Positions 1 to 64,000 of a stretch of DNA of 64,000 nt are shown here, piece by piece. Within the stretch, counting starts at the first letter, position 1. Each line of letters opens with the position of its first letter. The stretch comes from an uncultured Candidatus Saccharibacteria bacterium (lineage in GTDB: Bacteria; Patescibacteriota; Minisyncoccia; Phycocordibacterales; UBA918): positions 16,289 through 80,288 of the forward strand of contig CAZWYM010000003.1 of assembly GCA_964638425.1 (NCBI GenBank). Reading direction: 5' to 3'. Below the pieces are notes generated by a model. That model saw nothing but the letters and a program-made list of their open reading frames with translations. It did not search any database and was not told where the DNA came from. Made by a program: the position numbers and the translations under genes.

Positions 1-840
1 CGTGAAGGAAAGTATGTAACTACACGACAAATCCGTGAACGACTTGAAAAGGAACTTGAAGTAAACGTAGGACTCAAAGTTGATTTTGATAACGGAGATT
101 CATGTAAGGTATATGGTCGTGGTGAAATGCACATTTCAATTCTTCTAGAAAACATGCGCCGTGAAGGGTATGAACTTCAGGTGTCACAGCCACAAGCAAT
201 TATCGAGGAACGACCAGATGGAAAGTATGAGCCATATGAAGAAGTAACTGTAGACATTCCAAGTGAATTCCAAGGAGCAGTAATTGAACGTCTTGGACGA
301 CGAGCATTCATCATGACTGATATGATCACTCACGGAAACCAAGTTCGACTCCTTTTTGAGGGTCCAACTCGTGGACTTCTTGGCTACAAAGGTCAATTCA
401 TCATTGATACACGTGGAGAAGGTATTCTTTGTTCACGCGTACTTGGATTTAAGAACTACGCAGGTGAAATCAAGAAGCGACAGGCTGGCTCAATGGTATC
501 TATGGCAGCAGGAAAGGCACTTGGTTTCTCTCTTTGGAACCTACAAGACAGAGGTCAGCTATACATTGGCCCAGGTGTAGAGGTGTATGAGGGAATGGTA
601 ATTGGAAACACTTCGAAGGGTGAAGAAATGCTCGTTAACCCAACTAAGGGAAAACAGCTTTCAAACGTTCGTTCATCAGGAACAGACGAAGCCCTTACAC
701 TCACACCACACCGACCACTCTCAATTGAAATTGGACTCGAAATCATGGGAGAAGATGAATACCTCGAAGTAACTCCAGAATCTACACGACTCCGAAAGCA
801 AGTACTCAAGGAAACAGACAGAGCGAAGTCAAAACGGTAA
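1..840 (+). CDS. typA: GTP-binding protein TypA/BipA, C-terminal part (5' truncated by window edge)
   Basis: The reading frame is open from nt 1. The translation (REGKYVTTRQIRERLEKELEVNVGLKVDFDNGD...MHISILLENMRREGYELQVSQP...) matches the BipA C-terminal domains. The ORF call begins at the internal Met 127. Confidence 0.85.
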   Translation, partial: REGKYVTTRQIRERLEKELEVNVGLKVDFDNGDSCKVYGRGEMHISILLENMRREGYELQVSQPQAIIEERPDGKYEPYEEVTVDIPSEFQGAVIERLGRRAFIMTDMITHGNQVRLLFEGPTRGLLGYKGQFIIDTRGEGILCSRVLGFKNYAGEIKKRQAGSMVSMAAGKALGFSLWNLQDRGQLYIGPGVEVYEGMVIGNTSKGEEMLVNPTKGKQLSNVRSSGTDEALTLTPHRPLSIEIGLEIMGEDEYLEVTPESTRLRKQVLKETDRAKSKR

Positions 841-877
841 CATTTTGCAACTAATTGAGAAGTGATATACTTGCGCA

Positions 878-1261
878 ATGAAATCATATTACGCCTATAT
901 ATTGCTTGTAGTGGTCATTATTGGTGGTCTCATACTTTTGAGAAATACATCGTCAACGGAGAGCGCAACCAAAACGTCTCCTTACGATGCTTTTGCTGAA
1001 TGTATATCAAACGCTGGTGCTACCTTCTATGGTGCATATTGGTGTCCTCACTGTCAGGCACAAAAGAAGCTATTCCAAAATTCAAAGAAACTGCCATACG
1101 TTGAGTGTTCTACTCCAAATGGCCAGGGACAAACACAGCAATGTATCGACGCAGAGATAACCGGTTATCCAACATGGGTATTCAAAGACGGAAGCCGAGA
1201 AGATGGTGAATTGAGCTTCGAAAAGCTTGCTGAGAAGACAAGTTGTCCAATGCCACAATAA
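878..1261 (+). CDS. thioredoxin-fold protein with WCPHC active site, N-terminal membrane anchor
   Basis: A CxxC (WCPHC) motif lies in a ~110 aa soluble domain after one N-terminal TM helix. The gene sits directly upstream of a DsbB-like gene with a 1-nt overlap. Confidence 0.6.
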   Translation: MKSYYAYILLVVVIIGGLILLRNTSSTESATKTSPYDAFAECISNAGATFYGAYWCPHCQAQKKLFQNSKKLPYVECSTPNGQGQTQQCIDAEITGYPTWVFKDGSREDGELSFEKLAEKTSCPMPQ

Positions 1262-1785
1262 TGATTGAAACGATTGAAAGTATAAACTGGGCACTTTCAT
1301 TCATGGGCATCACCTGTGCTCTTTTTGTGATATTTCTCATCTATGACATGTCACACGCCCAAAGACTCAAGTCACTGATAGCTCGATTTGGAATGCGTCT
1401 TGCGTTCATTAGTATTATTGCCTCATCAGCAATGACGCTTATATACTCTGAGATATTTGGAATCATTCCTTGTGGGCTTTGTTGGTTTGAGCGAGTGGCA
1501 CTCTATCCGCAAGCTCTTCTTTTTGGAATGGCAATGTATTACAAAGATACACGCATGCCTCGATATGGAATAGGACTTTCGATTGGAGGACTTATCGTTT
1601 CTTTGTATCACCACTACATCCAAATGGGTGGAAGTGAGTTCATTAAATGCCCCGCAGCAGGAGCTGATTGCGCAAAGCGTTTTCTCTTTGAATTTGGTTT
1701 TATGACGTTCCCACTCTTATCTGCAATTCTTTTTTCATTTTTAATTGTTCTGTACGTATATCTTTTGAAAACAGATCGGAACTAG
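1261..1785 (+). CDS. DsbB/BdbC-family disulfide bond formation protein
   Basis: A polytopic membrane protein with the PCGLCWFER motif typical of DsbB/BdbC, plus a second Cys pair (CPAAGADC). The start was chosen at the ATG overlapping the upstream stop (TAATG). Confidence 0.6.
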   Translation: MIETIESINWALSFMGITCALFVIFLIYDMSHAQRLKSLIARFGMRLAFISIIASSAMTLIYSEIFGIIPCGLCWFERVALYPQALLFGMAMYYKDTRMPRYGIGLSIGGLIVSLYHHYIQMGGSEFIKCPAAGADCAKRFLFEFGFMTFPLLSAILFSFLIVLYVYLLKTDRN

Positions 1786-2051
1786 CTTAGATCATCGGGT
1801 GAATTGAGTTTTTGAACTGGACTTACAACATTTGGGTTCCATTCGGCTTTGATTTCGCCGTGTGTCTTCTCGTACCTTGCAACTTCATGTGCAATATGCT
1901 GACTGAAACGCTTCACAAGCTCAGGGGTAAGTGCGTAGACAGTCGCCTGACTCCCTGAGGTAACGCCAACGACAAAGAATTCAGGGCTAAATGCGAGAGT
2001 GATGTTTTCACAAAAGAGTTTTGGTGCTTTTTGCAGATCTTCTGAATTCAT
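1782..2051 (-). CDS. small conserved hypothetical protein (DUF3467-like)
   Basis: An 89 aa ORF. The pattern ITLAFSPEFFVV...ARYEKTHGEI resembles the DUF3467 family. The identification is from memory only. Confidence 0.35.
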   Translation of the reverse strand: MNSEDLQKAPKLFCENITLAFSPEFFVVGVTSGSQATVYALTPELVKRFSQHIAHEVARYEKTHGEIKAEWNPNVVSPVQKLNSPDDLS

Positions 2052-2216
2052 ATTGTATATAGTTACTATGTAATAGGTACTAGTATATCAGGGAATGTAT
2101 CCTTTGACTTTTTCAGGAAAAAGGGCAGTATTTAGTTATATCGCTCATCTCTATGTGAGGGTATTGTTGGTATTACAAATGTCTTTATTAGAAGATAGCT
2201 AAACACACATATCTCT

Positions 2217-3140
2217 ATGGAAAACACAGCAAAGAACTTCGCTCTGCAACTCGGTTCACTCGTTACGCTTTACGTTTCTATCGTTGCACTTACTATGCTC
2301 CTCTTCGGAATTATTACTGTTCGCTATCCAGATGTGACACAAGGTTACTACGAATACGAAAATGCATCATCAAGCATCCGTTTCGGAATTGCGTTGCTCA
2401 TCGTCTTTTTCCCTGCATACCTTGCACTCACTCGAATGGTAAATGTCGTACGAAGACGTGAACACGGAATCTATCTCGGACTCACGAAGTGGCTTATCTA
2501 CCTCTCACTCATTATTGGTGGAGCGACTATTCTCGGCGACCTCGTAGCAGTTGTGCTCGGATTCCTCAATGGAGAACTCACTATTCGATTTGGACTCAAA
2601 GCACTCTCACTCTTGCTCGTTGTTGGTTCAGGATTTTTCTACTATGTTCTCGACGCAAAAGGGTACTGGCAAGATAATGAGAAAAAATCTATTCAATACG
2701 CGGTAGTAGTTACGCTTGTAGTTATTGCTTCTCTCGCAACAGGCTTTAAGAATACAGAAACCCCAGCTCAAGTGCGTGAAATGAATACCGATGCTGCACA
2801 AATTCAGGATCTTGGTGTTATTCAATCGCAAATTGAGTCGTATTATGCAACTAAGTCATCCCTTCCAGCATCGCTCAGTGATGCATTTGGTACACTCACG
2901 CAGACCACTGCACCTGAAGGACGTTCTGCGTACACCTATGAAGTGGTGAGCGATACCTCATTTAAACTCTGTGCAGAATTTGCTTACGAATCAAGCAAGG
3001 CAGAACAAATGCAGTACTCACAGCCATTTGGCATTGATGGAGCATACATCAAGGATGGTTTTAACTGGACACACGGCAAGGGAGACTGGTGCTTCACCCG
3101 AGTACTCAACACAGAGATTACCAACATTCAAAAAATCTAA
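2217..3140 (+). CDS. hypothetical integral membrane protein with C-terminal extracytoplasmic domain
   Basis: A 307 aa ORF with 4-5 predicted TM helices in the N-terminal half. The C-terminal ~120 aa are soluble and contain Cys residues. There is no recognisable catalytic motif. Confidence 0.4.
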   Translation: MENTAKNFALQLGSLVTLYVSIVALTMLLFGIITVRYPDVTQGYYEYENASSSIRFGIALLIVFFPAYLALTRMVNVVRRREHGIYLGLTKWLIYLSLIIGGATILGDLVAVVLGFLNGELTIRFGLKALSLLLVVGSGFFYYVLDAKGYWQDNEKKSIQYAVVVTLVVIASLATGFKNTETPAQVREMNTDAAQIQDLGVIQSQIESYYATKSSLPASLSDAFGTLTQTTAPEGRSAYTYEVVSDTSFKLCAEFAYESSKAEQMQYSQPFGIDGAYIKDGFNWTHGKGDWCFTRVLNTEITNIQKI

Positions 3141-3187
3141 AGACGCGAATACAGTAAGACGTACGATACGTATAGAGTTATATTGTC

Positions 3188-5626
3188 ATGCATAAGAAAT
3201 TCAACCACACAGAAATTGAAAAAAAATGGCAAGAGCTGTGGAAAGAAAGTGGTATTTACAATGTCGGTAACCGAGACACACAAAAGGAAAAGGAGTTTGT
3301 CCTTGTTGAATGGCCGTATCCCTCTGGGAACCTTCATGTCGGGCACTGGTTTGCTTTTGGGGTAGTCGACATGTACGTTCGTGCACGTCGAATGCAAGGG
3401 AAGCAGGTACTCTTTCCTATTGGTTTTGATGCATTTGGACTTCCTGCTGAAAATGCAGCAATGAAACATGGTCTCGACCCAAAATCATGGACAGAAAAGA
3501 ACATTTCCTACATGAAGACCCAGCTCGAAAGCATGGGAAATGCATTTTCGTGGGATAAGACAACAAGCTCTACTGATCCAGAATATTATGCATGGACTCA
3601 GTGGATGTTTACAGAGTTTTTTAAGAACGATATCGCGTATCGAGGTGTTGGTGTTGTTAATTGGTGCCCTGGATGTAATACCGTAATAGCCAACGAGCAA
3701 GTTCTATCAGACGGAACCTGTGAACGTTCAGGTGATGCTATTGAAAAGAAGCAGATGCCACAGTGGATGCTTCGCATTACCAAATACGCAGACCGACTTA
3801 TCGATGACCTTGAAGGACTTGATTGGCATGAGCACATCAAAGAAGCACAACGTCAGTGGATTGGTCGTTCAAGCGGAGCGCAACTCTCATTCTCACTGTC
3901 GAATGGAGATGCTATTGATGTCTTTACCACACGCCCCGACACGCTCTATGGAGTAACATATCTCGTTCTAGCACCAGAACACCCGAGTATTGCAGAAATG
4001 CTTATTCATGAGAACTCACCATTAACCAATGGCGCTGAGGTACAGGAATATATAAAAATTGCAAGGGAAAAGTCGGATATCGAAAGAACTAACGCAACCA
4101 AGGAAAAAACCGGAGTGAAACTCGAGGGAATACACGCAATTAACGGAGCAACCAATGAAGAAATACCTGTATATATAGCAGATTATGTTCTCGCTGGTTA
4201 CGGTACTGGAGCTATCATGGCTGTACCCGCTCATGATGAGCGTGATTTTGCCTTTGCAAAGAAGTACGGTATTGAAATAAGAAGTGTCATTAACCAGAGC
4301 TTCGGAAGTACTGGAGTCTACGAAGACTTTGAGAATGTTTTGCCATATTCAAAGCAAGAAGGTGTACTTGAGAATTCAGGTGAGTTCAATGGAATGAGTA
4401 TTTCTGAAGCAGGGATTGCTATCACGCAAAAGGTGGGCGGAAAGATGACAAATACCTATCGTCTCCGAGATTGGTCAATCGGGAGGCAGAGATACTGGGG
4501 TGTGCCAATACCAATCGTGTATGACCCGGAAGGAAACGCGCATCCTATTCCAAAGGAACATCTCCCGTGGCACCTTCCAACAGATGTTGATTTCAAGCCA
4601 ACAGGCACTCCGCCACTCGCAAAGAGCCACGAGCTCAAGGATAGGGTAGAGGCTATCTTTGGTAAGGGATGGACTCCAGAAGTTGAAACGATGGATACGT
4701 TTGTTGATTCATCATGGTATTTTTTGCGTTACATAGATGGAGTAAACACGAAGTCATTCTCATCGAGAGAAGCACAAGACGCATGGATGCCGATTGATAT
4801 ATATTTTGGAGGATCCGAACACACCACAATGCACCTTCTCTACTCACGATTCTGGCAAAAGGCTCTTTTTGACCTTGGACTTGTTTCTGTTTCTGAACCA
4901 TACAAGAAGCGAGTGAATAGAGCGCTTGTGCTTGGAACAGATGGAAACAAAATGAGTAAATCAAAGGGAAACGTTATAGACCCTGATGAACAAGTGCGTC
5001 ACCTTGGCGCAGACACTGTAAGAATGTACCTTGCGTTTATGGGTCCCTATGACGAAGCAACGAGTTACCCGTGGGATATAGGAGGTATTGCGGGAATTAG
5101 GAGGTTCCTCGAACGTGTGTACGGGCTCGGTGAGCATATTCGTGATACTGAATCAGAAGAAACAGCAAGACTTCTCCATAAGACCATTGCAAAAGTCACT
5201 AAAGATATTTCTTCGTACAAGTTTAATACTTCCATTAGTGCTCTCATGATATTTATTAATCATGCAGAAAAGGAAGGACTTACCAAGGATAGCTATGAAA
5301 CGTTCCTTAAACTCCTTGCGCCATTTGCGCCACACCTTACTGAAGAACTCTGGCAAGCAGGGAAGATGAGTGGTGTGTCTATTCACACATCACCATGGCC
5401 AGAAGCTTCAGCTGAACTCATGAATGAGGATTCTGTTAAAATCGGAGTTCAAATTGATGGGAAGATGCGCGGCACGGTTACCGTTCCTTTTGACGCTCCT
5501 GAAGACGTTGTAGTCGAAATGGTGAAGGGAGATGCAGTGCTTGGAAGCAAGCTCCCTACTGAGGATTTTCGCGTCATTTTTATCAAAAATAAGATCATCA
5601 ACTTCGCCAGAACAGCAAAGGGGTAG
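3188..5626 (+). CDS. leuS: leucyl-tRNA synthetase
   Basis: An 812 aa ORF with a HIGH-like motif (PYPSGNLHVGHWFAF), a KMSKS motif (KMSKSKGN) and class I LeuS-wide similarity. Confidence 0.95.
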   Translation: MHKKFNHTEIEKKWQELWKESGIYNVGNRDTQKEKEFVLVEWPYPSGNLHVGHWFAFGVVDMYVRARRMQGKQVLFPIGFDAFGLPAENAAMKHGLDPKSWTEKNISYMKTQLESMGNAFSWDKTTSSTDPEYYAWTQWMFTEFFKNDIAYRGVGVVNWCPGCNTVIANEQVLSDGTCERSGDAIEKKQMPQWMLRITKYADRLIDDLEGLDWHEHIKEAQRQWIGRSSGAQLSFSLSNGDAIDVFTTRPDTLYGVTYLVLAPEHPSIAEMLIHENSPLTNGAEVQEYIKIAREKSDIERTNATKEKTGVKLEGIHAINGATNEEIPVYIADYVLAGYGTGAIMAVPAHDERDFAFAKKYGIEIRSVINQSFGSTGVYEDFENVLPYSKQEGVLENSGEFNGMSISEAGIAITQKVGGKMTNTYRLRDWSIGRQRYWGVPIPIVYDPEGNAHPIPKEHLPWHLPTDVDFKPTGTPPLAKSHELKDRVEAIFGKGWTPEVETMDTFVDSSWYFLRYIDGVNTKSFSSREAQDAWMPIDIYFGGSEHTTMHLLYSRFWQKALFDLGLVSVSEPYKKRVNRALVLGTDGNKMSKSKGNVIDPDEQVRHLGADTVRMYLAFMGPYDEATSYPWDIGGIAGIRRFLERVYGLGEHIRDTESEETARLLHKTIAKVTKDISSYKFNTSISALMIFINHAEKEGLTKDSYETFLKLLAPFAPHLTEELWQAGKMSGVSIHTSPWPEASAELMNEDSVKIGVQIDGKMRGTVTVPFDAPEDVVVEMVKGDAVLGSKLPTEDFRVIFIKNKIINFARTAKG

Positions 5627-5698
5627 GGTACTTGACTCGGGTGTATTATCGTGATAAAAATAAGACCACACATTTTTGAGGAGACAAACCAACATAAT

Positions 5699-6724
5699 AT
5701 GATTACATTTAAACCAAAGCAAGTAACAAAAAAGCTACTTTCTGTGCTTCCTGATAGAGCTCGGGACGTTCTCACAAAGCGGTATGGACTCGACGCAACC
5801 GCTGAGACATCTACCCTTGAATCTATTGGTCAAACATACGGGATTACCCGTGAGCGTGTCCGTCAGATTGAAAACTACGGTATTCAGTCTGTTCAGAAGT
5901 CTGAGGCATACAAGGAGTTTCAAGACGTCTTTGATGAACTTCAAACGGCACTCGATGCGCTTGGTGGTGTGCTCAATGAACATGATCTCCTCGATGAACT
6001 TGCAAAGGATTCTTCACTCCGAAATCATATTTACTTCCTCCTCGTAATCGGTGACCCATTCAAGCGAGTGAAGGAAGATAACTCATTCTCACATCGTTGG
6101 TACATCGAAAAGAAGATTTCTGATAACGTAGAAAAAGCACTCAAAAATATATTTGAATCATTACAAGAAGATGACCTCGTTTCTGAAGATGAGATTCTCG
6201 CACGTTTAAAAAGTGAACTCGGCGAACTCGAAGAGCGATACCGTGATGAAAAAATCCTAAAACGATGGCTCTCAATTTCAAAGCAAATTGATAAAAACCC
6301 ACTCGGGGAATGGGGTCATGCTCAAAGTCCAAATGTACGTGCAAAGGGAATTCGAGATTACGCATACCTCGCAGTAAAGCGACATGGTTCACCGATGCAC
6401 TTCAAGGAAGTAGCAGAGGCTATCAAGTCACTCTTCGGAAAGAAAGCGCACATTGCAACTACTCATAACGAGCTCATTAAGGATCGACGATTTGTACTCG
6501 TTGGACGAGGACTCTACGCGCTATCTGAATGGGGATACTCAGCAGGAGTAGTGAAGGATGTGCTCCGCGATATTCTTACAACACACGGTCCACTAACGCG
6601 AGACGAAATCATCGACAAGGTGCGCAAAGAACGATACGTAAAGGACAACACTATCATCGTAAACCTACAAGACACCGTACTTTTCAAAAGACTTCCAGAT
6701 GGAAACTACATGCTCGTAGAATAA
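5699..6724 (+). CDS. sigma-70 region 4-like HTH protein with C-terminal HARE-HTH domain
   Basis: N-terminal LPDRARDVLTKRYGL...TLESIGQTYGITRERVRQIE matches sigma70 region 4. The C-terminal MHFKEVAEAIKSLFGKK...LVGRGLYALSEWGY matches HARE-HTH (RpoE-delta-like). The start was placed at ATG 5699, preceded by GAGGAG and a TTGACT-17-TAAAAA promoter-like sequence. The ORF caller used GTG 5651. Confidence 0.6.
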   Translation: MITFKPKQVTKKLLSVLPDRARDVLTKRYGLDATAETSTLESIGQTYGITRERVRQIENYGIQSVQKSEAYKEFQDVFDELQTALDALGGVLNEHDLLDELAKDSSLRNHIYFLLVIGDPFKRVKEDNSFSHRWYIEKKISDNVEKALKNIFESLQEDDLVSEDEILARLKSELGELEERYRDEKILKRWLSISKQIDKNPLGEWGHAQSPNVRAKGIRDYAYLAVKRHGSPMHFKEVAEAIKSLFGKKAHIATTHNELIKDRRFVLVGRGLYALSEWGYSAGVVKDVLRDILTTHGPLTRDEIIDKVRKERYVKDNTIIVNLQDTVLFKRLPDGNYMLVE

Positions 6725-6750
6725 TTCCAACATTTAGTTTTATATAACAA

Positions 6751-6780
6751 AAGCCTCAACATTTGTTGAGGCTTTTGTTA
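6751..6780 (+). terminator. rho-independent terminator
   Basis: AAAGCCTCAAC-attt-GTTGAGGCTTTTGTT lies immediately after the stop of the 5699..6724 gene. Confidence 0.6.
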
Positions 6781-6829
6781 TTCATCACTCGAATAAAACC
6801 TAATCCAAATATGTTGTACAATATGAGGC

Positions 6830-8173
6830 ATGATTGGCTTACTAGAAGCACCCGTAGGATTCCTCGAAAAATTCGGAGCAAATGTAACCTGGCTACTTGT
6901 TGTCATTGGGCTGGGCATGGCATGGTTTGCTTTTTCACTTTTTGATTTTGAGTCAAACAAGATGTTTGGCTACATGGCAGCGACCGCACCACTTTGGTTG
7001 CCATTTCTCACGTTCTTTTTGTTTTTTAATGCGTGGATACATTATGTGCATAAGGACTACGACATTAAGCAGGGGAGAGTGACTCTCGAAATAAAGCTCC
7101 CACAAGATGTTTTTAAATCTCCTGAAGCTATGGAGCTTGTTCTCATTCAACTCCACCAAACAGCTTCACCAGACAACCATATCCAAACATACGTCGATGG
7201 AAAGAAACCTCCTACTTACGGGCTTGAACTCGTATCGAGAGGTGGAGATGTACGTTTCTATATGAATGTACCTCGAAAGAAATTTAAGAATATAGCTGAA
7301 ACACAGCTCTACGCTCAATACCCAGGAATTGAGGTAGTTGAACTCGATACTGATTACACCGCTGAAATCCCCTGGAACCCCGATAAGTTTTCATATTTCT
7401 CAATTCACTTTGGTCCTAAGAAAGCTGACGCATACCCAATAAAGACCTACCTTGATTACAACCTTCAAACCATGCCCAAGGAAGAGGAGAAGATTGATCC
7501 TATTTCAGGCATGCTCGAAATGCTCGGAAGTATTGGCCCAGACGAACACATGTGGGTTCAAATACTCATTAATGCACACCGTGAGGTTACCTTTAAGGAG
7601 GGGTCACTCACATTCCAGCATGACTGGAAGGATGCAGCGCGTGATGAAATAAAGAAGATTATCGCAGACGCAAACAAGCGTATTGGCATCGATGGTACAA
7701 AAGAAGGCCAGTCACTGAGCATGATGAGTCTTAGTGATGGTGAAAAAGATGCGATTAAGTCTATTGAACGAAGTCTGGGTAAAAATGCTTTTAATACAGC
7801 CATTCGCGGTATGTACATAGCGAAAAATGAAATGTTCATGCCTGGAGAGCGCATTGGTGCACTCGTTACTGGATGGCGCGGATTCGATGACCTAAACAGA
7901 AATTCAATCGGCGTACGTTGGCGAACGGACTTTAACTGGAACTGGTGGCAAGACCCGAGCGGAAAGCTCAAAAATCTGATGAAGCAACAAGAGCTTTACG
8001 AATATAAGATACGCGATTATACAGTGTATAGTGGCGCAGACGTATGGAAGGTTATGACTACAGAAGAACTCGCGACCATGTTCCATCTCCCAGGAAAGGT
8101 TGCAACAACTCCGTCACTCAATAGAATCCCATCAAAGCGAGCAGAACCGCCGGCAAACCTACCGACAAGCTAG
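6830..8173 (+). CDS. hypothetical membrane-anchored protein (447 aa)
   Basis: A long ORF with two N-terminal TM helices followed by a large soluble domain. No known motif was recognised. Confidence 0.4.
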   Translation: MIGLLEAPVGFLEKFGANVTWLLVVIGLGMAWFAFSLFDFESNKMFGYMAATAPLWLPFLTFFLFFNAWIHYVHKDYDIKQGRVTLEIKLPQDVFKSPEAMELVLIQLHQTASPDNHIQTYVDGKKPPTYGLELVSRGGDVRFYMNVPRKKFKNIAETQLYAQYPGIEVVELDTDYTAEIPWNPDKFSYFSIHFGPKKADAYPIKTYLDYNLQTMPKEEEKIDPISGMLEMLGSIGPDEHMWVQILINAHREVTFKEGSLTFQHDWKDAARDEIKKIIADANKRIGIDGTKEGQSLSMMSLSDGEKDAIKSIERSLGKNAFNTAIRGMYIAKNEMFMPGERIGALVTGWRGFDDLNRNSIGVRWRTDFNWNWWQDPSGKLKNLMKQQELYEYKIRDYTVYSGADVWKVMTTEELATMFHLPGKVATTPSLNRIPSKRAEPPANLPTS

Positions 8174-8177
8174 ACTT

Positions 8178-9164
8178 ATGCCAGTCAATGAGACAACCCA
8201 ACAAAACGAGCACACCGGAAAGGCACTATTTTATACGTGTGCTTTATTTGTAATTACAATTCTGATACTCCTTGCCTCAAAATACTTTCTCACATTCCTG
8301 AATACACCGACTAATAATTTTCCAATAGAGCAAAGTATCACTATCGAGGAAGGTCTTACTCAAAGCGAAATTACCGCACTCCTCGAAGAAAGTAATGTAA
8401 TTCGCTCATCACAGTATCTGTATGTTGTTCTTCTCACCCAGTTCGAAAACTCATTTGTTCAAGCAGGTACATACCGATTTGAAAGTCCACTGACCACAGA
8501 AGAAATTGCCGGAGCAATAACCTCAGGTACACATCAATCTCCACTCACAAAAATCACTCTTCCAGAAGGTTTTCAGATAAAAGATATACATCAGTATCTT
8601 CCAGAGCGATTTGCTACCACCTCATTTGCTGGCGTCGAAAAGTACGAAGGATACCTTTTCCCTGATACCTATCATATTAAAGAGACAATGAGCCCAGATG
8701 AAATTATTTCACTCTTGCGTGAAACATTTGATGAGAAAACTGCTCAGTACAAAGACGAGATTGAAACATCAGGATTTGAGCTCGATGAGGTGATTATCCT
8801 TGCTTCAATCTTGGAACGTGAAGCAAAGGATGTTGAATCAAAGCGGATAGTCTCAGGTATTCTCCAAAATAGACTTCGCATTGGGATGCCACTCCAAGTC
8901 GATGCAGCATTTGATTATGTTTTAGATAAACCAAGCTCGGAATTGACTGAGTCAGACCTTCTCATAGACTCACCCTATAACACATACACGCACAGAGGAT
9001 TACCCCCAACACCGATAGCGAACCCAGGCATAGAGTCTATAGAAGCAGTTCTCAATCCAACAGCAACCAAGAATTTGTACTACCTCACGGGTGACGATGG
9101 TACGTTCCATTACGCAAAATCATTCGACGAACACAAACTCAATAAGCAAAAATATATTCAATAG
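8178..9164 (+). CDS. mltG: endolytic murein transglycosylase MltG (YceG-like)
   Basis: A single N-terminal TM helix followed by a YceG-like domain (…LFPDTYHIKETMSPDEIISLL…ASILEREA…LQVDAAFDYVL…). The start was moved to internal ATG 8178 to avoid a 74-nt overlap with the upstream gene. Confidence 0.8.
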   Translation: MPVNETTQQNEHTGKALFYTCALFVITILILLASKYFLTFLNTPTNNFPIEQSITIEEGLTQSEITALLEESNVIRSSQYLYVVLLTQFENSFVQAGTYRFESPLTTEEIAGAITSGTHQSPLTKITLPEGFQIKDIHQYLPERFATTSFAGVEKYEGYLFPDTYHIKETMSPDEIISLLRETFDEKTAQYKDEIETSGFELDEVIILASILEREAKDVESKRIVSGILQNRLRIGMPLQVDAAFDYVLDKPSSELTESDLLIDSPYNTYTHRGLPPTPIANPGIESIEAVLNPTATKNLYYLTGDDGTFHYAKSFDEHKLNKQKYIQ

Positions 9165-9196
9165 TATTTTAATAGCGAATATGATACGTTTGCACA

Positions 9197-10279
9197 ATGC
9201 AGAGTGAACTAAAACCTAAAAAAGAGACTGTGTGCGTAGGGCTTTCCGGAGGAGTTGATTCGAGTGTTTCTGCACAACGGCTCATAGACCAAGGATACAA
9301 CGTTATCGGTGTATTTATTAAGACATGGCACCCCGATTTCCTTATTTGTGACTGGGAAGCAGAGCGTCTTGATGCGATGCGTGTTGCAGCTAAACTCGGC
9401 ATACCATTTTATACGTGTGATGCTACGGACGCATACAAAAATGAAGTAGCAGACTACATGATTGAGGAGTACAAAAACGGGAGAACCCCTAACCCTGATG
9501 TTATGTGTAACCGTTTTGTGAAGTTCGGGGCATTCCTGAAGTTTGCACGAGAATTAGGGGCTGATAAAGTGGCAACGGGGCACTATGCTCAAGTTCATAA
9601 CGTAGAGGGCATATTTCGTCTTGAGCGAGGTACTGATTCGGCGAAAGACCAATCATATTTTTTGTGGACGCTTACTCAGGAGCAACTTGCACAAATATAC
9701 CTCCCCGTAGGCGACACAACGAAACAAGATATACGAACTGAAGCAAAATCGGGAGAACTTCCCACATTTGCTAAACATGATAGTCAGGGTATCTGTTTTT
9801 TGGGTCAGATTGATATCAAGGAGTTCCTGTCACATTACATCACCGTAGCAACGGGTGATGTCCTCAATGTAAATGGAGAGATTGTCGGTACACATGATGG
9901 AGCACTTTTCTATACCATAGGACAACGACACGGCTTTTTACTTAAAGCTGTCGGAACCGAAAGTGCTCCACAATATGTCGTTGCTAAGGATATTGAGAAA
10001 AATACCATTACTGTTTCTCCTCACCAAAAAGTACTCGGCAAAGCCGTGATAATTTTGTCGCAGGTTAATCTCATTGAAGGAACATTGCCAGCTACCTGCG
10101 AAGCGCAATTTAGATACCGGCAAAAGCCATTCACGGTTAACTGCAGTCAAGACAGGGAAGGGCGTGTTATGCTACACGTATTAGAAGAATCAACAGAATC
10201 ACCCTCATGCGGGCAATCATGCGTTCTCTATAATGGGAAAATATGTTTGGGAGGTGGGATTATAAATGACATTGTATGA
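9197..10279 (+). CDS. mnmA: tRNA-specific 2-thiouridylase MnmA
   Basis: A PP-loop (VGLSGGVDSSV), catalytic Cys residues and full-length MnmA similarity. Confidence 0.9.
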   Translation: MQSELKPKKETVCVGLSGGVDSSVSAQRLIDQGYNVIGVFIKTWHPDFLICDWEAERLDAMRVAAKLGIPFYTCDATDAYKNEVADYMIEEYKNGRTPNPDVMCNRFVKFGAFLKFARELGADKVATGHYAQVHNVEGIFRLERGTDSAKDQSYFLWTLTQEQLAQIYLPVGDTTKQDIRTEAKSGELPTFAKHDSQGICFLGQIDIKEFLSHYITVATGDVLNVNGEIVGTHDGALFYTIGQRHGFLLKAVGTESAPQYVVAKDIEKNTITVSPHQKVLGKAVIILSQVNLIEGTLPATCEAQFRYRQKPFTVNCSQDREGRVMLHVLEESTESPSCGQSCVLYNGKICLGGGIINDIV

Positions 10280-11103
10280 AAATTACGAAAGCTGACGGAG
10301 GAGTAGAAGAATTTAAACCGCAGAAATTAATCTCATCACTGAAAAAGGCTGGAGCAAACCCTCAAGAAATTTCAAGAATTGTTTCTTCAATTGAATCGTC
10401 TCTTTTAGACAGCATGAAGACACAGATGATCTATCAAAAAGCATTTCAAATGCTTCGAGAAAGTGACGAGCCGATTGCGGCAAAGTACTCATTACGAAGA
10501 GCGGTATTTGGTCTCGGGCCAACCGGTTTCCCCTTTGAAGATTTCCTTGGGAAAATCTTTGAGGCAGAAGGGTACCAAACAAAACGAAGACTCATTTTGA
10601 AAGGGAAGTGCGCTACTCATGAAATTGACCTCGCTGCGTATTCTCCTTCACACAGTTTTGTTGCAGAAGCGAAGTTTCATATGCATCCAGGTATCAAATC
10701 TGATTTGCAAGTTGCAATGTATTCATACGCACGGTATCTCGACCTAGAGTCAGCGCGCATTTGTAAGGAAGATGTGTGTGGCATCATTTCACTTTCTGTG
10801 ATTACGAATACTAAGTTCACCGAAGCAGCTATACAGTATGCAAAGTGTAGCGGTATCGATCTTCTCAGTTGGGATTACCCTAAGCACAACTCTCTTCATT
10901 CAAAAATTGAAAAGCTCGGTGTATACCCAATCACAACACTCGCTCGTCTTTCTACAACACAAAAACAAGTACTGCTGAGTAACGGAGTAATACTCTGTTC
11001 TGAAATTATAAAAAACCCACAAGAGCTACAAAGAATTGGATTGTCAGGAACAAAAATAGATGCTGTGCTACGTGAGGCGGTTGCGCTCTGTGGCTCAAAA
11101 TAG
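10276..11103 (+). CDS. ATP-cone domain fused to restriction-endonuclease-like (Mrr-cat, PD-(D/E)xK) domain with C-terminal HhH-like tail
   Basis: The N-terminus (MKITKADGGVEEFKPQKLISSLKKAGANPQEISRIVSSIE) is ATP-cone-like, as in NrdR/RNR. The middle region (FEDFLGKIFEAEGY…THEIDLAAY…VAEAKF) carries a D…EAK nuclease motif. The C-terminus (LSNGVI…LQRIGLSGTKIDAVL) is HhH-like. Confidence 0.55.
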   Translation: MKITKADGGVEEFKPQKLISSLKKAGANPQEISRIVSSIESSLLDSMKTQMIYQKAFQMLRESDEPIAAKYSLRRAVFGLGPTGFPFEDFLGKIFEAEGYQTKRRLILKGKCATHEIDLAAYSPSHSFVAEAKFHMHPGIKSDLQVAMYSYARYLDLESARICKEDVCGIISLSVITNTKFTEAAIQYAKCSGIDLLSWDYPKHNSLHSKIEKLGVYPITTLARLSTTQKQVLLSNGVILCSEIIKNPQELQRIGLSGTKIDAVLREAVALCGSK

Positions 11104-11165
11104 GACTTTTTGACAAATATTTTTACTGAATGTCGAATTATACGGCTTAAGTATTGAACCTATGC

Positions 11166-11190
11166 TCATGATATAATTTAAAACGTATTA
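11166..11190 (+). promoter_or_regulatory. candidate extended -10 promoter (TGaTATAAT) upstream of 11217 gene
   Basis: The sequence ctcaTGaTATAATtt lies about 30 nt upstream of the ATG. Confidence 0.35.
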
Positions 11191-11216
11191 ATAGAGATAG
11201 TATTTACGTAAGAAAT

Positions 11217-11738
11217 ATGTCAGAAGTAGAAACGCAAGAGAATCAAAAGACTGTAGTGGCATTTATCACAGGACTACTTATCGGTGGACTCCTTGTTTGG
11301 GTTTTTTCATCAACGCCTGAAGGAAAAACAAAAGAAACACCAAACGAAGAAGCAAAGACAGAGGTATCGCAAAATGATTCAAAGAATGAATCAACAAAGA
11401 CAGAAACTATATCAGCAGATGTTATTGGAGAAGGCTCAGTTGTTGTTGCTGATCAAAAAGCAGGGAAGACAATTTCACTAGGTGAGACAAAGTTCCCAAC
11501 AAAGAAAGGTTGGGTAGTTGTTCGAGACTATGCAAACAACAAGGCAGGTAACATTCTCGGTGCTGCGAGATACAGCAGTGAGGAAGGACTCGCACCAAAG
11601 ACAGTTGAACTTATGCGCGATACTGTAGCAAATAGCACATACCAAGTTGTATTTTATACAAACAATGGCGACACTGGTTTCAAACTCGGTGAAGACACTG
11701 TCATTGACGGTATTGCAACTACATTCAAGGCTAACTAA
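11217..11738 (+). CDS. hypothetical membrane-anchored protein
   Basis: A 173 aa ORF with one N-terminal TM helix, a K/E/T-rich linker and a C-terminal ~90 aa domain. No motif was recognised. Confidence 0.4.
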   Translation: MSEVETQENQKTVVAFITGLLIGGLLVWVFSSTPEGKTKETPNEEAKTEVSQNDSKNESTKTETISADVIGEGSVVVADQKAGKTISLGETKFPTKKGWVVVRDYANNKAGNILGAARYSSEEGLAPKTVELMRDTVANSTYQVVFYTNNGDTGFKLGEDTVIDGIATTFKAN

Positions 11739-11765
11739 CAAGTCTCTCGGGATTACAATCTCAGC

Positions 11766-11800
11766 AAAAACGAGCACCTTTGGGTGCTCGTTTTTGTTTT
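11766..11800 (+). terminator. rho-independent terminator
   Basis: AAAAACGAGCACC-tttg-GGTGCTCGTTTTTGTTTT follows the stop at 11738. Confidence 0.6.
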
Positions 11801-11835
11801 ACCCTGATTCTGGCGAATGGTATACTTCTACAACT

Positions 11836-12621
11836 ATGGCAACATTCCAGAAAAAGTACAATCCAAATCGAAATAGTGACTGGAATTACGGAGGCGCAAA
11901 GTGGCGACTCTCTCGTTCAAAAATTGATTTATTTATAGAGTGTCCTCGTTGCTTTTATATCGACAACAAACTCGGCACCGCACGACCTCGCGGACCAGCG
12001 TTTACACTAAACGTAGCTGTAGATGCGCTCTTTAAGAGTGAATTTGATACATATCGCAAGAAAAAAGAAGCACACCCGCTTATGAAGCAGTACCACATAG
12101 ATGCTGTTCCATTTGAACACAAAATGCTCAATACATGGCGAGAGAACTTTGAAGGAATAGAACATGTACATGCAAAAACCGGACTTACTATTTCTGGGGC
12201 TATTGATGATGTATGGATAGATACTGAGGGGAAGCTTATTGTTGTCGACTACAAAGCTACTGCTAAAGAAGGGACAATCGAAACGTTGAGTGACTCATCT
12301 TGGGAAGATCAGTACAAGCGACAAATTGGGGTCTATCAATGGCTCTTTATTCAAAACGGATTCAAGGTAAATGACGTTGGGTATTTTGTGTATGCAAACG
12401 GAGACGGGAGCTTGCCTGAGTTCAACAATACACTCACCTTCGAAACGACACTCGTCCCATGTGAAGGAGATATGGACTGGATTGAGCCAACACTCCTCAA
12501 GATCAAGGAATGCCTTGAGAGCGACACATTTCCGAAGTCTGGCGAAGCATGTGAATTTTGCCCGTATCGAGAAGCATGTGGGAAAAAGCTCCAGCAGATT
12601 CACAAAAATGGCAAAGGCTGA
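11836..12621 (+). CDS. PD-(D/E)XK nuclease with Cas4/RecB-like 4-Cys cluster
   Basis: A VVDYKAT (D-x-K) motif and QIGVYQWL (QxxxY) are present. There is one N-terminal Cys (CPRCFY) and three C-terminal Cys (CEFCPYREAC), as in Cas4-type Fe-S nucleases. The start is at ATG 11836, after the upstream terminator. The ORF caller's 11647 start lies inside the upstream gene. Confidence 0.6.
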   Translation: MATFQKKYNPNRNSDWNYGGAKWRLSRSKIDLFIECPRCFYIDNKLGTARPRGPAFTLNVAVDALFKSEFDTYRKKKEAHPLMKQYHIDAVPFEHKMLNTWRENFEGIEHVHAKTGLTISGAIDDVWIDTEGKLIVVDYKATAKEGTIETLSDSSWEDQYKRQIGVYQWLFIQNGFKVNDVGYFVYANGDGSLPEFNNTLTFETTLVPCEGDMDWIEPTLLKIKECLESDTFPKSGEACEFCPYREACGKKLQQIHKNGKG

Positions 12622-12886
12622 ACAGACATTTACTGAATGCGTTAAAGACGTTGTAAAAGCTATTCCACGTGGAAAAACAATGAGTTACAAGGAAGTTGCA
12701 ATACGCGCAGGAAATCCAGGGGCAGCACGTGCAGTTGCGCGCATTATGAGCGCTAGTTTCGATGATTCAGTACCCTGTCATCGAGTTATCTGTTCAAATG
12801 GTACTCTTGGTGGGTATAATAGAGGTGGTACAAAGTCAAAGCAGGAAATACTCCTCCGCGAGGGTGCACTCTCTAATGTAATATGA
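12608..12886 (+). CDS. MGMT/Ogt-family DNA-binding domain protein (mini-Ogt, retains PCHR Cys)
   Basis: The 92 aa sequence …MSYKEVAIRAGNPGAARAVARIM…VPCHRVICSNGTLGGY… matches the C-terminal domain of O6-alkylguanine-DNA alkyltransferase with the active-site PCHRV motif. The start at ATG 12608 overlaps the upstream gene end. Confidence 0.65.
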   Translation: MAKAEQTFTECVKDVVKAIPRGKTMSYKEVAIRAGNPGAARAVARIMSASFDDSVPCHRVICSNGTLGGYNRGGTKSKQEILLREGALSNVI

Positions 12887-13233
12887 ATTTCCAAAACGAC
12901 ATACAAACAATTGAAAGAAGGATCTCAGAACTACAACGAAAAGTCGATAGCTTTGAACGTGACGAACAACAACTGAAACCGCGTCTTGAAAAAGCTAAGA
13001 AGCTCGTCACTGATGGACAGAATGAACTTGAACGATTACAGGTCTCAACGAGAAAGATTCAAGAAACAATCCAACAGTCGCAACGTGATGTTCGAAGCAT
13101 TACAGACGAGCAACTCAGAATCCTCAACGAGAAAACACGTATAGTTACGCAAATTGCTTCTCAAAATAAAGAAATGGAACGTGTCCAGAGAATGAGTGAT
13201 GAAGAAGTTCGAAGGAACGCCCTTAAAAAGTAG
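12883..13233 (+). CDS. hypothetical coiled-coil protein
   Basis: A 116 aa ORF rich in E/K/Q/R with heptad-like periodicity and no known motif. Confidence 0.35.
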   Translation: MNFQNDIQTIERRISELQRKVDSFERDEQQLKPRLEKAKKLVTDGQNELERLQVSTRKIQETIQQSQRDVRSITDEQLRILNEKTRIVTQIASQNKEMERVQRMSDEEVRRNALKK

Positions 13234-13236
13234 ACC

Positions 13237-13833
13237 ATGGCATACTCATACGCAATCGAACAAGCAATACGCGCCGCATCAGTCCTTCATAAGGATCAGG
13301 TTCGTAAGGGGCAAGTTCCTTATCCGTATATTACCCACCTCTATGCGGTTGCTATGATTGTGTCTGACTACACGAATGACGAAGATACTATCGTTTCTGC
13401 TCTTCTTCATGACACTCTTGAAGATACTGACTACACAGAAGCTGAAATCGAAGATGATTTCGGAGGGAAAGTTCGAGAAATTGTTTCTTCTATAAGCGTA
13501 CCCCCACTCAAGAGCAACGATAAGGCTGGAATAACAGAACAAAAGAAGCAATACCTCAAACAGCTAAAGAGCGCCAGTGAAAATGCACTCATTGTTGTTG
13601 CGGGTGACAAAATTCACAATATGCGTTCAATTGTTGAGGAGTACTACGATAACCACTCTGGTTTTATTGCAGAATTTGGAAGCCAACTTGAACCTCGATT
13701 ACAGATGTACCAAGAGATAAGCAATGCACTTAATCGCAATTTGAAAAATGCTATACTAGCCGAGTTCAATAGTGTTTTTACTGAATATAAGAATTTCATC
13801 CACAATGTCGAAAAGAAGCGCAACGAATATTGA
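13237..13833 (+). CDS. HD-domain hydrolase (RelA/SpoT-type HD; small alarmone hydrolase-like)
   Basis: The sequence HLYAVAMIV…ALLHDTLEDT matches the RelA/SpoT hydrolase HD motif. No synthetase domain is present. Confidence 0.6.
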   Translation: MAYSYAIEQAIRAASVLHKDQVRKGQVPYPYITHLYAVAMIVSDYTNDEDTIVSALLHDTLEDTDYTEAEIEDDFGGKVREIVSSISVPPLKSNDKAGITEQKKQYLKQLKSASENALIVVAGDKIHNMRSIVEEYYDNHSGFIAEFGSQLEPRLQMYQEISNALNRNLKNAILAEFNSVFTEYKNFIHNVEKKRNEY

Positions 13834-13849
13834 GCAGAAAAAAGCCCCA

Positions 13850-15124
13850 ATGAAGCTTGTTAAGGTGAAGAAAAAGAATTCACTTACTGAGTATATTTTG
13901 CCAAAAAGTGGTCTCCGGGTGCTCTATATGTACCGCCCAAAAACAGGCGTCATAACAACAGACATCGTATACAAAGTAGGATCACGTGATGAAGATAGGG
14001 GAGAAACCGGAATTGCACATATGCTTGAACATATGCTCTTTAAGCCGACACAACAGGATTTGAAACGGGGAAGTGAATCAGCAGCAATGGACTTCGAACG
14101 TGAGACGGGAGCAACACTTAATGCAAATACATGGAAGGATAGAACTTCATATTACTTCTCATACCCAAAGGAGCATTTTAATAGAGCACTTCAAATCGAA
14201 GCTGAGCGAATGCAAGATGTTGTCTTGACTGATCTTGAGTTTTTACCTGAACGAACCAATGTACTCAGCGAATTTGATATGTATGCAGGAGATGAACAGT
14301 TTTCACTTTCAGTTGAAATGATGTCAGTTGCATTTCGCTCACACACCTATGGTCACGAGACTATCGGATACCGCGAAGATATTGAGGCATACACCACGGA
14401 CAAACTCCAAAAATTTTATAAAAAATTCTACGCTCCACACAATGCTGTACTCATTATCGTTGGAGATGTTAAAGAGCAGGAGATGCAGGAAGCCGTACTA
14501 AAGCATTTTGGAAACCTGAAGCAATCACCTATTGAAATCAAAAGAGCAGAGATATGTGAACCCAAGCAAGAGGGTATTCGTTCAGTTACGATTAAGCGAC
14601 CTTCGACAACCCAAGTCTATGCTCACGGAGTTCGACACGAAGGATTTCCTTCAAAAGCGTGGTTTGAAACCATGATTGTTTTTGAAATGCTCGCAAGTGG
14701 AGACGACAGCATCCTCCACAAAAAACTCATTGATAAAGGACTTGCAACAAATATTAATGTATCGCTAGAGCCATCACGAGAAAAAAACCTAGCAATACTC
14801 TTTGTGACACTAAACGACAAGATGAATCACGAGAGCATGCAAAAGTTACTCCCTACAATTATTCACGACCTTACCCTAAAGGAAATAACTCCATATCTTC
14901 AAAAAACTATTGCAAAGGCACTCACCTCAGAATTCATTTCACGAGAAAATAGCCTTGGGATATGTAGTGAGCTTGTCGAGTACGTCAGCGCTGATTCATG
15001 GGAAGATTTCTTCAATTCTGAAAAAATCCTTTCATCAATAACAGCTCACGATATTAAAGAAAGGATACAGCTACTCTTTACTGAAGAAAATACGACTATT
15101 GGCTATTTCAAAGGTACCAAATAA
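13850..15124 (+). CDS. M16-family zinc peptidase (pitrilysin/insulinase-like), active subunit
   Basis: An HxxEH inverted zinc motif (HMLEHMLF) lies near the N-terminus. The start was chosen at ATG 13850 after the upstream stop. The ORF caller's 13772 start overlaps the HD gene. Confidence 0.75.
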   Translation: MKLVKVKKKNSLTEYILPKSGLRVLYMYRPKTGVITTDIVYKVGSRDEDRGETGIAHMLEHMLFKPTQQDLKRGSESAAMDFERETGATLNANTWKDRTSYYFSYPKEHFNRALQIEAERMQDVVLTDLEFLPERTNVLSEFDMYAGDEQFSLSVEMMSVAFRSHTYGHETIGYREDIEAYTTDKLQKFYKKFYAPHNAVLIIVGDVKEQEMQEAVLKHFGNLKQSPIEIKRAEICEPKQEGIRSVTIKRPSTTQVYAHGVRHEGFPSKAWFETMIVFEMLASGDDSILHKKLIDKGLATNINVSLEPSREKNLAILFVTLNDKMNHESMQKLLPTIIHDLTLKEITPYLQKTIAKALTSEFISRENSLGICSELVEYVSADSWEDFFNSEKILSSITAHDIKERIQLLFTEENTTIGYFKGTK

Positions 15125-15125
15125 T

Positions 15126-16406
15126 ATGCGAATACAATCAGAACAAACAAAAGCTCTCATTTCTACCTCAATCATCCGCGAAGATGAACGATTTGTAACC
15201 GTATCACTTTCGACAAAGGAAACGGTTGAACAGAGCGCCTACGCACAAGCGCTTAGACTTGTGTATGGGGAGATACTTACCTCTGGTTCAGGAAAGCTCT
15301 CACGTGAAGCATTTCACGATGCACTAAGTAAACTAGGTTCAGAAATTAAAATCTCAAGTAGCGGAACCCTTACCACCGCATCACTTCGCTCACTCGACAC
15401 AAAACTAGGAGCAACAATAAAGCTTTTTGAAGCAATGATAAAAGCTCCACTTTTTGAAGCAACGGAGTTACAGAGAATCAAGGAATACCTTAGAAACAAT
15501 CTACTCCTATTAAAGGAAGATGCTCGTTCTGAATCCTACCGAAACTTTGTAGCTTCACTCGTGCATTCAGATGATCCTCGTTACATTTTTGGAGTTGATG
15601 AGGTAATTCTAAATTTAAAAAAGGTAACAAAGCAAGATCTTATTAAATACCACACGTCACTCTGGAAAAGTGATTGGATTGTAACCTGCGGTGGAAGTGA
15701 AGCGTGCTGTAAGACATCACTATCTGCAGTTGAGAAACTACGAAAATTCACTCATTCAAAAACACTCACTGAGTCAAAGCAACTTAAAATTGAACAAACT
15801 GAAGGCAAAAGAGTCGTACTCACTGACATTCCCAACAAACAAAATATTGAATTCAGCATTGGGGGAAGTGTTCAATTAACCATGAACGACCATGACTACA
15901 TTCCGCTCATGTTTGGTATGTGTGTACTGGGAATCTACGGTGGTTTTTCTGGAAGACTTATGAGTAGTGTGCGTGAGAAGGAAGGACTTACGTATTCAAT
16001 CTACGCGCAGCTCGAAGGCATAACACTTCACGACCAGGGCTTTTGGAGAATCATGACGTTCTTTGCTTCAAAAGATGCTGTAAAAGGAATCACTTCAACG
16101 TTGCGTGAAGTAAAGAAAATTGCCGAGGAAGGTATCACTGCAAACGAGCTAAAACGTTTTAAATCCATTCTTAAGACACGCTACGCGCTCATCGAGGACT
16201 CTCTCCTTAAGAAAGTACGAGAATCACATACAGTGAGGATTGCTGGATTGAGTGTTGATGAGTTTATGTTGCTTCAAAATGCAATTGAGAAGCTGAGCGT
16301 AACCGAGGTTAATTCTGCACTAAAAAAGCATATCAATGTAAAGTCACTTATTATCTCTGGAGCAGGACCGATTTCATCTGTTGCTCCTGACATACGCAAA
16401 ATATAA
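15126..16406 (+). CDS. M16-family peptidase, second (non-catalytic-type) subunit
   Basis: It is adjacent to the active M16 gene and has the M16 fold pattern but no HxxEH motif. This is the usual paired arrangement. Confidence 0.6.
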   Translation: MRIQSEQTKALISTSIIREDERFVTVSLSTKETVEQSAYAQALRLVYGEILTSGSGKLSREAFHDALSKLGSEIKISSSGTLTTASLRSLDTKLGATIKLFEAMIKAPLFEATELQRIKEYLRNNLLLLKEDARSESYRNFVASLVHSDDPRYIFGVDEVILNLKKVTKQDLIKYHTSLWKSDWIVTCGGSEACCKTSLSAVEKLRKFTHSKTLTESKQLKIEQTEGKRVVLTDIPNKQNIEFSIGGSVQLTMNDHDYIPLMFGMCVLGIYGGFSGRLMSSVREKEGLTYSIYAQLEGITLHDQGFWRIMTFFASKDAVKGITSTLREVKKIAEEGITANELKRFKSILKTRYALIEDSLLKKVRESHTVRIAGLSVDEFMLLQNAIEKLSVTEVNSALKKHINVKSLIISGAGPISSVAPDIRKI

Positions 16407-16464
16407 TATACGTACACGTATTGCTAGAAATATGGCTCAATATCTTGTATAGTAGCACGTAACT

Positions 16465-18405
16465 ATGTCTGGAAACGAAATCAGAAAAAAATACCTCGAA
16501 TTCATGGAGAAAAACGGTCATGCGGTTATTCCGTCGTCTGCACTTATCCCTGAAAACGACCCAACAACACTTTTTACCGGAAGTGGTATGCAACCCCTTG
16601 TGCCATACCTTATGGGTCAGGATCACGCCATGGGTACACGTCTCACAAACTCTCAGAAGTGTTTCCGTGCTGAAGATATCGAGGAGGTTGGCGACAACAG
16701 ACACACTACTTTCTTTGAAATGCTTGGAAACTGGTCTCTTGGGGACTACTTTAAGGAACACCAAATCCCTTGGATATACCGCTTCCTCATGGATGAAGTG
16801 AAACTTAATCCAGAAAACTTCTATGTCACTGCATTTGCTGGAGATGCAGGGGCAGGAGTACCTCGTGATGACGATTCAGTAGAAATCTGGAAGACTCTTT
16901 TTAGCGAAAGAGGAATTACTCACGGTGTCGCGCATATGGGTTCTGAAAAGGAAGGTAGTGAGCGAGGAATGCAGGAAGGGGAGCGAATCTTTTTCTATGA
17001 TTCATCAAAGAACTGGTGGTCACGAGCAGGGAGACCTGAGAAAATGCCTGTTGGAGAGATTGGTGGGCCTGATACAGAAATGTTTTATGACTTTGGTACA
17101 CCACACGACACAAAATTTGGCCCACACTGTCATCCTAACTGTGATTGTGGGCGGTTCCTCGAAATCGGGAACTCTGTGTTTATTGAATACATAAAGACCG
17201 AGGATGGTTCATTTAAATCACTTCCGAAGCAAAACGTTGACTTCGGAGGTGGCCTAGAGCGAATCACTGCAGCATCAGTAGGAAATGCAGATGTCTTTGC
17301 TATCGACCTACTCCAAAACGTTATTACAAAGATAGAGGAGTTGTCAGGGAAAAAATATTCTGACCACACCGTTGCATTCCGTGTTATTACCGACCACATC
17401 CGTGGGGCGGTGTTTATGATTGCTGAAGGTATCTACCCAAGTAACGGAGAACAGGGATACTTTACAAGACGACTCCTTCGTCGAGCAGTGCGGTACGCAG
17501 ACATTGTTGAAATTCCGCACGGTGACCTACGTCTTCTCGCAAAGAGTGTTGTAGATACCTACAAGGACCACTACACAAAGATCGCTGAACATGAAGCAGA
17601 TATCATCGATTCTATTCATGGCGAAGAAGTACAATTCCGAAAAACACTCGAAAAAGGGCTTAAGGAATTCAATAAAGTAGCTCTGAAAGTGACCATCCCT
17701 GTGACTGAACGTGAGGGGAAAGTTGTTATCGATACATCAAAGAAGACACCAGCAACAAAGTTTATTACTGGAGAGAATGCATTCAATCTCTTCACGACGT
17801 ACGGTTTTCCAATTGAGCTCACTGTGGAAATTGCTAAAGAGCGCGGTATGACTGTGGCAATGAACGAATTTGAGGCACTCATGGTAAATCACCGAGAGCT
17901 TTCTCGTTCAGGAGCAGAGCAAAAATTTAAAGGCGGTCTTGCTGATCACTCTGAAAAAGTTGTTGCGTACCATACCGCTACACACCTTCTTCTTGCCGGA
18001 CTACGAAAAGAACTAGGAGATTCTGTACACCAAGCAGGTTCAAATATTACTAATGAACGACTCCGTTTTGATTTTACCTACGAAGAGAAAGTACCTGAAG
18101 AAACTTTGCGTAAGGTAGAGCAGTTCGTAAATGACGCAATCAAGAAAGGAGCGAAGGTAACTATCGACACACTTGCAAAGACAGAAGCAGAAAAAGACCC
18201 AACAATTGAGGGAAGTTTTTGGGACCGATACCCAGACCAAGTAACGGTGTACACCATACGAGACAATGACGGCGTCGTATATTCACGAGAACTTTGTGGT
18301 GGACCACACGTAGAGACAACTGAACACATCAGCGGGACATTCAAAATTCAAAAAGAAGAATCGTCTTCAAGAGGCGTTCGGAGGATTAAGGCTGTTCTTG
18401 AATAG
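16465..18405 (+). CDS. alaS: alanyl-tRNA synthetase, short form lacking C-terminal (C-Ala) domain
   Basis: The N-terminal catalytic core (…NDPTTLFTGSGMQPL…QKCFRAEDIEEVGDNRHTTFFEMLGNWSLGDYFK…) and the editing-domain HxxxH/CGGxH motifs (HTATHLLLAGLR…CGGPHVETT) are present. The protein ends at 646 aa. Confidence 0.85.
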   Translation: MSGNEIRKKYLEFMEKNGHAVIPSSALIPENDPTTLFTGSGMQPLVPYLMGQDHAMGTRLTNSQKCFRAEDIEEVGDNRHTTFFEMLGNWSLGDYFKEHQIPWIYRFLMDEVKLNPENFYVTAFAGDAGAGVPRDDDSVEIWKTLFSERGITHGVAHMGSEKEGSERGMQEGERIFFYDSSKNWWSRAGRPEKMPVGEIGGPDTEMFYDFGTPHDTKFGPHCHPNCDCGRFLEIGNSVFIEYIKTEDGSFKSLPKQNVDFGGGLERITAASVGNADVFAIDLLQNVITKIEELSGKKYSDHTVAFRVITDHIRGAVFMIAEGIYPSNGEQGYFTRRLLRRAVRYADIVEIPHGDLRLLAKSVVDTYKDHYTKIAEHEADIIDSIHGEEVQFRKTLEKGLKEFNKVALKVTIPVTEREGKVVIDTSKKTPATKFITGENAFNLFTTYGFPIELTVEIAKERGMTVAMNEFEALMVNHRELSRSGAEQKFKGGLADHSEKVVAYHTATHLLLAGLRKELGDSVHQAGSNITNERLRFDFTYEEKVPEETLRKVEQFVNDAIKKGAKVTIDTLAKTEAEKDPTIEGSFWDRYPDQVTVYTIRDNDGVVYSRELCGGPHVETTEHISGTFKIQKEESSSRGVRRIKAVLE

Positions 18406-18409
18406 CTCA

Positions 18410-18440
18410 CCTCTTGAAGATTCAAGAGGTGAGAAATGGG
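18410..18440 (+). repeat. perfect 13-bp inverted repeat hairpin directly after alaS stop (no U-tract)
   Basis: The sequence CTCACCTCTTGAA-gat-TTCAAGAGGTGAG. Confidence 0.5.
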
Positions 18441-18631
18441 AAGGGACCCATTTCGCAAGAGGTTGTCGATTTTTTTCTGATATTAGTTTTCAAAGCAAAT
18501 TTGCTCAGAAAAAAATCATACAACCTGAACGGAACCTGTAAGGTTTTCGGAGAATTAAAGCTATCCTTGAATAATGAGTTACATGTAGATTACTCCACTA
18601 TTACTGCACGGAGCGCGGTATACTTGTTGTA

Positions 18632-19825
18632 ATGTTTCATTTTGGTGGAAAAAATTCCGGCCCTGTATACGGAGCGCTCATTGACATCGGTTCGGGAAGT
18701 ATTGGTGTTGCTGTTGTTGTCTCAGACCCTGAGAAGAAACTACCTCAGCTTCTCTTTGCGCGACGCATCAACATGCGCGTCTCGGAACGCAGTACCGAAA
18801 AAACCGAGAGTGTTCGCCGTATTAAGGAGGCATTACTCTCTGCATCACTTACGCTTTCTCAAGAAGGCTACCAAGCACTCACAGCGAGTGCACCACACGC
18901 AAAAATAACAAAGCTATACGTAACCTGCACATCACCTTGGTCATTTACCATCTCACGAAATGTACACTACGAGAACGAAACGCCTTTTAAAATAACGCCA
19001 GAATTAATGGAAGATTTAGTACAAAGTGCTGAATCTGAGATGTTTACCCAGCTCGATAGTCAATCACACCTTTCAGAAGCTGGATTCGAAGTAGTAGAGC
19101 GCGCAACAGTAGATGTCCTCGTAAACGACTACCGAATCATCAATCCACTCAATGTAACGGGCACTACCTTGAGTCTTTCACATATTGCAGGGCTCGTACC
19201 CAAGGAAATTCTTACGGGAGTATATGAAGTGCAAGATAAATTATTCCCAAACACTGAGCTACATACACACACATACATGCTTGCGATGTATTGCGTTATG
19301 CGAGACATTTTCCCAAACATGCACTCATCATGCATCATCGATGTTACTGGAGAAGCAATCGAATTTGGTATTGTCGAAAATAACCTTTTGATTGAAAACA
19401 CTTTCATTCCAAATGGAAGCTCGAGCTTCATGCGTGAGGTCTCAGAAAAAACAGGGAAGCCATCGAGCGATATCCTCACAAGAATGCGTTCTTTTGGAGA
19501 AGAGGGAGACAAACTCAGTACAGAACTAAAAGAATACATTGAAATGTATGTTGAATATGTCGTTCAAGGCCTCAATACCATTCTTGAACACAGAATCTTG
19601 CCTTCAGACATCATTATTACCGCACATCAGTCATACGAGAAGCTTTTCAAGTTCATTATTGAAGAAGCATTACGGCGAGTAAAGCCAAGTACCTCACGAA
19701 TTATTCTTGTTGATCAAAGTATCGTCGAACAAATTACCGAAGGTTCAGACGGGGATGTGTACCTAGCACTTGGTGCAGGCTTTTTCCACAAATTGCATGG
19801 GGGAGGTGAGGCGAAGGGCGATTAA
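18632..19825 (+). CDS. hypothetical protein, possibly ASKHA-superfamily (Ppx/GppA or FtsA/PilM-like) ATPase fold
   Basis: The N-terminal GALIDIGSGSIGVAVV and the later IIDVTGEAIEFGIV resemble the phosphate-1 and phosphate-2 motifs of the actin-like ATPase fold. The match is weak. Confidence 0.3.
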   Translation: MFHFGGKNSGPVYGALIDIGSGSIGVAVVVSDPEKKLPQLLFARRINMRVSERSTEKTESVRRIKEALLSASLTLSQEGYQALTASAPHAKITKLYVTCTSPWSFTISRNVHYENETPFKITPELMEDLVQSAESEMFTQLDSQSHLSEAGFEVVERATVDVLVNDYRIINPLNVTGTTLSLSHIAGLVPKEILTGVYEVQDKLFPNTELHTHTYMLAMYCVMRDIFPNMHSSCIIDVTGEAIEFGIVENNLLIENTFIPNGSSSFMREVSEKTGKPSSDILTRMRSFGEEGDKLSTELKEYIEMYVEYVVQGLNTILEHRILPSDIIITAHQSYEKLFKFIIEEALRRVKPSTSRIILVDQSIVEQITEGSDGDVYLALGAGFFHKLHGGGEAKGD

Positions 19826-19842
19826 GAGTATATACTTATCAT

Positions 19843-21183
19843 ATGGCACAAAAATGGAATCTACAGGACATCCGACCAGCCGGTACTGAGAAAACGGCAC
19901 CCCGTGGAGTTGCCCCTGTGCGAAAATCTCAAGACATTGCTCCTCGGCAAATGCGTGAACCAGAACAGCCAATAATGGCAGATCCCGACCTCGCAAGTAT
20001 CGACGTCATCGATGGAAACAGCGTTAAGCGAAAGCGAGTATTCGCTACAACGATTACAGCGCTCATTATCTTTGGGATTGGTTTTTTTGTGAATGTACTG
20101 CTCGGAGGAGCAGAGGTCATCGTTAACCCTCGAATGAAGGATGTTTCTGTGCAGGCCGATATTACCGCATATACAAAGCCTCAGGTAGGCGAACTCGGGT
20201 ATGAGTTACTCACGCTAAGTGATTCCGGAGAAAAGCAGGTTAAAGCAACAGGAAAAGAGACGGTATCACTCCGCTCAGAAGGTAAAATTTTCGTATACAA
20301 CACAAAAAGCACCTCACCCCAAAGGCTCATCAAAAACACACGTTTTGAATCAGCAGATGGTCTTATTTTCCGTATTAAGGAATCAATTGAAGTTCCACCA
20401 GTGAGCAAAGACGCGAAGGGTAATCTCGTTCCTGGCTCTGTCGTTGCTGATGTCTTTGCAGACGGAACCGGTGAGCAATATAACCTCCCACCATCACGCT
20501 TTACTGTTCCTGGACTCAAAGGTTCAGAACAATTTGATGCAATTTATGCCGAATCAACAGCTGGATTTACTGGCGGTTTTGAAGGGGAGAAGTACATTAT
20601 CGACGAAAAGGAGCTCGATACCGCAAAACAGGCACTCCATATTGAACTAAGAGACAAACTTATCGCACGTGTACAGGCAGAACGTCCTGCAGGATTTGTC
20701 CTCTACGATGACGCCATTACATTTACCTACACGTCACTTCCAGCAACAGAATACGGTGAATCTCTCGCAACAATCAAAGAAGAAGCACGACTTCAAGTAC
20801 CCATGTTCAAAGAACCTGAATTTGCAACATATCTCGCAGAAAAGTCTGTCCCTGACTATGCAGGGGAGCCCGTAACACTCTTTGACCCACTCACACTGAC
20901 ATTTGCATATACTGGGGCAACTACCTCACAGTCAGATATCGGGCAAAATAGTGAACTTGAGTTTACTCTCCAAGGAACAACCAAAATAGTGTGGGAATTC
21001 GACGAAAAAGAGCTACAAACAGCACTTATAGGTAAAAAGAAGACCGAAGCTACTGATGTCTTCTCGAAGTACTCATCGATAAGCCATGCGCAGGCAGAAG
21101 TTCGTCCTTTCTGGAAGACATCATTCCCAAAGACCATTGATGAGATCAAAATCACCACCGTTCTCGACCAAAAAGCACAGTAG
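19843..21183 (+). CDS. hypothetical membrane-anchored protein (446 aa)
   Basis: A basic, Pro-rich N-terminus is followed by one TM helix and a large soluble domain. No motif was recognised. Confidence 0.35.
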   Translation: MAQKWNLQDIRPAGTEKTAPRGVAPVRKSQDIAPRQMREPEQPIMADPDLASIDVIDGNSVKRKRVFATTITALIIFGIGFFVNVLLGGAEVIVNPRMKDVSVQADITAYTKPQVGELGYELLTLSDSGEKQVKATGKETVSLRSEGKIFVYNTKSTSPQRLIKNTRFESADGLIFRIKESIEVPPVSKDAKGNLVPGSVVADVFADGTGEQYNLPPSRFTVPGLKGSEQFDAIYAESTAGFTGGFEGEKYIIDEKELDTAKQALHIELRDKLIARVQAERPAGFVLYDDAITFTYTSLPATEYGESLATIKEEARLQVPMFKEPEFATYLAEKSVPDYAGEPVTLFDPLTLTFAYTGATTSQSDIGQNSELEFTLQGTTKIVWEFDEKELQTALIGKKKTEATDVFSKYSSISHAQAEVRPFWKTSFPKTIDEIKITTVLDQKAQ

Positions 21184-21261
21184 TGGGGAAGCTATACATT
21201 GCGTTAATACGCAATAGGTGCTAAAACTAAGGTACTGTATATGTTGTAAACAAAGCCAGGG

Positions 21262-21290
21262 TTGACGTCCTTGGTATAGTTTGTTAAACT
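21262..21290 (+). promoter_or_regulatory. sigma70-like promoter TTGACG-N17-TAAACT for infA-ribosomal operon
   Basis: The -35 TTGACG is at 21262-21267. A 17-nt spacer separates it from the -10 TAAACT at 21285-21290. This lies 10 nt upstream of the infA ATG. Confidence 0.5.
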
Positions 21291-21299
21291 CACAGACGT

Positions 21300-21524
21300 T
21301 TGATGCAAGAAAAATCAGACAAAGAAAATCTCGTCTATGGAACGGTAGAGGAGGCGCTCCCTAATGCGCTTTTTCGCGTTTTGCTGGATGGCACAGACAA
21401 GCCTATTGTCACATACCTTTCGGGTAAAATGCGAAAATTTAAAATTCGCGTACTCGTGGGGGATAAGGTTGCGGTAGTTCCTGAACCTTACGGTGGGAAA
21501 GCACGCATCGCTAAACGTCTTTAA
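21300..21524 (+). CDS. infA: translation initiation factor IF-1
   Basis: The S1-like IF-1 pattern …GTVEEALPNALFRVLLDGTDKPIVTYLSGKMRKFKIRVLVGDKV…. Confidence 0.9.
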   Translation: MMQEKSDKENLVYGTVEEALPNALFRVLLDGTDKPIVTYLSGKMRKFKIRVLVGDKVAVVPEPYGGKARIAKRL

Positions 21525-21527
21525 ATT

Positions 21528-21644
21528 ATGAAAGTACGATCATCAGTAAAAAAAATAAGTCCCGATGATACTATTGTCCGCCGACGCGGGTATGTGTATG
21601 TTATCAATAAGAAGAAGCCTCGTAACAAACAACGACAAGGATAA
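21528..21644 (+). CDS. rpmJ: 50S ribosomal protein L36, Cys-less (zinc-independent) variant
   Basis: A 38-codon ORF that is absent from the ORF track because it is under 60 aa. It translates to [38 protein letters not shown], which matches the L36 consensus MKVR.SVKK.C..C..I.R.G...VIC.NP.HKQRQG with the Zn ligands replaced. It occupies the canonical position between infA and rpsM. Confidence 0.85.
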
Positions 21645-21646
21645 GT

Positions 21647-22024
21647 ATGAGAATTTCAGGTATTACAATCCCAGATGCAAAGCATCTTGAGTACAGTTTG
21701 ACAGCCGTTTACGGTGTTGGTCATGCTCGTGCTATTTCAATACTCAAAGAACTTAATATTGAACCTCGTAAGAAGGTAACTGACCTTACCACTGATGAGG
21801 AGAATGCAATTCGAGAGAAAGTTGAGTCATTCACTATTGAAGGTGAATTAAAGCGAGAAGTAAGTAGCAATATCAAGCGACTTAAGGATATTCAAGCGTA
21901 TCGTGGTTCACGTCACGCAAAGAGACTTCCAGCACGAGGACAGCGAACGAAGACTAACGCTCGAACGCTTAAAGGTGTTAAGAAGACTATGGGATCTGGA
22001 CGACGTAAGCTTGAGAAAACTTAG
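21647..22024 (+). CDS. rpsM: 30S ribosomal protein S13
   Basis: Full-length S13 similarity and operon position. Confidence 0.95.
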   Translation: MRISGITIPDAKHLEYSLTAVYGVGHARAISILKELNIEPRKKVTDLTTDEENAIREKVESFTIEGELKREVSSNIKRLKDIQAYRGSRHAKRLPARGQRTKTNARTLKGVKKTMGSGRRKLEKT

Positions 22025-22057
22025 TCTTTTCTCTCATTATTTATTATTGAATGACCT

Positions 22058-22489
22058 ATGGGTAAGAAACGAATCATCAAAAAAGGAGGGGGAAGCGATG
22101 CAAGCTCAACATCACGAGCACTTGCACGTATTCCAAAGAAAAAGGTTGCCATCGGCACGCTCAACATTCTTGCAACATTTAATAACACTATCGTTACCCT
22201 CTGTGATAATCACGGTAACACTCTTATTTCAGCATCAAGCGGAACTCTTGGCTTCAAGGGCTCTCGTAAGAGCACACCTTTTGCAGCTGCAAAGGTTGGA
22301 GAGATTATTGGGGACAAGGCAAATCAAATGGGTATGAAGGATGCAAACGTAGTTATTCGAGGAATAGGTGCAGGTCGAGAATCTGCATTGCGCGGATTTT
22401 CTGGTAAAGGAATTACCGTAACGAAGATTTCTGACGAAACACCAGTACCACACAACGGTCCACGCCCACCTAAGCCACGAAGAATCTAA
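22058..22489 (+). CDS. rpsK: 30S ribosomal protein S11
   Basis: Full-length S11 similarity. Confidence 0.95.
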   Translation: MGKKRIIKKGGGSDASSTSRALARIPKKKVAIGTLNILATFNNTIVTLCDNHGNTLISASSGTLGFKGSRKSTPFAAAKVGEIIGDKANQMGMKDANVVIRGIGAGRESALRGFSGKGITVTKISDETPVPHNGPRPPKPRRI

Positions 22490-22499
22490 TTATATACAT

Positions 22500-23111
22500 A
22501 TGATAATAGGTCCTAAATACAAAATAGCAAAAAGACTCGGAGCTCCGATTTTTGAGAAGACACAAACTCAAAAGTTTGCTCTTTCTGAGGCTCGTACTGC
22601 ACGAAACAAGAAGGTTCGACGCGGTGGAATGATGTCTGATTACAAGAAGCAACTTCTCGAGAAGCAGAAGATGCGATTTAGCTACGGTATTTCTGAAAAG
22701 CAACTTTCACGATACGTACACGAGTCACTTGAACACGGACACCAGCCAATCGCAGAACTTATCGGACGACTCGAATCACGTCTTGATAACGTTGTGTACC
22801 GACTCGGATTTGCAAAGACACGTCGTCTTGCACGTCAGGTAGTGTCACACGGTCACATCCTTGTGAACGGACGACGACTCAACATTCCTTCATACCGAGT
22901 AAGCATCGGAGATGTCATATCAGTGCGAGAGCAAAGCAAGCAATCTCCACTCTTCGTGACTCTCGATGAGACCCTTGCAGCACATACCCCTTCACACTGG
23001 CTTACCCTCGACGCAAAGAAGCTCGAAGGAGGTAAGGGTGCAGAACCAACATATGAGCCTTCTGAAACTCTTTTCGACCCACAGCAAGTCTTCGAATATT
23101 ACAGTCGATAA
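22500..23111 (+). CDS. rpsD: 30S ribosomal protein S4
   Basis: Full-length S4 similarity. Confidence 0.95.
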   Translation: MIIGPKYKIAKRLGAPIFEKTQTQKFALSEARTARNKKVRRGGMMSDYKKQLLEKQKMRFSYGISEKQLSRYVHESLEHGHQPIAELIGRLESRLDNVVYRLGFAKTRRLARQVVSHGHILVNGRRLNIPSYRVSIGDVISVREQSKQSPLFVTLDETLAAHTPSHWLTLDAKKLEGGKGAEPTYEPSETLFDPQQVFEYYSR

Positions 23112-23134
23112 TATTAATAAATAAGTTTAGTATC

Positions 23135-24106
23135 ATGCTTGAAACAAACGTAGCACTACCATCGAAGCCACGAGTTATCAATGAGGAGCAGTTCTCAGGG
23201 ATTTTTGAGATTGATGGACTTTACCCAGGGTACGGTCACACACTTGGAAACTCACTCCGAAGAATTATTCTTTCATCTCTTCCTGGTGCAGCAATCACAC
23301 AGGTTAAAATTGATGGAGTTCAACACGAGTTTTCTACACTTGCTGGTGTTAAAGAGGATGTCATTACACTCCTCCTTAACCTCAAACGAGTTCGTTTGCT
23401 CATGCACAGCGATACACCACTTACACTCACACTCAAGGCTTCAGGTGCACAAGTTGTAACTGCAGCGAGTATCGACGCTCCAAGCCAAATCACTATTCTT
23501 AACCCTGAGCAAAAGATTGCTGAGATTACAGAAAAGGGAACAACACTCAACATTGAAATCACTGTTGAACACGGTCTTGGATATGTACCTCGAGAAATTC
23601 ACCAGAAGGACAAGGTTGATATTGGAACAATTGCACTTGATGCAGTTTTCACACCAATCCGACGTGTAAACTACGAAGTAGAGAACATGCGTGTTGGTGA
23701 CCGAACAGATTACAACCGACTCCGAGTATTCATCGAGACTGATGGAACACTTACTCCACGAGCAGCACTTGAGAACTCAATCGAGATTATGGTTCACCAG
23801 CTCAAGGCTATCATTGGATTCCAAGAGCCAGTTGCATCAGCAGTGTTTGCAGATGCAGAAGGAAGTGATGCATCATCAAGCGACGATGCAGAAGTAGTCG
23901 ATGCTGATGTTCTTAAGACTCGAATTGAGACTATTGAACTTTCAACACGAACACAAAACGCACTTGAAGCAGCCAACATCCGAACCGTTGGGGGGCTTGT
24001 GCGTAAGAAGAAAGATGATATTCTAGCCCTCGAAGGTATGGGTCCAAAGGGTCTTGAAGAACTTGAGACTATCCTTGGCCGAATGAACTTAGGATTTAAA
24101 GAGTAA
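23135..24106 (+). CDS. rpoA: DNA-directed RNA polymerase alpha subunit
   Basis: Full-length RpoA with N-terminal dimerisation domain and alpha-CTD. Confidence 0.95.
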   Translation: MLETNVALPSKPRVINEEQFSGIFEIDGLYPGYGHTLGNSLRRIILSSLPGAAITQVKIDGVQHEFSTLAGVKEDVITLLLNLKRVRLLMHSDTPLTLTLKASGAQVVTAASIDAPSQITILNPEQKIAEITEKGTTLNIEITVEHGLGYVPREIHQKDKVDIGTIALDAVFTPIRRVNYEVENMRVGDRTDYNRLRVFIETDGTLTPRAALENSIEIMVHQLKAIIGFQEPVASAVFADAEGSDASSSDDAEVVDADVLKTRIETIELSTRTQNALEAANIRTVGGLVRKKKDDILALEGMGPKGLEELETILGRMNLGFKE

Positions 24107-24107
24107 T

Positions 24108-24461
24108 ATGCGACACCACAATCAAAACAGAACATTGGGACGATCTCGAAGCCAGCGAACGGCGCTCCTTCGTGGTCTCGCACTGTCTCTCATAGAGCAC
24201 GGACGAATTCAGACTACCGAAGCTAAAGCAAAGGAGCTTCGTCCGTATGTAGAAAAACTAATCACAAAGGGAAAGGAGGGGACTATCGCAGCACGACGTC
24301 TTGTTATGAGTAACCTCGGTGAGCCACATACAGACCTCGTTAAGAAGCTTTTTGATGACGTTGCAAAGCGATACACAGAAAGAAACGGTGGCTACACACG
24401 AATTATTAAGCTTGGTGAAACACCTGCAGGACGACGAGAAGCGTATATTGAACTTGTATAA
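24108..24461 (+). CDS. rplQ: 50S ribosomal protein L17
   Basis: Full-length L17 similarity. Confidence 0.95.
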   Translation: MRHHNQNRTLGRSRSQRTALLRGLALSLIEHGRIQTTEAKAKELRPYVEKLITKGKEGTIAARRLVMSNLGEPHTDLVKKLFDDVAKRYTERNGGYTRIIKLGETPAGRREAYIELV

Positions 24462-24466
24462 ATTAT

Positions 24467-24817
24467 ATGGAAAAGAAAGAATACATCATTGATGCAACAA
24501 ACAAGCGACTCGGTCGTGTAGCTACTGAGGCTGCATCAGTTCTTCTTGGTAAGAACACAACAAATTTCGCTAAGAATGTTGTTGAGCCTGTAGTAGTGAA
24601 AATCACTAATGCAAAGCTTCTCGATATTAGTGAAAAGCGTGCAACTGAAGAGTTCCAGAACTACTCAGGATACCCAGGAGGTCGTCGTGTTGAAACACTT
24701 GGACACCTTGGTGAACGACGTGGGTACGGAGAGGTTGTTCGAAGAGTTGTTGCAGGAATGATTCCAAAGAACAAGCTACATTCACCTCGAATGCTTAACC
24801 TCGAAGTAACTGAATAA
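24467..24817 (+). CDS. rplM: 50S ribosomal protein L13
   Basis: Full-length L13 similarity. Confidence 0.95.
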   Translation: MEKKEYIIDATNKRLGRVATEAASVLLGKNTTNFAKNVVEPVVVKITNAKLLDISEKRATEEFQNYSGYPGGRRVETLGHLGERRGYGEVVRRVVAGMIPKNKLHSPRMLNLEVTE

Positions 24818-24831
24818 TTATTTAATTTTAT

Positions 24832-25233
24832 ATGGAAACGAAACAATACGTAGAAGGCATTGGACGACGAAAGACAGCGACAGCGCGTGTTCGTATCACA
24901 AAGGCGAAAGAATCTCGCGTCATCGTGAACGACCAGCCAATCGCTGAGTATTTCTACGCATCAACTCTTCAGAAAAATATTATTTCAGTACTCGAAACAG
25001 AAAACGCAGGTATTGAGCACTACGAGGTAAGTGCAAAGGTACAAGGAGGTGGACTCAGTTCACAATCAGATGCAATCAAACTCGGTATTGCACGAGCACT
25101 TGTGAAGGAGAAGGCAGATCGACGTATTCCTCTCAAACGAGCAGGATACCTCAAGCGAGATCCACGTGCAGTGGAACGAAAGAAGTTCGGTCTCAAAAAA
25201 GCACGACGCCGCCCACAATGGTCAAAGCGCTAG
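24832..25233 (+). CDS. rpsI: 30S ribosomal protein S9
   Basis: Full-length S9 similarity with the K/R-rich C-terminus. Confidence 0.95.
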   Translation: METKQYVEGIGRRKTATARVRITKAKESRVIVNDQPIAEYFYASTLQKNIISVLETENAGIEHYEVSAKVQGGGLSSQSDAIKLGIARALVKEKADRRIPLKRAGYLKRDPRAVERKKFGLKKARRRPQWSKR

Positions 25234-25235
25234 TA

Positions 25236-25263
25236 AAAAGGCTCCACTACGGAGCCTTTTTTC
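25236..25263 (+). terminator. rho-independent terminator after rpsI
   Basis: AAAAAGGCTCC-actac-GGAGCCTTTTTT. Confidence 0.6.
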
Positions 25264-25266
25264 GCG

Positions 25267-25309
25267 CTTTGAAGTCGGAGACATGTTTCTGCTATTCATA
25301 ATGCAGAAA
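25267..25309 (+). repeat. repeat unit copy 1: 20-nt box CTTTGAAGTCGGAGACATGT plus hairpin with loop TATTCATAAT
   Basis: The box is at 25267-25286. The hairpin TTTCTGC-TATTCATAAT-GCAGAAA is at 25286-25309. Confidence 0.5.
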
Positions 25310-25399
25310 CGGTCGAGACGAGGTCGAAGAGTGCTTAATGTAATCAAGACAAAGTCTCTGATTGCATTTAGCAACTCGTGACCAAACGATAATTTTAAG

Positions 25400-25426
25400 A
25401 AAAGAGCCCCCTTCGGGCTCTTTTCT
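25400..25426 (+). terminator. second rho-independent terminator
   Basis: GAGCCC-cctt-cGGGCTCTTTTCTT. Confidence 0.5.
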
Positions 25427-25431
25427 TATCT

Positions 25432-25527
25432 CTTTGAAGTCGGAGACATGTGGCCAGAAAATAAGGAGCGCGAGCAACTATATTCTCTGAGCCTGTCTTA
25501 AAATCCTATTCATAATGGATTTTAAGA
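25432..25527 (+). repeat. repeat unit copy 2: identical 20-nt box plus hairpin with different stem but identical loop TATTCATAAT
   Basis: The box is at 25432-25451. The hairpin TCTTAAAATCC-TATTCATAAT-GGATTTTAAGA is at 25496-25527. Confidence 0.5.
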
Positions 25528-25548
25528 CGAAAGCTATTCAAAACAAAA

Positions 25549-25580
25549 ACAAACCCCCTGCAAACTTCGCAGAGGGTTTT
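25549..25580. terminator. bidirectional terminator-like hairpin flanked by A-tract and T-tract
   Basis: The sequence AAACAAACCCCCTGCAAACTTCGCAGAGGGTTTTAT. It lies downstream of minus-strand gene 25584..26102. Confidence 0.4.
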
Positions 25581-25583
25581 ATA

Positions 25584-26102
25584 TTACTTCTCAAACAGAT
25601 CTTTTTGACCACTTTTTCCACGACGCACAGTATCAAGATACGCCAACACATCTACCAACTTAAAGTGCTCCGAAACCTTAATGAAGGTAATCGGAATTGA
25701 TTGAAGGTTTTTGTGCATGAGTCGCACGACAACTACATACCGCACTCCGGCCAAGGTTTCATACGGCAATTTCCGAGCAACAGACTCAACGGTCGATATG
25801 TCTTTTGGGTCGGCTTCCTGGGTACCAGCGGTTACAAAACGCACAGCATGATCAAAAATTTTCCAATTTCTAAAATCAGAACCTTTAGGATGTACTGTAC
25901 CAACCACTCTGCCTCCAAACCCAATAAAGAAACCGTAACTATCATAGGGATGTTCTACTCCATGAATAAGTCCACATTGCGTTTCTTGTACATTATCAGG
26001 CCCAAGCTCCAACATCTGCACTGAAGTTGCTTTTGGCATCAATGGGTGCAAATCTTTGACCCATGGATACTCTCTAAATAGTGCTTCAACTTTCGCAGTC
26101 AT
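25584..26102 (-). CDS. hypothetical protein with conserved Cys/His motifs (QCGLIHG…HPYD)
   Basis: A 172 aa ORF with no confident family assignment. It is divergent from grpE. Confidence 0.4.
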   Translation of the reverse strand: MTAKVEALFREYPWVKDLHPLMPKATSVQMLELGPDNVQETQCGLIHGVEHPYDSYGFFIGFGGRVVGTVHPKGSDFRNWKIFDHAVRFVTAGTQEADPKDISTVESVARKLPYETLAGVRYVVVVRLMHKNLQSIPITFIKVSEHFKLVDVLAYLDTVRRGKSGQKDLFEK

Positions 26103-26248
26103 GTACCTTCTCCTTTACATTCAAAGAACAACAAAATAAAGGTACCCAAATGGATACCAAATACGCATAGCAAATACTCTGGTGAAAGAGTAGCATAGAT
26201 AGAATATTTTTGTCGAATGCAGGGGGCGATGCGCTGAAAGGTCTGACT

Positions 26249-26277
26249 TTGACAGACACTAAAAGTGGCTGTATAAT
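26249..26277 (+). promoter_or_regulatory. consensus sigma70 promoter TTGACA-N17-TATAAT for grpE-dnaK-dnaJ
   Basis: The -35 TTGACA is at 26249-26254. A 17-nt spacer separates it from the -10 TATAAT at 26272-26277. The grpE ATG is 9 nt downstream of the -10. Confidence 0.6.
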
Positions 26278-26286
26278 GCTCAAACT

Positions 26287-26871
26287 ATGGTAGAAAACAG
26301 CAATGTACATGACGAAAACGAAGTCTACGAAGCAGAGGAAGACCTCACACTGAGCGAGGAACTCGATGCGGAAGGAGAGGAAATGAACATCAAGGAGAAG
26401 CTCAAAAAGTTACGCGAAAAATTATCGGCCTGCGAATCTGAGAAGAAAGCCCACCTCGATGACCTCCAGAGAGTACGCGCCGATTTCCTCAACAGCAAAC
26501 GGAGACTCGAGGAACAACTCGCTCGCGATAAGGAACGAGCGACCGATAAAATCCTCATGGAACTTATTTCCCTCGTTGATAGTTTTGATACCGCAATGGC
26601 AGACAAAGCGCTCTGGGGAACAATCGACGAACGGTGGCGGAAGGGGGTAGAGGCGATACACACAAATCTTCTTTCCATCTTCAGAAACAACAACGTGACG
26701 ACTCTCGACCCACTCGGGGAACACTTCAATCCAGAAGAACATGAAGCAGTATCAAGTACAGAAGTAACCGACCCGGAAGAAGTTGATACCGTCACCGTTG
26801 TATTCCAGAAGGGGTTCAAACGAAATAACACCATCATCAGACATGCAAAAGTGGCCGTTGGAACAAAGTAG
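26287..26871 (+). CDS. grpE: nucleotide exchange factor GrpE
   Basis: An acidic N-terminus and coiled coil, with the C-terminal GEHFNPEEHEAV motif matching GrpE. It lies immediately upstream of dnaK. Confidence 0.85.
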   Translation: MVENSNVHDENEVYEAEEDLTLSEELDAEGEEMNIKEKLKKLREKLSACESEKKAHLDDLQRVRADFLNSKRRLEEQLARDKERATDKILMELISLVDSFDTAMADKALWGTIDERWRKGVEAIHTNLLSIFRNNNVTTLDPLGEHFNPEEHEAVSSTEVTDPEEVDTVTVVFQKGFKRNNTIIRHAKVAVGTK

Positions 26872-26917
26872 CATTTATTTTATTTACCACATTAACATTT
26901 AAATTCATCACAATATT

Positions 26918-28819
26918 ATGGCAAAAATTCTTGGCATCGATTTAGGAACAACAAACTCAGCAGTCGCTATCATTGAAGGTGGTGAACCGATCATCATCGA
27001 AAATGCTGAAGGCAACCGAACAACTCCGTCAGTTGTTGCTATCTCAAAGACTGGTGAACGACTCGTTGGTCAGATTGCCAAACGACAATCTGTAACGAAC
27101 CCAAAAAATACCATCTACGGTATCAAGCGATTCATGGGTCACAACTTTGATGAAAGTGCAGTTCAGAGCGACAAGGGCATCGTGCCATACGAAGTCAAAA
27201 AGGGAACAGACGGTGGTGTGGTCATTCATATGGGTGAAAAAGACCATCGACCTGAGGAAGTGTCTGCGATGATTCTTTCGAAGCTTAAAGCTGATGCAGA
27301 GGCAAAACTCGGTGAAAAAATCACTGAAGCAGTTATTACTGTACCTGCATATTTCAACGACGCACAGCGTAAGGCAACGCAAGACGCAGGAAAGATTGCT
27401 GGTCTCGATGTAAAGCGAATCATCAATGAGCCAACAGCCGCAGCACTCGCATACGGTTTCAATAAAAAAAATGAAGAGAAAATTGTTGTCTACGACTTCG
27501 GAGGAGGAACATTCGATGTGACTGTACTCGAAGTTGGTGACGGAGTCATTGAAGTGCAATCTACAGACGGAGATGCACACATGGGAGGGCGCGACATCGA
27601 CCAGCAAATCGTACGCCACCTTATTGCAGAATTTAAAAAGTCAGAAGGTATCGATCTCGGCAACGACCCACTCGCGCTTCAACGACTCGATGAAGCCGCA
27701 GAAAAGGCAAAGCATGAGCTTTCTTCTTCTGGAAACGCAGAAATCAACATTCCATTCATTACTTCAGATGCAAATGGTCCAAAGCATATGATGCATACAC
27801 TCACACGCGCAAAGCTCGAAGAGCTTGCAAGTGAGTACATCGACCGCTCAATCGAAATCACCAAGCGAGCACTCGAAGCGTCAGGACTCAAGAAGGAGGA
27901 AATTGACGAGATTATCCTCGTAGGAGGACAAACACGTATGCCACGTATCGTTGAACGGGTGAAAGAACTCTTCGGAAAGGAGCCAAACAAGTCAGTAAAC
28001 CCAGACGAGGTGGTAGCACTTGGAGCTGCTATTCAAGCAGGTATTTTCCAAGGAGACATCCATGACATCACACTCGTTGACGTAATCCCACTTTCACTCG
28101 GTATCGAGACTATGGGAGGTGTTTCTACAAAGCTTATTGAGAAGAACACACACATCCCAACAAAGCGTGACCAAGTATTCTCAACCGCCGCAGACAACCA
28201 AACGTCAGTAGAGATTCATATCACTCAAGGAGAACGTGGAATGGCTGCAGACAACAAGTCACTTGGACGATTCATCCTCGACGGAATCCCACCAGCTCCA
28301 CGTGGTATGCCACAAGTCGAAGTTATCTTTGATGTTGACTCAAACGGTGTACTCAATGTAATCGCAAAAGACAAATCAACCGGCAAAGAACAAAAGATTC
28401 GTATCGAAGCAAACTCAGGACTCACTCCAGAAGATATTGAGCGCATGAAGAACGATGCAGAGGCTCATGCAGATGAAGACCTCAAGAAGAAAGAGTTAGT
28501 TGAAACACGAAATCTCGCAGACCAACTCATCTACACTGCAGAAAAGTCACTTACCGATCACAAAGATAAAATTTCTGAAGAACTAAAGACTTCTGTTGAA
28601 GAAAAGGTAAAGGCACTTCGCGAAGTAAAGGATAAAGACGACGTTGAAGCAATCAAGACAAAGACACAAGAACTCAGTTCTGAGGTGCAAAAGATTGGAG
28701 AGGCAATGCAACAGCAACCAGCAGGTGAGACTGCAGGCCAGCCAGGAGGAACACAAGATAATGGCGGAATGCGTGATGCAGAAGTGAAGGAAGACGAAAA
28801 CAAGACAAACGAAGGCTAA
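26918..28819 (+). CDS. dnaK: molecular chaperone DnaK (Hsp70)
   Basis: [17 protein letters not shown]…DLGGGTFDV…[14 protein letters not shown]…, a full-length Hsp70. Confidence 0.97.
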
Positions 28820-28862
28820 GGAGGTACTATACAAGGACTTTTAACCAAGCCCGAACCCAACT

Positions 28863-29933
28863 ATGAAAAACTACTACGAAATTCTCGGCATTGAAAAAAA
28901 TGCGACAAAAGATGAGGTGAAAAAGGCTTTTCGTAAGTTAGCATCTAAGTACCACCCAGACAAAAAGACGGGTGATGAAGAAAAGTTCAAGGAAATCAGT
29001 GAAGCATACTCAACGCTCAGTGATGACAAGAAGCGTGCAGAATACGACACCTATGGTCGTTCATACGCAGGAGGAGGACAGCAGCAGAATGCGCAGTGGG
29101 GAGGCTTCCAAGGTGGTTTTGGAGGAGCTGGCGTTGAGTTCGACATCAATGACATCTTCGAAAACTTCGGAGACATTTTCGGTGGAGGAGGACGCGGAGG
29201 AAATCAGCGAAACGCTCGTGGTAACGACATCTCAGTCGACATCGAACTCACCTTCAAAGAGTCTATCTTTGGAACAAAGCGTTCGCTTCGCCTCATGAAG
29301 AACAATACCTGTAGTACCTGTAAGGGTTCAGGTGCAAAGGCGCAATCAGAGATGATTACCTGTACAACGTGTAACGGTAACGGGAAAATCCGCGAGACAC
29401 GCCAGAGTATCCTTGGGCAATTTGCTACCGTACGAGAATGTTCTGTATGTAGTGGTACAGGCAAGGTACCTAAGGAGAAGTGTGCAGATTGTAACGGAGT
29501 AGGTATAAAGCGAACCGAAGAAACTATCGACATCCAAGTTCCAGCAGGAATTGAACCAGGTGAAATGATACGCATGACTGGACGAGGTGAGGGTATCAAG
29601 GGAGGTACTCCGGGCGACCTCTACATCAAGGTTCATGTACAGCGACATGCAACCATTCAACGAAACGATAGTACTCTCGGAAGTACACTACGCGTAAAGC
29701 TCTCTGACGCACTTCTTGGAGGCACATACGGAGTCGAGACACTCGATGGTATCGTCAACATTAAAATCCCTGAAGGAGTGAAGCATGGAGAAATCTTACG
29801 CATTAAAGGGAAGGGTGTGCCGGTAGGCTCATCTCGTGGAGATTTCCATGTCACTATCTCAATCGACATTCCACAGAAGCTTTCTAAGACAGCCCGCAAA
29901 CTCGTAGAGGAGCTTCGCGGAGAAGGTATCTAA
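28863..29933 (+). CDS. dnaJ: chaperone DnaJ
   Basis: A J-domain ([31 protein letters not shown]), a G/F-rich region and four CxxCxGxG zinc-finger repeats. Confidence 0.95.
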
Positions 29934-29975
29934 ACGAAAATAAAACACGCCTTCGTGTGTTTTTACGTTTAGATA

Positions 29976-30111
29976 AGCCGGAATGATGCTTTGACTACCC
30001 CTAATGTCAAAGCGAATGAGGCAGGACAGGAGATTCTTAGTAAGCGTAGCGAACTTAGAAATCTGCGTTCAAGCGAGTAAAACCCCCATGACTACGTCAT
30101 GGGGGTTTTCT
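29976..30111 (+). ncRNA. candidate small RNA / structured leader ending in strong terminator
   Basis: A ~135 nt non-coding stretch between dnaJ and the next gene. It contains the hairpin CTTTGAC-N10-GTCAAAG and ends in the terminator CCCCCATGAC-tacg-TCATGGGGGTTTTC at 30081-30111. No known RNA family motif was recognised. Confidence 0.2.
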
Positions 30112-30176
30112 TAACGTCTCGTGTGTTAGTCACACTCAGTACTAAAATCGAGTACAAAAAAGACTATAATACTCAT

Positions 30177-30656
30177 ATGGAAACAGCGGGGATAATGACG
30201 TTACTCAAAGAGTCTATTTTTATGATTGCAGTATTTTCTGTCTTTCTTTTCTATGCAATGGGAAAGGGAAGATATGCACTCATTAATGTTATTTTCTCAT
30301 TGTATTTAGCACTCCTCATCTCAATCAAGTTCCCATACTACAACGAATTCGCAGGGGGAGCAGGGGAGAGCAGTGCAGTAGCAAAGATTCTTATTTTCCT
30401 CGCGTTCGTTATCACTGGCATTCTTCTCTTCAGACGCCACGTCCCTGGAGATGACTACGAGCCAGCTTTTCATGGACTCTGGAAGAAGATCATTCTTTCG
30501 GGTATGGCGACTGTCCTCATCATGATTTTTAGCTTCCACGCACTTCCCGTGACCGAAATCATCACCCCAGGTACTCCTATTCAGTCTCTCTTTGCGTCTC
30601 CAGAGAACTTCTTCTGGTGGCTCATCCTTCCCATCGTCGTCCTCTTCTTTGTGTAA
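30177..30656 (+). CDS. hypothetical small integral membrane protein
   Basis: 4-5 TM helices. The start was set at ATG 30177 (METAGIMTLL…) because the ORF caller's 30099 start lies inside the terminator hairpin. Confidence 0.35.
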   Translation: METAGIMTLLKESIFMIAVFSVFLFYAMGKGRYALINVIFSLYLALLISIKFPYYNEFAGGAGESSAVAKILIFLAFVITGILLFRRHVPGDDYEPAFHGLWKKIILSGMATVLIMIFSFHALPVTEIITPGTPIQSLFASPENFFWWLILPIVVLFFV

Positions 30657-30827
30657 AGCATTAAGATTCTAAGGCAGTTGCATTGATTTTTTGCATAATT
30701 CTGGTATAGTTTTTTTGTTACATTATATTGTTTGCTTGTGCTGCAAAACGCATCGTCTGCACAGTCTGGCAGGCTTTTTTATTAAAAAGTGAGTTACCAT
30801 TGAGTATATTTAATCAGTAAAGAAACC

Positions 30828-32255
30828 ATGAGCAACATACCAGAATATTCTACACAGTTCGAAGGTCCAATAATCATCATTGGTTTCGGTTCAATAGGTA
30901 AGGCGGTTCTTCCGCTCGTGCATCGTCATCTCATTTCAAGTACTAAGAATGTTTTTATATTCAGTCCAGACGACCGCAATCTTGCAATCGCACAAGAATA
31001 CGGCGCAACATTCATAAAGGAGGCAATCACTAAAGAAAACTACAAGCAACTCCTTGGAGACATCGTAAAGAGTAGCCCGCATCAATCCCTTATCATCAAC
31101 GTATCTGTAGATGTTGAAACGAAGGACATCATTCGCTTTGCTCAAGAAACAGGAAGTCTTTCTATAGATACCTCAATAGACCCATGGCCAGGGTTCTACT
31201 ACAACGAGGATCTCTCACTTGAAGAACGTTCAAACTACGCACTCCGCGAAAACCTTCTTGAACTCAGAAAGAGTAGTCCAAGTAAAACAACGGCAGTCTC
31301 ATGCTGTGGTGCAAACCCAGGTATGGTTTCATGGCTCGTCAAAGAAGCGCTTCTTAATCTTGCGAAAGATACCGGACTCGAAGTAACCAAACCAAAGACA
31401 CGAGAAGAGTGGGCGAAGCTCATGCAAAAGCTTGAAGTGAAGGGTATCCATATTGCCGAACGCGATTCTCAAAAGCCTGTTGTCGATAAGAAGCCTGGAT
31501 GCTTTGTAAACACATGGTCAGTCGATGGTTTCCTTTTTGAAAGTCTCCAGCCAGCAGAACTCGGATGGGGAACACACGAGAAGCAACTTCCACTAAACGG
31601 AAAGGAGCATGAGTATGGGTGTAAGGCAGGTATATACATAAACACCCCAGCACTCGGCGTACACGTACAGACATGGACACCAACGACAGGGACACACCAT
31701 GCATTTCTCGTGACACACAATGAGGCTATTTCTATTGCTGATTACTTCACGGTGAAAGAAGGGGACGAAGTGGCATATCGACCAACCTGCCACTATGCAT
31801 ACCGACCTACAGAAGCAACCATTACCTCAGTCAATGAAGTAATACGAAATAACTACACTCCACTCGCAGAAACACACGTGCTTGAAGCAGGCGAAATTGA
31901 GAGTGGTATGGACGAACTCGGCGTTCTTCTCTATGGCCACAAGAAAAATGCATACTGGTATGGTTCACAACTCACCATAGAAGAAGCCCGTGCGCTTGTC
32001 CCACACCAAAACGCAACAGGGCTTCAAGTAGCCTCTGCTCTTATTGCTGGAGCAATATGGGCAATCCGTCATCCTGAAGAAGGACTCGTCGAGGTGGACG
32101 AAATTGACTTTGAAGAATGTCTCGAGCTCCAAAAACCATACCTCGGAAAGGTAGCTGGCTACTACACAGACTGGAATCCACTCCAGAGCATGTCAGGGGA
32201 GCATATGCTCAAAGACGACGAAGACCCATGGCAGTTTTCAAATATCAGAGTATAG
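30828..32255 (+). CDS. hss: homospermidine synthase
   Basis: Collinear similarity over the full 475 aa to bacterial homospermidine synthase, with the motifs GPIIIIGFGSIG, SNYALRE, TAVSCCGANPGMVSW, GIHIAERD, NTWSV, AELGWGTHE, PTCHYAY, LGVLLYGH and NATGLQVA. Confidence 0.85.
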   Translation: MSNIPEYSTQFEGPIIIIGFGSIGKAVLPLVHRHLISSTKNVFIFSPDDRNLAIAQEYGATFIKEAITKENYKQLLGDIVKSSPHQSLIINVSVDVETKDIIRFAQETGSLSIDTSIDPWPGFYYNEDLSLEERSNYALRENLLELRKSSPSKTTAVSCCGANPGMVSWLVKEALLNLAKDTGLEVTKPKTREEWAKLMQKLEVKGIHIAERDSQKPVVDKKPGCFVNTWSVDGFLFESLQPAELGWGTHEKQLPLNGKEHEYGCKAGIYINTPALGVHVQTWTPTTGTHHAFLVTHNEAISIADYFTVKEGDEVAYRPTCHYAYRPTEATITSVNEVIRNNYTPLAETHVLEAGEIESGMDELGVLLYGHKKNAYWYGSQLTIEEARALVPHQNATGLQVASALIAGAIWAIRHPEEGLVEVDEIDFEECLELQKPYLGKVAGYYTDWNPLQSMSGEHMLKDDEDPWQFSNIRV

Positions 32256-32330
32256 GAATCCACTTTAGTTTAAATTATAGGTAATTTGACGTAATCAGAT
32301 ATTGTGGTAGAATAATCGCAGTCAAAAATT

Positions 32331-33068
32331 TTGGAGAATCACATGGAAAGTTCTTTAACAACTTGGTTTGAATGGATACTTGAGTTTCTCATATTAAATT
32401 GGGATGAAACGTTCTACAGTGCACTTGAATTACTACCGCGGACTGGTGCGGAGACATTTTGTCTTATAGCTGCAGTGTGCCAAATCGTAGGGTATTACTT
32501 GTACGGCAAGCATGTTTTAGGTGGTGAAACACGACCAAATATCGCTTCATGGGGTATGTGGTTTTTTGGAGCAGTAGTTGACCTCGTCACCTACGACTCC
32601 ATACGTGGAAGTCACTGGACAACTAATGCGGCGCCGTTTGCATGTTCACTTGGCGTTCTTGGTGTCACACTTATTATTCTCTATCTACATGTTAGAAGTA
32701 GAATGCATGGCATAAGACCTGTTTACCAAACTCTTGAAAAGGGGGATAAATATTTTTCACTTTTCGACGTAAGTGCAGCAATTGTTTGGATGCGTGGATA
32801 CGGCACATTAGGGAATTTTATTTCTGTCGGTACGACAGTATTCCAATTCTTTCCAATGTACCGCGAGACATACAAAAACCCATCAGTTGAAAAACCAGAT
32901 CCTTGGATTTGGTGGAGCTTTGCATGGGGGTTTATGGTCGTAGCAGTTGCTGTTGGTCCAGGGGCAGATAGTTGGGCGTTATACTTCTTACCACTATGGT
33001 ACCTCATGCTTCATGCAATTATGGTTCCACTCTGCCTGAGAAAAGTACCGCAAACTGCATGTGTATGA
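32331..33068 (+). CDS. hypothetical integral membrane protein
   Basis: A 245 aa ORF with about 6 TM helices and no motif recognised. Confidence 0.35.
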   Translation: MENHMESSLTTWFEWILEFLILNWDETFYSALELLPRTGAETFCLIAAVCQIVGYYLYGKHVLGGETRPNIASWGMWFFGAVVDLVTYDSIRGSHWTTNAAPFACSLGVLGVTLIILYLHVRSRMHGIRPVYQTLEKGDKYFSLFDVSAAIVWMRGYGTLGNFISVGTTVFQFFPMYRETYKNPSVEKPDPWIWWSFAWGFMVVAVAVGPGADSWALYFLPLWYLMLHAIMVPLCLRKVPQTACV

Positions 33069-33094
33069 AACTCTAATATTAGTTCTCAAATCAA

Positions 33095-33124
33095 AAGACA
33101 CTCTCACGAGTGTCTTTTTTTTAT
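33095..33124 (+). terminator. rho-independent terminator
   Basis: AAAAGACACTC-tcac-GAGTGTCTTTTTTTT. Confidence 0.55.
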
Positions 33125-33354
33125 TTAAATAAAATTCATATCTGTGGATAGCAGAATTAATTTTATAATTTCAGGATTGTGGGATGCTATAATATTAATA
33201 ATGCACTTTGGGAAAAAATTTAGCACAGGTATAAGATTCACTTTTATCTTTTGTACTGTTCTTTCAGTACTAGCTATTTTTTATTCTAAGATTATTGCCC
33301 ACGATTACGAAATACTTACCACTGAATCAGGGTTACCTGATATAGAAATTACGT

Positions 33355-35046
33355 ATGAGAATTGATCCTACATATTGTTCTTGGGACACTTCACCTTTTT
33401 TGCTGATTTTTTCTGACAACGTATCAGAGAATTTTGTTTACTATTCGCATATTCTACCGGCTCTTTTCATTCTCATTTTTATTGCCGTCCTACTGAAACA
33501 AGATTTCAGCAATAAACTTGTAAAGGTTATTGCTGTTATTGCAATGTCATTTACAGCGTGGAGCCTATCGGATCTTATGCTTTGGTCGCAGGCAAATCCA
33601 GATTACATAATGTTTTTCTGGTCTATCCTCATCTATTTTGAAATATTCATATATATAGGCTCATTGTACTTCATGTACTACTTTATCGAGAAGAGAACCC
33701 TCACTTGGGTGCATGAACTTCTTATTTTTATACTATGTATTCCTATTTTTTTATTTGCACACACATCATTAAATTTGGCTAGCTTTGATTATACAAACTG
33801 CCTCAAAGAAGCTGTTGAAGGACCGCTTGTTGCATACGCATATGCCGTTGAACTAGTTATTGCAGTTTGGATATTACTTTATTCGATTAGCGCATACTTC
33901 AAGAAAAGTATCGAAAAAAATAAAAGAGAGATTGCCCTTGCTTCTACTGGTGTTCTACTGTTTTTGTTCTCATTTTCATTTGGAAACATTTTTGGTTCCT
34001 TTGACACAAATTACGAACTTGGACAACTTGGTCTCATGGCTACGCCAATTTTTATTGGTATCCTTGCATATATCAGCATCAAGTACGGAACATTTAACAT
34101 ACGGGCGATTGGAGCTGAGATTCTTATCGTCGCAATAATTCTTCTCATTGTTTCGATTCTTTTTAATACTGATATTCAAAATATTAGAATAACAGCAGGC
34201 TTCACTGCACTCATGACATCTATTCTTGGGTACATGCTCATTAAGAGTGTTAAACGAGAGGTAAAACTCCGTGAACAAATTGAAGAACTTGCATCTAATC
34301 TCCAAGTCGCAAACGACCGGCTTAAGGTGCTCGACAAGATGAAGTCAGAGTTCGTTTCTATTGCATCACACCAACTTCGTAGTCCGCTTACTGCTATCCG
34401 CGGGTACGCATCAATGCTTGAAGAAGGAACGTACGGAAAGATTCCTGCAAAGGCAGGGGAGGCACTCAACAAAATTGTTGAGTCGAGTAGATTTATGGCA
34501 CTTTCTATTGAAGACTACCTCAACGTATCTCGTATTGAAGCAGGGAACATGAAGTATGAAATGACCGATTTCAACCTCCGTGAACTTACCGAAAAACTCG
34601 TTGACGAACTCCGCCCAGTCGCAATCAAGAAGGGGCTCGTGATGGTATTCCGCTCAGAGTGTAATGGAAGTTGTTCTATTAGTGCGGACATCGGGAAGAC
34701 ACGTCAGATTCTCTCAAACCTCATTGATAACTCTATGAAGTACACTCCAAAGGGAACTATTACTGTAGTCGCTCACGACGACCCAAAGACTAAGAAAATG
34801 CTCATCACCATTCAAGACACTGGAATTGGAATGGACATGGAAACACAAGAGGATGTATTTGAAAAATTTGTTCGAGCAAAGAACGCGAACAGCGTAAACG
34901 TAACCGGTACAGGCCTCGGTCTCTACATTGCAAAGAAGATGATTCTCGAAATGAAGGGTAACGTCACCGTACACTCAGACGGAGAAGGAAAGGGTTCAAC
35001 ATTCACCGTAGAATTCCCACTCCTCCCCGGCAAAACCATGCGGTAA
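33355..35046 (+). CDS. sensor histidine kinase with multi-TM N-terminal sensor domain
   Basis: A HisKA H-box (FVSIASHQLRSPLTAIRGY) and an HATPase_c with N, G1 and G2 boxes (NLIDNSMKYT…DTGIGM…GTGLGLYI). There are more than 6 N-terminal TM helices. The exact start is uncertain. The upstream 73-aa ORF 33144..33365 could be a further TM segment. Confidence 0.8.
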   Translation: MRIDPTYCSWDTSPFLLIFSDNVSENFVYYSHILPALFILIFIAVLLKQDFSNKLVKVIAVIAMSFTAWSLSDLMLWSQANPDYIMFFWSILIYFEIFIYIGSLYFMYYFIEKRTLTWVHELLIFILCIPIFLFAHTSLNLASFDYTNCLKEAVEGPLVAYAYAVELVIAVWILLYSISAYFKKSIEKNKREIALASTGVLLFLFSFSFGNIFGSFDTNYELGQLGLMATPIFIGILAYISIKYGTFNIRAIGAEILIVAIILLIVSILFNTDIQNIRITAGFTALMTSILGYMLIKSVKREVKLREQIEELASNLQVANDRLKVLDKMKSEFVSIASHQLRSPLTAIRGYASMLEEGTYGKIPAKAGEALNKIVESSRFMALSIEDYLNVSRIEAGNMKYEMTDFNLRELTEKLVDELRPVAIKKGLVMVFRSECNGSCSISADIGKTRQILSNLIDNSMKYTPKGTITVVAHDDPKTKKMLITIQDTGIGMDMETQEDVFEKFVRAKNANSVNVTGTGLGLYIAKKMILEMKGNVTVHSDGEGKGSTFTVEFPLLPGKTMR

Positions 35047-35059
35047 TAGAATTATATTC

Positions 35060-35896
35060 ATGGAGAAAACTCATTTTTTAAATGGCAGATTTGTTTCGGA
35101 AAGTGAGCTTCTCATTTCTCCACGTGATCTTGGGTATTCACGAGGATATGCTGTATTTGATTTTTTGGTTACTTATCATCATAGGCCTTTTATGTTAAAA
35201 AGCCATGTTGACCGCCTTTTTCGTTCAGCTGAAGCAATAACACTTTATATTCCATGGACAAAAGAACAAGTTTCGGAGTGGATATTAAAGACTCTTGATG
35301 CTAATAAAGCAATGAATACTGAAAAAGTAATACGTATAACGATTTCAGGCGGTTCCTCGTTTATACTAACTCCTACAGATTCACCAACTATTGTAATCAC
35401 AATTGACTCTATGATTTACTGCTCTCCAGAAAACTATAAAGATGGGGTTGAGGTGAATTTGGTTGAATTTCAACGCTATCTACCTCAAGCGAAGACAAAT
35501 AATTATATTGAAGCAATTCGTAGTATGAACGGATCAAATACTCAAAATATCGATGAATTGATATACCACTCCAATGGTATGGTGCATGAAGGATCTCGTT
35601 GTAATATTTTTGCTGCCATAAATGGAAGACTTCTCACCCCTAAAACTAATATTCTTGAAGGGATAACACGAGGTGTGTTACTTGATATCCTAAAATTGAC
35701 AGTTCCAGTTGTAGCTGAGGATTTTTCAGTTGATGCCTTACATTCGGCATCTGAGATATTCCTCACCGCAACAGGTAAAGAGATAATGCCTGTAACTAAA
35801 ATAAACGGTGTTCGAGTAGGAAGTGGTTCAGTTGGTACTCTCACTAAGGGGGTTATGCAACAGTACAACTCTTTTGTTCACTCAGCTCTTTGGTAG
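35060..35896 (+). CDS. class IV aminotransferase (branched-chain/D-amino-acid aminotransferase fold)
   Basis: A 278 aa ORF with fold-type IV PLP enzyme pattern. The N-terminal region matches YSRGYAVFDFL. Later motifs are EGSRCNIF and GITRG. Confidence 0.75.
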   Translation: MEKTHFLNGRFVSESELLISPRDLGYSRGYAVFDFLVTYHHRPFMLKSHVDRLFRSAEAITLYIPWTKEQVSEWILKTLDANKAMNTEKVIRITISGGSSFILTPTDSPTIVITIDSMIYCSPENYKDGVEVNLVEFQRYLPQAKTNNYIEAIRSMNGSNTQNIDELIYHSNGMVHEGSRCNIFAAINGRLLTPKTNILEGITRGVLLDILKLTVPVVAEDFSVDALHSASEIFLTATGKEIMPVTKINGVRVGSGSVGTLTKGVMQQYNSFVHSALW

Positions 35897-35911
35897 TAAT
35901 GGTTCTAATTA

Positions 35912-36724
35912 CTAACTCCACATTGATAATGAATCGTTTTTGAGTGTCAAAAACGAATTAAGTGTTAGTCTGGTCTCACCAGGGCTGATTTGTTCAACCT
36001 GATGGAAATTTCGACTGCGGAAAATAATTAAATCGCCAGTCTCAGGAAAAATCTTTGTAGGTCTTTCATTTTGTAGGAATGATGGATTAAATCCATTTGG
36101 ACCTTTTTCAAAAATATCTTCATTATAAATATTATCCTCAGGTATCCAAGGGTGATTATAGATAATTAATTCTCCCCCTACACTTGGCATCTGTAGATAC
36201 AGAACGATAGCAAATTGTTCTTCTGATGCAGATACTTCCCACCCAGGGAGTTGGCTTGGTGCGTAGTCAAAATGTAATGTACTTTTTGCCCCCATTGCTC
36301 GGACAAGACCGGAAAAATAAACCGCATTATGCATGCTAGGTTCGTGCGCTAGAGATACAACATAGTCTTTTGAAAACAACTTGATTATTTTCTGAATAGG
36401 TTCTGATACACCAGAAAACATTTCGTCCTTGACTCGGACACATTCTGGAACAAGCTTGAAATAAAGGTCCTTTCCATTTATCTTGGAGTGGTATTCTGTT
36501 GCACTTATTCCAATCCTCCCTTGTCTATACTCAGCATCTTTATACCATGATATGTCATGCTCGTTGATGTTTTTTACGATGATATCTAGTTCATTTTGAT
36601 CAAAAAAATTCGAGATCTTAATTGCTGCAATATTGTTTGTAGCTAATAAAGGTAAGAGCACCTTTGCTTCCAGATCCCTATCAGCTTCTACTTTCTTTAT
36701 TTCCCAGTCTTTTGCATATTCCAT
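35912..36724 (-). CDS. Fe(II)/2-oxoglutarate-dependent oxygenase-like protein
   Basis: An HxD (LHFDYAP)…H (NFHQVEQI)…RxT (RLTLNSF) arrangement typical of the 2OG-oxygenase facial triad plus 2OG-binding Arg. The size fits the PhyH/hydroxylase class. Confidence 0.5.
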   Translation of the reverse strand: MEYAKDWEIKKVEADRDLEAKVLLPLLATNNIAAIKISNFFDQNELDIIVKNINEHDISWYKDAEYRQGRIGISATEYHSKINGKDLYFKLVPECVRVKDEMFSGVSEPIQKIIKLFSKDYVVSLAHEPSMHNAVYFSGLVRAMGAKSTLHFDYAPSQLPGWEVSASEEQFAIVLYLQMPSVGGELIIYNHPWIPEDNIYNEDIFEKGPNGFNPSFLQNERPTKIFPETGDLIIFRSRNFHQVEQISPGETRLTLNSFLTLKNDSLSMWS

Positions 36725-36806
36725 GATGTGAATAAATTATACCACCATAAGTCATATATGTTCAGATTATTTGCAAAGTGTTACAATTTCCATACACATA
36801 TACAAT

Positions 36807-38258
36807 ATGGAGCCGGTAAATATCATTATTATTGGAGTAGGACCCCATGCTCGGAGAATTTATATTCCAATACTCATGGAGCTTTCTAAAAGTATGCCCA
36901 TACGTTTGGTTGGGGCTGTGGACCTGCAGAAACAAAAAGAAGTCGTTGATTTGTATTTGAAGGAGAAAGAATGCTTCCTAAAGGCATTATATTTTGATCC
37001 ATTTGACGCAGCAGAGGGGTTGCCAGATAATTGTATAATCACACTTGATACTCTTGTTAAAGATTTAAATATACATGGCGTGGTGATTTCTACAGAGCCA
37101 ACCGCACACAAGGTGTATGCAGAATGGGCATTAAAGCGTGGCCTGCATATTCTTATGGATAAACCTATCTCTGTGAGAAAATCTATTTGTACAGAATCCT
37201 CACAAGCACAGGCCCTAATAAAGGATTACGAGGATTTGTTAGAGTTATACAATCAGCAACAACTCATTCGACCAACTGCCTTTTCAATTAGTGCACAAAG
37301 GAGATACGAATATGGATTTGAGATGGCGAAAAAATTAATTGCAGAAGTAAGAGATCGGTTTAATATGCCAGTCACTTCAATTCAAGCCATGCACGCAGAT
37401 GGAACGTGGATGTTCCCCAAAGAGGTCCTTTCCCAAGAATCTCATCGACACTTTGATGGTTATGGAAAAGTTTCTCATAGTGGCTACCATATATTTGATA
37501 TGGTGTGGCAATTATATGAAGCTGGACTCGTCGACAAAAAACGACCAGACCACCTAGAAATTCTTTCGTCCCCATTATTGCCAAGTGGCCTTAGTATTGA
37601 TCTGAATGAAAATGATTATCAAAAATATTTTGGTCACGAGTATGAATCAATACCACTTTCGGAGAAGGAGTACAGAGAAAAGGTTAAAACATATGGTGAA
37701 ATTGACTCCTTCAATATCATCAGACTTTTAAAGGGAAACGAGAATATTTGTAATATTTCTATAAATCTACTTCATAGTAGTTTTTCCCGACGTTCATGGG
37801 CAATACCTAATGCAGACCGATATAAAGGAAACGGTCGCGTTAAGCATCAGCAGTTCATTATTCAACAAGGACCATTCCAATGCATTCAAATCCATAACTA
37901 CCAGTCAAAAGGTTCTCATGATGTTGACAATTCAACTGAGTATGGAGCTGGCGGTAATAATCATTTTGATATTTACGTCTTTCGTAATAGAGAAATGTTC
38001 GGATCTGGAGAAGCTTTTTATAAAGTATCAGCCAAGGACCTCGAGGAGAAGGAGTGTGTAAGTCGACTGAATGTTGAAAATGCAAAAGAACGTGTGATTT
38101 TAGAATTTGTAAACTTTATGCTCGGAAAAGTTAATGTAGATAATTTAAAATCAAACATAGACACACACAACATACCTGTTAAGATTATGAGTGGTGTATA
38201 TCAATCAAGTATACGACTAATTAATCATCAGAATCCTTTAATATCAATGTCAATATGA
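36807..38258 (+). CDS. Gfo/Idh/MocA-family NAD(P)-dependent oxidoreductase-like protein
   Basis: An N-terminal Rossmann motif (IIIIGVGPHARRIYIPIL) and a conserved EKP-like region (ILMDKPIS). The C-terminal extension is long. Confidence 0.5.
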   Translation: MEPVNIIIIGVGPHARRIYIPILMELSKSMPIRLVGAVDLQKQKEVVDLYLKEKECFLKALYFDPFDAAEGLPDNCIITLDTLVKDLNIHGVVISTEPTAHKVYAEWALKRGLHILMDKPISVRKSICTESSQAQALIKDYEDLLELYNQQQLIRPTAFSISAQRRYEYGFEMAKKLIAEVRDRFNMPVTSIQAMHADGTWMFPKEVLSQESHRHFDGYGKVSHSGYHIFDMVWQLYEAGLVDKKRPDHLEILSSPLLPSGLSIDLNENDYQKYFGHEYESIPLSEKEYREKVKTYGEIDSFNIIRLLKGNENICNISINLLHSSFSRRSWAIPNADRYKGNGRVKHQQFIIQQGPFQCIQIHNYQSKGSHDVDNSTEYGAGGNNHFDIYVFRNREMFGSGEAFYKVSAKDLEEKECVSRLNVENAKERVILEFVNFMLGKVNVDNLKSNIDTHNIPVKIMSGVYQSSIRLINHQNPLISMSI

Positions 38259-38890
38259 AAGGCTCAATCTATTTAATCGGCGGTGGCGAAATTGGAAAAG
38301 GTGAAACTGCAAAAATTGATAATGAGTTAATAGAAATTACTCCTGCGGACAAGACACTTGTTTTTTTTGGCACAGCAGCAGGGGATAATCGAGAGTATAT
38401 TAATACGATTGAGTCGGTTTTTAAGTCCAACCTAAAGGTTATTGCTCCAACAGAGAAAGATGGTCCTGAGTTCGCACTCTCTTCCATAAATTCTGCATCA
38501 ATTATATATCTAGGAGGAGGTACAACCGAATTATTGTTAAATCTCTTTGAGAAATGGAGGCTTGTTCAGCCACTCCGTCACGCATTAAGTCGCGGAGCGC
38601 ATCTTGTAGGAATGAGTGCAGGGGCACAAGCTTTATCAGCATGGTATGTTCATGAGGATGAGAACTCTATGGAACTGCGAAGAGGATGGGGTTTCGTTTC
38701 CAGCTGTATACTTGTACATGCAGATCAGAATTCATCAGCACAAGCGGAAGTACTCTGGGGAGATAGCCAAGATGCTAACCAAAATCCTTTTATAGCGATT
38801 GGAGAAGGTGCAGCATGGCGTGTAAATCCTTCAGGGGCATTGAAAATTGGGACCGGCAAAATATGGCATTCCAAAATCACTGAATCATAA
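38255..38890 (+). CDS. peptidase S51 family (dipeptidase E/cyanophycinase-like)
   Basis: An IYLGGGTTELL motif and the nucleophile-elbow GMSAGAQAL match the S51 family. It is translationally coupled to the upstream gene by an ATGA overlap. Confidence 0.65.
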   Translation: MKGSIYLIGGGEIGKGETAKIDNELIEITPADKTLVFFGTAAGDNREYINTIESVFKSNLKVIAPTEKDGPEFALSSINSASIIYLGGGTTELLLNLFEKWRLVQPLRHALSRGAHLVGMSAGAQALSAWYVHEDENSMELRRGWGFVSSCILVHADQNSSAQAEVLWGDSQDANQNPFIAIGEGAAWRVNPSGALKIGTGKIWHSKITES

Positions 38891-38957
38891 AGAAATGCGT
38901 TGTCCTCAATCCACTTTTTCTGACATAGTGCATTAAAAATGCCCCATTTTTTAATTA

Positions 38958-38986
38958 TTGACTATAATTATTTTCTATCGTATATT
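38958..38986 (+). promoter_or_regulatory. sigma70-like promoter TTGACT-N17-TATATT plus strong SD (AAGGAG) for AlaRS-like gene
   Basis: The -35 is at 38958-38963 and the -10 at 38981-38986. AAGGAG lies 7 nt before ATG 39032. Confidence 0.5.
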
Positions 38987-39031
38987 AATTAATAGTTTCG
39001 CTCATTGTAATCAAACATAAGGAGAATCGTC

Positions 39032-40153
39032 ATGATTAGTTCTTTGAAAGAAAGTTTCCTTGATTATCATCAGGCACGAGGGTTTTGTATATATGAGTCC
39101 TTTCCTTTGGTAATTGATGACCCTACAATCCTATTCACAAATGCTACAATAACACCATTTAAGTCCATGTTCATGGGAGAGGGGGAGAGAATAAATTATG
39201 CTCTTGTTCAGAAATGTCTACGTTTAGGAGGGACAGGGGGGAATCTTGAAACACCTCGTTCAAACATGAACTACACTTCCTTATTCGATATGCTCGGAAG
39301 CGGACTATTTGATGTTAATCAAGACTCTGCAGTAACTTACTTCGTTGAAGTACTCATCGAGCTTGGTCTCCAGAAAAAAAATCTCGTGTTTAGCACCACT
39401 TATAATTCTGGTTTTGACTTGGCTTTGGAACGAGCAGGAATAAGTGCGAGTCAAATCAGACTCTTCAACGATCCAAAAGAGATCCAGCACGAATGGAGTT
39501 TTGGGGAAGGAGATTTGCATGGTTGTGGAGTGGTGGCTTGGTGTGTTCCTGAAAGCTATCTAGGACACACTTTCGACAGTATCCCACAAGAACTTTTTCA
39601 GTATGTTCAAATAGGAAGGATAGTCCATATCGATGGTGTTGCACGAGTTTCAACTGTAGAGTTGTTCCCATACTCAGCATACGATATGGGAATCGGGTTG
39701 AATAGGGTTGAGGCAGCTCTCAATGGGAACTGTGAAATGTCTATGTATCCATGGAGAATGCTTTCGAAACAACTTCAATCTTCAATACATGGGCTTTATA
39801 AAACCGATGCCCATTACATGGCGAATCTCTATCGTGTAGCTGAGGATCTGATTGGTGAAGGGCTTCTTCCTGGGAAGAAGAAGCATGCTTATGCTCTTCG
39901 GAAAGTAGTACGATTACTTATCGAGGAGATTTGGCTAAAGTCAAAGGCATTGGTAGATATTTACACAGTGTTGCGGGAGTCGATTAACACATCCGCTTAT
40001 CGAGACTTGCTCATCCAGGTTCTTTCTCAGGAAGAAGTAGCTTTACGTGGGGTACTTTCTGTTGCCATACAAAAGCAGAAGAAGTACCCCGGCATGAATC
40101 CTGAAGAACTGCGTTCAACGTTCGGAATTCGTCCGAGCCTTCTCAAGCTTTAA
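39032..40153 (+). CDS. stand-alone alanyl-tRNA-synthetase catalytic-domain paralog (class II aaRS-like amino-acid activating enzyme)
   Basis: The 373 aa sequence ESFLDYHQARGFCIYESFPLVIDDPTILFTNATITPFKSMFMGE…QKCLRLGGTGGNLET…YTSLFDMLGSGLFD aligns with AlaRS motifs FF..GH..V.SSLVP.NDPTLLFTNAGM..FK…QRCVRAGGKHNDLE…HHTFFEMLGNFSFG. It has no tRNA-recognition, editing or C-Ala domains. The bona fide alaS is elsewhere in the window. Confidence 0.7.
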   Translation: MISSLKESFLDYHQARGFCIYESFPLVIDDPTILFTNATITPFKSMFMGEGERINYALVQKCLRLGGTGGNLETPRSNMNYTSLFDMLGSGLFDVNQDSAVTYFVEVLIELGLQKKNLVFSTTYNSGFDLALERAGISASQIRLFNDPKEIQHEWSFGEGDLHGCGVVAWCVPESYLGHTFDSIPQELFQYVQIGRIVHIDGVARVSTVELFPYSAYDMGIGLNRVEAALNGNCEMSMYPWRMLSKQLQSSIHGLYKTDAHYMANLYRVAEDLIGEGLLPGKKKHAYALRKVVRLLIEEIWLKSKALVDIYTVLRESINTSAYRDLLIQVLSQEEVALRGVLSVAIQKQKKYPGMNPEELRSTFGIRPSLLKL

Positions 40154-40380
40154 GCACTAAAAATTTTTAAGAGGTAACAAAACGAGGGTGCCAACACACC
40201 TTCGTTTTTTTATTTTGAATAGCAAGGTGAGAAAATGGGTAAATCTGATTAAATTTGTAGAGACAATCTGATCAGTTGATACCCAAGTATTCTTTTCATA
40301 TATAAAAGCATATCACTTAATATTTCATAAAGAAAATGACGCGAATAATATCGCGTCATTTAGTTTGAGGCATTACATAC

Positions 40381-41139
40381 TTAAGGAACTATATCTGCTA
40401 TTTCGTTGATGACCTGAGCCCATGTAACAATCCTCTTGATGTCTGGAACAGAATCAAATACTCTAACTTCAACTGTACCGTGTGTCGAAATTCGAATCAA
40501 ATCCCAGCACTGTCTTGGGTCTTCTTCACACCCTCTTGCACGCATAGCTTCATGGAATTCTTCCCATGAAGTATATGCCTGAGGAAGTGTGTCTGAAGCC
40601 ATTAGACGATACAGTGCCATTCTTTGCCCGTTGCAAGTATCACCCATATTTTTTAACTCATAGAAATGCTTAATGAGTCGATTATAGACAATAATTGCTT
40701 CGGTTGTATTTCTTACACCAATATGGAAATGTACCGCTGCGACTCGACAAGCAGCGAGAAGCACTTCTTGTGGGAGTCTTTCCACAATACGGGCATATCT
40801 ACCTGTTGGATCAGGATACACTTCTACAGACATCTCTTGAGGGGCCACTGGTATATGCTCCAGTTTAAGTCCGAGAGTACTAGCAGCTTCAGCAGCTGTT
40901 TTTTCAATTTGAAAAAGCTCAGCGTAGAGATTACTTAGCAAGGTTGGACTTGTACGCATTTCTAATTGACAAGCAGAAAGCTCATAACCGTATTTCCCAT
41001 TTTTCGGTAAAAGATTAAGAACCGATACCGCATGTGGAACAATTACATTGCCATCCATCAGAAAGCATTCTCGTTCAACACCAAAATGTCCTCTATGTTC
41101 AGGCTTAAAGCAAAACCTACCCGTAAACGAATTATTCAT
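40381..41139 (-). CDS. GCS2-family carboxylate-amine ligase (YbdK/EgtA-like glutamate-cysteine ligase family 2)
   Basis: The motifs HFGVERECFLMD (compare YbdK LGIELEMQVV), AVHFHIGV (compare HVHVGC) and GTVEVRVFD (compare GTVEVRVMD) are present. The start was chosen at ATG 41139, preceded by AAAGGGGTG. The ORF caller extended it to 41235. Confidence 0.65.
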   Translation of the reverse strand: MNNSFTGRFCFKPEHRGHFGVERECFLMDGNVIVPHAVSVLNLLPKNGKYGYELSACQLEMRTSPTLLSNLYAELFQIEKTAAEAASTLGLKLEHIPVAPQEMSVEVYPDPTGRYARIVERLPQEVLLAACRVAAVHFHIGVRNTTEAIIVYNRLIKHFYELKNMGDTCNGQRMALYRLMASDTLPQAYTSWEEFHEAMRARGCEEDPRQCWDLIRISTHGTVEVRVFDSVPDIKRIVTWAQVINEIADIVP

Positions 41140-41600
41140 TTCTACACCCCTTTCAAGGATAAAAGATTTAAAAGAACAAAATATATTCGAAGAATTTTTT
41201 GTTGAAATATAATCAACAAAAAAACTCCTCGTCACTGCACATGTTTAATAAACATGTAAAGGGACGAGGAGTTTTATCAACTCACGTGGTACCACCCTCT
41301 TTAGAATTTACATTTCAAAATAAATTCACTTATTGACTCATACACATACCACATTAAGGTATGCAGACATCAATTATCCCATGATTACGGAGGATGCCGG
41401 ACTTTCACTAACGCAGTAGTCACCCTTCTTCACTTGGAAGAAAATTGTGGCCCAATCTCGTACAATTTCAAATTGACGAGACCACAATATGGGTTTTCAG
41501 TGCTCAGAACGAACTACAATAACTAAATTTGATAGTACCGTAGAAAAACACTCCATGCAAATGCTGGTTAACTGAAGCGGATTTTTGTTATAATCACATA

Positions 41601-42044
41601 ATGCAATACAGCAATAATATTCAAATTGTTCTTGATATTCTCAAAAACGAAGTTGATGGGGATATTTCTAGTGCACTTGAGAAAATGACTTCAGACTACT
41701 CAATGACGTGGATGTATCAAAAAGGGGAGTCGTTTTTCCCTGTGGTAAAAAGTGACATGCCTAAGAAACTCGAAGACGTGTATCCCATACAGGGGAGAAA
41801 GTATGACATTCGAAACATTACCGAAGGGAATGATGTCGTTATGATTGAGGTTATTGAAAGCTATCCTGACCCAGAGACGGGGAAACTGTACAAAACTCCG
41901 CAAGTCATAGTCCTTGAAATGGAAGAGGGGAAGATTAAAACAGGAAGACACTACTGTGACCCTCGACTCTCACACGCCAATCTTTCAGACGAACAGATAA
42001 ATTCCGCACTCAATGACACTGATACAAAGGTAGAAATAAAGTAG
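41601..42044 (+). CDS. hypothetical protein, NTF2/SnoaL-like fold suspected
   Basis: A 147 aa acidic protein. Its size and alternating pattern fit an NTF2-like fold. The match is weak. Confidence 0.3.
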   Translation: MQYSNNIQIVLDILKNEVDGDISSALEKMTSDYSMTWMYQKGESFFPVVKSDMPKKLEDVYPIQGRKYDIRNITEGNDVVMIEVIESYPDPETGKLYKTPQVIVLEMEEGKIKTGRHYCDPRLSHANLSDEQINSALNDTDTKVEIK

Positions 42045-42047
42045 GCT

Positions 42048-42479
42048 CTAGTTTGTCCCGAGACTCGAAATTAATTTTTCGACCAAAGCTTTGATTTGAT
42101 CAAGAGTTTTTTCTGATATCTCCCGCGTCGCAAATTTCGGATTTTCGATTTCCCACCATACCACTTTTTGATTCTCACTAAGAAACTCTGGAATAAAGGG
42201 GTGCTCAGCCATAGAGATTACAACATCGAATTCCTCAATCATTTCAGGAGTAAGTTTCTTCATTCTGTTATTTCTGATACTCATCCCATTCTCTTCCATG
42301 AGTTCAAAAAAGTCAGGAGTTCGAAAGTATTTTTGGATAAGGTCATTATCTGGAGCATCATCCGCACCCACATACGTTCCAGCAGAATCAGCGTTAGATG
42401 ATTGTGTTAATTTATTATACAAAGCAGCCGCCATTTGGCTCCTAAACTGATTGTATTTGCAGATAAAGAGTACTTTCAT
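42048..42479 (-). CDS. low-molecular-weight phosphotyrosine phosphatase/ArsC-family arsenate reductase
   Basis: An N-terminal P-loop (VLFICKYNQFRSQMAAAL, a CX5R motif) is diagnostic of the LMW-PTP/ArsC fold. Confidence 0.7.
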   Translation of the reverse strand: MKVLFICKYNQFRSQMAAALYNKLTQSSNADSAGTYVGADDAPDNDLIQKYFRTPDFFELMEENGMSIRNNRMKKLTPEMIEEFDVVISMAEHPFIPEFLSENQKVVWWEIENPKFATREISEKTLDQIKALVEKLISSLGTN

Positions 42480-43444
42480 AATGAAAATGATTTTACTGGT
42501 CGCGAATAAAAGAGAACCTCCTCATCATAGCTGTTCGGAATAACACCTTGCGGACAAAAAACAACATGGCAATCAAATGGTGTAAACACGGGGCCTGTGT
42601 CACCTGAAGCAATGAGTGTCTGTGCGGGTAGATATTCAAAATTTTTTAAAGGTTTGTTCAGTGTGAATGTTTTATTGGGGAAAATTAGTGAATCATCAAT
42701 ATAATATTCAACATGTTCATGTGTAGTAACCTCCTTAACAGGTTCAATCATATTAAGATTTTGCAACAAGGCGAGAGTTGAATCTATAGCAATTTTGAAT
42801 GAACGAGGACTTTCGTGCGTACCAGACTCAATGACAAGAACAGAAGCTGGATTAGTAGTAGCTCCATAAAAACTACTAACGGGCTTTCCGATTTGAACTG
42901 TATCTATATTTGAAATAACTAATTGGATAGGGAAGCCACGTACTAAATCAGTCCGCAGTGAGCCATTGAGGTTAATGATCATTGGATCTGAATCTTGTGT
43001 TGTACTATGAATATCAAGCCCAAACTCAAATTCCTGGAAAATTGGTAAAAGTTCCTTTGTACGTAAAACTTCATATGATGAATGACTGTTGTTTTTGAGT
43101 AAATCATCCGGTAGACGGTTCATATTTACATCAACAAACCTCGCGCGAACCCTCTCTTCAGTTGTACTTGCTTTAAAATTATTTTCTGCGGCTTTTATAT
43201 TATTCAAAACAAGATAAACAGAACCTTTTAAAAGCTTCTGTCTAAGTTTAAATTCATCTAGTAAATATTGAAATACAGCGAGTCCTGAAGGTTCATTACC
43301 GTGAGTACAGGCAGTAATTCCTAAAACTGGACCTGGTTCATTTCCTTGAATTAAAACAACTCCAGGAACACCATTATGCTCCATACTCTTAATTCTATTC
43401 AGAATACCTTCGAGATCATTCATATCTATATACCGTAACAACAA
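42476..43444 (-). CDS. succinylglutamate desuccinylase/aspartoacylase (AstE/AspA) family zinc deacylase
   Basis: The motifs ITACTHGNEPSG (compare AstE ISAGIHGNE) and GLDIHST (compare HLDLHTA) are present. It overlaps the ArsC gene by 4 nt. Confidence 0.7.
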   Translation of the reverse strand: MLLRYIDMNDLEGILNRIKSMEHNGVPGVVLIQGNEPGPVLGITACTHGNEPSGLAVFQYLLDEFKLRQKLLKGSVYLVLNNIKAAENNFKASTTEERVRARFVDVNMNRLPDDLLKNNSHSSYEVLRTKELLPIFQEFEFGLDIHSTTQDSDPMIINLNGSLRTDLVRGFPIQLVISNIDTVQIGKPVSSFYGATTNPASVLVIESGTHESPRSFKIAIDSTLALLQNLNMIEPVKEVTTHEHVEYYIDDSLIFPNKTFTLNKPLKNFEYLPAQTLIASGDTGPVFTPFDCHVVFCPQGVIPNSYDEEVLFYSRPVKSFSL

Positions 43445-43486
43445 ACATCCTAAGAAGCAAAGAGGGAGAACAGGAGCTTTGTAAAC

Positions 43487-43529
43487 GGCTGGTATTTTGG
43501 TACTATTTTGTGATACCTATGAAAAAGAA
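43487..43529 (+). repeat. direct repeat copy 1 (duplicate of trpS promoter/5' end)
   Basis: The sequence CTTTGTAAACGGCTGGTATTTTGGTACTATTTTGTGATACCTATGAAAAAG. It is 51/52 identical to 44503-44554. Confidence 0.7.
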
Positions 43530-44496
43530 AACTCTCCATGATGTAAAATCGCCTGTTATATATCAAGCAAAGTCTGGTGCTATTGAATTGCGTGGTGACT
43601 TGGAAAAAGAGACTGTTTGGGCAACACTTGACCAAATCGCTACAGTTTTCGGGCGTGATAAATCAGTAATTTCTCGACACCTAAAAAATATTTTTAGTGA
43701 AGGTGAACTATCAAGAGCTTCAGTTGTTGCAAAAAATGCAACAACTGCCGCAGATGGAAAAACGTATAATGTTGAATACTACAATCTTGATGTAATTATT
43801 TCAGTCGGATATCGCGTTAACTCAAAGATTGCTACGCAGTTCCGCCAATGGGCGACCAGGACACTCCGCGAACACATCGTAAAAGGGTACACGCTTAACC
43901 GGAAGCGGATTGGGGCAAACTATGATGCTTTTATGAAGAGTGTGAGTGACATCCAAGCCCTCCTTCCTGAACATGTAACTCTCGACCCAAAGGCTGTTCT
44001 TGAACTTATTAAAGAATTTGCGAGCACGTGGGTTTCACTTGATGCATACGACAAAGAATCTCTCATACTTAAGGGTGTTAGTAAAAAGAAAGTGACTTTG
44101 GTGAGTGATGAACTCTATAAAGCAATTCAAATACTGAAACATGACCTAGAAAAGAAAGGCGAGGCCACAGAAATTTTTGCTCACGAGCGTCGTGAAGGAA
44201 ACCTCGAAGGTATTGTAGGAAATGTCATGCAGTCATTTGGTGGAAAGTCTGTATATCCGACAGTGGAAGAGAAGGCAGCGCACTTACTTTACTTCATGGT
44301 AAAAAATCATCCATTTACCGATGGTAATAAGCGTTCAGGTGCGTTTGCGTTTATATGGTTCCTCAGAAAAACTGGAGTGAAAGGAGCCAAAAACATCAAC
44401 CCATCGGCACTTACAGCACTCACGCTCCTTATTGCAGAAAGTGACCCGAAAAGGAAAGAACAAATGGTCGCTCTTGTGACACAGATGTTGCGATAA
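43519..44496 (+). CDS. RhuM-domain / Fic-Doc family fusion protein (toxin-like)
   Basis: The N-terminal RhuM-like region is (…SVISRHLKNIFSEGEL…NVEYYNLDVIISVGYRVNSKIATQFRQWAT…). The C-terminal Fic/Doc motif is HPFTDGNKRSGAFAFIWFL. The start is at ATG 43519. The ORF caller used GTG 43510. Confidence 0.75.
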   Translation: MKKKTLHDVKSPVIYQAKSGAIELRGDLEKETVWATLDQIATVFGRDKSVISRHLKNIFSEGELSRASVVAKNATTAADGKTYNVEYYNLDVIISVGYRVNSKIATQFRQWATRTLREHIVKGYTLNRKRIGANYDAFMKSVSDIQALLPEHVTLDPKAVLELIKEFASTWVSLDAYDKESLILKGVSKKKVTLVSDELYKAIQILKHDLEKKGEATEIFAHERREGNLEGIVGNVMQSFGGKSVYPTVEEKAAHLLYFMVKNHPFTDGNKRSGAFAFIWFLRKTGVKGAKNINPSALTALTLLIAESDPKRKEQMVALVTQMLR

Positions 44497-44502
44497 ACAC
44501 TC

Positions 44503-44554
44503 CTTTGTAAATGGCTGGTATTTTGGTACTATTTTGTGATACCTATGAAAAAAA
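44503..44554 (+). repeat. direct repeat copy 2 (native trpS promoter/5' end)
   Basis: See copy 1. It contains a candidate promoter, TTGTAA-N16-TACTAT. Confidence 0.7.
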
Positions 44555-45483
44555 GACTACTTACAGGGATGCAACCTTCAGGTGCGCTCCATATTGGAAA
44601 TTACTTTGGCGCACTCAAACCATTTGTTGATGTATACAAGGACTTCGACAGCCACATCATGGTTGCTGACCTTCATGCACTCACCTCACTTCGTGACCCA
44701 AAGACACTTCGTCAAAATATCATCGACGTTGTAAAGGACTACGTAGCGGTCGGAGTGAACCCCGATGAGGCAATTCTCTTTAAGCAATCAGACGTACCGG
44801 AGCATACTGAGCTTGCATGGATTTTTGAGTGTCTCGTTACCGTTCCATTCCTCAATCAAGCACACGCATACAAAGACAAAGTAGCGAAAGGACTCGAAGC
44901 AAACGCAGGTCTCTTCAACTACCCAATGCTTATGGCGTCTGACATTCTCCTCTATGACGTGGATGCGGTACCTGTAGGAGAAGACCAACGACAACACATT
45001 GAGTACGCGCGGGAAGCGAGTACGAAGTTTAATAACGCATACGGAGAAACCTTCACCATGCCAAAGGAGATGATACTTGCTGGTGTTGGTGTTGTACCGG
45101 GGACTGACGGACAGAAGATGAGTAAGAGTTACAAAAACACCATTCCACTTTTCGGTACAACAGATGAAATTACAAAAGCAGTTATGAGTATCGTGACTGA
45201 TTCGAGTGGAGAACTACCAAAGAACGTATACGCTATTCACACTCTCTTTAGAAGCAAGGAAGCGCTTGATGCACTCTACGCAGAACACGCAGGGAAGTAC
45301 AAGAACCTCAAGGATGCACTTATTGCTGATATAGAAGCAGTTGTTTCTCCTATGCGCGAGAAGCGAGCAAGCATTACCGATGCAAACGTAGCATACATCC
45401 TCAAAGATGGAGCAGAGAAGGCACGAGTACGCGCATCAAAGAAGATGCAGGAAATTCGTGAGAAGGTTGGTATTTCGCTCTAA
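44545..45483 (+). CDS. trpS: tryptophanyl-tRNA synthetase
   Basis: Class I HIGH-type motif (PSGALHIGNYFGAL), KMSKS and full-length TrpRS similarity. Confidence 0.9.
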   Translation: MKKRLLTGMQPSGALHIGNYFGALKPFVDVYKDFDSHIMVADLHALTSLRDPKTLRQNIIDVVKDYVAVGVNPDEAILFKQSDVPEHTELAWIFECLVTVPFLNQAHAYKDKVAKGLEANAGLFNYPMLMASDILLYDVDAVPVGEDQRQHIEYAREASTKFNNAYGETFTMPKEMILAGVGVVPGTDGQKMSKSYKNTIPLFGTTDEITKAVMSIVTDSSGELPKNVYAIHTLFRSKEALDALYAEHAGKYKNLKDALIADIEAVVSPMREKRASITDANVAYILKDGAEKARVRASKKMQEIREKVGISL

Positions 45484-45487
45484 TTTC

Positions 45488-45645
45488 TTGACGGAGAGGC
45501 GGGTACGCAGTACTCTACTAGTAACCAACGACGCAGCTGACAACTGCCGAGGCATGCAAACAAAATGAGTGTCTCCTGTGATTTGGCGAAGCCAAATCAC
45601 AGGAGAAAGTAGGGTGGCACCGCGGAATTCTCAATGAGAAACCGC
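45488..45645 (+). promoter_or_regulatory. T-box riboswitch leader (probable Asp specifier) upstream of aspS
   Basis: The sequence TAGGGTGGCACCGCGG at 45610-45625 matches the T-box core consensus (A)AUUAGGGUGGNACCGCGG. A perfect 15-bp Stem III-like hairpin, CTCCTGTGATTTGGC-gaag-GCCAAATCACAGGAG, lies immediately upstream at 45571-45603. The antiterminator can be drawn as AGGG/UGGCACC/GCGG…CCGC/CCCU. The Stem I region contains GCUGACA, a GNUGA-like motif followed by GAC-A. Confidence 0.55.
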
Positions 45646-45705
45646 CCCTGCAGAAATTATTTAACTAATTCTGTGGGTGATTTCTAATTTCCCACTACAT
45701 TCATT

Positions 45706-47052
45706 ATGGAAAGAATTCTCATCAACGATTTAAAAAAGCATCTCGAACAAGAAGTTCTCATTCAAGGTTCAGTTAACGTAGCGCGAAATCAGGGGAAGGT
45801 AGCCTTCTTTGATTTTCGTGACCGTACCGGCATCGTACAAGGAGTCATTTTTGGAAAGCCTGAACTACTCGAGGCGACGAAGTCGCTCCGCGCAGAGTGT
45901 ATTGTTTCTGTTACTGGCGTACTGCATGCACGACCAGAAAAGATGATTAATCCAAATGTTCAAAACGGTGACATCGAACTCGAAATCACCGGACTCGAAC
46001 TCTTAAATGAAGCTGAAGCATTGCCATTTGATTTGGACGGAGAACTCAATATCGACACACTCCTCGACTACCGACCACTCACGCTACGGCGAAAGCATGA
46101 GCAAGCTATTTTTAAAGTACAGCACACTATTCTCAAGTCATACCGCGCATTCCTTACCGGAGAAGGCTTCGTAGAATTCCAAGCGCCGAAGCTCGTGGGT
46201 GGTGACGCGGAGGGAGGGGCGGAGGTATTCCAAGTAGAGTATTTCAATGAACACAAAGCGTACCTCGCTACCAGTCCACAACTCTACAAGCAAATGATGG
46301 TTGGCGTCTTTGAACGTGTCTTTTCAACGGGAGCTACCTTCCGTGCAGAAAAAAGTGCAACGACTCGTCACCTCAGTGAAATCACCATGCTCGACCTTGA
46401 GATGGGATTCATTAAGGACCACACCGATGTAACCGCGCTCGTCACAAAGCTTATGAATGCTATTGTCGCGACCGTAGCAACGGAATGTGCAGACGAACTT
46501 GCACTCCTCAATATGCCCGTACCACTCGCACCTGAGACATACCCAATCTTCACCCTTAGAGAAGCACAAGAACTTATTTTGAAAGAAACGGGTGTCGACA
46601 AGACAAAGGAACCTGACCTCGAACCAGAAGACGAGCGTTTCCTCTGCGAATACGCAAATAAGAACCTCAGCTCTGACTTCGTATTTGTTACCCACTTCCC
46701 AACAAAGAAGCGTTCATTCTACACACATGTCGACCCAGAGAACCCAGAATACACACGAAGCTTCGACCTACTCTTCCGTGGACTTGAAATGTGTTCAGGT
46801 GGTCAGCGTGTACATAATTACGAAACACTCAAGTCACGCATCGCAGAAAAGGGACTCGACCCAGAGAAATTTGAATACTACCTTCAAGCATTCAAGTACG
46901 GTATTCCTCCACATGGTGGTATTGGTATGGGACTCGAACGTCTCACAGCAAAGCTCTGTGGTGTAGGGAACGTAAAGGAAGCAACACTCTTCCCACGAGA
47001 CATCAATCGCATCGACACCTTACTCACTAAGAATACAGACAATGCAGATTAA
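45706..47052 (+). CDS. aspS: aspartyl-tRNA synthetase, archaeal/type-2 (class IIb; AsnRS not excluded)
   Basis: A 448 aa ORF with an N-terminal OB anticodon-binding domain and class II motifs (FRAEKSATTRHLSEITMLDLEM, QSPQ-like ATSPQLYKQ, GGIGMGLERL). Confidence 0.8.
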   Translation: MERILINDLKKHLEQEVLIQGSVNVARNQGKVAFFDFRDRTGIVQGVIFGKPELLEATKSLRAECIVSVTGVLHARPEKMINPNVQNGDIELEITGLELLNEAEALPFDLDGELNIDTLLDYRPLTLRRKHEQAIFKVQHTILKSYRAFLTGEGFVEFQAPKLVGGDAEGGAEVFQVEYFNEHKAYLATSPQLYKQMMVGVFERVFSTGATFRAEKSATTRHLSEITMLDLEMGFIKDHTDVTALVTKLMNAIVATVATECADELALLNMPVPLAPETYPIFTLREAQELILKETGVDKTKEPDLEPEDERFLCEYANKNLSSDFVFVTHFPTKKRSFYTHVDPENPEYTRSFDLLFRGLEMCSGGQRVHNYETLKSRIAEKGLDPEKFEYYLQAFKYGIPPHGGIGMGLERLTAKLCGVGNVKEATLFPRDINRIDTLLTKNTDNAD

Positions 47053-48439
47053 ACTTCAATCAATCGACAAAAAAGTCGCAGGAACGCACACAACTATTTC
47101 CCTCGTAGAAAAAGGTGTCGAAAAAATCGTCCGTGAGGGGAAGAGTGAAGTACTCGGAATCCCATCAGGGAAGCTCGAGAAAGTCACCCCGCGCACACTC
47201 CGTACGCTCGTACGCAACGTCGTGCAAACGGCAAAGAAACATAAGCTCGAAAAAATAGCACTCACCCTCGAATACGCACACTTCCCACGATGTGCTGAAT
47301 ATGGTGAAGCATGGTTCTTCAGTACGGTAGTAGAAAACATTCTCCTCGCTGACTACGAATACACCGTGTACAAGAGCAAGAAGAAAGAAGCATCACTCAA
47401 GGAAATTGTCATTGTGACGAGTAGTACAAAAGACGCACGAGAGGGAATTGTACGAGGAACGACCGTAGGAGAAAGTGCAAACACCTGTCGCAATCTTGCC
47501 AACACTCCAGGTGGCGACATGACCCCTGCAATTCTCGCAGAGCAAACCAAGAAATTGTTCAAGGGTACAAAGGCAAAGGTTACCGTACTCGATGAGAAGG
47601 CAATCAAGAAGCTCAGAATGGGTGGTCTCCTTGGTGTAGGGCAGGGAGCAAAAGACGCTCCGCGGTTTATCATAATTGAGTACTTTGGGAAAGGGAAAAG
47701 TGGAAAAGCTGATGATGCACCTGTAGTGTTTGTAGGAAAGGGGGTTACCTTCGACACCGGCGGACTCCAGGTGAAGCCGGGGATGTCGATGTATGAAATG
47801 CACATGGATATGTCGGGAGGTGCTTCAGTCATTGGGTCTATTCTCGCTATTGCAAAGCTCGGACTCAAGAAGAACGTCATTGGACTCATCCCCGCAGCGG
47901 AGAACGCTATTGGAGATGGCTCGATGCGCCCTGGAGACGTGCTCACGATGATGTCTGGCACAACAGTGGATGTACTCCACACAGATGCTGAAGGACGTCT
48001 CATTCTCGCTGACGCACTCCACTACGCACACAAGTACAATCCAAAGCTCGTTGTCGATGTAGCGACCCTCACCGGAGCTGCACTCGCAGCACTCGGGACT
48101 CACGCACACGTCATTATGACGAAGGACCGCAAGACCGAAGACCTCATGCGAGAGCTCGGAGAAGAGTCTGGTGATTACACATTCCCGCTTCCACTCTGGG
48201 ACGAATACAAGCAGTACATCAAGGGCGTGAATGCAGATATCTCAAACGTACCTGCAGGTGACTCAAAGTACGGTGGGACGATTAATGGAGGTATGTTCCT
48301 CGCTCACTTCGTGAAGAAGATGAAGTGGGTACATATCGACATGGCACCACGTATGACTGCAAATGGAAGCGACAAGCTCGCAAAGGGTGCGACAGGCGAA
48401 CCAACCCGCCTCCTCGTGAAAATCGCAGAAAGTTTCTAA
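47042..48439 (+). CDS. pepA: leucyl aminopeptidase (M17)
   Basis: NTPGGDMTP, VGKGVTFDTGG and NTDAEGRL motifs. It overlaps the aspS end by 11 nt. Confidence 0.9.
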   Translation: MQIKLQSIDKKVAGTHTTISLVEKGVEKIVREGKSEVLGIPSGKLEKVTPRTLRTLVRNVVQTAKKHKLEKIALTLEYAHFPRCAEYGEAWFFSTVVENILLADYEYTVYKSKKKEASLKEIVIVTSSTKDAREGIVRGTTVGESANTCRNLANTPGGDMTPAILAEQTKKLFKGTKAKVTVLDEKAIKKLRMGGLLGVGQGAKDAPRFIIIEYFGKGKSGKADDAPVVFVGKGVTFDTGGLQVKPGMSMYEMHMDMSGGASVIGSILAIAKLGLKKNVIGLIPAAENAIGDGSMRPGDVLTMMSGTTVDVLHTDAEGRLILADALHYAHKYNPKLVVDVATLTGAALAALGTHAHVIMTKDRKTEDLMRELGEESGDYTFPLPLWDEYKQYIKGVNADISNVPAGDSKYGGTINGGMFLAHFVKKMKWVHIDMAPRMTANGSDKLAKGATGEPTRLLVKIAESF

Positions 48440-48470
48440 GTTTCAGGTAAATATTCCAATTATGATATAA

Positions 48471-49241
48471 TTGGAATATTACTGGGTAATATCCCTTACC
48501 ATGCTTTATATATTTTTGTTTGTAGTTCTATTCATCGTACTTATCAGTATTCGTCAGGTAAACCAGTACCAAAGGGGAGTGAAATTCACTTTTGGAAAAT
48601 TCACTTCCATCATGGAGCCAGGTTGGAGACTCGTGTGGCCAATCATTCAGGGTTATCAAAAAGTTGATATCCGAACTAAAGCTGTTGATGTACCTGACCA
48701 AAACGCTATTACAAGAGATAACGTGACCGTAAAAGTAAACGCGGTGATTTACTACAAGGTTTCTGATGCAGAAAAAGCAATCATTGAAGTTGAAGATTTT
48801 CGTTACGCGATATCTCAGTACGCTCAAACAACCATGCGAAATATTGTTGGAGAAGTAACGCTCGATGAACTCCTTTCAAGTCGAGATAAAATTGCTGAAC
48901 GAATCCGAGAAATTGTTGATAAAGAAACAGATGCGTGGGGACTCATGGTTCAAAATGTGGAACTCAAAGATGTGAGCCTCCCTGCAGACATGGAACGCAC
49001 TATCGGTAAGCAAGCAGAAGCAGAGCGAGAAAAGCGAGCAGTCATCATCAACTCAGAAGGGGAACTCGCAGCATCTCAAAATATTGCAAAAGCTGCTGAA
49101 ATGCTTTCAGCTACTCCCGGCGCACTCCACTTGCGTACCCTCCAATCGATAAATGATATGTCGTCAGACCAAAGCAACACGGTGGTATACATGGTCCCTA
49201 TTGAGGCTTTACGTGCAGTCGAAGGCTTCATAAAGAAATAG
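48471..49241 (+). CDS. SPFH/band-7 (stomatin/prohibitin-like) membrane protein
   Basis: An N-terminal TM helix followed by an SPFH domain (…VDIRTKAVDVPDQNAITRDNVTVKVNAVIYYKV…) and a coiled-coil/Ala-rich tail. Confidence 0.8.
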   Translation: MEYYWVISLTMLYIFLFVVLFIVLISIRQVNQYQRGVKFTFGKFTSIMEPGWRLVWPIIQGYQKVDIRTKAVDVPDQNAITRDNVTVKVNAVIYYKVSDAEKAIIEVEDFRYAISQYAQTTMRNIVGEVTLDELLSSRDKIAERIREIVDKETDAWGLMVQNVELKDVSLPADMERTIGKQAEAEREKRAVIINSEGELAASQNIAKAAEMLSATPGALHLRTLQSINDMSSDQSNTVVYMVPIEALRAVEGFIKK

Positions 49242-49292
49242 CGAAGTGGATACCCAAAAAACAGGGGAGTAGGAGCGTGGTAAAATATATCT

Positions 49293-50066
49293 GTGGACGT
49301 AGAGCATCCTCAAGAACTCGAAGTGGGTACTCCTTTGACGAGTACTGCATTCAAAATACAAACCGATGTCTATTCGGGTCCTTTAGATTTGCTCATTGAT
49401 CTCATCGAAAAGAGAAAGCTCCTCATCAACGACATTTCGCTTGCTTCGGTAACCGATGACTACATGGCGTATGTTGCCCAATTTGAAAAGAACCCACTCC
49501 GTGAGATGGCGGATTTTATCGTACTCGCTTCAACACTTCTTCTCCTCAAGTCTAAGTCACTCCTCCCAATACTCGAACTCACTGAACAAGAAGAAGAAAC
49601 ACTCGAATCCCTCGAACGACGACTCCAGCACTACCAAATATTTAGAAACGCAGGGAAAACGATTGAGAGTATCTTCGGCAAGAACGTATCACATGAACGA
49701 ACCTTCATCCCTGACAAAAACCCACTTTTCATTACAGATTCACTCACCAATGTAGATACACTCAGACTCGCTATGTCTGACGTACTCAGGAACTTGCCAA
49801 AGAAGGTAGAAAAGCCAAAGGTGCAGGTGAAGACGGTGGTCTCACTCGAAACAATGATTGACCGACTCAAGGAGCGTATCGAAAGACAGCTCTCATTCAA
49901 ATTTACTGACTTTCACGGCGATTCACGGGAACGTTCGACTATTATCGTTGGTTTCCTCGCAGTCCTCGAGATGGTGAAGCAGGGTAGTGTCCTCGTACGT
50001 CAGCACGCACACTTCCATGAGATTGAAATTGAACGCGAAGGAAGCGCAGTACCTCGGTATCACTAG
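49293..50066 (+). CDS. scpA: segregation and condensation protein A
   Basis: The kleisin pattern FSGPLDLLIDLIEKRKLLINDISLASVTDDYM. It is followed by scpB. Confidence 0.8.
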   Translation: MDVEHPQELEVGTPLTSTAFKIQTDVYSGPLDLLIDLIEKRKLLINDISLASVTDDYMAYVAQFEKNPLREMADFIVLASTLLLLKSKSLLPILELTEQEEETLESLERRLQHYQIFRNAGKTIESIFGKNVSHERTFIPDKNPLFITDSLTNVDTLRLAMSDVLRNLPKKVEKPKVQVKTVVSLETMIDRLKERIERQLSFKFTDFHGDSRERSTIIVGFLAVLEMVKQGSVLVRQHAHFHEIEIEREGSAVPRYH

Positions 50067-50148
50067 GTTTTAGGCTATTCCTCCATAATGAGCCACTTGG
50101 GTACAAATATACTCGTAAAAATGAGGCTTTTATTGCTATAATAGCCCT

Positions 50149-50715
50149 ATGAATCTCGAAATGAAGATCGAGGCGCTTTTGTTTTATAAAACAGAGCCAA
50201 TTAAGAAATCTGCGCTCGTTGAGATTTTTTCTGTGTCAGAATCAGAAATTGATGGCGCGCTCGCACAGCTATCGGTATCGCTCCTACCGCGAGGTATCCG
50301 ACTTACAGAAACCGACACTGTCGTGCAACTCGTTACTGCACCTGAGGTGAATGAACTTATTGAACAAGTACGTAAGGATGAAATCCGAGGCGATATAGGA
50401 AAGGCAGGTGCAGAGACGCTTGCAATCATTTTGTACCGTGGTCCGATATCACGTATCGAAGTAGATCGTATTCGTGGAGTGAACTCAACCTTTATCATTC
50501 GTAACCTCCTCATACGTGGTCTCGTCGAACGTCGACCACATCCGACTGACACACGCTCATTCGTGTACGCAGTCACTCCATCACTTCTCAATCATCTCGG
50601 CGTGGCGAAACGCGAAGCGCTCCCCGAGTTTGCCGATATCATGAATGCACTCGACATATTTGAGAAGCAACAAGAAGCAGAAGCTGCCGAAGGTGCTAAT
50701 CCACTCACCTCATAA
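50149..50715 (+). CDS. scpB: segregation and condensation protein B
   Basis: The tandem winged-helix ScpB pattern (IEALLFYKTEPIKKSALVEI…GAETLAIILYRGPISRIEVDRIRGV). Confidence 0.85.
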   Translation: MNLEMKIEALLFYKTEPIKKSALVEIFSVSESEIDGALAQLSVSLLPRGIRLTETDTVVQLVTAPEVNELIEQVRKDEIRGDIGKAGAETLAIILYRGPISRIEVDRIRGVNSTFIIRNLLIRGLVERRPHPTDTRSFVYAVTPSLLNHLGVAKREALPEFADIMNALDIFEKQQEAEAAEGANPLTS

Positions 50716-50720
50716 CGAGT

Positions 50721-51770
50721 ATGCCTGAAATAGAACCAGAAAATGCAGAACTCTACATTGAAGAGAATATTGCGTACGAGGAAGAAAAAAGTATGCACCC
50801 TCACACTTCAACTGTACCGGTGATGCCACAACTTTCAGTTGCCCTTGGTCTCCTTGTGTGTGTCTTCAGCGTGACCTACATCGGTGCAACCAAATCAATG
50901 ACCAAACTTGAGAAGGACAATGTCACCGTTGAGACAGCGCTCGCATCACACGCAGAAAAAGCTGAGTCACTCTCTGCGGTATTTGACGACGTCACCCTGC
51001 GAGCAAAAAGTGCGATTGTTTGGGACGTGCAAGGGCAACGTGTTCTCTTTAACAAAAACGCCGATGACACACGTCCACTCGCTTCCATTACGAAGCTCAT
51101 GACCGCGCTTGTTTCATACGAACTTCTCGACCCGCGCGATACCGTTGCTATTACTCCAAATGCGCTCCGGGTAGAAGGGGATAGCGGATTCGCAGACGGA
51201 GAAACATTCACCATGCAAGACCTTTCTGATATCACGCTCATTTCATCTTCAAATGACGGGGCGTCAGCACTCAGTCGTGAAGCAGGACGCGTAGTCGGAG
51301 AAGATGCGGACCCTGAAGCTGTTTTCATTCGAGCAATGAACCTAAAGGCGCAAGAACTTGGACTAACCAAAACACGCTTCGCAAATAGTACCGGACTCGA
51401 CCTTTCACCGACTGAAGCTGGTGCGTACGGAAGCGCACGCGATGTAGCACTTCTCATGGAGTACATCATTACCAACGTCACCGACGCCGTAGCGCTCACA
51501 AACCTTGATATCGCAACAATCGGAAACAAAGAAGGGGCGTATCACACCGCAAAGAACACAAACGAAGTAGTGGACTCTATCGATGGACTCATCGCATCAA
51601 AGACGGGGTACACGGAGCTCTCAGGGGGTAATCTCGTGGTCGCAGCGAATGTAGGACTCAACAGACCTATCATCGTTGTGGTTCTTGGTTCATCACAAGA
51701 TGAGCGTTTTACCGACACACTCGAACTTCTCGATCGTGCTAAATTATACATAGCGAAAGCAGACGAATAA
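50721..51770 (+). CDS. D-alanyl-D-alanine carboxypeptidase (S11, PBP5/6-like)
   Basis: The SxxK motif (LASITKLMTA) and the SxN and KTG motifs (SSSNDGA; KTGYT). Confidence 0.8.
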   Translation: MPEIEPENAELYIEENIAYEEEKSMHPHTSTVPVMPQLSVALGLLVCVFSVTYIGATKSMTKLEKDNVTVETALASHAEKAESLSAVFDDVTLRAKSAIVWDVQGQRVLFNKNADDTRPLASITKLMTALVSYELLDPRDTVAITPNALRVEGDSGFADGETFTMQDLSDITLISSSNDGASALSREAGRVVGEDADPEAVFIRAMNLKAQELGLTKTRFANSTGLDLSPTEAGAYGSARDVALLMEYIITNVTDAVALTNLDIATIGNKEGAYHTAKNTNEVVDSIDGLIASKTGYTELSGGNLVVAANVGLNRPIIVVVLGSSQDERFTDTLELLDRAKLYIAKADE

Positions 51771-51775
51771 TCAGT

Positions 51776-52849
51776 ATGGAAACCACTATCATCAAAGTCC
51801 TCGCACCTACAGCCATAGCCTTTATTGTGGGTATTTTGATTACTCCTATCATTACGCACTATCTCTACCACTTTGAAATGTGGAAGAAGAAGTCAGGGAA
51901 GGGAGCTGGCTACGGAGGCGGCGAAACCCCGCTCTTTGACGCACTCCATAAGCATCGCGACACCAACACACCTCGCATGGGCGGTATCGTGATTTGGGCG
52001 AGCGTCGTCATTACCATAATCCTTCTCTGGGCACTACAATTTATTTTCGAAGGAAGCGTTCTCGGGACACTCGATTTCCTCAGCCGTTCACAAACATGGC
52101 TTCCACTCTTTGCACTTCTCATCGGTGCATCTGTCGGATTCATTGATGACCTTCTTGTTGTACGAGGAACAGGGAAGCACTTTGCAGGAGGACTACCACT
52201 CTCACAACGTCTCCTCGTCGTAGGTGTTACCGCTGTTTTCTCTGCATGGTGGTTCTATGAAAAACTCGGCGTGAGCAGTATTGGACTCTTTGGTCAGGGC
52301 GATCTCAATCTCGGTATCTTTTTTATTCCATTCTTCGTTCTCGTTGCCATCGCTATTTATGCAAGTAGTGTCATCGACGGTATCGACGGACTTTCAGGTG
52401 GAACGCTCATGTTTATTTTTACTGCGTACACCGGTATTGCGGTCTACCAAAACCAAATCGACCTCGCAGCATTCTGTGCTACGGTCGTTGGAGGACTCCT
52501 CGCATTCCTTTGGTTCAACGTGCCTCCAGCACGTTTCTACATGACTGAGACAGGTATCATGGCACTCACAATGGCAATCACCATTGTTGCGTTTATGACC
52601 GACTCACTTGGTGGGGGAGAAGGAGTAAGTATTTTCCCTATTATTGGAATACTCCTCGTTCTCACGGTAGCTTCAGACGTTCTCCAGCTTCTCTCAAAGA
52701 AGATACTCGGCAAGAAAATTTTCCTCATTGCACCACTCCATCACCACTTCGAAGCACTCGGATGGCCGGCTGAGAAAGTCACTATGCGATACTGGATTCT
52801 TGGTTTTGTGTTTGCAATTATCGGGACACTCCTCGCGATTGCACTCTAA
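51776..52849 (+). CDS. mraY: phospho-N-acetylmuramoyl-pentapeptide transferase
   Basis: A polytopic membrane protein with MraY signature regions (…GGIVIW…DDLLVVRG…IDGIDGLSGG…) and its position upstream of ftsW-murG. Confidence 0.9.
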   Translation: METTIIKVLAPTAIAFIVGILITPIITHYLYHFEMWKKKSGKGAGYGGGETPLFDALHKHRDTNTPRMGGIVIWASVVITIILLWALQFIFEGSVLGTLDFLSRSQTWLPLFALLIGASVGFIDDLLVVRGTGKHFAGGLPLSQRLLVVGVTAVFSAWWFYEKLGVSSIGLFGQGDLNLGIFFIPFFVLVAIAIYASSVIDGIDGLSGGTLMFIFTAYTGIAVYQNQIDLAAFCATVVGGLLAFLWFNVPPARFYMTETGIMALTMAITIVAFMTDSLGGGEGVSIFPIIGILLVLTVASDVLQLLSKKILGKKIFLIAPLHHHFEALGWPAEKVTMRYWILGFVFAIIGTLLAIAL

Positions 52850-52855
52850 ACACCT

Positions 52856-53959
52856 ATGCAACACTCCCTCGACAGATCACTCCTCATTCTTACGATTACC
52901 CTCGTTGCGTTAGGGTTCCTTATCTTTTCGTCAGCATCACTTGGTCTTCTCGCGCGAAATGGAGCAAGCTTTTCATCGGTTGCACTTAATCAAGTACTCT
53001 TTGGTATTGTGGGCGGAGGTATCGCTTTCTTTCTTACGAGCACACTTCATTACCGTTGGTGGCGACAATACGCATTTTATATTTTCGTTTTCAGTATTGT
53101 CCTCACCCTTTGCGTTTTTGTGCCTGGTCTTGGACTCGCACACGGTGGTGCAACGAGATGGATTCACCTTGGCTCGTTTTCAATGCAACCCGCTGAGCTC
53201 TTGAAGATTGGCTTCACTATCTACATGGCAACATGGCTTTCGGGGATGAAGAACCAAATTAAGATTTTCACAAAAGGAACACTCCCGTTCATGCTCATTG
53301 TTGCAGGAGTTGGTATTCCACTTCTCCTCCAGCCAGATACCGACACATACCTCATGATGGTTGCGGCTGCACTCGCTATGTTCATTACTGCAGGTGGGAG
53401 AGTTCGTGACGTTGCGCTCATGCTCTGTGCTGGTGTCGTACTCATTGTTATCTTGGCGTTTTCAAGACAGTACATCATGGACAGAATCATGACCTTCATT
53501 AACCCCGCGCTCGACCCACAGGGCTCTGGGTACCAAATTAAACAATCCCTCATTGCGGTTGGTTCGGGTGGCTTTTTAGGAAGAGGTTTCGGGCAGAGTA
53601 TCCAGAAGTTTGAATACCTTCCAGAGCCAATCGGTGACTCTATCTTCGCTGTCTATGCAGAAGAGTTTGGCTTCCTTGGAAGTCTCGTACTCATTCTTAT
53701 TTTCTCGGCATTTGCTGCCCGCGGATACAAGATAGCCACCCACGCCCCAGACCTTTTTGGTATGCTCCTCGTGGTAGGGATTATCACACTCATCATGTCG
53801 CAAGTATTTCTCAACATCGCTGCGATGCTCGCTATTGCGCCACTCTCCGGACTCCCGCTTCCATTCATTAGTCATGGTGGTACTGCACTCCTCGTCACCC
53901 TTGCTGCAGTGGGTATCGTAATCAACGTATCCAAGTACCAAAAGGCAACTGCGCTTTAA
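52856..53959 (+). CDS. ftsW: SEDS-family peptidoglycan glycosyltransferase FtsW/RodA
   Basis: The SEDS pattern with 10 TM helices (QPAELLKIGF…GLPLPFISHGGTALL). Confidence 0.85.
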   Translation: MQHSLDRSLLILTITLVALGFLIFSSASLGLLARNGASFSSVALNQVLFGIVGGGIAFFLTSTLHYRWWRQYAFYIFVFSIVLTLCVFVPGLGLAHGGATRWIHLGSFSMQPAELLKIGFTIYMATWLSGMKNQIKIFTKGTLPFMLIVAGVGIPLLLQPDTDTYLMMVAAALAMFITAGGRVRDVALMLCAGVVLIVILAFSRQYIMDRIMTFINPALDPQGSGYQIKQSLIAVGSGGFLGRGFGQSIQKFEYLPEPIGDSIFAVYAEEFGFLGSLVLILIFSAFAARGYKIATHAPDLFGMLLVVGIITLIMSQVFLNIAAMLAIAPLSGLPLPFISHGGTALLVTLAAVGIVINVSKYQKATAL

Positions 53960-53985
53960 CGCGTGATACAATACCTACGTATCCT

Positions 53986-55119
53986 ATGAATACTGGCTCA
54001 AAAAATCTTAGAGTACTTCTCGTTGGCGGTGGAACGGGGGGTCATTTTTATCCGCTCATCAGTATTGCTGAGGCACTCAACAAAACACCTGAGCAACCGT
54101 ACCTGTACTACGCAGGTCCCGATGTCTATGACAGCGAAGCGCTCGCTTCAGAGAACATTTCTTTCCTCCGTATTCAAGCAGGGAAGCAACGACGCTACAA
54201 ATCAATACTCAATTTCATTGATGCTTTCAAAACTTTTTTTGGTGTTATTGGAGCAATTCTAAAACTCTACGTCATTTACCCTGACGTCATCATGAGCAAG
54301 GGGGGATACACGAGTGTGCCTATTGTGCTCGCGGGAGCATTCCTCCGTATCCCTATCATTGTGCATGAGTCAGACGCAGTCATGGGAAAGGCTAATACAC
54401 TCGCGAGTAAATTTGCTCGAGACATCATCGTTTCGTACGACGAAGTAAATGTGCCACCATCGACAAATGCACAAGTTCACAAATTTGGTATCCCTGTACG
54501 AAGCACACTTCTTGGCGCTCCTACATCCGACGCAATCGAGAAGCTTGGTGTAGACCCCGAGCGTCCTATTATCCTTGTCATTGGTGGCTCACAGGGTGCT
54601 GAACGAATCAACTCACTCATACTCGATTCACTTGATGAGCTTCTTGCCGATTTCACTATCATTCACCAGACAGGGAAGAAGAACTTCGAACTCTGTAAAC
54701 TTTCTGCAGAAAATTTCATCCCTGACGAAGAACGAAGACAGCACTATCACGCTGTGCCATTCCTCGACGGAGCACTCCTCAACAATGCATACCACCTTGC
54801 ACACATCGTCATTTCTCGAGCAGGAAGCAATTCTATATACGAAATAGCGCTCCATGGTAAACCATCGATTCTAATCCCTATCCCAGAGGATATAAGCCAC
54901 GACCAGCGCACAAATGCGTACGCATACGCACGTGCAGGGGCTACTTCAGTCATGGAGGAATCAAATCTAACCGACAGCTTGCTCAGAGCTGAAATTGACC
55001 GTATTATGCAAAACAACGATCTCTATACAAGTATGGCCAATGGAGCCCGTGCCTTTGGGAGACGCGACGCAGCAGAACAAATCGGAAGGCTTCTTATCGG
55101 CACTGCAGAAACACATTAA
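53986..55119 (+). CDS. murG: UDP-N-acetylglucosamine--N-acetylmuramyl-(pentapeptide) pyrophosphoryl-undecaprenol GlcNAc transferase
   Basis: GGGTGGHFYP and a GT28 C-terminal domain (…GGSQGA…). Confidence 0.9.
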   Translation: MNTGSKNLRVLLVGGGTGGHFYPLISIAEALNKTPEQPYLYYAGPDVYDSEALASENISFLRIQAGKQRRYKSILNFIDAFKTFFGVIGAILKLYVIYPDVIMSKGGYTSVPIVLAGAFLRIPIIVHESDAVMGKANTLASKFARDIIVSYDEVNVPPSTNAQVHKFGIPVRSTLLGAPTSDAIEKLGVDPERPIILVIGGSQGAERINSLILDSLDELLADFTIIHQTGKKNFELCKLSAENFIPDEERRQHYHAVPFLDGALLNNAYHLAHIVISRAGSNSIYEIALHGKPSILIPIPEDISHDQRTNAYAYARAGATSVMEESNLTDSLLRAEIDRIMQNNDLYTSMANGARAFGRRDAAEQIGRLLIGTAETH

Positions 55120-55127
55120 ATCGAATT

Positions 55128-56489
55128 ATGTCAATTTTTTCTAAACCAGTAGTAACTCGAATGGCACCTAGCCCAACCGGGCATCTCCATATCGGTACCG
55201 CACGTACCGCTCTTTTTAACTACCTCTTTGCAAAGAAGCATGGTGGGACATTCATTCTTCGTACTGAAGACACCGACAAAGAACGAAGCAAAAAAGAATT
55301 TGAAGACGAGATTATCGAAGGACTCGAATGGCTCGGTCTGAGCTGGGATGCATTCTATCGTCAGTCTGAACGAGCGAGTATTTATCGAGGATACCTCGAA
55401 AAAATCGTTGCTCAGGGGAAGGCGTATGTGAGTAGGGAAGAGAGCAAAAATACCCCTGGGGAATTCGTTGAAGTGGTCCGACTCAAGAATCCAAACACCA
55501 CACTCACCTTTACCGACGAAATTCGCGGAGAAATTACATTCGACACCACTGAGCTTGGTGACTTTGTCATTGCTCGTTCTCTTGATGATGCACTCTATCA
55601 CTTCACCGTTGTGGTAGACGACCACGAGATGGGCGTCACCCACGTTATCCGCGGAGATGACCATATCTCTAACACACCGCGACAAATCCTCATTCAGGAA
55701 GCAATCGGAGCGGAGCGTCCAATATACGCACACCTTCCACTTATTCTTGCTCCTGACCGCTCAAAGCTATCAAAGCGACATGGTGCGGTAATGCTCAAAG
55801 AGTACGAGCGACAAGGCTTCACTAAAGAAGCAATCGTAAACTACCTTTCACTCCTCGGATGGAATAGTGGTACCGACCAAGAACTCTTTACCCTTGAGGA
55901 ACTCACACGCGTGTTTGACCTTAATGGTATCCAAAAGGGAGGTGCGGTCTTTGATATTGAAAAACTCAAATGGTTTACCAAAGAACACCTTAAGGCATAC
56001 AGTGATGAAGACTTCCTTGAATACATCTATCCACGTGTGTTTGACCACATCTCAAAGCTTCCTCAATACAGCGAAGCACGCCTTAGAAAACTTCTTCCAA
56101 CCATACGCGAACGCATTTCTGTTGCCGAAGAGGCAGGGGAAGAAGCACTGAAAGGGGAGTATGACTTTGCTTTTTCTGCGCCACATATCGACCCGAACAT
56201 GGTGAAGTGGAAGAATGACGCTTCCCCACGAGAATCTCTTTCACGACTTCAAAAACTCGCTGAAATTATCGCAACAATCCCAGAAGAGGCATCTCACGAA
56301 GCAATCAAAGACCGCATCTGGGACTACGCAGTGGAAATTGGTAAGGGGGAAGTACTCTGGCCACTTCGCGTCTCGCTCACTGGAATGGAACGTTCCCCTG
56401 ACCCATTTACCGTACTTTCTATTATTGGTTCTGGAGAAGCATACAAAAGGATCAAGACTGCGTGTGATACAATTTTAAGTACCCACTAG
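55128..56489 (+). CDS. gltX: glutamyl-tRNA synthetase
   Basis: HIGH (PSPTGHLHIGTAR) and KLSKR motifs, with full GluRS similarity. Confidence 0.9.
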   Translation: MSIFSKPVVTRMAPSPTGHLHIGTARTALFNYLFAKKHGGTFILRTEDTDKERSKKEFEDEIIEGLEWLGLSWDAFYRQSERASIYRGYLEKIVAQGKAYVSREESKNTPGEFVEVVRLKNPNTTLTFTDEIRGEITFDTTELGDFVIARSLDDALYHFTVVVDDHEMGVTHVIRGDDHISNTPRQILIQEAIGAERPIYAHLPLILAPDRSKLSKRHGAVMLKEYERQGFTKEAIVNYLSLLGWNSGTDQELFTLEELTRVFDLNGIQKGGAVFDIEKLKWFTKEHLKAYSDEDFLEYIYPRVFDHISKLPQYSEARLRKLLPTIRERISVAEEAGEEALKGEYDFAFSAPHIDPNMVKWKNDASPRESLSRLQKLAEIIATIPEEASHEAIKDRIWDYAVEIGKGEVLWPLRVSLTGMERSPDPFTVLSIIGSGEAYKRIKTACDTILSTH

Positions 56490-56524
56490 ACTACTTGTGT
56501 AGTCATTCTGTGGGATGGACTACC

Positions 56525-57847
56525 ATGAAATTTCGCCAAACAATACCGCTCTATAGTATTCTTTTTGCATTACTTACTGTCCTTCTTTTTGCAGGCATTT
56601 TTGTTGGTGGCACCCACACAATCGAGGCATCGGAAATTGATGACCTGAAGAATCAAATCAATGAACGAAACTCGCGTCTCAGTGACATTGAAAAGGAAAT
56701 TGCAGAGTACAAAAACGAACTCAAGAAAGTCGGTGGTCAGAAAAACTCGTTGCAAAAAGCAATCAATCAACTCGAACTCGAGCGCAAAAAGGTGCAGGCA
56801 GACATTAGCTACACACAAAACAAAATCGGTGCTACTGATCTCGAAATCAATAAGCTCACGATAGAAATTGGTAACACTAGAGAAGACATCAACCTTAACA
56901 AACTCGCTATTAGTGAGACCTTGCGAACCCTCAGTGGTATGGATGATAGCTCGCTCATTGAAGCACTCCTTGAGTATGACAACCTCTCAGAATTCTGGGG
57001 CAAAATTGATGAACTTGAACATATCCGTGGAGTCATTCAAAATGAAGTAAGTAGTCTTACATCACGCAAAAAACTACTCGATGAAAAGTACGAACTCAAC
57101 ACCTCAAAGCGCGCAGACCTCATCGATTTGCGAGACCAATACAGTGACCAAAACGAAGTACTCGCCGACAACAAATCAGCAAAATCAAAGCTCCTCAACG
57201 CTACAAAGAACGAGGAAGCGGAGTATCAAAAATTGCTTAAGGACAGGGAAGCAGCACGTGCATTAATCCTTAAAGAGCTTCGTGACTTCGAATCGAAGCT
57301 TCAGTTTATCCTTGACCCAAATACCATTCCACCTAAAGGAACACCAGTATTTAATTGGCCTGTAGAAAACGTCATCATCACACAGCTCTTTGGTGGAACT
57401 GAATTCGCAAAACAAAATGCATCAGTCTACGGTGGACGCGCATACCATCCAGGAGTCGACTTTGGCGTTCCGTTGGGAACAAAGATTTATGCACCGCTCG
57501 CTGGAACAGTACGCGCTACAGGTAATACCGACCTTGTTGCTGGATGTTACTCATGGGGTAAGTGGACTCTCATAGACCACTCAAACGGACTTTCAACGCT
57601 GTACGCGCACCAGAGTGTACAGAGCGTCACACCAGGACAACAGGTAAAGACGGGTGAGATTATTGGCTACTCAGGAAACTCTGGATACTCAACTGGCCCA
57701 CACTTACACTTTACGGTGTACGCAAAGGCAGGAGTCTCTGTACGTAAATTCAATGAGATTAAAGCGGTAACGAGCTGTGGTGCTGCGACTACGCCAGTTG
57801 CTGCAACCGATGCGTACATCGACCCAATGGTGTATCTTCCAAAGTAA
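56525..57847 (+). CDS. M23-family peptidoglycan metalloendopeptidase with N-terminal coiled coil (EnvC-like)
   Basis: A signal/TM segment and a long coiled coil are followed by M23 motifs (HPGVDFGVPLGTKIYA…HLHFTVY). The start was moved to ATG 56525. Confidence 0.8.
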   Translation: MKFRQTIPLYSILFALLTVLLFAGIFVGGTHTIEASEIDDLKNQINERNSRLSDIEKEIAEYKNELKKVGGQKNSLQKAINQLELERKKVQADISYTQNKIGATDLEINKLTIEIGNTREDINLNKLAISETLRTLSGMDDSSLIEALLEYDNLSEFWGKIDELEHIRGVIQNEVSSLTSRKKLLDEKYELNTSKRADLIDLRDQYSDQNEVLADNKSAKSKLLNATKNEEAEYQKLLKDREAARALILKELRDFESKLQFILDPNTIPPKGTPVFNWPVENVIITQLFGGTEFAKQNASVYGGRAYHPGVDFGVPLGTKIYAPLAGTVRATGNTDLVAGCYSWGKWTLIDHSNGLSTLYAHQSVQSVTPGQQVKTGEIIGYSGNSGYSTGPHLHFTVYAKAGVSVRKFNEIKAVTSCGAATTPVAATDAYIDPMVYLPK

Positions 57848-57866
57848 CCCTTAATACATAATTCGT

Positions 57867-58340
57867 ATGAAACGACTTATCATTGCAATCATCCTCATGC
57901 TCGTAATATATGTTCTCGGCACACAGGTCGCAGATCAAATTAAGATTTACATCCAGCATGCGTCGCTCATGCTCGCTGGGGTCGATTCTGAACGTACACG
58001 CGATGCTGTCCGTACTCATTTCAATGCAGTCGTAGGAGGAACTCCAATACCTGAAGACGCACACATTTCCATCAAGCCTGTTGCAATCAACCTTGATGAC
58101 ACAACCGACATCATCGCTACAATCGAATCTCCACGAACCTGTGGTAGTGGTGGTTGCCTTACTGCAATTTTTTTACAAAATGCAAACAAAGAATTTAGAC
58201 CAACATCATTCGCATACACACTCAAAGACATCGAAGTGCAATCAGGTGTCACGAGTGGCATGCATGACCTCATGATCAACGAAGACCCTCAGAACCTCAT
58301 GCGATGGGATGGTGCTCAGTACACTCAAAACACCATCTAG
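57867..58340 (+). CDS. hypothetical secreted/membrane-anchored protein
   Basis: A 157 aa ORF with an N-terminal hydrophobic segment and no motif recognised. Confidence 0.35.
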   Translation: MKRLIIAIILMLVIYVLGTQVADQIKIYIQHASLMLAGVDSERTRDAVRTHFNAVVGGTPIPEDAHISIKPVAINLDDTTDIIATIESPRTCGSGGCLTAIFLQNANKEFRPTSFAYTLKDIEVQSGVTSGMHDLMINEDPQNLMRWDGAQYTQNTI

Positions 58341-58652
58341 CCCTCACGAGCCTACACCTCTAAAAAATGAGCTTTAAGGAGGGAAGTGCCAATTTCCGAA
58401 AAAACGACAAAAATCGAATTTTAGTGAAATCGCGAAAAACGCATATTCGAACCTAGAGGGAATACTTTCTTACTGTAGAAGAATTTCCCAGGAATAAAGA
58501 AAGAAAAAGATTCAGACTAAACGTGAACAAAGGTACATATACCACAATGAAGCCACTCCGCAGAATCGCTATACAGGGGACTACGCCCCCACAGTATATG
58601 TCGTAAAAGATATATTGTGCGACGCTTATAGTATTTAGAAGTGGCGCATTCC

Positions 58653-59417
58653 CTATACATTAAAGAGGTCACGTTTTATTTTTTCGTACTGCGGAGTTTC
58701 TTTTGAAAGAACTATTTCTATCGTCCCCCTCCGTCCGAGGAGCGATTCAAGTTCAGTATGCTTATCCAAATACAAACGTAATTTTTTGGGAATTATTTCA
58801 TCCTGAGAAATGACATTTAAATTTTTGTAGGAATCGCGGATAAAGTCCTTGAGGACGGTATAGTGCGTACACCCAAGGATGACCGTATCAATCTCCCCCA
58901 TTTTGCTGTCGATGACACTTTTCACCTTTTCCCTTGCTCCGTCCATATCACCTGTTTCGATGTACGGGACGAGGTGTGGGGTTGCTTCACTACTCAGTGC
59001 AATTTTGTGTGAGAGCTGGTCTATCTCGTACTCATACTTTTTTGAGCTAATGGTCCGCATCGTCCCGATGAGGAGCGCGTTGTGCACATGCCGCTCGATG
59101 AGCTCTTCGATGGTTGGAATAATCACCCCAAGTATTCTCCGGTCTTTGTATTGCCCTACAAGCATCGTGTCCTGGAGTATTCGTACTGCTTCAGCAGAAG
59201 CAGTGTTGCATGCAACAATGACGAGAACTACATCACGATCAAAAAGATACTGCACCGCATATCGTGTAAAGGTTAAAATCTCTTCACTTGTCTTATCGCC
59301 ATATGGAAGATGCGCAGTGTCACCATAGTAAAGATACTCATACTGCGGAAGCAATTCGCGCACCGTCTTTAAGACCGTGAGTCCCCCAAGCCCTGAATCA
59401 AAAAAACCTATTTTCAT
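58653..59417 (-). CDS. murI: glutamate racemase
   Basis: FDSGLGGLTV…VIVACNTASA… and a second Cys region (ILGCTHY). Confidence 0.9.
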   Translation of the reverse strand: MKIGFFDSGLGGLTVLKTVRELLPQYEYLYYGDTAHLPYGDKTSEEILTFTRYAVQYLFDRDVVLVIVACNTASAEAVRILQDTMLVGQYKDRRILGVIIPTIEELIERHVHNALLIGTMRTISSKKYEYEIDQLSHKIALSSEATPHLVPYIETGDMDGAREKVKSVIDSKMGEIDTVILGCTHYTVLKDFIRDSYKNLNVISQDEIIPKKLRLYLDKHTELESLLGRRGTIEIVLSKETPQYEKIKRDLFNV

Positions 59418-59650
59418 ACGTCATCTATTTTCATAAACCGTGGTACGACGTTTCCTTCTTTTGTAGCTACGTCAGATTCAAAATCTTCTATCGGACGAAT
59501 CCAAACCGTCTCTGCGCCAAACTCTGTTTCGTATTCTGCTCGGTACACAACACACAAGCGCTCTGGGTCTGATTCCAGTCTCGCAATAGAAAGGACGGTG
59601 TACTCCCCTCCTTTGTAATGCCGATATCGCTTCCCTGTTTCTGCTTTCAT
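59414..59650 (-). CDS. DUF1653-like small protein
   Basis: A 78 aa ORF. YRHYKGGEYTVL…VVYR…WIRP resembles the DUF1653 family. Confidence 0.5.
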   Translation of the reverse strand: MKAETGKRYRHYKGGEYTVLSIARLESDPERLCVVYRAEYETEFGAETVWIRPIEDFESDVATKEGNVVPRFMKIDDV

Positions 59651-59658
59651 ATATGTAT

Positions 59659-60120
59659 TTAATTATGCGAACGGAGCTTTACGACTTTGTCATAATGTTT
59701 TTTCACTACCGGCTGAACAGAGAGTCGCATCCCCTGCTTTACGACAAGCATATCAGCAAAGAACGGGTCGTTCTTAAGCTCAGCAAGAAGAAGTGGTTCA
59801 GCAAACTTTTCAACGAATGCGACATCTACAGAAAACCAGCGCGGATTTTCTTTCTTTGATTTTGGGTCGCATTTGTATGATGTGGCGTCAAACTGTGTCG
59901 GGTCAGGGTAGGCTTCCCTCTTAATCTCTGCGAGCCCTACTATGCCGACATCCTTCGTACTTGAATGATAAAAGAGTACCCTATCCCCTACCTCCATATC
60001 ATCACGTATAAAATTCCGCGCTTGGTAGTTGCGAACATCGTCCCACATACCCACCGCATCGCGCTTGAGATCGTCGATGCTGTAACACGTTGGTTCACTC
60101 TTCATTAGCCAGTATTTCAC
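59659..60120 (-). CDS. EVE (PUA-like) domain protein
   Basis: YWLMKSEP…YSIDDL…WDDVRNYQARNFIRDDMEVGDRVLFYHS matches the EVE domain signature. Confidence 0.7.
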   Translation of the reverse strand: MKYWLMKSEPTCYSIDDLKRDAVGMWDDVRNYQARNFIRDDMEVGDRVLFYHSSTKDVGIVGLAEIKREAYPDPTQFDATSYKCDPKSKKENPRWFSVDVAFVEKFAEPLLLAELKNDPFFADMLVVKQGMRLSVQPVVKKHYDKVVKLRSHN

Positions 60121-60162
60121 CCAGTCATAATATCACTAAACAAAAAAATACGCGTGCGTTAA

Positions 60163-60200
60163 TAAAAAACAGACCCCTCAATTGAGGGGTCTGTTTTTTA
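60163..60200 (-). terminator. rho-independent (bidirectional) terminator
   Basis: AAAAAACAGACCCCTC-aatt-GAGGGGTCTGTTTTTTAT. It lies downstream of the 60201..60596 gene. Confidence 0.6.
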
Positions 60201-60596
60201 TTAACGCATTGCAATCGTACTTGACCAACAAGCTTTGGATGAAGCCCATGGTTTTGTACCCTGCCGTAGGTAGAGATCACGAGCATACTCCATGTTATCG
60301 TATCTATCATTGAGGTCGAGACCAAGCTCCTTTGCTGTTTCTTCGTGATAACGCTTATTAATTTGCATTACCCCGGTATCAGCTGGATCCTGCTTCCCTC
60401 TCAAGACAGTACCATCTGGTAGTTCATGTCGAAATGTCGATTCACAACGTGCGATTTGAATCATGACGGGTATGTCGCTAAAGTAGGAACGGACTGCCGT
60501 TTCTGTGTCTGTTCCAATCAGCCTTTCTTTAGTGACCTGATCTTCATTTGTTGCAATGTGCCCATATGCAGAGTCCACTACTGGAACTGCTACCAC
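60201..60596 (-). CDS. lytic transglycosylase/lysozyme-like small protein
   Basis: ARCESTFRH…DTGVMQINKRYH resembles the catalytic E-S…G(L)MQ(I) motif of SLT/goose-type lysozyme domains. An in-frame hydrophobic stretch upstream has no ATG/GTG start. Confidence 0.5.
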   Translation of the reverse strand: MVAVPVVDSAYGHIATNEDQVTKERLIGTDTETAVRSYFSDIPVMIQIARCESTFRHELPDGTVLRGKQDPADTGVMQINKRYHEETAKELGLDLNDRYDNMEYARDLYLRQGTKPWASSKACWSSTIAMR

Positions 60597-60799
60597 GTTC
60601 GATACAGCGAATATTGCTGTAATTAAACTAGATAAAATAAGCCAAGGGTCTTATCGAACAAAAAACGGCCGAAGCCGAGTTCATATATAATAACACGTGT
60701 ATACCTAAAGTCAAATTAGGCAACTCATTCTGTATATGTCAATATTATTCAATATCCTTATTTTGAGCCATATTTATATAAATATAATTTGACAAATGT

Positions 60800-61651
60800 C
60801 TACTTTTTATTGTCTAATTCGTTCTTTAAAAGAGCCATTGCACCATACAGGCCCCCCTCATCCTTAAGGGTAGCATCCACTATTTTGGGGCATGGGACGA
60901 GGCTCCCAACCGTCTCTTTTGTATGCTTAATGATGTCCTCGAGGAGGATTCGTGGGTCACCCACAATCATAGAACCCCCAAGCACAATGACGTCTGGAGA
61001 CCAGTACATTATCGTGTTATTGAGTCCAGACGCAAGGTATTTGGCGAGTTCGTCCCATACATAGTCATCTTGTGCTATTTCGTAGGGTTTCGTTCCTCGG
61101 CGCTTCTCAAGCGCTGTCCCTGAAACGAGGTTTTCGAGCGTTGGTGGGGTTGCGTGTCCTATGACTGTTCTATCGATATCGAGGATTTGATGCCCAGGTT
61201 CAAAACCAATACTCATAACATCAAGGTGTCCGTCCACAAACCGCGCTCCTCCAACTCCTGTACTCACGGTATGGTACGCAACAATGCTGTACCCCTTCCC
61301 TGCGCCGAAGACTACCTCTCCAAGCCCAACGAGTGCAGTGTCGTTTGCGAGATACACGGGTACATCGTAAGCCTGCTTCAAATCACCCACAATCGAGCGC
61401 CCAACCCAATCGCGCAATTTTGTTTCACTTACAATCCCCGTATGTTCCTTATTTAGGGGTCCTCGGATACCTCCTGCAATGCCTTTTATCGCCTTCCCTT
61501 TACGGACAGTCTCAATTGCATCGAGGACCGCCTTCATTCCATCTGCATAGAGTGGTGGCGTATCAAACTTCACCACATCTGAAATGGTAAACAAATCAGT
61601 GCTAGCAGCAACTCTTGTCTTGGTACCACCTATGTCAAAGAGAATGTACAT
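60800..61651 (-). CDS. ROK-family sugar kinase (glucokinase-like)
   Basis: An N-terminal LFDIGGTKTRVA and the central ROK pattern. It lacks the ROK Cys zinc motif. Confidence 0.75.
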   Translation of the reverse strand: MYILFDIGGTKTRVAASTDLFTISDVVKFDTPPLYADGMKAVLDAIETVRKGKAIKGIAGGIRGPLNKEHTGIVSETKLRDWVGRSIVGDLKQAYDVPVYLANDTALVGLGEVVFGAGKGYSIVAYHTVSTGVGGARFVDGHLDVMSIGFEPGHQILDIDRTVIGHATPPTLENLVSGTALEKRRGTKPYEIAQDDYVWDELAKYLASGLNNTIMYWSPDVIVLGGSMIVGDPRILLEDIIKHTKETVGSLVPCPKIVDATLKDEGGLYGAMALLKNELDNKK

Positions 61652-61664
61652 ACGAGTTCAAATA

Positions 61665-62933
61665 TTACGCAAGTAATGCCTTGGTGTGCTTCTTATAAAG
61701 CTCAACACTCGGCTGGTGGAACGGGTCAACGTCGAGGAGGTGCGCGAGACACATAACCTCAAGCATGAGTGAGACGAGCAACCCTCCAATTTCTTGAGGC
61801 GCACAATTTGTAAGCTCGGTGCTTCGGTACGGAAGCTTCTGGTCATCGTACGCTTGGAGTACCCCATTCTTGATAGCATCCTTCATACTCTCAAACTCCT
61901 TCCCCTGAAGGAACGGAAGATGCTCAAGAATCCAGCTTGAATTATCGCTCACGAGTGTGTCACCTTCTTTGTATGAAAGGAAGTGTGTGTACATGTTCTG
62001 GTATCCACTAAGGAAGAGCTCCGACATAGAGTGGAGGTCTGCACTCGTCGACACAGCAGGAAGCAAAGCGAATTCAAATGGTTTCTTTTTGTTTGTTACC
62101 GTTTTACCAATACTCTCTGCAAGGAGTTGTCTGTACCAGTATCCTATGAGTGAAAGGCGCTTATTGAAGGTAAAGAAGTTTACGGTATGTGTTCCTGACT
62201 CTGCCTCAAGCGCGAGTGTTACTGCACTTTCGTGTATGTGACTGATTGATTCAGGTGACAGTGCTGAGGTTGCTCCTTTGCGGAGTGAAGCAACATCAAT
62301 ACCGAGTAGTGTAAGTGGCACAATACCAACTGCGGTGAGTACTGAGTACCGACCTCCAACAATCGTAGGCATTTTTATACAAAGGATTTTCTTTTTCTTT
62401 CCTGCATTGAAAAAAGGTGTTCCTTCGTCACCAATAAAGATAGTACGCGCGTATGTATCTGCCTCGCCAAATTTCTTTACTGAGAGCGCTAGGAGCTTCT
62501 GCGCATTTACCATCGTCTCTGTCGTTCCGCCAGACTTACTAATGACAATGAAAGCAACATCACTCGCGTTTCGCGTCTTCTTAATGAGTGCTTCTACTTC
62601 AACAAATGCATCACTTTCAATACTATCGAGCACAATAAGTGCTGGGCTGTTTGGTGACTTCAGTGCATGATAGACCGCTTCTGTACCCAAATTAGAACCG
62701 CCAATACCAACGAGTACCACCTGCTTCACTCCAAGGAATGGTACAAGCGCCTTTTGGATTGTATTCTGGTACTTAGTATCTTCAGCAACAAAAAGAGATG
62801 ATTCTGAAAACGAATAGTTATGCTCCTTTCTCTTTTTGAGAATTGAATCAGTGTATGTTTGGACTTTTTTAAGGAAGAGGGTCTTTCGTTTCTTTGATAC
62901 GGTGCTGTTATGGAAGGATGTATTCATATGCAT
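61665..62933 (-). CDS. pgi: glucose-6-phosphate isomerase
   Basis: A 422 aa ORF with the SIS-domain PGI pattern (VLVGIGGSNLG…). Confidence 0.85.
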   Translation of the reverse strand: MHMNTSFHNSTVSKKRKTLFLKKVQTYTDSILKKRKEHNYSFSESSLFVAEDTKYQNTIQKALVPFLGVKQVVLVGIGGSNLGTEAVYHALKSPNSPALIVLDSIESDAFVEVEALIKKTRNASDVAFIVISKSGGTTETMVNAQKLLALSVKKFGEADTYARTIFIGDEGTPFFNAGKKKKILCIKMPTIVGGRYSVLTAVGIVPLTLLGIDVASLRKGATSALSPESISHIHESAVTLALEAESGTHTVNFFTFNKRLSLIGYWYRQLLAESIGKTVTNKKKPFEFALLPAVSTSADLHSMSELFLSGYQNMYTHFLSYKEGDTLVSDNSSWILEHLPFLQGKEFESMKDAIKNGVLQAYDDQKLPYRSTELTNCAPQEIGGLLVSLMLEVMCLAHLLDVDPFHQPSVELYKKHTKALLA

Positions 62934-63682
62934 TATATTTGTCGGGGTGAAGTGGTATCTACATTTTTAACAATGTAATCATACGCCTCGTCGACAGAAT
63001 CAACAATATGGAACAAATCCATGTCTTCTTCTGAAATCGTTCGATATTTCTTGAGGAGCTGTGCCTCAACATACTTCATAAGTGGCTCCCAGAAGTCTCG
63101 CCCATAGAGAACAACCGGTATTTTACTAATTTTCTTGGTTTGGATGAGGGTGATAATTTCAAAAAGCTCATCGAGTGTTCCGAAGCCTCCTGGGAAATAA
63201 ATGTACACTTCAGAAGCAAATGAAAGCATTACCTTTCGTGAGAAGAAGAAGTGGAATGTCTCTGTTTCGGTAACGTACGGATTGAGCTTCTGTTCCATTG
63301 GGAGCTGAATGTTGAGACCAACCGACTTCCCTCCTACTTTGAATGAGCCTACGTTTGCCGCTTCCATAATACCTGGTCCGCCTCCGGTAATAATCGCAAA
63401 ACCTTTCTTAGCAAGCTGTGAGGCGAGGAGTTCTGCCGCCTTGTACGAAGGATCCATCGGTGAAAGACGCGCGCTTCCAAAAAAAGTTGCCGCAGTACTA
63501 TACTTTCGAAGTATGTCGAATCCAGACACGAATTCAGACATGATTCTGAATGTTCTCCATGATTGCACTGCATCATCCTCCTCGAAGAGGTCGGTGAGTA
63601 CGCGACAGTGCATATTGCGCGCGTCTTTCTTGAGACTAAACTTTTTACCTTTTGAATCCCCCTTTTTCTTGAGTATTGCCAT
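62933..63682 (-). CDS. LOG-family (TIGR00730) cytokinin-riboside-5'-monophosphate phosphoribohydrolase-like protein
   Basis: GGGPGIMEAAN and PGGFGTLDE motifs. Confidence 0.8.
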   Translation of the reverse strand: MAILKKKGDSKGKKFSLKKDARNMHCRVLTDLFEEDDAVQSWRTFRIMSEFVSGFDILRKYSTAATFFGSARLSPMDPSYKAAELLASQLAKKGFAIITGGGPGIMEAANVGSFKVGGKSVGLNIQLPMEQKLNPYVTETETFHFFFSRKVMLSFASEVYIYFPGGFGTLDELFEIITLIQTKKISKIPVVLYGRDFWEPLMKYVEAQLLKKYRTISEEDMDLFHIVDSVDEAYDYIVKNVDTTSPRQI

Positions 63683-63702
63683 TCACAAATTCTATCATAC
63701 GA

Positions 63703-64000
63703 CTACATCCACGGAATAGAAAATTGTTCAAATTCTGGTAACAACTTCTTGCCATAGAGGAGGCGTGAGATAACTTCTGCATGTGAGAGTGCGCCCGTGA
63801 GTGCATTGTGCGGGTCCGGCTCATCAGCAATACCACAATAGTTGAGTACTGCATCGAGATTGAGTGCAGAACGTCGATGCAGTGCGTCGACTGGTGGAGT
63901 AAGTCCTTGATTAATCATGTGCATGTAGCAGAGTGAATGCGTATCAATAGTGCGGTGTGCCAAATCCCATGCAATTCCCTCTCGTTCACACGCCGCTTTG
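63703..64000 (-). CDS. possible DEDD-type 3'-5' exonuclease, C-terminal part (gene continues beyond window end)
   Basis: The ORF remains open to the window edge. The C-terminal HNALTGALSHAEV resembles Exo motif III. The match is weak. Confidence 0.3.
   Translation of the reverse strand, partial: KAACEREGIAWDLAHRTIDTHSLCYMHMINQGLTPPVDALHRRSALNLDAVLNYCGIADEPDPHNALTGALSHAEVISRLLYGKKLLPEFEQFSIPWM

Follow-up and report, generated by a model that had tools for sequence, protein, structure and literature searches.

A conserved Patescibacteria family of alanyl-tRNA synthetase look-alikes, with a candidate role in tRNA-dependent alanyl transfer

Among the closest described systems is the ascamycin biosynthesis pathway of Streptomyces sp. 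80H647, in which AcmF, a protein resembling alanyl-tRNA synthetase (AlaRS), acts as an alanyl-tRNA-dependent aminoacyltransferase. AcmF is reported to contain the aminoacylation and tRNA-recognition domains only, and its partners are AcmD, an AlaRS that is both donor supplier and resistant enzyme, and the hydrolase AcmE. In microcin C systems, the S51-family peptidase MccG has been proven to hydrolyze the carboxamide bond of aminoacyl-nucleotides, and MccG and the S66-family MccF cleave aminoacyl-nucleotide amides as self-immunity. In puromycin/cystocin-type pathways, the dehydrogenase Pur10 and the aminotransferase Pur4 put an amine on a nucleotide ribose and Pur6 couples the aminoacyl group, with an aminoacyl-tRNA as the proposed donor. 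MprF performs Ala/Lys-tRNA-dependent aminoacylation of phosphatidylglycerol. Free-standing paralogs of the class II catalytic fold in non-translational roles include AsnA, PoxA/EpmA, the SerRS-like amino acid:carrier-protein ligases and HisZ; these shed their tRNA-binding modules and keep an intact ATP site, except for HisZ, which is non-catalytic.

The window, a 64,000-nucleotide stretch of DNA from an uncultured Candidatus Saccharibacteria bacterium, contains an AlaRS-like gene at the end of a five-gene island (35060..40208) that encodes a class IV aminotransferase, a 2-oxoglutarate hydroxylase, a GFO/MocA dehydrogenase, an S51 peptidase and the AlaRS-like protein. The features discussed below are as follows:

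16465..18405, + strand: the genome's own AlaRS gene (alaS), 646 aa, without C-Ala (Pfam tRNA-synt_2c, E=9.7e-112, and tRNA_SAD)
35060..35896, + strand: class IV (fold type IV) PLP aminotransferase (AT4), 278 aa, first gene of the island (Pfam Aminotran_4, E=8.6e-43)
35912..36724, - strand: 2-oxoglutarate/Fe(II) oxygenase with a WelO5-like fold (Pfam WelO5, E=5.2e-19, and 2OG-FeII_Oxy_3)
36807..38258, + strand: GFO/IDH/MocA-family NAD(P) dehydrogenase, 483 aa (Pfam GFO_IDH_MocA N-terminal Rossmann domain, E=3.6e-8)
38255..38890, + strand: S51-family serine peptidase (PepE/cyanophycinase/MccG family), 211 aa (Pfam Peptidase_S51, E=4.6e-20)
38958..38986, + strand: sigma-70-like promoter match TTGACT-17-TATATT, a consensus match only
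39019..39024, + strand: Shine-Dalgarno sequence AAGGAG, 7 nt ahead of the AlaRS-like ATG
39032..40153, + strand: AlaRS-like protein, 'NATITP-type' subfamily A1, 373 aa, ATG start, last gene of the island
40179..40208, + strand: intrinsic terminator closing the island, a 12-bp stem followed by a T-run
40361..40334, - strand: terminator closing the GCS2 gene, separate from the island terminator
40381..41139/41235, - strand: GCS2/YbdK-like ligase, convergent

The original prediction read ORF 39032..40153 as a free-standing, repurposed class II synthetase paralog with LFTNA, QKC-R-GG and FDMLG-like motifs, separate from a genuine alaS at 16.5 kb, and these points held. The motifs stand in the translation as ILFTNAT, QKCLRLGG and LFDMLGS, and the larger AlaRS gene is present at 16465..18405, with 18% identity to the AlaRS-like ORF. 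Pfam tRNA-synt_2c matches the ORF at E=2.8e-22 over profile positions 2-320 of 552; its TIGR00344 alaS score is 73.4 bits, below the equivalog cutoff of 457. We found 116 homologs, nearly all full length (367-390 aa) and almost all from Patescibacteria, and when a profile was run against 1.84 billion representatives, no more than about 13 clusters exceeded 300 bits, with canonical AlaRS starting at 181 bits or less. In 200 neighbor-joining bootstraps, for which distances were computed with a cap, the A1 clade was monophyletic in 100% and the NATITP-type paralogs were set apart from every genuine AlaRS (canonical, CPR alaS, and mini-AlaRS), again in 100%. Origin as a recent duplicate of the genome's alaS is ruled out by the low identity and the separate clade. 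The outcome that had been named as fatal to the prediction, a pseudogenised alaS fragment with disrupted motifs and no orthologs, is ruled out by the intact ORF, the mostly full-length homologs, the invariant active-site residues and the high-confidence fold. Phage carriage was also rejected, as IMG/VR contigs yielded no relatives. This intact protein belongs to an old and conserved family of AlaRS look-alikes from the ultra-small CPR bacteria. Our literature searches found no description of the NATITP-type family or its cluster; its members are currently annotated as 'alanyl-tRNA synthetase' or 'alanine--tRNA ligase-related' and should not be counted as AlaRS in annotation.

Two other claims about the gene needed revision. 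The protein had been described as the N-terminal aminoacylation core and nothing else. Its AlphaFold model (pLDDT 93.3) aligns from end to end with residues 1-441 of E. coli AlaRS (TM 0.77, about 408 aligned columns). The protein thus retains, after an aminoacylation fold spanning residues 1 to about 238, a shortened helical tRNA-recognition domain at about 239-373, in which the A1 family conserves PG(N/K)KK and TFGI(K/R)P motifs. Pfam gave no match to the editing domain (tRNA_SAD), so that of the canonical AlaRS set (aminoacylation, tRNA-recognition and editing domains, plus C-Ala) the protein has the first two, the second in shortened form. The gene had also been credited with its own sigma70-like promoter and a strong Shine-Dalgarno sequence. 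Both the consensus promoter and AAGGAG are present, but the promoter is only plausible, because promoter-like sites are no commoner in this region than in shuffled sequence (19 found vs 23 expected). The 141-nt spacer between the S51 and AlaRS-like genes has no Rfam match and is not conserved between loci (42% identity), and a regulatory RNA or T-box there was rejected.

The real partners of the AlaRS-like gene are the four genes upstream, which the original prediction left unmentioned. The aminotransferase, oxygenase and dehydrogenase accompany it in 14/14 A1 loci and the S51 peptidase in 13/14. AT4 keeps its catalytic lysine (K145, in AKTNNY) throughout 12 orthologs, and the oxygenase has the hydroxylase-type H-x-D...H triad (H151-F-D153 and H241), invariant in 12 orthologs. 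The dehydrogenase conserves its GxGxxA and D130-K131-P132 ('EKP'-type) motifs; its family comprises 948 homologs, and an alternative TTG start upstream at 36771 would give 495 aa. Its stop overlaps the start of the S51 gene at 38255..38258. The Ser-His-Glu triad of the peptidase (S121/H155/E184) is invariant in 11 orthologs. The nearest solved relatives of AT4 are BCAT and D-amino-acid transaminases, and those of the peptidase are distant, the best being a cyanophycinase (E=1.1e-5).

A short GCS2 (YbdK/EgtA-like) ligase does follow convergently, as predicted, but its proposed significance as a partner, and the view that two adjacent ATP-dependent amide ligases form an unusual pair, were not borne out. 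The adjacency occurs only in the window's own contigs (0/18 other AlaRS-like loci), the GCS2 family is much wider in Patescibacteria (at least 379 matches), and the gene is part of the conserved backbone of an island-free sister contig (L021) and has its own T-box leader and terminator; inspection of the leader yielded no specifier codon. On these observations functional coupling was rejected, and GCS2 is an unrelated backbone gene. An AstE/AspA deacylase was likewise rejected as a shared partner: it lies near the gene only in the window and in L020, the window copy and the L020 copy share only 25% identity, and other loci lack it.

The island is horizontally mobile in Patescibacteria and occurs sporadically. 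GC content is low (0.37-0.40 over 32-44 kb), the sister contig shows this backbone with no island in it, and tRNA genes (Asn, Ser, His, Tyr) that look like integration sites adjoin related clusters. No dedicated tRNA-Ala gene was found in the clusters, the window's island included, no carrier protein among the island genes or conserved accessories, and no Pfam membrane or secretion domain in the five island proteins. The window's island also has neither a mini-AlaRS nor an exporter, and the missing exporter is unusual for an antibiotic cluster.

Related loci vary around this core. Mini-AlaRS genes of 425-453 aa, of the same kind as Tupanvirus TuAlaRS and CPR small-AlaRS, lie beside some AlaRS-like genes: one with canonical motifs heads the cluster in L009, L011 and L017 (3/14 A1 loci), and another is found next to the A2 paralog in L015, L016 and L020 (3/5 A2 loci). 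The window ORF differs from these in falling outside all genuine AlaRS (100% support) and in lacking E183, E209 and N212. In L015 and L016 the second alaS-like ORF follows directly, an arrangement that could make the AlaRS-like protein the alpha-subunit of a split AlaRS; we rejected this, as that ORF is itself a whole mini-AlaRS, with catalytic and tRNA-recognition parts and every canonical motif, and not a C-terminal half. The peptidase is S51 with A1 and S66 with A2 (5/5), and a YqcI/YcgG heme enzyme is added in some loci. In L024 the oxygenase-dehydrogenase module recurs (51% and 56% identity) beside genuine LysRS genes and an MprF-C-type aminoacyl-tRNA-dependent transferase, which suggests that this module works with aminoacyl-tRNA donors. 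For the window itself, where the island has no mini-AlaRS, the presumed source of Ala-tRNA(Ala) is the housekeeping alaS, which keeps E183, E209, N212 and D235.

The active site combines an untouched substrate pocket with replaced activation residues. In a survey of 88 A1 members, the close relatives of the window protein, R69, F90, M92, W170, V214, D235 and G237 (E. coli AlaRS numbering) are kept in 100% and R242 in 95%; among these eight lie the adenine-stacking, alpha-phosphate, Ala-methyl and alpha-amino contacts of AlaRS. The canonical activation residues, by contrast, are replaced, and the changes are fixed in 97-100% of these relatives: E183 by V/I/L (100%), E209 by Q (97%) and N212 by R (100%). 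The motif-2 loop (K73/H74/R85/H86/H87) is also replaced in the family. In the window protein the three positions read V, Q and R and the loop T/G/N/Y/T. E183 and E209 are putative Mg/phosphate ligands by class II analogy, and arginine-for-metal substitution is known in HisRS; by that analogy N212R could be a substitution of the HisRS kind. The Asp of the Asp-plus-Asn reader of G3:U70 is A/S/G in the A1 family, so recognition of tRNA(Ala) is not assured. The more basal A2 subfamily still has E209 and N212. The residue comparison proposed in the original prediction thus proved informative, with the R69, D235 and G237 equivalents kept and the Asn position altered. The fixed E209Q/N212R/E183V changes beside an intact adenine/alanine pocket amount to a natural experiment on which class II residues serve activation and which serve transfer.

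This pattern resembles AcmF in several respects. Compared with the published description of AcmF, the window protein is likewise truncated to the aminoacylation and tRNA-recognition domains, and in both proteins the Asn212 equivalent is substituted and the G3:U70 reader has lost its Asp. The actual changes are not the same: AcmF has N to Q and D to E, whereas the window protein has N to R and keeps D235. Among the ATP-binding and activation residues considered in this comparison, the window protein has E183, E209, N212 and the motif-2 loop replaced and R69, F90, R242 and D235 kept. Both systems also encode a hydrolase that might remove alanine, although this is an S51 peptidase here and the alpha/beta-hydrolase AcmE there, and the extra canonical AlaRS of several related loci, absent from the window's island, recalls AcmD. 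The remaining partners differ, being an aminotransferase, an oxygenase and a dehydrogenase here and sulfamate-nucleoside genes in ascamycin, and so do the phyla (Patescibacteria and Actinomycetota).

Microcin C and puromycin offer further parallels. An S51 peptidase with an intact triad and a putative MccG-like activity lies directly upstream of the AlaRS-like gene, and A2 loci carry S66 peptidases, MccD-like methyltransferase-fold genes, decarboxylases, ThiF, GNAT and YqcI/YcgG, all of which are found in mcc operons. In contrast to microcin C, the window's island lacks an MccA precursor peptide and MccB, the nucleotide-forming step would fall to a synthetase-derived enzyme, and the amino acid of the putative aminoacyl-nucleotide product would be Ala instead of Asp. 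The likeness to puromycin is one of pathway logic: an NAD-dependent dehydrogenase and an aminotransferase build an amine to which an amino acid is then coupled. The aminotransferase is of another fold type, Pur6 is unrelated to the AlaRS-like protein, and the 2OG hydroxylase is extra here.

On the evidence above, we favor, with a probability of roughly 45%, a reading in which the AlaRS-like protein is an AcmF-like alanyl-transfer enzyme that moves Ala from Ala-tRNA to an amine built by its island neighbors. Fold, domain content, residue pattern, synteny, island status and the independence of the gene from GCS2 are observed directly; we infer the step order, donor, scaffold and role as follows. 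The 2OG/Fe hydroxylase would hydroxylate a small scaffold molecule, with a sugar or a nucleoside as the likeliest candidates; oxidation by the GFO/MocA dehydrogenase would give a ketone or aldehyde, which the class IV aminotransferase would convert to an amine. The AlaRS-like protein would hold the scaffold in its former ATP/AMP pocket and transfer Ala onto the amine from Ala-tRNA(Ala), which would dock by way of the tRNA-recognition domain it has kept, as in AcmF. The S51 peptidase may then cleave the alanyl-amide for self-protection or activation, in the manner of MccG, MccF and AcmE. Donor supply would fall to the housekeeping alaS in the window, and in some relatives the cluster-borne mini-AlaRS may provide the donor, a resistant target copy, or both. 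The resulting alanyl-amide would serve as an antimetabolite and might mimic an alanyl-adenylate or an aminoacyl-nucleoside.

Some observations count against this reading. The window's island lacks a mini-AlaRS, a tRNA-Ala gene and an exporter. R69 (the motif-2 Arg) and R242 (the motif-3 Arg), which serve ATP chemistry, are retained in the family, and N212R could stand in for a metal, so that direct adenylation is a plausible alternative. As for a sugar scaffold, the nearest solved relatives of AT4 act on amino acids.

The retained arginines also fit a serious rival, though one we think rather improbable, in which the protein is an ATP-dependent ligase that makes Ala-AMP from Ala and ATP and passes Ala directly to the neighbors' amine, like AsnA or the SerRS-like amino acid:carrier-protein ligases. 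Conservation of R69, F90, R242, V214, D235 and G237 in 95-100% of members is consistent with such chemistry, as are the invariant Arg at 212, if it stands in for the catalytic metal as in HisRS, the retention of E209 and N212 in A2, and the absence of a dedicated AlaRS or tRNA gene from most A1 islands, the window's included. The original prediction had favored tRNA-independent or carrier-dependent ligation. Its repurposed paralog stands, but this mode is less supported than transfer from Ala-tRNA. Such ligases have an intact ATP/Mg site and no tRNA-binding module, whereas here E183 is V/I, E209 is Q, the basic residues of the motif-2 loop are gone, and the tRNA-recognition domain, which a tRNA-independent enzyme would not need, is retained with its conserved basic motifs. 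The class II paralogs named above share with the window protein a free-standing catalytic fold in a non-translational role, and the carrier protein expected near an amino acid:carrier-protein ligase is missing from the island. Moreover, AcmF, the sole characterized truncated AlaRS-like enzyme, is tRNA-dependent, and the sister module in L024 has complete synthetases and an aminoacyl-tRNA-dependent transferase.

Loss of putative metal ligands beside retained Ala-adenylate-binding residues would also fit a non-catalytic decoy in a resistance island, which would sequester an alanyl-adenylate-like AlaRS inhibitor from hosts or competitors and, with the S51 peptidase and in some loci an insensitive mini-AlaRS, detoxify rather than synthesize. 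Saccharibacteria live on Actinobacteria, which make such inhibitors; S51/S66 peptidases and extra synthetase copies are established resistance devices, and the island lacks an exporter. We nonetheless regard this as improbable, since the strictly syntenic aminotransferase, hydroxylase and dehydrogenase, with their intact catalytic residues, have no obvious part to play in detoxifying an aminoacyl-nucleoside, and the invariant R196, together with the conserved tRNA-facing motifs, hints at a protein that catalyzes and binds RNA rather than one that simply sequesters.

We attach equally little credence to cell-envelope modification, in which an amine would be installed on a glycolipid or wall-polymer sugar and then alanylated in a tRNA-dependent manner, parallel to MprF, with the S51 peptidase as a trimming hydrolase. 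The absent exporter would pose no problem, GFO/MocA dehydrogenases typically act on sugars, MprF-type enzymes use two amino acids, Lys and Ala, and the L024 module lies with LysRS genes and a transferase of the MprF C-domain type. Yet the five proteins of the island have no recognized Pfam membrane or secretion domains, the genes conserved along with it include no glycosyltransferase, flippase or lipid-handling gene, and the island is sporadic and mobile, not a lineage-wide envelope trait.

A genuine but divergent synthetase, charging tRNA(Ala) or another tRNA with alanine or a non-canonical amino acid from the neighbors, would explain the kept aminoacylation fold, tRNA-recognition domain, R69, D235 and alanine-sized pocket (V214, G237), but is very improbable given 73 bits against a 457-bit cutoff, the lost activation residues and editing domain, the normal alaS in the same window, the replaced G3:U70-reader Asp and an unchanged pocket size that makes a new amino acid unlikely.

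Returning to alanyl transfer from Ala-tRNA, we tentatively extend it to a wider proposal that we hold to be possible though doubtful: that a mobile Patescibacteria island makes an aminoacyl-nucleoside or aminoacyl-adenylate-mimic antibiotic without a ribosomal peptide or NRPS. A synthetase-derived enzyme would run its second half-reaction backwards onto an engineered amine. NATITP-type proteins would be an unrecognized enzyme family with two architectures, A1 (S51) and A2 (S66 plus a microcin-C-like tailoring kit), and the hydroxylase-dehydrogenase module would be re-used with LysRS. That re-use would point to a modular logic for synthetase inhibitors, a synthetase plus an acceptor-builder, possibly wielded by epibionts against hosts or competitors. 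Patescibacteria are generally credited with almost no secondary metabolism. If alanyl transfer by the AlaRS-like protein is borne out, it would be the second independent case, after AcmF, of an AlaRS scaffold turned small-molecule aminoacyltransferase, and the first such case in the candidate phyla radiation. The compact, conserved five-gene cluster would then be directly testable by heterologous expression, and would give a handle on chemical warfare or self-protection in organisms that are unculturable alone.

The AlaRS motifs that the original prediction listed for the stand-alone AlaRS-like protein, encoded by the last gene of a five-gene island (35060..40208), were found in the sequence, and the larger, genuine alaS gene is present where it had been placed, at 16.5 kb. 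The features that bear on the argument are:

16465..18405 (+): AlaRS gene, 646 aa, with tRNA-synt_2c and tRNA_SAD, without C-Ala
39032..40153 (+): AlaRS-like protein, 373 aa (Pfam tRNA-synt_2c, E = 2.8e-22)
40179..40208: strong terminator 3' of the AlaRS-like gene
40361..40334 (-): terminator of the GCS2 gene itself, convergent with the AlaRS-like gene
40381..41139 (-): short GCS2/YbdK-like gene, ~252 aa, of a Patescibacteria family
41439..41257 (-): T-box leader candidate (RF00230) upstream of GCS2, 37.1 bits, E ~1e-6 to 1e-5

The Pfam match of the AlaRS-like ORF covers profile positions 2-320 of 552 alone, and the ORF scores 73 bits against the NCBIfam alaS equivalog, whose cutoff is 457. 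The protein had been described as a catalytic core and nothing else. Its AlphaFold2 model (pLDDT 93.3, pTM 0.89) can be superposed along its entire length on the 1-441 fragment of E. coli AlaRS (Foldseek E = 3.8e-21, TM 0.77, ~408 columns), which indicates that a shortened helical tRNA-recognition domain (residues ~239-373) is retained beside the core. Two motifs of the helical domain are conserved in the family, i.e., PG(N/K)KK(H), which aligns to AlaRS PSNENRGY, and TFGI(K/R)P, which presumably aligns to AlaRS DTYGFP; in place of the Asp that helps AlaRS read G3:U70, the family has A/S/G. The predicted promoter and strong Shine-Dalgarno sequence fared unequally: TTGACT-17-TATATT (38958..38986) and AAGGAG, 7 nt 5' of the ATG, are both there, but promoter-like matches around the gene are no commoner than in shuffled sequence (19 observed vs 23 expected). 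A weak L20-leader match (40067..40219, +; 27.9 bits, E = 0.025) shares sequence with both the ORF's 3' end and the terminator hairpin and is most likely spurious.

Among 5.8 billion proteins searched, 116 are homologs, and almost all of these are full length (367-390 aa). The few with a named source belong to Nomurabacteria, Levybacteria, Saccharimonadales and 'Patescibacteria group', where the annotation reads 'alanyl-tRNA synthetase' or 'alanine--tRNA ligase-related protein'. When a profile was run against 1.84 billion cluster representatives, only ~13 clusters scored >300 bits; below these came a few intermediates (P0129, P0132, P0133, P0156) and then canonical ~870-aa AlaRS at ≤181 bits. 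All these paralogs share FTNAT(I/V)TP in place of the AlaRS FTNAGM. In a neighbor-joining tree (200 bootstraps) with canonical AlaRS, CPR alaS and mini-AlaRS as the genuine set, the subfamily of the window protein (A1) was monophyletic in 100% of bootstraps, and all NATITP-type paralogs stood apart from every genuine AlaRS, likewise in 100%. The number of mostly full-length homologs and this fully supported clade of its own rule out a pseudogene, so the original view of a stand-alone paralog rather than a pseudogenised alaS fragment holds; the separate clade and an identity of 18% to the genome's own alaS rule out a recent alaS duplicate. That alaS is itself only 646 aa long, ends in a tRNA_SAD editing-domain motif and lacks C-Ala, a form that has been described as 'small-AlaRS' in CPR and DPANN.

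Active-site residues were given E. coli numbering through a phmmer alignment to 3HXU together with MAFFT-aligned paralogs, mini-AlaRS and alaS; the resulting table covers 106 family members, 88 of them A1. R69, F90, M92, W170, V214, D235 and G237 are retained in 100% of the A1 members and R242 in 95%, which bears out R69, D235 and G237 among the alanine-binding residues singled out for checking. In a 2025 structure of AlaRS with ATP and alanine, the adenine ring is sandwiched by the motif-2 Phe and motif-3 Arg, the alpha-phosphate is held by the motif-2 Arg, the methyl group of alanine is touched by Val, and its alpha-amino group is held by Asp235. Given these roles and the retention of R69, F90, V214, D235, G237 and R242, the predicted pocket for adenine, alpha-phosphate and alanine is intact in A1 proteins. 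Other positions have changed: E183 is V/I/L, W211 is G and N212 is R in all 88 members, E209 is Q in 97%, and in the motif-2 loop K73-H74 has become T/S/A-G and R85-H86-H87 has become N-Y-T. By analogy with other class II synthetases, the acidic positions of the strands that precede motif 3, like the motif-2 loop, would handle Mg2+ and the beta- and gamma-phosphates, and would be required in the activation half-reaction alone. The distant, more basal subfamily A2 (28-38% identity) keeps E209 and N212 and has lost E183, with D235E in some members.

We mapped the gene's surroundings by tblastn and ORF clustering in 14 loci from species-representative genomes and 6 from metagenome contigs. In every A1 locus, the AlaRS-like gene closes a syntenic set: class IV aminotransferase (AT4, +), 2OG/Fe oxygenase (2OG, -), GFO/MocA dehydrogenase (GFO, +), S51 peptidase (+) and AlaRS-like gene (+). 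AT4, 2OG and GFO each occur in 14/14 A1 loci and S51 in 13/14. Their catalytic residues are invariant among orthologs: K145 of AT4, S121/H155/E184 of S51, H151-x-D153...H241 of 2OG, and the Rossmann motif and D-K-P of GFO; those of 2OG are the predicted mark of a hydroxylase rather than a halogenase. A YqcI/YcgG protein is found in 7/14 A1 loci (a Pfam call for L007 and L017), the characterised members being heme N-hydroxylases that act on free arginine; an alpha/beta-hydrolase (three loci) and an APH-type kinase (two) are further variable accessories. A mini-AlaRS of 430-440 aa with fully canonical motifs heads the cluster in L009, L011 and L017, and L013 holds a 78-aa remnant. In L004 (~5240..17377), a unit of tRNA-His, two small ORFs, AT4, 2OG, GFO, S51 and AlaRS-like gene stands in tandem twice with a period of ~6.25 kb, either a real island duplication or an assembly artefact.

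The original prediction also gave weight to the convergent GCS2 gene as a second amide ligase beside the first. This adjacency was seen only in the window's own contigs, and GCS2 proved to be a backbone gene. Its family is much wider in Patescibacteria, with at least 379 matches, and the gene next in order is usually a class I glutamine-amidotransferase (GATase) (e.g., L021 6001..7693 and L022 6001..7565); the window GCS2 lacks this partner, and the island fills the corresponding position. In L021, a sister genome without the island, the backbone keeps its order (identities: SacchDH 76%, HisK 63%, GCS2 59%, RhuM-Fic 83%, TrpRS 75%), with NYN and GATase genes between HisK and GCS2 in place of the five-gene set. 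The island region has a GC content of 0.37-0.40 vs 0.43-0.48. A1 clusters elsewhere lie beside tRNA genes, i.e., tRNA-Asn (L009 1153, L010 5436, L011 1950, L013 5032, L017 2733), tRNA-Ser (L012 5149), tRNA-Tyr (L003 11333) and tRNA-His, never tRNA-Ala, consistent with a mobile island integrated at tRNA loci; no tRNA genes were found in the 64-kb window. GCS2 has, moreover, a candidate leader of its own: the T-box sequence directly upstream, AGGGUGGUACCACG, is nearly perfect and comes with an intrinsic terminator that would compete with it, Stem I is missing or atypical, and the same feature precedes the L021 ortholog (5735..5987, 32.4 bits). Both matches fall below the RF00230 gathering score of 93 but span the full model. 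Together, these observations make the side-by-side ligases a coincidence of insertion. Control of a carboxylate-amine ligase by a leader that senses tRNA would be unusual in CPR bacteria.

Two other genes nearby deserve mention. A RhuM N-terminal domain is fused to Fic/DOC (328 aa; 43510..44496, +) just before trpS, with its 83% identical ortholog at L021 3169..4140 (-). An AstE/AspA-type zinc deacylase lies a few kb from the AlaRS-like gene in the window (42476..43444, -) and in L020 (15249..16067, -); we rejected it as a shared partner, since the two are only 25% identical and it is missing from the other loci, and its presence in two unrelated loci is probably coincidental.

The oxygenase, dehydrogenase and aminotransferase, in an order that we infer, would together make a consistent path by which C-H becomes C-NH2. 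In the puromycin/cystocin pathway, a dehydrogenase (Pur10) and an aminotransferase (Pur4) put an amine on the nucleotide ribose before aminoacyl coupling (Pur6), for which use of aminoacyl-tRNA has been proposed. Members of the GFO-like family (948 matches) are found apart from the AlaRS-like gene, too. In L024 and L025 (a contig type recorded in 91 collection blocks), a counterpart of the island's dehydrogenase (56% identity) lies directly 3' of a genuine class I LysRS gene; the same low-GC patch (L024 1188..14227) holds a counterpart of the WelO5-like oxygenase (51% identity), an 824-aa class II LysRS-like protein, NUDIX, an ABC exporter, an MprF-C-type (LPG_synthase_C) aminoacyl-tRNA-dependent transferase and a pyruvoyl arginine decarboxylase. 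The set resembles the hydroxylase-dehydrogenase module in a form for lysine. A second conserved unit (L023 6752..14222, L026 4870..13221) joins the dehydrogenase with a fluorothreonine-transaldolase-like SHMT, an IOR-alpha-like TPP enzyme, an SDR, two unknown proteins, a glycosyltransferase and NUDIX genes, and appears to be an uncharacterised pathway. Recurrence of the module with LysRS, MprF-C and sugar- or nucleotide-flavoured genes speaks for an aminoacyl-tRNA as donor and for a scaffold that is a sugar or nucleoside, with the caution that the nearest solved relatives of AT4 act on amino acids.

The closest characterised precedent for the family is AcmF of ascamycin biosynthesis, a truncated AlaRS-like protein of aminoacylation and tRNA-recognition domains only. 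Unable to activate alanine, AcmF moves it from Ala-tRNA(Ala) to the sulfamate amine of an adenosine analogue seated in the former adenylate site; in the same cluster, the canonical paralog AcmD makes the donor and serves as self-resistant target copy, and the hydrolase AcmE takes the alanine off. The window protein has the same domain architecture, a retained adenine/alanine pocket and remodelled activation positions; the S51 hydrolase gene lies immediately upstream, as a possible counterpart of AcmE, and the cluster-borne mini-AlaRS of several relatives recalls AcmD. In our best model, at a probability of about 0.45, the AlaRS-like protein would transfer alanine from Ala-tRNA onto an amine of the pathway, S51 would reverse the alanylation, and the housekeeping alaS (16465..18405) would supply the donor in the window genome. 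The main rival, proposed in the original prediction, is an ATP-dependent, tRNA-independent ligase: R69 and R242 are retained, and R196, the window protein's Arg at the N212 position, may substitute for a metal. We consider this ligase less probable than the transfer model, but a serious contender and the strongest of the alternatives.

The AcmF-like transfer model receives independent support from the pairing of peptidases, S51 with A1 and S66 (MccF-family) with A2 in 5/5 loci. The A2 clusters are:

L014 3462..9732
L015 6998..12459
L016 9971..15480
L019 4780..10861
L020 3015..17267

These carry genes of kinds known from mcc operons: class I methyltransferase-fold enzymes, as MccD is, an Orn/DAP-type or AdoMet decarboxylase, two dCTP-deaminase-like genes, ThiF, tandem GNAT, YqcI/YcgG and a canonical mini-AlaRS. 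A PaaK-like adenylating enzyme is also encoded. Together they amount to a microcin-C-like toolkit in which no MccA peptide is obvious. A second protein derived from an aminoacyl-tRNA synthetase (aaRS), a short AsnRS-core or archaeal AsnA-like class II paralog (343-369 aa, without anticodon-binding domain), recurs beside the A2 gene and S66 (L016 14371..15480, -; L020 10200..11231, -).

A decoy or resistance island is improbable, and alanylation of the envelope is just as improbable. A divergent true synthetase is the least credible reading of all. No exporter, mini-AlaRS or tRNA-Ala gene is present in the window's island, which speaks against an antibiotic role there. Within the literature searched, no description of the AlaRS-like family or its cluster was found. 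Enzymes derived from aaRS that transfer aminoacyl groups to small molecules, with self-protection by a peptidase or an extra aaRS, are known already; the novelty of this island lies in its separate clade, in the enzymes that partner it and in its phylum.

Follow-up and report, generated by a model that had tools for sequence, protein, structure and literature searches.

Insertion with long target duplication has been described for restriction-modification genes (Furuta, Abe and Kobayashi 2010, NAR 38:2428, PMC2853133), and in a report from 2000 that is reference 37 of the same paper (PMC2853133). In these insertions, a selfish or defence unit without a transposase or integrase is bounded by direct repeats of more than 30 bp, which vary in length (45–420 bp), are not high-copy, and correspond to a sequence found once at the same locus of a related genome. 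Flanking repeats are significantly commoner around such units than around average genes, gene fusions have been noted at the junctions, and the known cases come mostly from naturally competent bacteria. The locus presented here, a RhuM-Doc gene (also called the Fic gene below) immediately upstream of the tryptophanyl-tRNA synthetase gene trpS in a 64-kb stretch of DNA (the window), resembles them in these respects. Its flanking repeat, R, measures 50 nt and occurs twice in the 64 kb, the trpS leader of a related genome (locus L085) matches it at 48 of 50 positions, and repeats of 20–85 nt flank other genes of the RhuM-Doc family. By contrast, the cargo is a single RhuM-Doc gene and no restriction-modification system, the hosts are Patescibacteria, the junction falls exactly in the start codon (ATGAAAA) at four RhuM-Doc loci, and the cargo in the window is an old resident rather than a newcomer, without a clean conspecific empty site.

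The encoded protein points to a second known system. P1 Doc is an EF-Tu kinase and belongs to the Phd-Doc type II toxin-antitoxin module, and the Doc-type motif reads HxFx(D/N)(A/G)NKR. The window protein resembles Doc in carrying a C-terminal motif of this type, in matching only Doc proteins among solved structures, and in a weak match to TIGR01550. Unlike Doc, it is encoded without Phd or another antitoxin gene, has a 200-residue RhuM-type N-terminal region fused to it, and stays below the TIGR01550 cut-off; EF-Tu kinase activity of the window protein is putative. Fusions of RhuM and Doc domains are themselves known from defence islands or restriction-modification operons (Anantharaman et al. 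2013, PMC3710099). The window gene encodes the same domain architecture, with a full-length match to the PDC-S23 profile, but it lies beside a housekeeping tRNA synthetase gene and would be driven by the predicted promoter of that gene.

Two further processes yield comparable structures. Naturally competent bacteria are known to undergo homology-facilitated illegitimate recombination, which was reportedly described in naturally transformable bacteria by de Vries and Wackernagel in 2002 and by Prudhomme et al. in 2002. It joins a homologous anchor to a junction at 3–10 nt of microhomology, and a donor with a Fic gene directly before trpS would give exactly the order R-Fic-R-trpS. Taken alone, however, it leaves repeat-flanked loci such as L077 unexplained. 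Phage morons and integron cassettes are likewise compact one-gene modules whose boundaries lie tight on the ORF and which take their expression signals from the insertion point. The present locus differs from cassettes in having neither an attC-like site nor an integron integrase and in repeats that derive from the target, not from the element; and unlike a phage moron, the gene had no RhuM-Doc relative in viral contigs at the sensitivity of an exact-peptide scan.

The repeat on either side of the RhuM-Doc gene

The two copies of the repeat, R1 (43477–43526) and R2 (44503–44552), both on the plus strand, are spaced by 1026 nt and agree at 49 of 50 positions, the exception being a C/T difference at repeat position 10. 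The original prediction of a 51/52-nt repeat was thus right as to its existence but slightly off in length: ungapped identity stops after ATGAAAAA, and an extra final G can be aligned only with a 2-nt gap. In a repeat search of 43300–44700, R1 and R2 form the sole direct-repeat family, and the single inverted repeat besides R is one 12-nt pair with its arms 788 nt apart. The exact 40-nt core (43487–43526 and 44513–44552) occurs exactly twice in the window with up to three mismatches allowed, compared with an expectation of 0 in 100 shuffles. When all window ORFs of at least 100 aa are scored for flanking repeats, the RhuM-Doc gene reaches 47 and the runner-up 16.

Each copy of R ends 8 nt inside an ORF, that of the RhuM-Fic protein (ATG at 43519) and that of TrpS (ATG at 44545), respectively; the identity runs past the start codon and ends abruptly on both sides. 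In R1, a -35-like TTGTAA (43479–43484) is followed by a TG (43498–43499), a -10-like TACTAT (43501–43506) and the ATG at 43519. The same elements are read in R2 as TTGTAA (44505–44510), TACTAT (44527–44532) and the ATG at 44545. Between the Fic stop codon and R2 lies only the 6-nt tail ACACTC (44497–44502, plus strand), which holds no terminator. Scans of the window with Rfam at the gathering threshold and for tRNAs gave no matches. A small inverted repeat, GGTAT(N17)ATACC, can also be read within the repeat core.

Comparison with related genomes assigns R to trpS (44545–45483, plus strand; 312 aa; Pfam PF00579, E=5.5e-57). In L085, the closest relative found, whose TrpS is 88% identical, the R sequence is present once, upstream of trpS only. 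This leader agrees with either window copy at 48 of 50 positions and at 39 of 39 in the core, whereas the trpS coding sequences of the two genomes share 79% nucleotide identity and no identical run longer than 23 nt. The Fic gene of L085 carries another leader, common to L085 and L086, that consists of a hairpin plus TGTTAGAAT or TGTTATGAT. The motif TTTGrTAsTATT is conserved 12 nt before the trpS ATG in L085–L088. The promoter of R matches the plain sigma-70 consensus at 8 of 12 positions, which is why it is missing from the list of a simple consensus scan; the predicted promoter function of R follows from the conserved motif before trpS. Read in this way from the alignments, R is the native trpS promoter, as predicted, with a short leader and the start codon, copied in front of the Fic gene. 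The proposal that the gene had captured or duplicated the trpS expression signals is supported by L085, where R stands once, before trpS, and the Fic leader differs. Since the trpS leader is strongly constrained (39/39 to L085), the 49/50 identity of R1 and R2 gives no date for the event. The leader of a MazE gene in L085 was considered as an older copy of the trpS promoter and rejected, being homologous to the MazE leader of L088.

A RhuM-Doc protein and its family

The RhuM-Doc gene (43519–44496, plus strand) encodes 325 aa, and its assignment rests on Pfam, PADLOC and homology. The Fic domain profile PF02661 matches residues 208–282 with 47.0 bits (cut-off 24), and the RhuM profile PF13310 matches residues 68–133 with 83.2 bits (cut-off 33.7), covering only profile positions 1–69 of 252. 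PADLOC profiles of PDC-S05 cover residues ~10–146, and PDC-S23 matches over its full length (E=8.9e-114, residues 11–324 on profile positions 6–323 of 327). For the Doc subclass, NCBIfam TIGR01550 (DOC_P1) scores 33.4 bits, under its cut-off of 38.65. The only PDB matches are Doc structures, including 9vzc and 3k33, and they are weak (E=0.002–0.16). An AlphaFold2 model from 34 homologues is poor (mean pLDDT 58).

The active-site motif, H264-PFTDGNK-R272 (44308–44334, plus strand, read from the sequence), is of Doc type: a lysine replaces the second glycine of the canonical Fic motif, the trailing xxR is missing, and SGA follows R272. H264, P265, F266, D268, G269, N270, K271 and R272 are invariant in 34 homologues, and T267 alone varies. 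The original description of a RhuM protein with a Fic/Doc motif HPFxDGNKR is borne out by this motif and by the two Pfam matches. Judged by this motif, the most likely activity of the protein is phosphorylation as by Doc, ahead of AMPylation.

No antitoxin gene was found near the Fic gene, again as originally noted. Only 6 nt separate its stop codon from R2, the only other ORFs there are embedded out-of-frame or antisense ones, and across 160 loci of the family no neighbour family recurs in more than 10, so that no conserved partner gene is seen. A type I restriction-modification gene, hsdR or hsdM, adjoins the family gene in 9 of the 160 loci. PADLOC has PDC-S23 as a candidate system of one gene; a literature search gave no mention of it, and its defence activity is a prediction. 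The gene is a single-gene module, toxin-like or a candidate for phage defence.

The family comprises more than 8000 homologues, mostly in Patescibacteria, and flanking repeats recur in it. A flank-repeat score of at least 20 was reached by 14 of 125 Fic genes and by 3 of 331 control ORFs (Fisher p=2.4e-6). These repeats are locus-specific, 20–85 nt long and spread across Patescibacteria, and depending on the locus they contain promoters, terminator hairpins, whole intergenic regions or 5' coding ends; at L077 the repeat spans the entire intergenic region and the last 9 nt of the upstream gene. About one family member in nine thus retains a scar. The start ATGAAAA is present in 64 of 149 members, and at four unrelated loci (the window, L077, L152 and L168) the repeat ends in ATGAAAA at the Fic start, a start-codon microhomology that recurs at the junction. 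With the junction at this position, the cargo takes over the promoter and the ATG of the host gene. Short contigs carrying only a Fic gene showed no terminal repeats that would indicate a circle or an R-Fic-R unit, and no Fic relatives were detected in viral contigs by exact peptide patterns, a search of limited sensitivity.

Place and age of the gene in the HisKA-trpS island

The gene lies in a variable island that ends at trpS and has as its conserved left anchor a histidine kinase gene (33355–35046, plus strand; Pfam HisKA and HATPase_c). Orthologues of trpS show conserved downstream synteny with aspS, pepA, scpA and scpB, and histidine kinase orthologues are found upstream of trpS in L082, L085–L088 and L092. 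The kinase gene is directly adjacent to trpS, at 57 nt, in L087 and L170–L172; the same adjacency is deduced for L173–L176, where the gene spacing is the same and the contigs are cut inside the upstream gene. Seven distinct arrangements can be counted: the window, L082, L085, L086, L087 (a species also represented by L170–L176), L088 and L092. A Fic gene occupies the HisKA-trpS island in five of the seven, namely in the window and, as orthologous or related genes, in L085, L086, L092 and L082. It stands directly before trpS in L092 and L082, and in L092 only 5 nt follow its stop codon before the trpS promoter reaches its homologous CTTTCTAAA box. The orthologous Fic gene of L085 sits elsewhere in the island than that of the window. 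All relatives match the window to the right of the Fic site, and none matches its left flank, on the AstE side. The sequence upstream of R1 was also tried as a remnant of the RelE-like gene of L085 and rejected, the match being 11 nt long and reached by 13% of shuffles. Beside the Fic gene, whose neighbours encode an AstE-like protein, a low-molecular-weight phosphatase, TrpS and AspS, no transposase or integrase gene was found, and at the gene itself there is neither an attC site with an integrase nor a pair of terminal inverted repeats with a short target duplication of fixed length.

The gene had originally been taken as newly inserted, and this part of the reading does not hold. Residues 106–325 are 94% identical to L085 in protein, 83% in nucleotide sequence and 55% at third positions, and trpS of the same two genomes shows 79% nucleotide and 50.5% third-position identity; since this part of the Fic gene and trpS have diverged from L085 to the same degree, the gene has long resided in the island. 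Its N-terminal residues (..VKSPVIYQ) are also of the L085/L086 type. The proposed comparison of trpS loci thus confirmed a single R before trpS in L085, but it placed a Fic gene already in the island of relatives, so that the gene itself is not new. What is new in this genome appears to be the leader: the ancestral hairpin-plus-promoter leader kept in L085 and L086 has been replaced by a copy of the trpS leader.

A wholly vertical history can likewise be rejected. In a sliding window, residues ~35–105 are 37–57% identical to L085, compared with 90–100% beyond residue 105, and third-position identity falls to 0.19–0.30. This allelic patch, the helix-turn-helix part of the RhuM domain (43621–43833, plus strand), occurs as 'type A' in the window and as 'type B' in the otherwise orthologous genes of L085 and L086; over alignment columns 26–100, 128 loci are closer to the window type and 28 to the L085 type. 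In addition, Fic and TrpS distances are incongruent (for L085 and L092, 67% vs 77%). As the Fic tree is not fully congruent with that of TrpS, recombination and transfer have also shaped the gene. A purely foreign origin, in turn, is rejected by the comparison at synonymous sites.

Origin of the R-Fic-R-trpS arrangement

Taken together, these data are probably best explained by a single event, in which a resident RhuM-Doc module lost its own leader and gained a 50-nt trpS copy through one microhomology-guided, illegitimate duplicative recombination that produced R-Fic-R-trpS. The module, one gene that fuses a RhuM-type DNA-binding N-terminus to a Doc-type Fic fold, lies immediately upstream of the essential trpS, and the copy it acquired would comprise the trpS promoter, a leader of five to six bases and the start codon. 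The left junction would lie inside ATGAAAAA, the native start of both genes, and the right junction 6 nt past the Fic stop, bordering the trpS -35 box on its upstream side. Such an event would leave the same product as an insertion with long, variable target duplication; the gene would either have moved within the island or have returned from a conspecific by natural transformation. Transcription of both genes would then rely on extended -10 promoters that are identical and nearly leaderless; trpS would keep an intact promoter and might also receive read-through from the Fic gene, there being no terminator between them. The 50-nt repeats would also permit scarless loop-out of a 1026-bp circle with a complete, promoter-equipped gene. 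RhuM-Doc itself may act as an abortive-infection or addiction-type toxin, restrained intramolecularly and set free by a signal that the swappable N-terminal domain would read.

Several other readings were weighed. That an assembler joined a Fic fragment of another strain or organism to this genome through a shared k-mer is highly improbable, even though the source is a metagenome-assembled contig and the exact Fic protein, looked up with ATG and GTG starts, is on record only from this NCBI contig and absent from the records of four Logan runs that hold the identical TrpS. A homology search of Logan with a 111-residue N-terminal Fic fragment found no 100% identical match, and an exact look-up of the upstream AstE-like protein with two starts found it on no record. 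A de Bruijn graph must branch at the first unshared 31-mer if a repeat exists. The four Logan contigs with the identical TrpS (k=31, four different runs) all begin at window position 44523, precisely the first 31-mer no longer common to R1 and R2, and six Logan assemblies of a repeat-less relative pass straight through the trpS leader. From the stop at this boundary it follows that the reads continue past R in a second way as well, which lends indirect support to the repeat from independent assemblies, as the original prediction had called for. Because the exact Fic is recorded solely from the NCBI contig, what lies on the other branch is deduced; the insertion may be a minority variant in these runs, or the record incomplete. 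A mis-join would moreover require R at both ends of the foreign fragment, R1 and R2 differ at one base, unlike a duplicate made by an assembler, and the orthology of the Fic gene with the L085 island copy fits this genome. Still harder to credit is that R is a general promoter or regulatory cassette, such as an operator of co-regulated genes, and no recombination scar. The unusual conservation of its core between the window and L085, and the inverted repeat within that core, would suit such a role. Against it, there are only the two copies in the window at three mismatches, the looser -10 motif is found only before trpS in each of five relatives, the core recurs just once among 169 fetched loci, in the L085 trpS leader, and is absent from viral contigs, and the identity takes in the start codon and breaks off sharply at either end; R thus fails the test, set with the original prediction, for a common promoter cassette. 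First insertion at the trpS leader of a foreign Fic/Doc cassette, horizontally transferred and creating a 50-nt target duplication, is unlikely as well. It would fit a flanking repeat of which a relative has one copy at the equivalent site, the GC3 of the Fic gene (35%, vs 44–52% in the downstream core genes), the same anatomy at unrelated loci, and a very mobile and widespread family with a tree incongruent with TrpS. It is disfavoured by a synonymous divergence of residues 106–325 from L085 that equals that of trpS, by N-terminal residues of the L085/L086 type, by the presence of Fic genes in the same island of related genomes, and by best foreign matches that are only 83% identical.

A possible, though not the favoured, course is homology-facilitated illegitimate recombination during natural transformation, in which each of two genomes supplied one copy of R, without any duplication proper. 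A conspecific donor with the order Fic-6 nt-R-trpS, as in L092 and L082, would have met a recipient with no Fic gene there and R directly before trpS; the right crossover would be homologous, in R2 or trpS, and the left join illegitimate, at ATGAAAAA, linking the Fic start of the donor to the trpS start of the recipient. Only one illegitimate junction, at an 8-nt microhomology, would be needed, and the start of R2 6 nt past the Fic stop would be explained, the junction having the same position in L092 (5 nt). The island is hypervariable among relatives, which makes mixed arrangements within one species plausible, the single C/T difference could be allelic, and the process as such is established in naturally competent bacteria. 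Natural transformation is also said to have been used in a paper on the genetic manipulation of Saccharibacteria. On the other side, neither a conspecific donor nor a recipient genome was seen, loci such as L077 are not explained in one step, and the fate of the ancestral Fic copy with its own leader is left unexplained. More speculative, and rather doubtful, is the idea that RhuM-Doc genes are autonomous 'promoter-capturing' mobile genes of Patescibacteria, ORF-tight units of about 1 kb with a dedicated insertion route that prefers ATGAAAA start codons. Such a unit would take the promoter and start codon of a host gene while regenerating both for that gene, and could later loop out via the flanking repeats as a promoter-equipped circle. 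The route might run through a cDNA or single-stranded intermediate, with variable target duplications as in target-primed reverse transcription, or through breaks provoked by the RhuM-Doc protein itself.

Under the preferred reading, a microhomology-guided duplicative recombination of a resident gene, the rearrangement is rare but already described in kind, and other Patescibacteria also show it around members of the same gene family. Insertion with long target duplication, so far described for restriction-modification systems, thereby gains a single-gene Doc-type module as cargo and the Patescibacteria as hosts. The family scars, together with the start-codon microhomology, form a tractable data set for the mechanism of such duplications, if population reads are added. 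Given the flanking repeats, the gene is expected to be lost reversibly and to form circles, so that the toxin gene should be present in some members of a population and absent from others. For the organism itself, a streamlined and probably naturally competent bacterium, the locus would be a case in which a toxin-like or defence gene came under the promoter of a housekeeping gene that is essential, with trpS left unharmed.

The direct repeat and its origin

A repeat search identified one direct-repeat family within positions 43300-44700, with a first copy (R1, 43477-43526) located before the Fic gene (43519-44496, forward strand), which encodes a RhuM-Doc fusion, and a second copy (R2, 44503-44552) located before the tryptophanyl-tRNA synthetase gene trpS (44545-45483, forward strand). 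The copies are 50 nt long, identical at 49/50 positions (C/T at repeat position 10) and spaced by 1026 nt. Each ends 8 nt inside an ORF, starting at ATG 43519 for the 325-aa Fic protein and at ATG 44545 for TrpS. The original prediction of such a repeat is thus confirmed, except that its length of 51/52 nt was slightly overstated because the ungapped identity of R1 and R2 halts after ATGAAAAA. Exactly two occurrences of the 40-nt exact core are present in the 64-kb window when up to 3 mismatches are allowed, with none expected from shuffled sequences. When flanking repeats were scored throughout the window for all ORFs of 100 aa or more, Fic reached 47 and the runner-up 16.

Orthologues of trpS were gathered by homology search and contig look-ups. 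The closest one, in locus L085 (GCA_043719255.1), encodes a TrpS that is 88% identical and is immediately preceded by CTTTGTAAAAAGCTGGTATTTTGGTACTATTTTGTGATACCTATGAAAAA, present once and identical to R1 and to R2 at 48/50 positions, with a 39-nt identical core. By comparison, the trpS coding sequences of the window and L085 are 79% identical (50.5% at third positions), the longest identical run being 23 nt. Three more distant loci (L086, L087, and L088) retain TTTGrTAsTATT, ending 12-13 nt upstream of the trpS ATG, and the motif T[TG]G[GA]TA[CG]TATT is found solely upstream of trpS in each relative's locus and exactly twice in the window. Since the repeat is single in L085, before trpS, and its motif is confined to trpS leaders, sequence comparison identifies it as the native trpS promoter with a short leader and the start codon; the proposal that Fic captured these signals holds. 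Its elements are, in order, a -35-like TTGTAA, a 16-nt spacer, TG-n-TACTAT, a leader of a few bases, and the start codon. A plain consensus promoter scan did not list this site, which matches at 8/12 positions; its promoter activity is putative. A general promoter cassette, dispersed before unrelated genes, was an alternative raised with the original prediction itself and is rejected, as the window holds two copies only and the motif occurs only before trpS in relatives. Among the fetched loci, the core was found elsewhere only in the L085 trpS leader, and viral contigs contained none.

Could the structure have been produced by the assembly itself? An identical TrpS is encoded by four Logan contigs from four sequencing runs, all of which start at window position 44523, the first 31-mer that R1 and R2 do not have in common. 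Logan assemblies are built with k=31, and a k=31 graph must branch at this position if the repeat is present, so that these contigs support it indirectly. For comparison, a relative with a single-copy trpS leader is represented by six Logan assemblies, which read uninterrupted from the upstream histidine-kinase gene (HisKA) into trpS. The exact Fic protein is recorded solely from the NCBI contig, and a homology search for N-terminal fragments of 100% identity yielded none, so that we infer, rather than see, a second branch leading from the repeat towards Fic in these runs. An artefact is nonetheless unlikely, given that R1 and R2 differ at one base, that the contig break falls exactly on the repeat boundary in four runs, and that Fic fits the lineage.

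A one-gene RhuM-Doc module

Fic matches the Pfam families RhuM (83 bits, profile positions 1-69 only) and Fic/DOC (47 bits), with a below-threshold match to DOC_P1 in NCBIfam. Doc proteins are its only relatives among solved structures, with weak E-values, and its active-site motif, H264-PFTDGNK-R272, is the Doc variant, in which all residues except T267 are invariant among 34 homologues. An AlphaFold2 model was of too low quality for use. In PADLOC, the protein is a full-length match to the single-gene candidate PDC-S23 (E=9e-114), and its N-terminal 140 residues match the PDC-S05 profiles. The family yields more than 8000 matches; species-representative genomes contain 472 relatives and metagenome contigs at least 535, and nearly all of them carry a Patescibacteria label. 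RhuM-Doc fusions have been noted in restriction-modification and defence neighbourhoods (Anantharaman et al. 2013, PMC3710099). One Kaiserbacteria homologue of 408 aa (P0085) carries a GIY-YIG domain (PF01541) fused ahead of RhuM-Fic; a host gene may have been fused at the junction, or the protein may be a variant armed with a nuclease.

All ORFs within 1.2 kb of Fic were clustered at 160 loci, and no conserved partner gene was found, each neighbour family occurring in at most 10 loci. The largest were type I hsdR, hsdM, ArsR-like, TspO, and TrpS. As the gene is partner-less in 160 loci and the window offers physically too little space beside it for an antitoxin gene, Fic is a one-gene module rather than a canonical toxin-antitoxin pair. 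On both points, Doc type and absence of an antitoxin, the original prediction holds.

An old resident of the HisKA-trpS island

All relatives keep HisKA (33355-35046 in the window) and trpS as syntenic anchors, and what lies between them varies. Only 57 nt, without genes, separate them in L087, L170-L172, and L173-L176; the last four contigs are cut within the upstream gene, whose identity was judged by identical gene spacing. The interval carries Fic and then a 199-aa gene in L086, two small genes and then Fic in L082, several genes and then Fic in L092, NUDIX, Fic, MazE, and RelE-like genes in L085, and a different set without Fic in L088.

In the window, Fic follows an 8.4-kb low-GC accessory block (35047-43476, GC 36-40%) extending from HisKA to R1. 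It encodes an aminotransferase IV, a WelO5-like 2OG oxygenase, a GFO/IDH oxidoreductase, a peptidase S51, a 373-aa AlaRS-like fragment, a GCS2 ligase, an LMW phosphatase, and an AstE/AspA-like protein, and possibly forms a cluster for small-molecule or amino-acid ligation. In L085 (1967-2462), Fic and trpS are separated by genes for a MazE-like antitoxin and an 81-aa RelE/ParE-like toxin; the same pair immediately follows HisKA in L088, and an 82-aa gene directly before trpS in L089 may be related to it. The island apparently hosts this pair as a second mobile module. The trpS downstream of Fic in L082 (4988-5972) is split into two overlapping ORFs by a frameshift, reflecting either a sequencing error or pseudogenisation. 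Beyond trpS in the window, the aspS leader (45484-45705, forward strand) contains GGGTGGCACCGCG and a 16-bp hairpin (45572-45606). It matches only the 3' third of the Rfam T-box model (45558-45649, forward strand; model positions 150-216). With 29.6 bits (E=5e-5), the match falls far short of the gathering score of 93; the leader may represent a T-box riboswitch of a Patescibacterium that has diverged or been reduced.

The original prediction regarded Fic as inserted before trpS; a fresh insertion is not borne out. Residues 106-325 are 94% identical to those of L085 (83% at the DNA level), and the third-position identity of 55%, versus 50.5% for trpS, argues against a first-time foreign insertion at trpS, which is disfavoured; the synonymous divergence of this part of Fic is as deep as that of trpS. 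Pairwise distances among Fic proteins do not agree with those among TrpS proteins. The 12 N-terminal residues (..VKSPVIYQ) belong to the L085/L086 type. These two loci have in common a Fic leader, unlike the repeat, that consists of a hairpin and TGTTAGAAT or TGTTATGAT, and this leader is likely ancestral because both possess it. Fic in the window is thus an old resident whose hairpin leader was replaced by the repeat.

Residues ~35-105 (window 43621-43833), the helix-turn-helix part of the RhuM domain, represent another allele than that of L085 (37-57% identity, against 80-88% to L092, L005, and L006). Two sharply distinct types of this patch exist family-wide, splitting 156 loci into 128 and 28, and they have been exchanged between otherwise orthologous Fic genes. 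Such exchange, which recalls the swapping of target-recognition domains in restriction-modification systems, shows that homologous patch replacement took place too.

Flanking duplications across the family

At each homologous locus, the 250 nt preceding the ORF and its first 30 nt were aligned to the 250 nt following it. Duplicate sequences were removed, and ORFs of 200 aa or more at these loci served as controls. A score of at least 20 was reached by 14/125 Fic genes and 3/331 controls (Fisher p=2.4e-6), one of these three being another RhuM-like gene. Repeat length ranges from 20 to 85 nt. Each locus has a repeat sequence of its own, built from host features: an entire intergenic region together with the stop and start codons of the neighbour in L077 (73 nt, perfect), a promoter and start codon in L168 and L152, a terminator hairpin in L042, L043, and L036, and the first 20-85 nt of the downstream gene in L138, L110, and L105. 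They lie close to the ORF at varying distances, from -9 to +66 nt at its 5' end and from -11 to +46 nt at its 3' end. ATGAAAA at the Fic start forms the end of the upstream copy at four unrelated loci (the window, L077, L152, and L168), and a native ATGAAAA start is found in 64/149 family members.

Several individual loci deserve mention. TspO lies downstream of Fic in several genomes (L110, L105, L052), and in L110 (3843-3927 / 4956-5040) and L105 a decaying 41-codon fragment upstream of Fic duplicates the first 85 nt of the TspO coding sequence, which looks like an older scar of the same kind. In L152, the gene after Fic (1753 onward) is a second RhuM-N-domain gene starting with the repeated ATGAAGAAC, giving two tandem RhuM-family genes, each behind a copy of one 57-nt segment. 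Among the high-scoring controls, L064 618-1448 has a perfect 21-nt direct repeat on both sides and an N-terminus resembling, by eye, Bro-N/antirepressor-type domains. The top-scoring one, a 310-aa gene (L055 7478-8410), lies between two diverged copies (~125 nt) of what resembles, by eye, a PEP-utilising-enzyme coding segment.

The flanks of Fic correspond to insertion with long target duplication, as described for restriction-modification systems of mostly naturally competent bacteria, for which a cycle of invasion, amplification through repeats, and release was proposed (Furuta, Abe and Kobayashi 2010, PMC2853133). As in those cases, the repeats are long, variable, locus-specific, and statistically enriched, and the cargo is a selfish or defence gene without a mobility gene. 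In the window, one microhomology-guided illegitimate recombination probably joined the ATGAAAAA of trpS to that of Fic. The resident Fic might have moved or been inserted again, duplicating 50 nt of its target; either a staggered break or joining to two sister copies at a replication fork could produce this, and loci such as L077 would be accounted for in one step. Transformation by a conspecific donor already having Fic directly before trpS also fits: a homologous crossover in R2 or trpS, with an illegitimate left join at ATGAAAAA, would leave two repeat copies derived from two genomes. It accounts for the junction position common to the window and L092, where the Fic stop lies 6 nt and 5 nt, respectively, upstream of the CTTTCTAAA box of the trpS promoter and its homologue, but lacks the single-step explanation that relocation offers for L077-like loci.

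As a consequence, Fic and trpS would be driven by two identical, almost leaderless promoters. The trpS promoter would be left intact, and read-through from Fic would also be possible; no terminator was found between the Fic stop and trpS. Scarless excision through R1 and R2 would release a 1026-bp circle with a complete expressed gene. Long flanking duplications, enriched across the family, and the start-codon junctions provide a usable data set bearing on a poorly understood gene-mobility route in Patescibacteria.

Follow-up and report, generated by a model that had tools for sequence, protein, structure and literature searches.

In the TBDB, T-box riboswitches of class I are transcriptional and have a long Stem I, and those of class II are translational and occur in Actinobacteria (PMC7778990). 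Ultrashort Stem I elements that carry the specifier in the apical loop are known mostly from the translational ileS T-boxes of Actinobacteria (PMC7583486). According to the same source, short Stem I elements bind tRNA only together with Stem II, and transcriptional T-boxes need a contact with the tRNA elbow. The only T-boxes described there as having no Stem II are those for glycine, in which a long Stem I has been kept (PMC7583486).

We analyzed a leader located upstream of aspS in a 64-kb stretch of DNA (the window) and compared it, along with homologous leaders of Paceibacteria, with these systems. The class II ileS leaders of Actinobacteria such as M. tuberculosis and N. farcinica are similar in that a K-turn and a short helix make up their Stem I, with a purine after the specifier in the apical loop (PMC7583486). 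They also share the absence of an elbow-binding platform and the insertions in Stem III and helix A2, and some of the Paceibacteria relatives keep Stem II and the IIA/B pseudoknot as well. The Paceibacteria leaders differ in having a terminator-type hairpin with a U-tract instead of an SD sequestrator. Furthermore, two parts that the ileS leaders reportedly cannot do without if they are to bind tRNA, Stem II and IIA/B, are missing from the window copy and approximately 20 relatives; the apparent host belongs to the Candidate Phyla Radiation (CPR), and the specifier is for Asp, not Ile.

The glyQS leaders of Bacillales share with the window the order Stem I, flexible linker, Stem III and antiterminator/terminator, the absence of Stem II and the transcriptional layout. 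However, glyQS keeps a long Stem I with an interdigitated T-loop platform that sits on the tRNA elbow, whereas Stem I of the window stops at the specifier loop. The canonical aspS leaders of Firmicutes (RF00230, class I) are alike in the T-box sequence, the 7-nt bulge, an Asp specifier with preference for GAC, an aminoacyl-tRNA synthetase target gene and the competition between antiterminator and terminator. Compared with them, the window leader has lost about 87 model positions of Stem I and, in addition, Stem II and IIA/B, and the basal pair of helix A2 is G-C in place of G.U.

Genomic context of the leader

The leader occupies the 222-nt spacer between trpS (44536-45483; TIGR00233, 264.9 bits) and aspS, which encodes a 448-aa protein on the top strand (45706-47052, +). 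The sequence-only reading of this DNA had named the downstream gene as a type-2 AspRS. This was borne out by the match to NF003483 (481.9 bits against a cutoff of 353), which identifies the product as a non-discriminating (type-2), archaeal-type AspRS. Among the 19 ORFs of the 64-kb window that were scanned, gltX and trpS were present, and neither asnS nor gatCAB was found. A tRNA-Asp gene, which would provide the anticodon GUC and G73, was detected neither in the window nor in 60 loci.

The best matches of the AspRS that carry names (73-92% identity) come from metagenome-assembled genomes of Minisyncoccia, Paceibacterota and Kaiserbacteria, and the 80 genome loci retrieved with the AspRS protein belong to the same lineages. 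This points to a host that is a Paceibacteria/Kaiserbacteria-like member of the CPR (Patescibacteria). T-box control had been described in the sequence-only reading as restricted mainly to Firmicutes, Actinobacteria, Chloroflexi and Deinococcus; judging by the names of the AspRS matches the host stands outside this list, and that taxonomic remark needs revision.

Identification of the T-box

The 14-nt T-box sequence AGGGUGGCACCGCG is found at 45611-45624 and matches the T-box consensus AGGGUGGNACCGCG exactly; with one flanking nucleotide on either side it reads UAGGGUGGCACCGCGG (45610-45625). Two copies of the pattern AGGGTGGNACCRCG are present in the 64-kb window, while 0.00 occurrences were expected from dinucleotide shuffles. 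The near-invariant core pointed out from the sequence alone is thus real.

A scan of the window with Rfam at gathering thresholds gave no matches at any place. When RF00230 was run in E-value mode, it matched positions 45558-45649; E was 9.5e-5 when 601 nt were searched and 0.01 for the window as a whole. Only model positions 150-216, corresponding to Stem III and the antiterminator, were covered, and the score of 29.6 bits is well below the gathering score of 93. An Infernal scan with this model, which had been proposed as a check, therefore gives a match but one below threshold. The shortfall is explained by the missing distal part of Stem I and the missing Stem II, and because of it standard Rfam annotation overlooks the aspS leader.

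A covariance model (R1) was built from ten of the homologous leaders. R1 scored the window element at 76.5 bits and, in the window, detected this T-box and one other only. It found the element in 28 of 84 further loci, in all of them directly upstream of aspS except for L042, where it lies approximately 2 kb upstream, and 16 more aspS loci were positive in the metagenome set. Overall, about 45 of 165 Paceibacteria (CPR/Patescibacteria) loci have a homologous leader shortly before aspS, so that the position of the element is conserved among relatives; in many of the loci retrieved with the AspRS the T-box core lies 88-270 nt upstream of the gene.

Could the resemblance to a T-box be fortuitous, or the leader be a structured element of a different kind? 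The low Rfam score and the match to one third of the model are what such an explanation can call upon. It has to account, however, for an exact 14-nt T-box sequence where 0.00 matches are expected, for covarying helices found at the same position in about 45 loci, and for a loop codon that, ahead of an AspRS gene, is always one of the two for Asp. These comparative data refute it, and we give it practically no credence. On comparative grounds the leader is a genuine T-box riboswitch with an Asp specifier, in line with the original identification, which the core, the conservation upstream of aspS and the covarying helices uphold.

The second T-box of the window is on the bottom strand (41257-41439, -; RF00230 in E-value mode, 37.1 bits). 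An Asn (AAU) specifier considered for it, in a hairpin at about 41350-41370, was rejected since this hairpin is variable or absent in homologous leaders.

Promoter, Stem I and specifier

A promoter motif shared by most of the leaders starts just downstream of trpS. In the window it consists of a -35 hexamer TTGACG (45488-45493, +) and a -10 hexamer TACTCT (45511-45516, +) separated by 17 nt. The arrangement TTGACN, a spacer of 16-17 nt and TANNNT was found in 24 of the 34 distinct homologous leaders; in these 24 the distance from the end of the -10 hexamer to Stem I is 6-10 nt, and the spacer sequences are not conserved. In the window the -10 hexamer ends 7 nt before Stem I, which implies that the RNA would begin at Stem I, with no additional 5' domain, and places the likely transcript start at approximately 45522-45524. 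A 5' hairpin AGAG...CUCU (45495-45516) was considered as a part of the leader and rejected, as it coincides with the promoter spacer and the -10 hexamer.

Stem I is ultrashort (45524-45553, +) and has the sequence ACC-AAC-GA-C-GCAG-CUGACAA-CUGC-C-GA-GGC. Its C-stem is formed by 45524-26 with 45551-53. This is followed by a putative K-turn, in which the bulge AAC (45527-29) is flanked by G45530.A45550 and A45531.G45549, and by a helix of 4 bp (45533-36 with 45544-47) closed by the 7-nt apical loop CUGACAA (45537-43). In an alignment of 33 leaders (A2), 96.5% of cells were paired and compensatory changes were seen at 6 of 7 pairs. None of 500 shuffles reached the observed score, and slid controls came nowhere near it. 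The compensatory variants include GCAG/CUGC, GCGG/CCGC, ACAG/CUGU, GAAG/CUUC, CCGA/UCGG and CCCG/CGGG. The layout of the K-turn is CC, a 3-nt bulge, GA...GA and GG; its four purines are invariant in 33 of 33 leaders, while the flanking helices covary. In a K-turn these G-A/G-A purines would be joined as tandem sheared pairs. The distal interdigitated T-loop platform, which contacts the tRNA elbow, is absent, and Stem I ends in the 7-nt specifier loop.

The specifier GAC (Asp, 45539-41) and the conserved purine A45542 lie in this loop (45539-45542, +), within GCUGACAA at 45536-45543. In the 34 distinct aspS leaders the third position of the specifier is C in 31 and U in three, both giving Asp codons. 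The G, the A and the trailing A are invariant, the U immediately 5' of the specifier (U45538) is nearly so, and the consensus of the loop across the leaders is YU-GAY-A(N). Hence the GNUGA-like element followed by GAC-A, which had been put forward as a candidate Asp specifier, proved to be one that reads only GAC or GAU in relatives. A dual GAC-AAC specifier (Asp and Asn) was also considered. GAYAAC is read in the window and in L007, L125, L054, L139, L002/L081 and L014, but it is not conserved, most leaders reading GACAC(C/U), and the dual specifier was rejected.

Linker, Stem III and antiterminator

Stem I is separated from the T-box sequence by 55 nt in the window, most of which is Stem III. 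An A-rich linker of 13 nt (45554-45566, +) follows Stem I directly, and neither Stem II nor the IIA/B pseudoknot is present. Motifs marking the S-turn of Stem II and the IIA/B pseudoknot are both absent from the window, and a regular-expression search found neither in 20 of the 34 distinct leaders and one or both in 12 to 14; L004 and L087 are among the relatives that have retained Stem II together with IIA/B.

Stem III with its purine flanks extends over 45567-45608 (+) and comprises GAGUG (45567-71), the hairpin and AA (45607-08). The hairpin had been reported as perfect with 15 bp; it is indeed perfect, but has 16 bp (45572-87 with 45591-606) and a GAA loop (45572-45606 as a whole). The relatives have a Stem III in the same place, of other sequence and between 4 and 18 bp long. 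Both flanks agree with the purine string RRRxG-Stem III-AA described for the discriminator domain (PMC7583486).

The antiterminator of 43 nt (45609-45651, +) was delineated from the RF00230 alignment and from a family alignment (A3). Helix A1 is formed by 45609-14 with 45646-51 and helix A2 by 45622-25 with 45642-45; in the window A2 is extended by 5 bp (45628-32 with 45636-40). For A1 and A2, 98.1% of cells in alignment A3 were paired, and the fourth A2 pair covaries, being A-U in 17 sequences and G-C in six. Between the two helices lies the 7-nt T-box bulge UGGCACC (45615-21), the UGGC of which fits the discriminator base G73 expected of tRNA-Asp. The basal A2 pair, G45622-C45645, is G-C and not G.U, and the same holds for all 27 aligned leaders (27/27). 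The Rfam consensus has G.U at this position, a wobble that is described as the primary steric sensor of the aminoacyl group (PMC7583486).

Terminator and proposed control of aspS

In the relatives the 3' strand of the antiterminator (CGCCCCUAC...) pairs with a downstream GUAGGGGCG, which is followed by AUUUUCGUU or a similar sequence. Their terminator hairpins typically have energies from -20 to -32 kcal/mol, reaching -36, and are followed by U-tracts. A weak terminator-like hairpin homologous to these was found in the window at 45643-45679 (+). It closes with C45643-G45679, uses the antiterminator 3' strand and consists of 5 + 6 + 3 bp with a CU bulge and G.U pairs, its 3' arm being GUGGGUG where the relatives have GUAGGGGCG; an alternative register starts with C45647-G45677. 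Directly after it comes an interrupted U-rich tract, AUUUCUAAUUU (45680-45690, +), at the place where relatives carry AUUUUCGUU or GUUUUUCGUUU. Across the alignment 91.3% of cells of the terminator helix are paired, and compensatory changes are present at 7 of 14 pairs.

No downstream helix with a U-tract had been noticed when the sequence was read by itself. Both exist and are homologous to clear terminators, and the marginal character of this terminator explains why it escaped that reader. At -11.6 kcal/mol the hairpin is the weakest of the 31 examined, so that the degenerate terminator offered at the time as an alternative comes nearer the truth for the window copy, with the qualification that a hairpin and a U-rich tract are there. 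In the relatives the balance between the two states is 4-15 kcal/mol in favour of the terminator over the antiterminator. In the window the homologous register leaves the terminator state 1.1 kcal/mol short of the antiterminator in stability, and the alternative register gives it an advantage of 4.0 kcal/mol, which is tied for the smallest in the family. The second T-box of the window has a textbook terminator, CUCCUCGUC...GACGAGGAGUUUUUUU, with U7, which indicates that the organism uses intrinsic termination.

We consider it probable that a T-box responsive to tRNA-Asp controls aspS mainly by transcription attenuation and that the window copy is working. The terminator is far weaker than those of the relatives, and for this reason the copy is probably leaky. 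RNA started from the promoter at 45488-45516 would begin directly with Stem I. The anticodon GUC of tRNA-Asp would then pair with GAC (45539-41) in the 7-nt apical loop of the K-turn-based hairpin, and the 3' end of uncharged tRNA, GCCA, with UGGC (45615-18) in the T-box bulge. Such pairing is predicted to stabilize the antiterminator (45609-51) and to let RNA polymerase read into aspS. With charged tRNA, or with no tRNA, the antiterminator 3' strand would pair downstream instead (45643-79), and transcription would stop in the U-rich tract (45680-90). We infer tRNA binding, discrimination of charging and termination from the sequence of the leaders. What counts against attenuation is the -11.6 kcal/mol hairpin of the window with its interrupted U-tract and small or reversed energy preference, the G-C basal pair of A2, the loss of the element from the two closest relatives, and the published need of short Stem I elements for Stem II and of transcriptional T-boxes for the elbow contact.

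The fourth strand and the start region

Most leaders contain, after the terminator 3' arm and the U-tract, a segment that can pair back with the 3' arm, for example UUGUAGGGGCG-AUUUU-CGUUCCUACAA. In the window this fourth strand is CCCAC (45691-45695, +), complementary to GUGGG (45673-77) of the terminator 3' arm. For the hairpin formed by the 3' arm and the fourth strand, 81.4% of cells are paired against approximately 54% in slid controls, and none of 300 permutations in which arms were swapped between loci reached the observed pairing energy. That the fourth strand might reach back to the T-box 5' strand GUAGGG by long-range pairing was considered and rejected; by eye, the fourth strand follows changes in the 3' arm and not the invariant T-box strand. 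As the fourth strand is transcribed past the termination point, it cannot influence the decision to terminate.

The control initially suggested for this leader was translational, by sequestering of the SD sequence. There is no purine-rich SD within 22 nt of the aspS ATG, and among 44 genes of the window that were checked only a few have SD-like matches to the anti-SD, the clearest being the gene at 39032. The rarity of SD sequences makes an SD sequestrator implausible in this organism, and with the canonical terminators of the relatives it led us to abandon that suggestion. In many genes of the window a -10-like box precedes the ATG by 10-20 nt, an arrangement suggestive of mRNAs with a short leader or none.

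The translational idea comes closest to being workable as a relay of strands in the leader of the full-length mRNA, giving translational or dual control. In the open state of such a relay the antiterminator and the 3' arm/fourth-strand hairpin would form and leave the start region open. In the closed state the terminator helix would free the U-tract and the fourth strand to pair with the first codons (UUCGUUCC with GGAACGAA) and so occlude a start that has no SD. In its ultrashort Stem I, its specifier at the apex and the inserted sequence in Stem III and helix A2 the leader bears hallmarks of translational T-boxes (PMC7583486), and the 3' arm/fourth-strand hairpin is conserved and covaries. 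In 21 of 26 leaders, modelling also gave the antiterminator state the more accessible start region, the mean being 0.67 as compared to 0.52 in the terminator state (0.54 and 0.37 in the window), but the difference is modest and the statistics are overstated, the loci being related. L007, L015, L018, L083 and L164 show strong pairing with the start region. It is not general, however: its median rank among CDS windows is 0.24, it is in the top 5% in 4 of 26 leaders, and in the window it amounts to -4.8 kcal/mol (rank 32 of 201). As a general feature, start-codon pairing by the post-terminator segment was accordingly rejected, being strong in these five relatives only and weak in the window. Moreover, no SD is available to be sequestered, and the strong hairpins with U-tracts of the relatives look like intrinsic terminators. 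We regard control by such a relay as quite improbable and retain transcription attenuation as the main mode of control.

A T-box layout with few elements

As read from the alignments, a Stem I of class II type and a terminator occur together in the aspS leaders of Paceibacteria, and approximately 20 distinct leaders, that of the window included, are also devoid of a Stem II domain. Such a Stem I joined to a terminator in the absence of Stem II was not found in the T-box literature examined, which included PMC7583486 and PMC7778990. Likewise, a search of openly accessible full texts gave no report of T-boxes in CPR, Patescibacteria or Parcubacteria. The leaders described here would extend T-box regulation to the CPR.

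We propose, tentatively and with rather less confidence than we have in attenuation, that the Paceibacteria leaders may be a natural "minimal T-box". Its sensor of about 105-130 nt, including the 43-nt antiterminator, would consist of a specifier hairpin (YU-GAY-A-N on a K-turn) and a discriminator, and the decision on termination would be taken co-transcriptionally with neither an elbow contact nor Stem II. Should this be true, either the rule that a transcriptional T-box requires the platform and a short Stem I requires Stem II is wrong, or some compensation exists. It might be provided by the stability of a loop-loop kissing complex, by a protein that binds the K-turn, by an RNA polymerase that moves slowly or by the conserved hairpin that follows the terminator. 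With regard to the first of these, the loop YU-NNN-R-N has the form of an anticodon loop, and a GAC-GUC loop-loop complex, with two G-C pairs, could replace the missing contacts. A parallel argument has been made from the strong GGC-GCC pair of glycine T-boxes (PMC7583486).

This would be the smallest natural T-box layout so far, coupled to terminators, several of them strong, in approximately 20 distinct species-level leaders. With it one could test directly how little RNA suffices for a tRNA to be recognized and its charging to be read in time for a decision during transcription, and it could supply compact parts for engineered tRNA sensors.

State of the window copy and loss of the leader in relatives

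In the two closest relatives, L161 and L169, the AspRS of which is 92% identical to that of the window, only about 29 nt separate trpS and aspS. This spacer aligns with the post-terminator segment of the window, and the promoter and T-box have been deleted as a block. The T-box is kept, with strong terminators, in L162-L164 (89%, 84% and 83% identity).

Loss in sister lineages and a weak terminator argue for relaxed selection. It is conceivable that the T-box of the window is itself decaying, its sensor being intact in sequence and its expression platform no longer terminating efficiently. In that event expression of aspS, fed by the leader promoter and by transcripts reading through from trpS, would be nearly constitutive, and the element would be heading for the loss seen in the sister lineages. 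Apart from the block deletions, this explanation draws on the window having the weakest terminator of the 31 and on the most conserved terminator pairs (CCC with GGG), each of which fails to pair in one sequence of 27, presumably that of the window, whose alignment row is gapped. Nevertheless, all invariant positions of Stem I, the K-turn, the Stem III flanks and the T-box are retained, as is the perfect 16-bp helix of Stem III. The altered 3' arm GUGGG still pairs with both the antiterminator 3' strand and CCCAC, which is unexpected under random decay, and the energy gaps in L086 and L088 are similarly small. We therefore think decay unlikely, though a more serious contender than the translational relay, and prefer a working but leaky attenuator.

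Taken across the family, the leaders show all intermediates, some having both Stem II and IIA/B, some one of them and others neither, in addition to the total loss in the sister lineages. These intermediates and losses make the family a good system in which to study how genome reduction takes a multi-domain riboswitch apart.

Structural variation among the aspS leaders

Analysis of the tRNA-Asp T-box leader of aspS revealed that the basal pair of antiterminator helix A2 (45622/45645 in the window) is a Watson-Crick G-C pair, as it is in all 27 of the 27 relatives aligned. At this basal A2 position a G.U wobble has been described as the pair that chiefly senses the aminoacyl group by steric means (PMC7583486). 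The Paceibacteria aspS leader family has G-C here throughout.

A conserved hairpin (45673-45695) pairs the 3′ arm of the terminator with the segment located directly past the U-tract, which forms its loop. It covaries, occupies an equivalent position in about 25 related loci and lies 8-20 nt upstream of a start codon that has no Shine-Dalgarno sequence. This hairpin cannot influence the termination decision.

Three loci (L024, L027 and L032) have distant aspS leaders whose core is TGGTGGTACCGCG. The loop GACAACAC of their Stem I-like hairpin places the Asp codon GAC next to the Asn codon AAC. This adjacency is intriguing, since a non-discriminating AspRS charges both tRNAs. The sequence GAYAAC is also present in the window and in some of its relatives; it is not kept across the aspS leader family.

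Loss and possible displacement of the aspS T-box

The closest relatives of the window are loci L161 and L169, with AspRS 92% identical. Comparison with window positions 45484-45705 demonstrated that the promoter and the entire T-box are gone from both (L161:2972-3001 and L169:296-326). Only about 29 nt are left between trpS and aspS, and these align with the post-terminator segment of the window.

At another related locus, L042, an Asp-type T-box with a GAC specifier (positions 847-993; 50.5 bits) was found approximately 2 kb upstream of aspS, preceding a gene whose product is predicted to be a membrane or secreted protein of 237 aa. This arrangement may be an assembly artefact, because a masked run of N separates the T-box from aspS.

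A second T-box upstream of a carboxylate-amine ligase gene

The Rfam T-box model RF00230 also matched the minus strand at 41257-41439 (37.1 bits). This second T-box has a terminator with U7, and sequence conservation of its leader continues to about 41515. The ORF under its control (approximately 40381-41220, minus strand) encodes a YbdK/GCS2-family carboxylate-amine ligase of about 250 aa, which would be uncommon as a T-box target. Homologous leaders precede the ligase gene in L165, L166 and L168, and the gene in L167 has no T-box. A class-I glutamine amidotransferase/Peptidase_C26 gene follows the ligase gene in L165, L166 and L167, and an AstE/AspA-family gene follows it in L168.

These leaders share a covarying 5′ helix, whose 3′ side includes a conserved UGG-G that is a candidate for the Trp specifier. 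The T-box bulge reads UGGU in three of the ligase leaders and UGGC in L168, where a tRNA-Trp(CCA) gene with G73 adjoins the T-box/ligase locus. At several loci trpS is close by.

Other features of the window

Examination of the start regions of 44 ORFs across the whole window revealed that Shine-Dalgarno-like sequences are nearly missing, and that TATAAT-like boxes lie 10-20 nt upstream of the start codon in many of the genes. The position of these boxes suggests that leaderless or very short-leader mRNAs are widespread in this organism.

The ribosomal protein L20 leader model (RF00558) gave a weak match at 40067-40219 on the plus strand (27.9 bits, E = 0.23, against a gathering score of 58.7). 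A truncated alaS-like ORF (39032-40153) runs into the matched stretch with its 3′ end; the match probably arose by chance.

A 50-nt direct repeat (43477-43526 and 44503-44552; 98% identical, 1026 nt apart) flanks a Fic/Doc-family ORF (43510-44496) on both sides and represents a duplication of the 5′ end of trpS with its upstream region. From this arrangement, the toxin-like gene appears to have been inserted via duplication of the trpS start.
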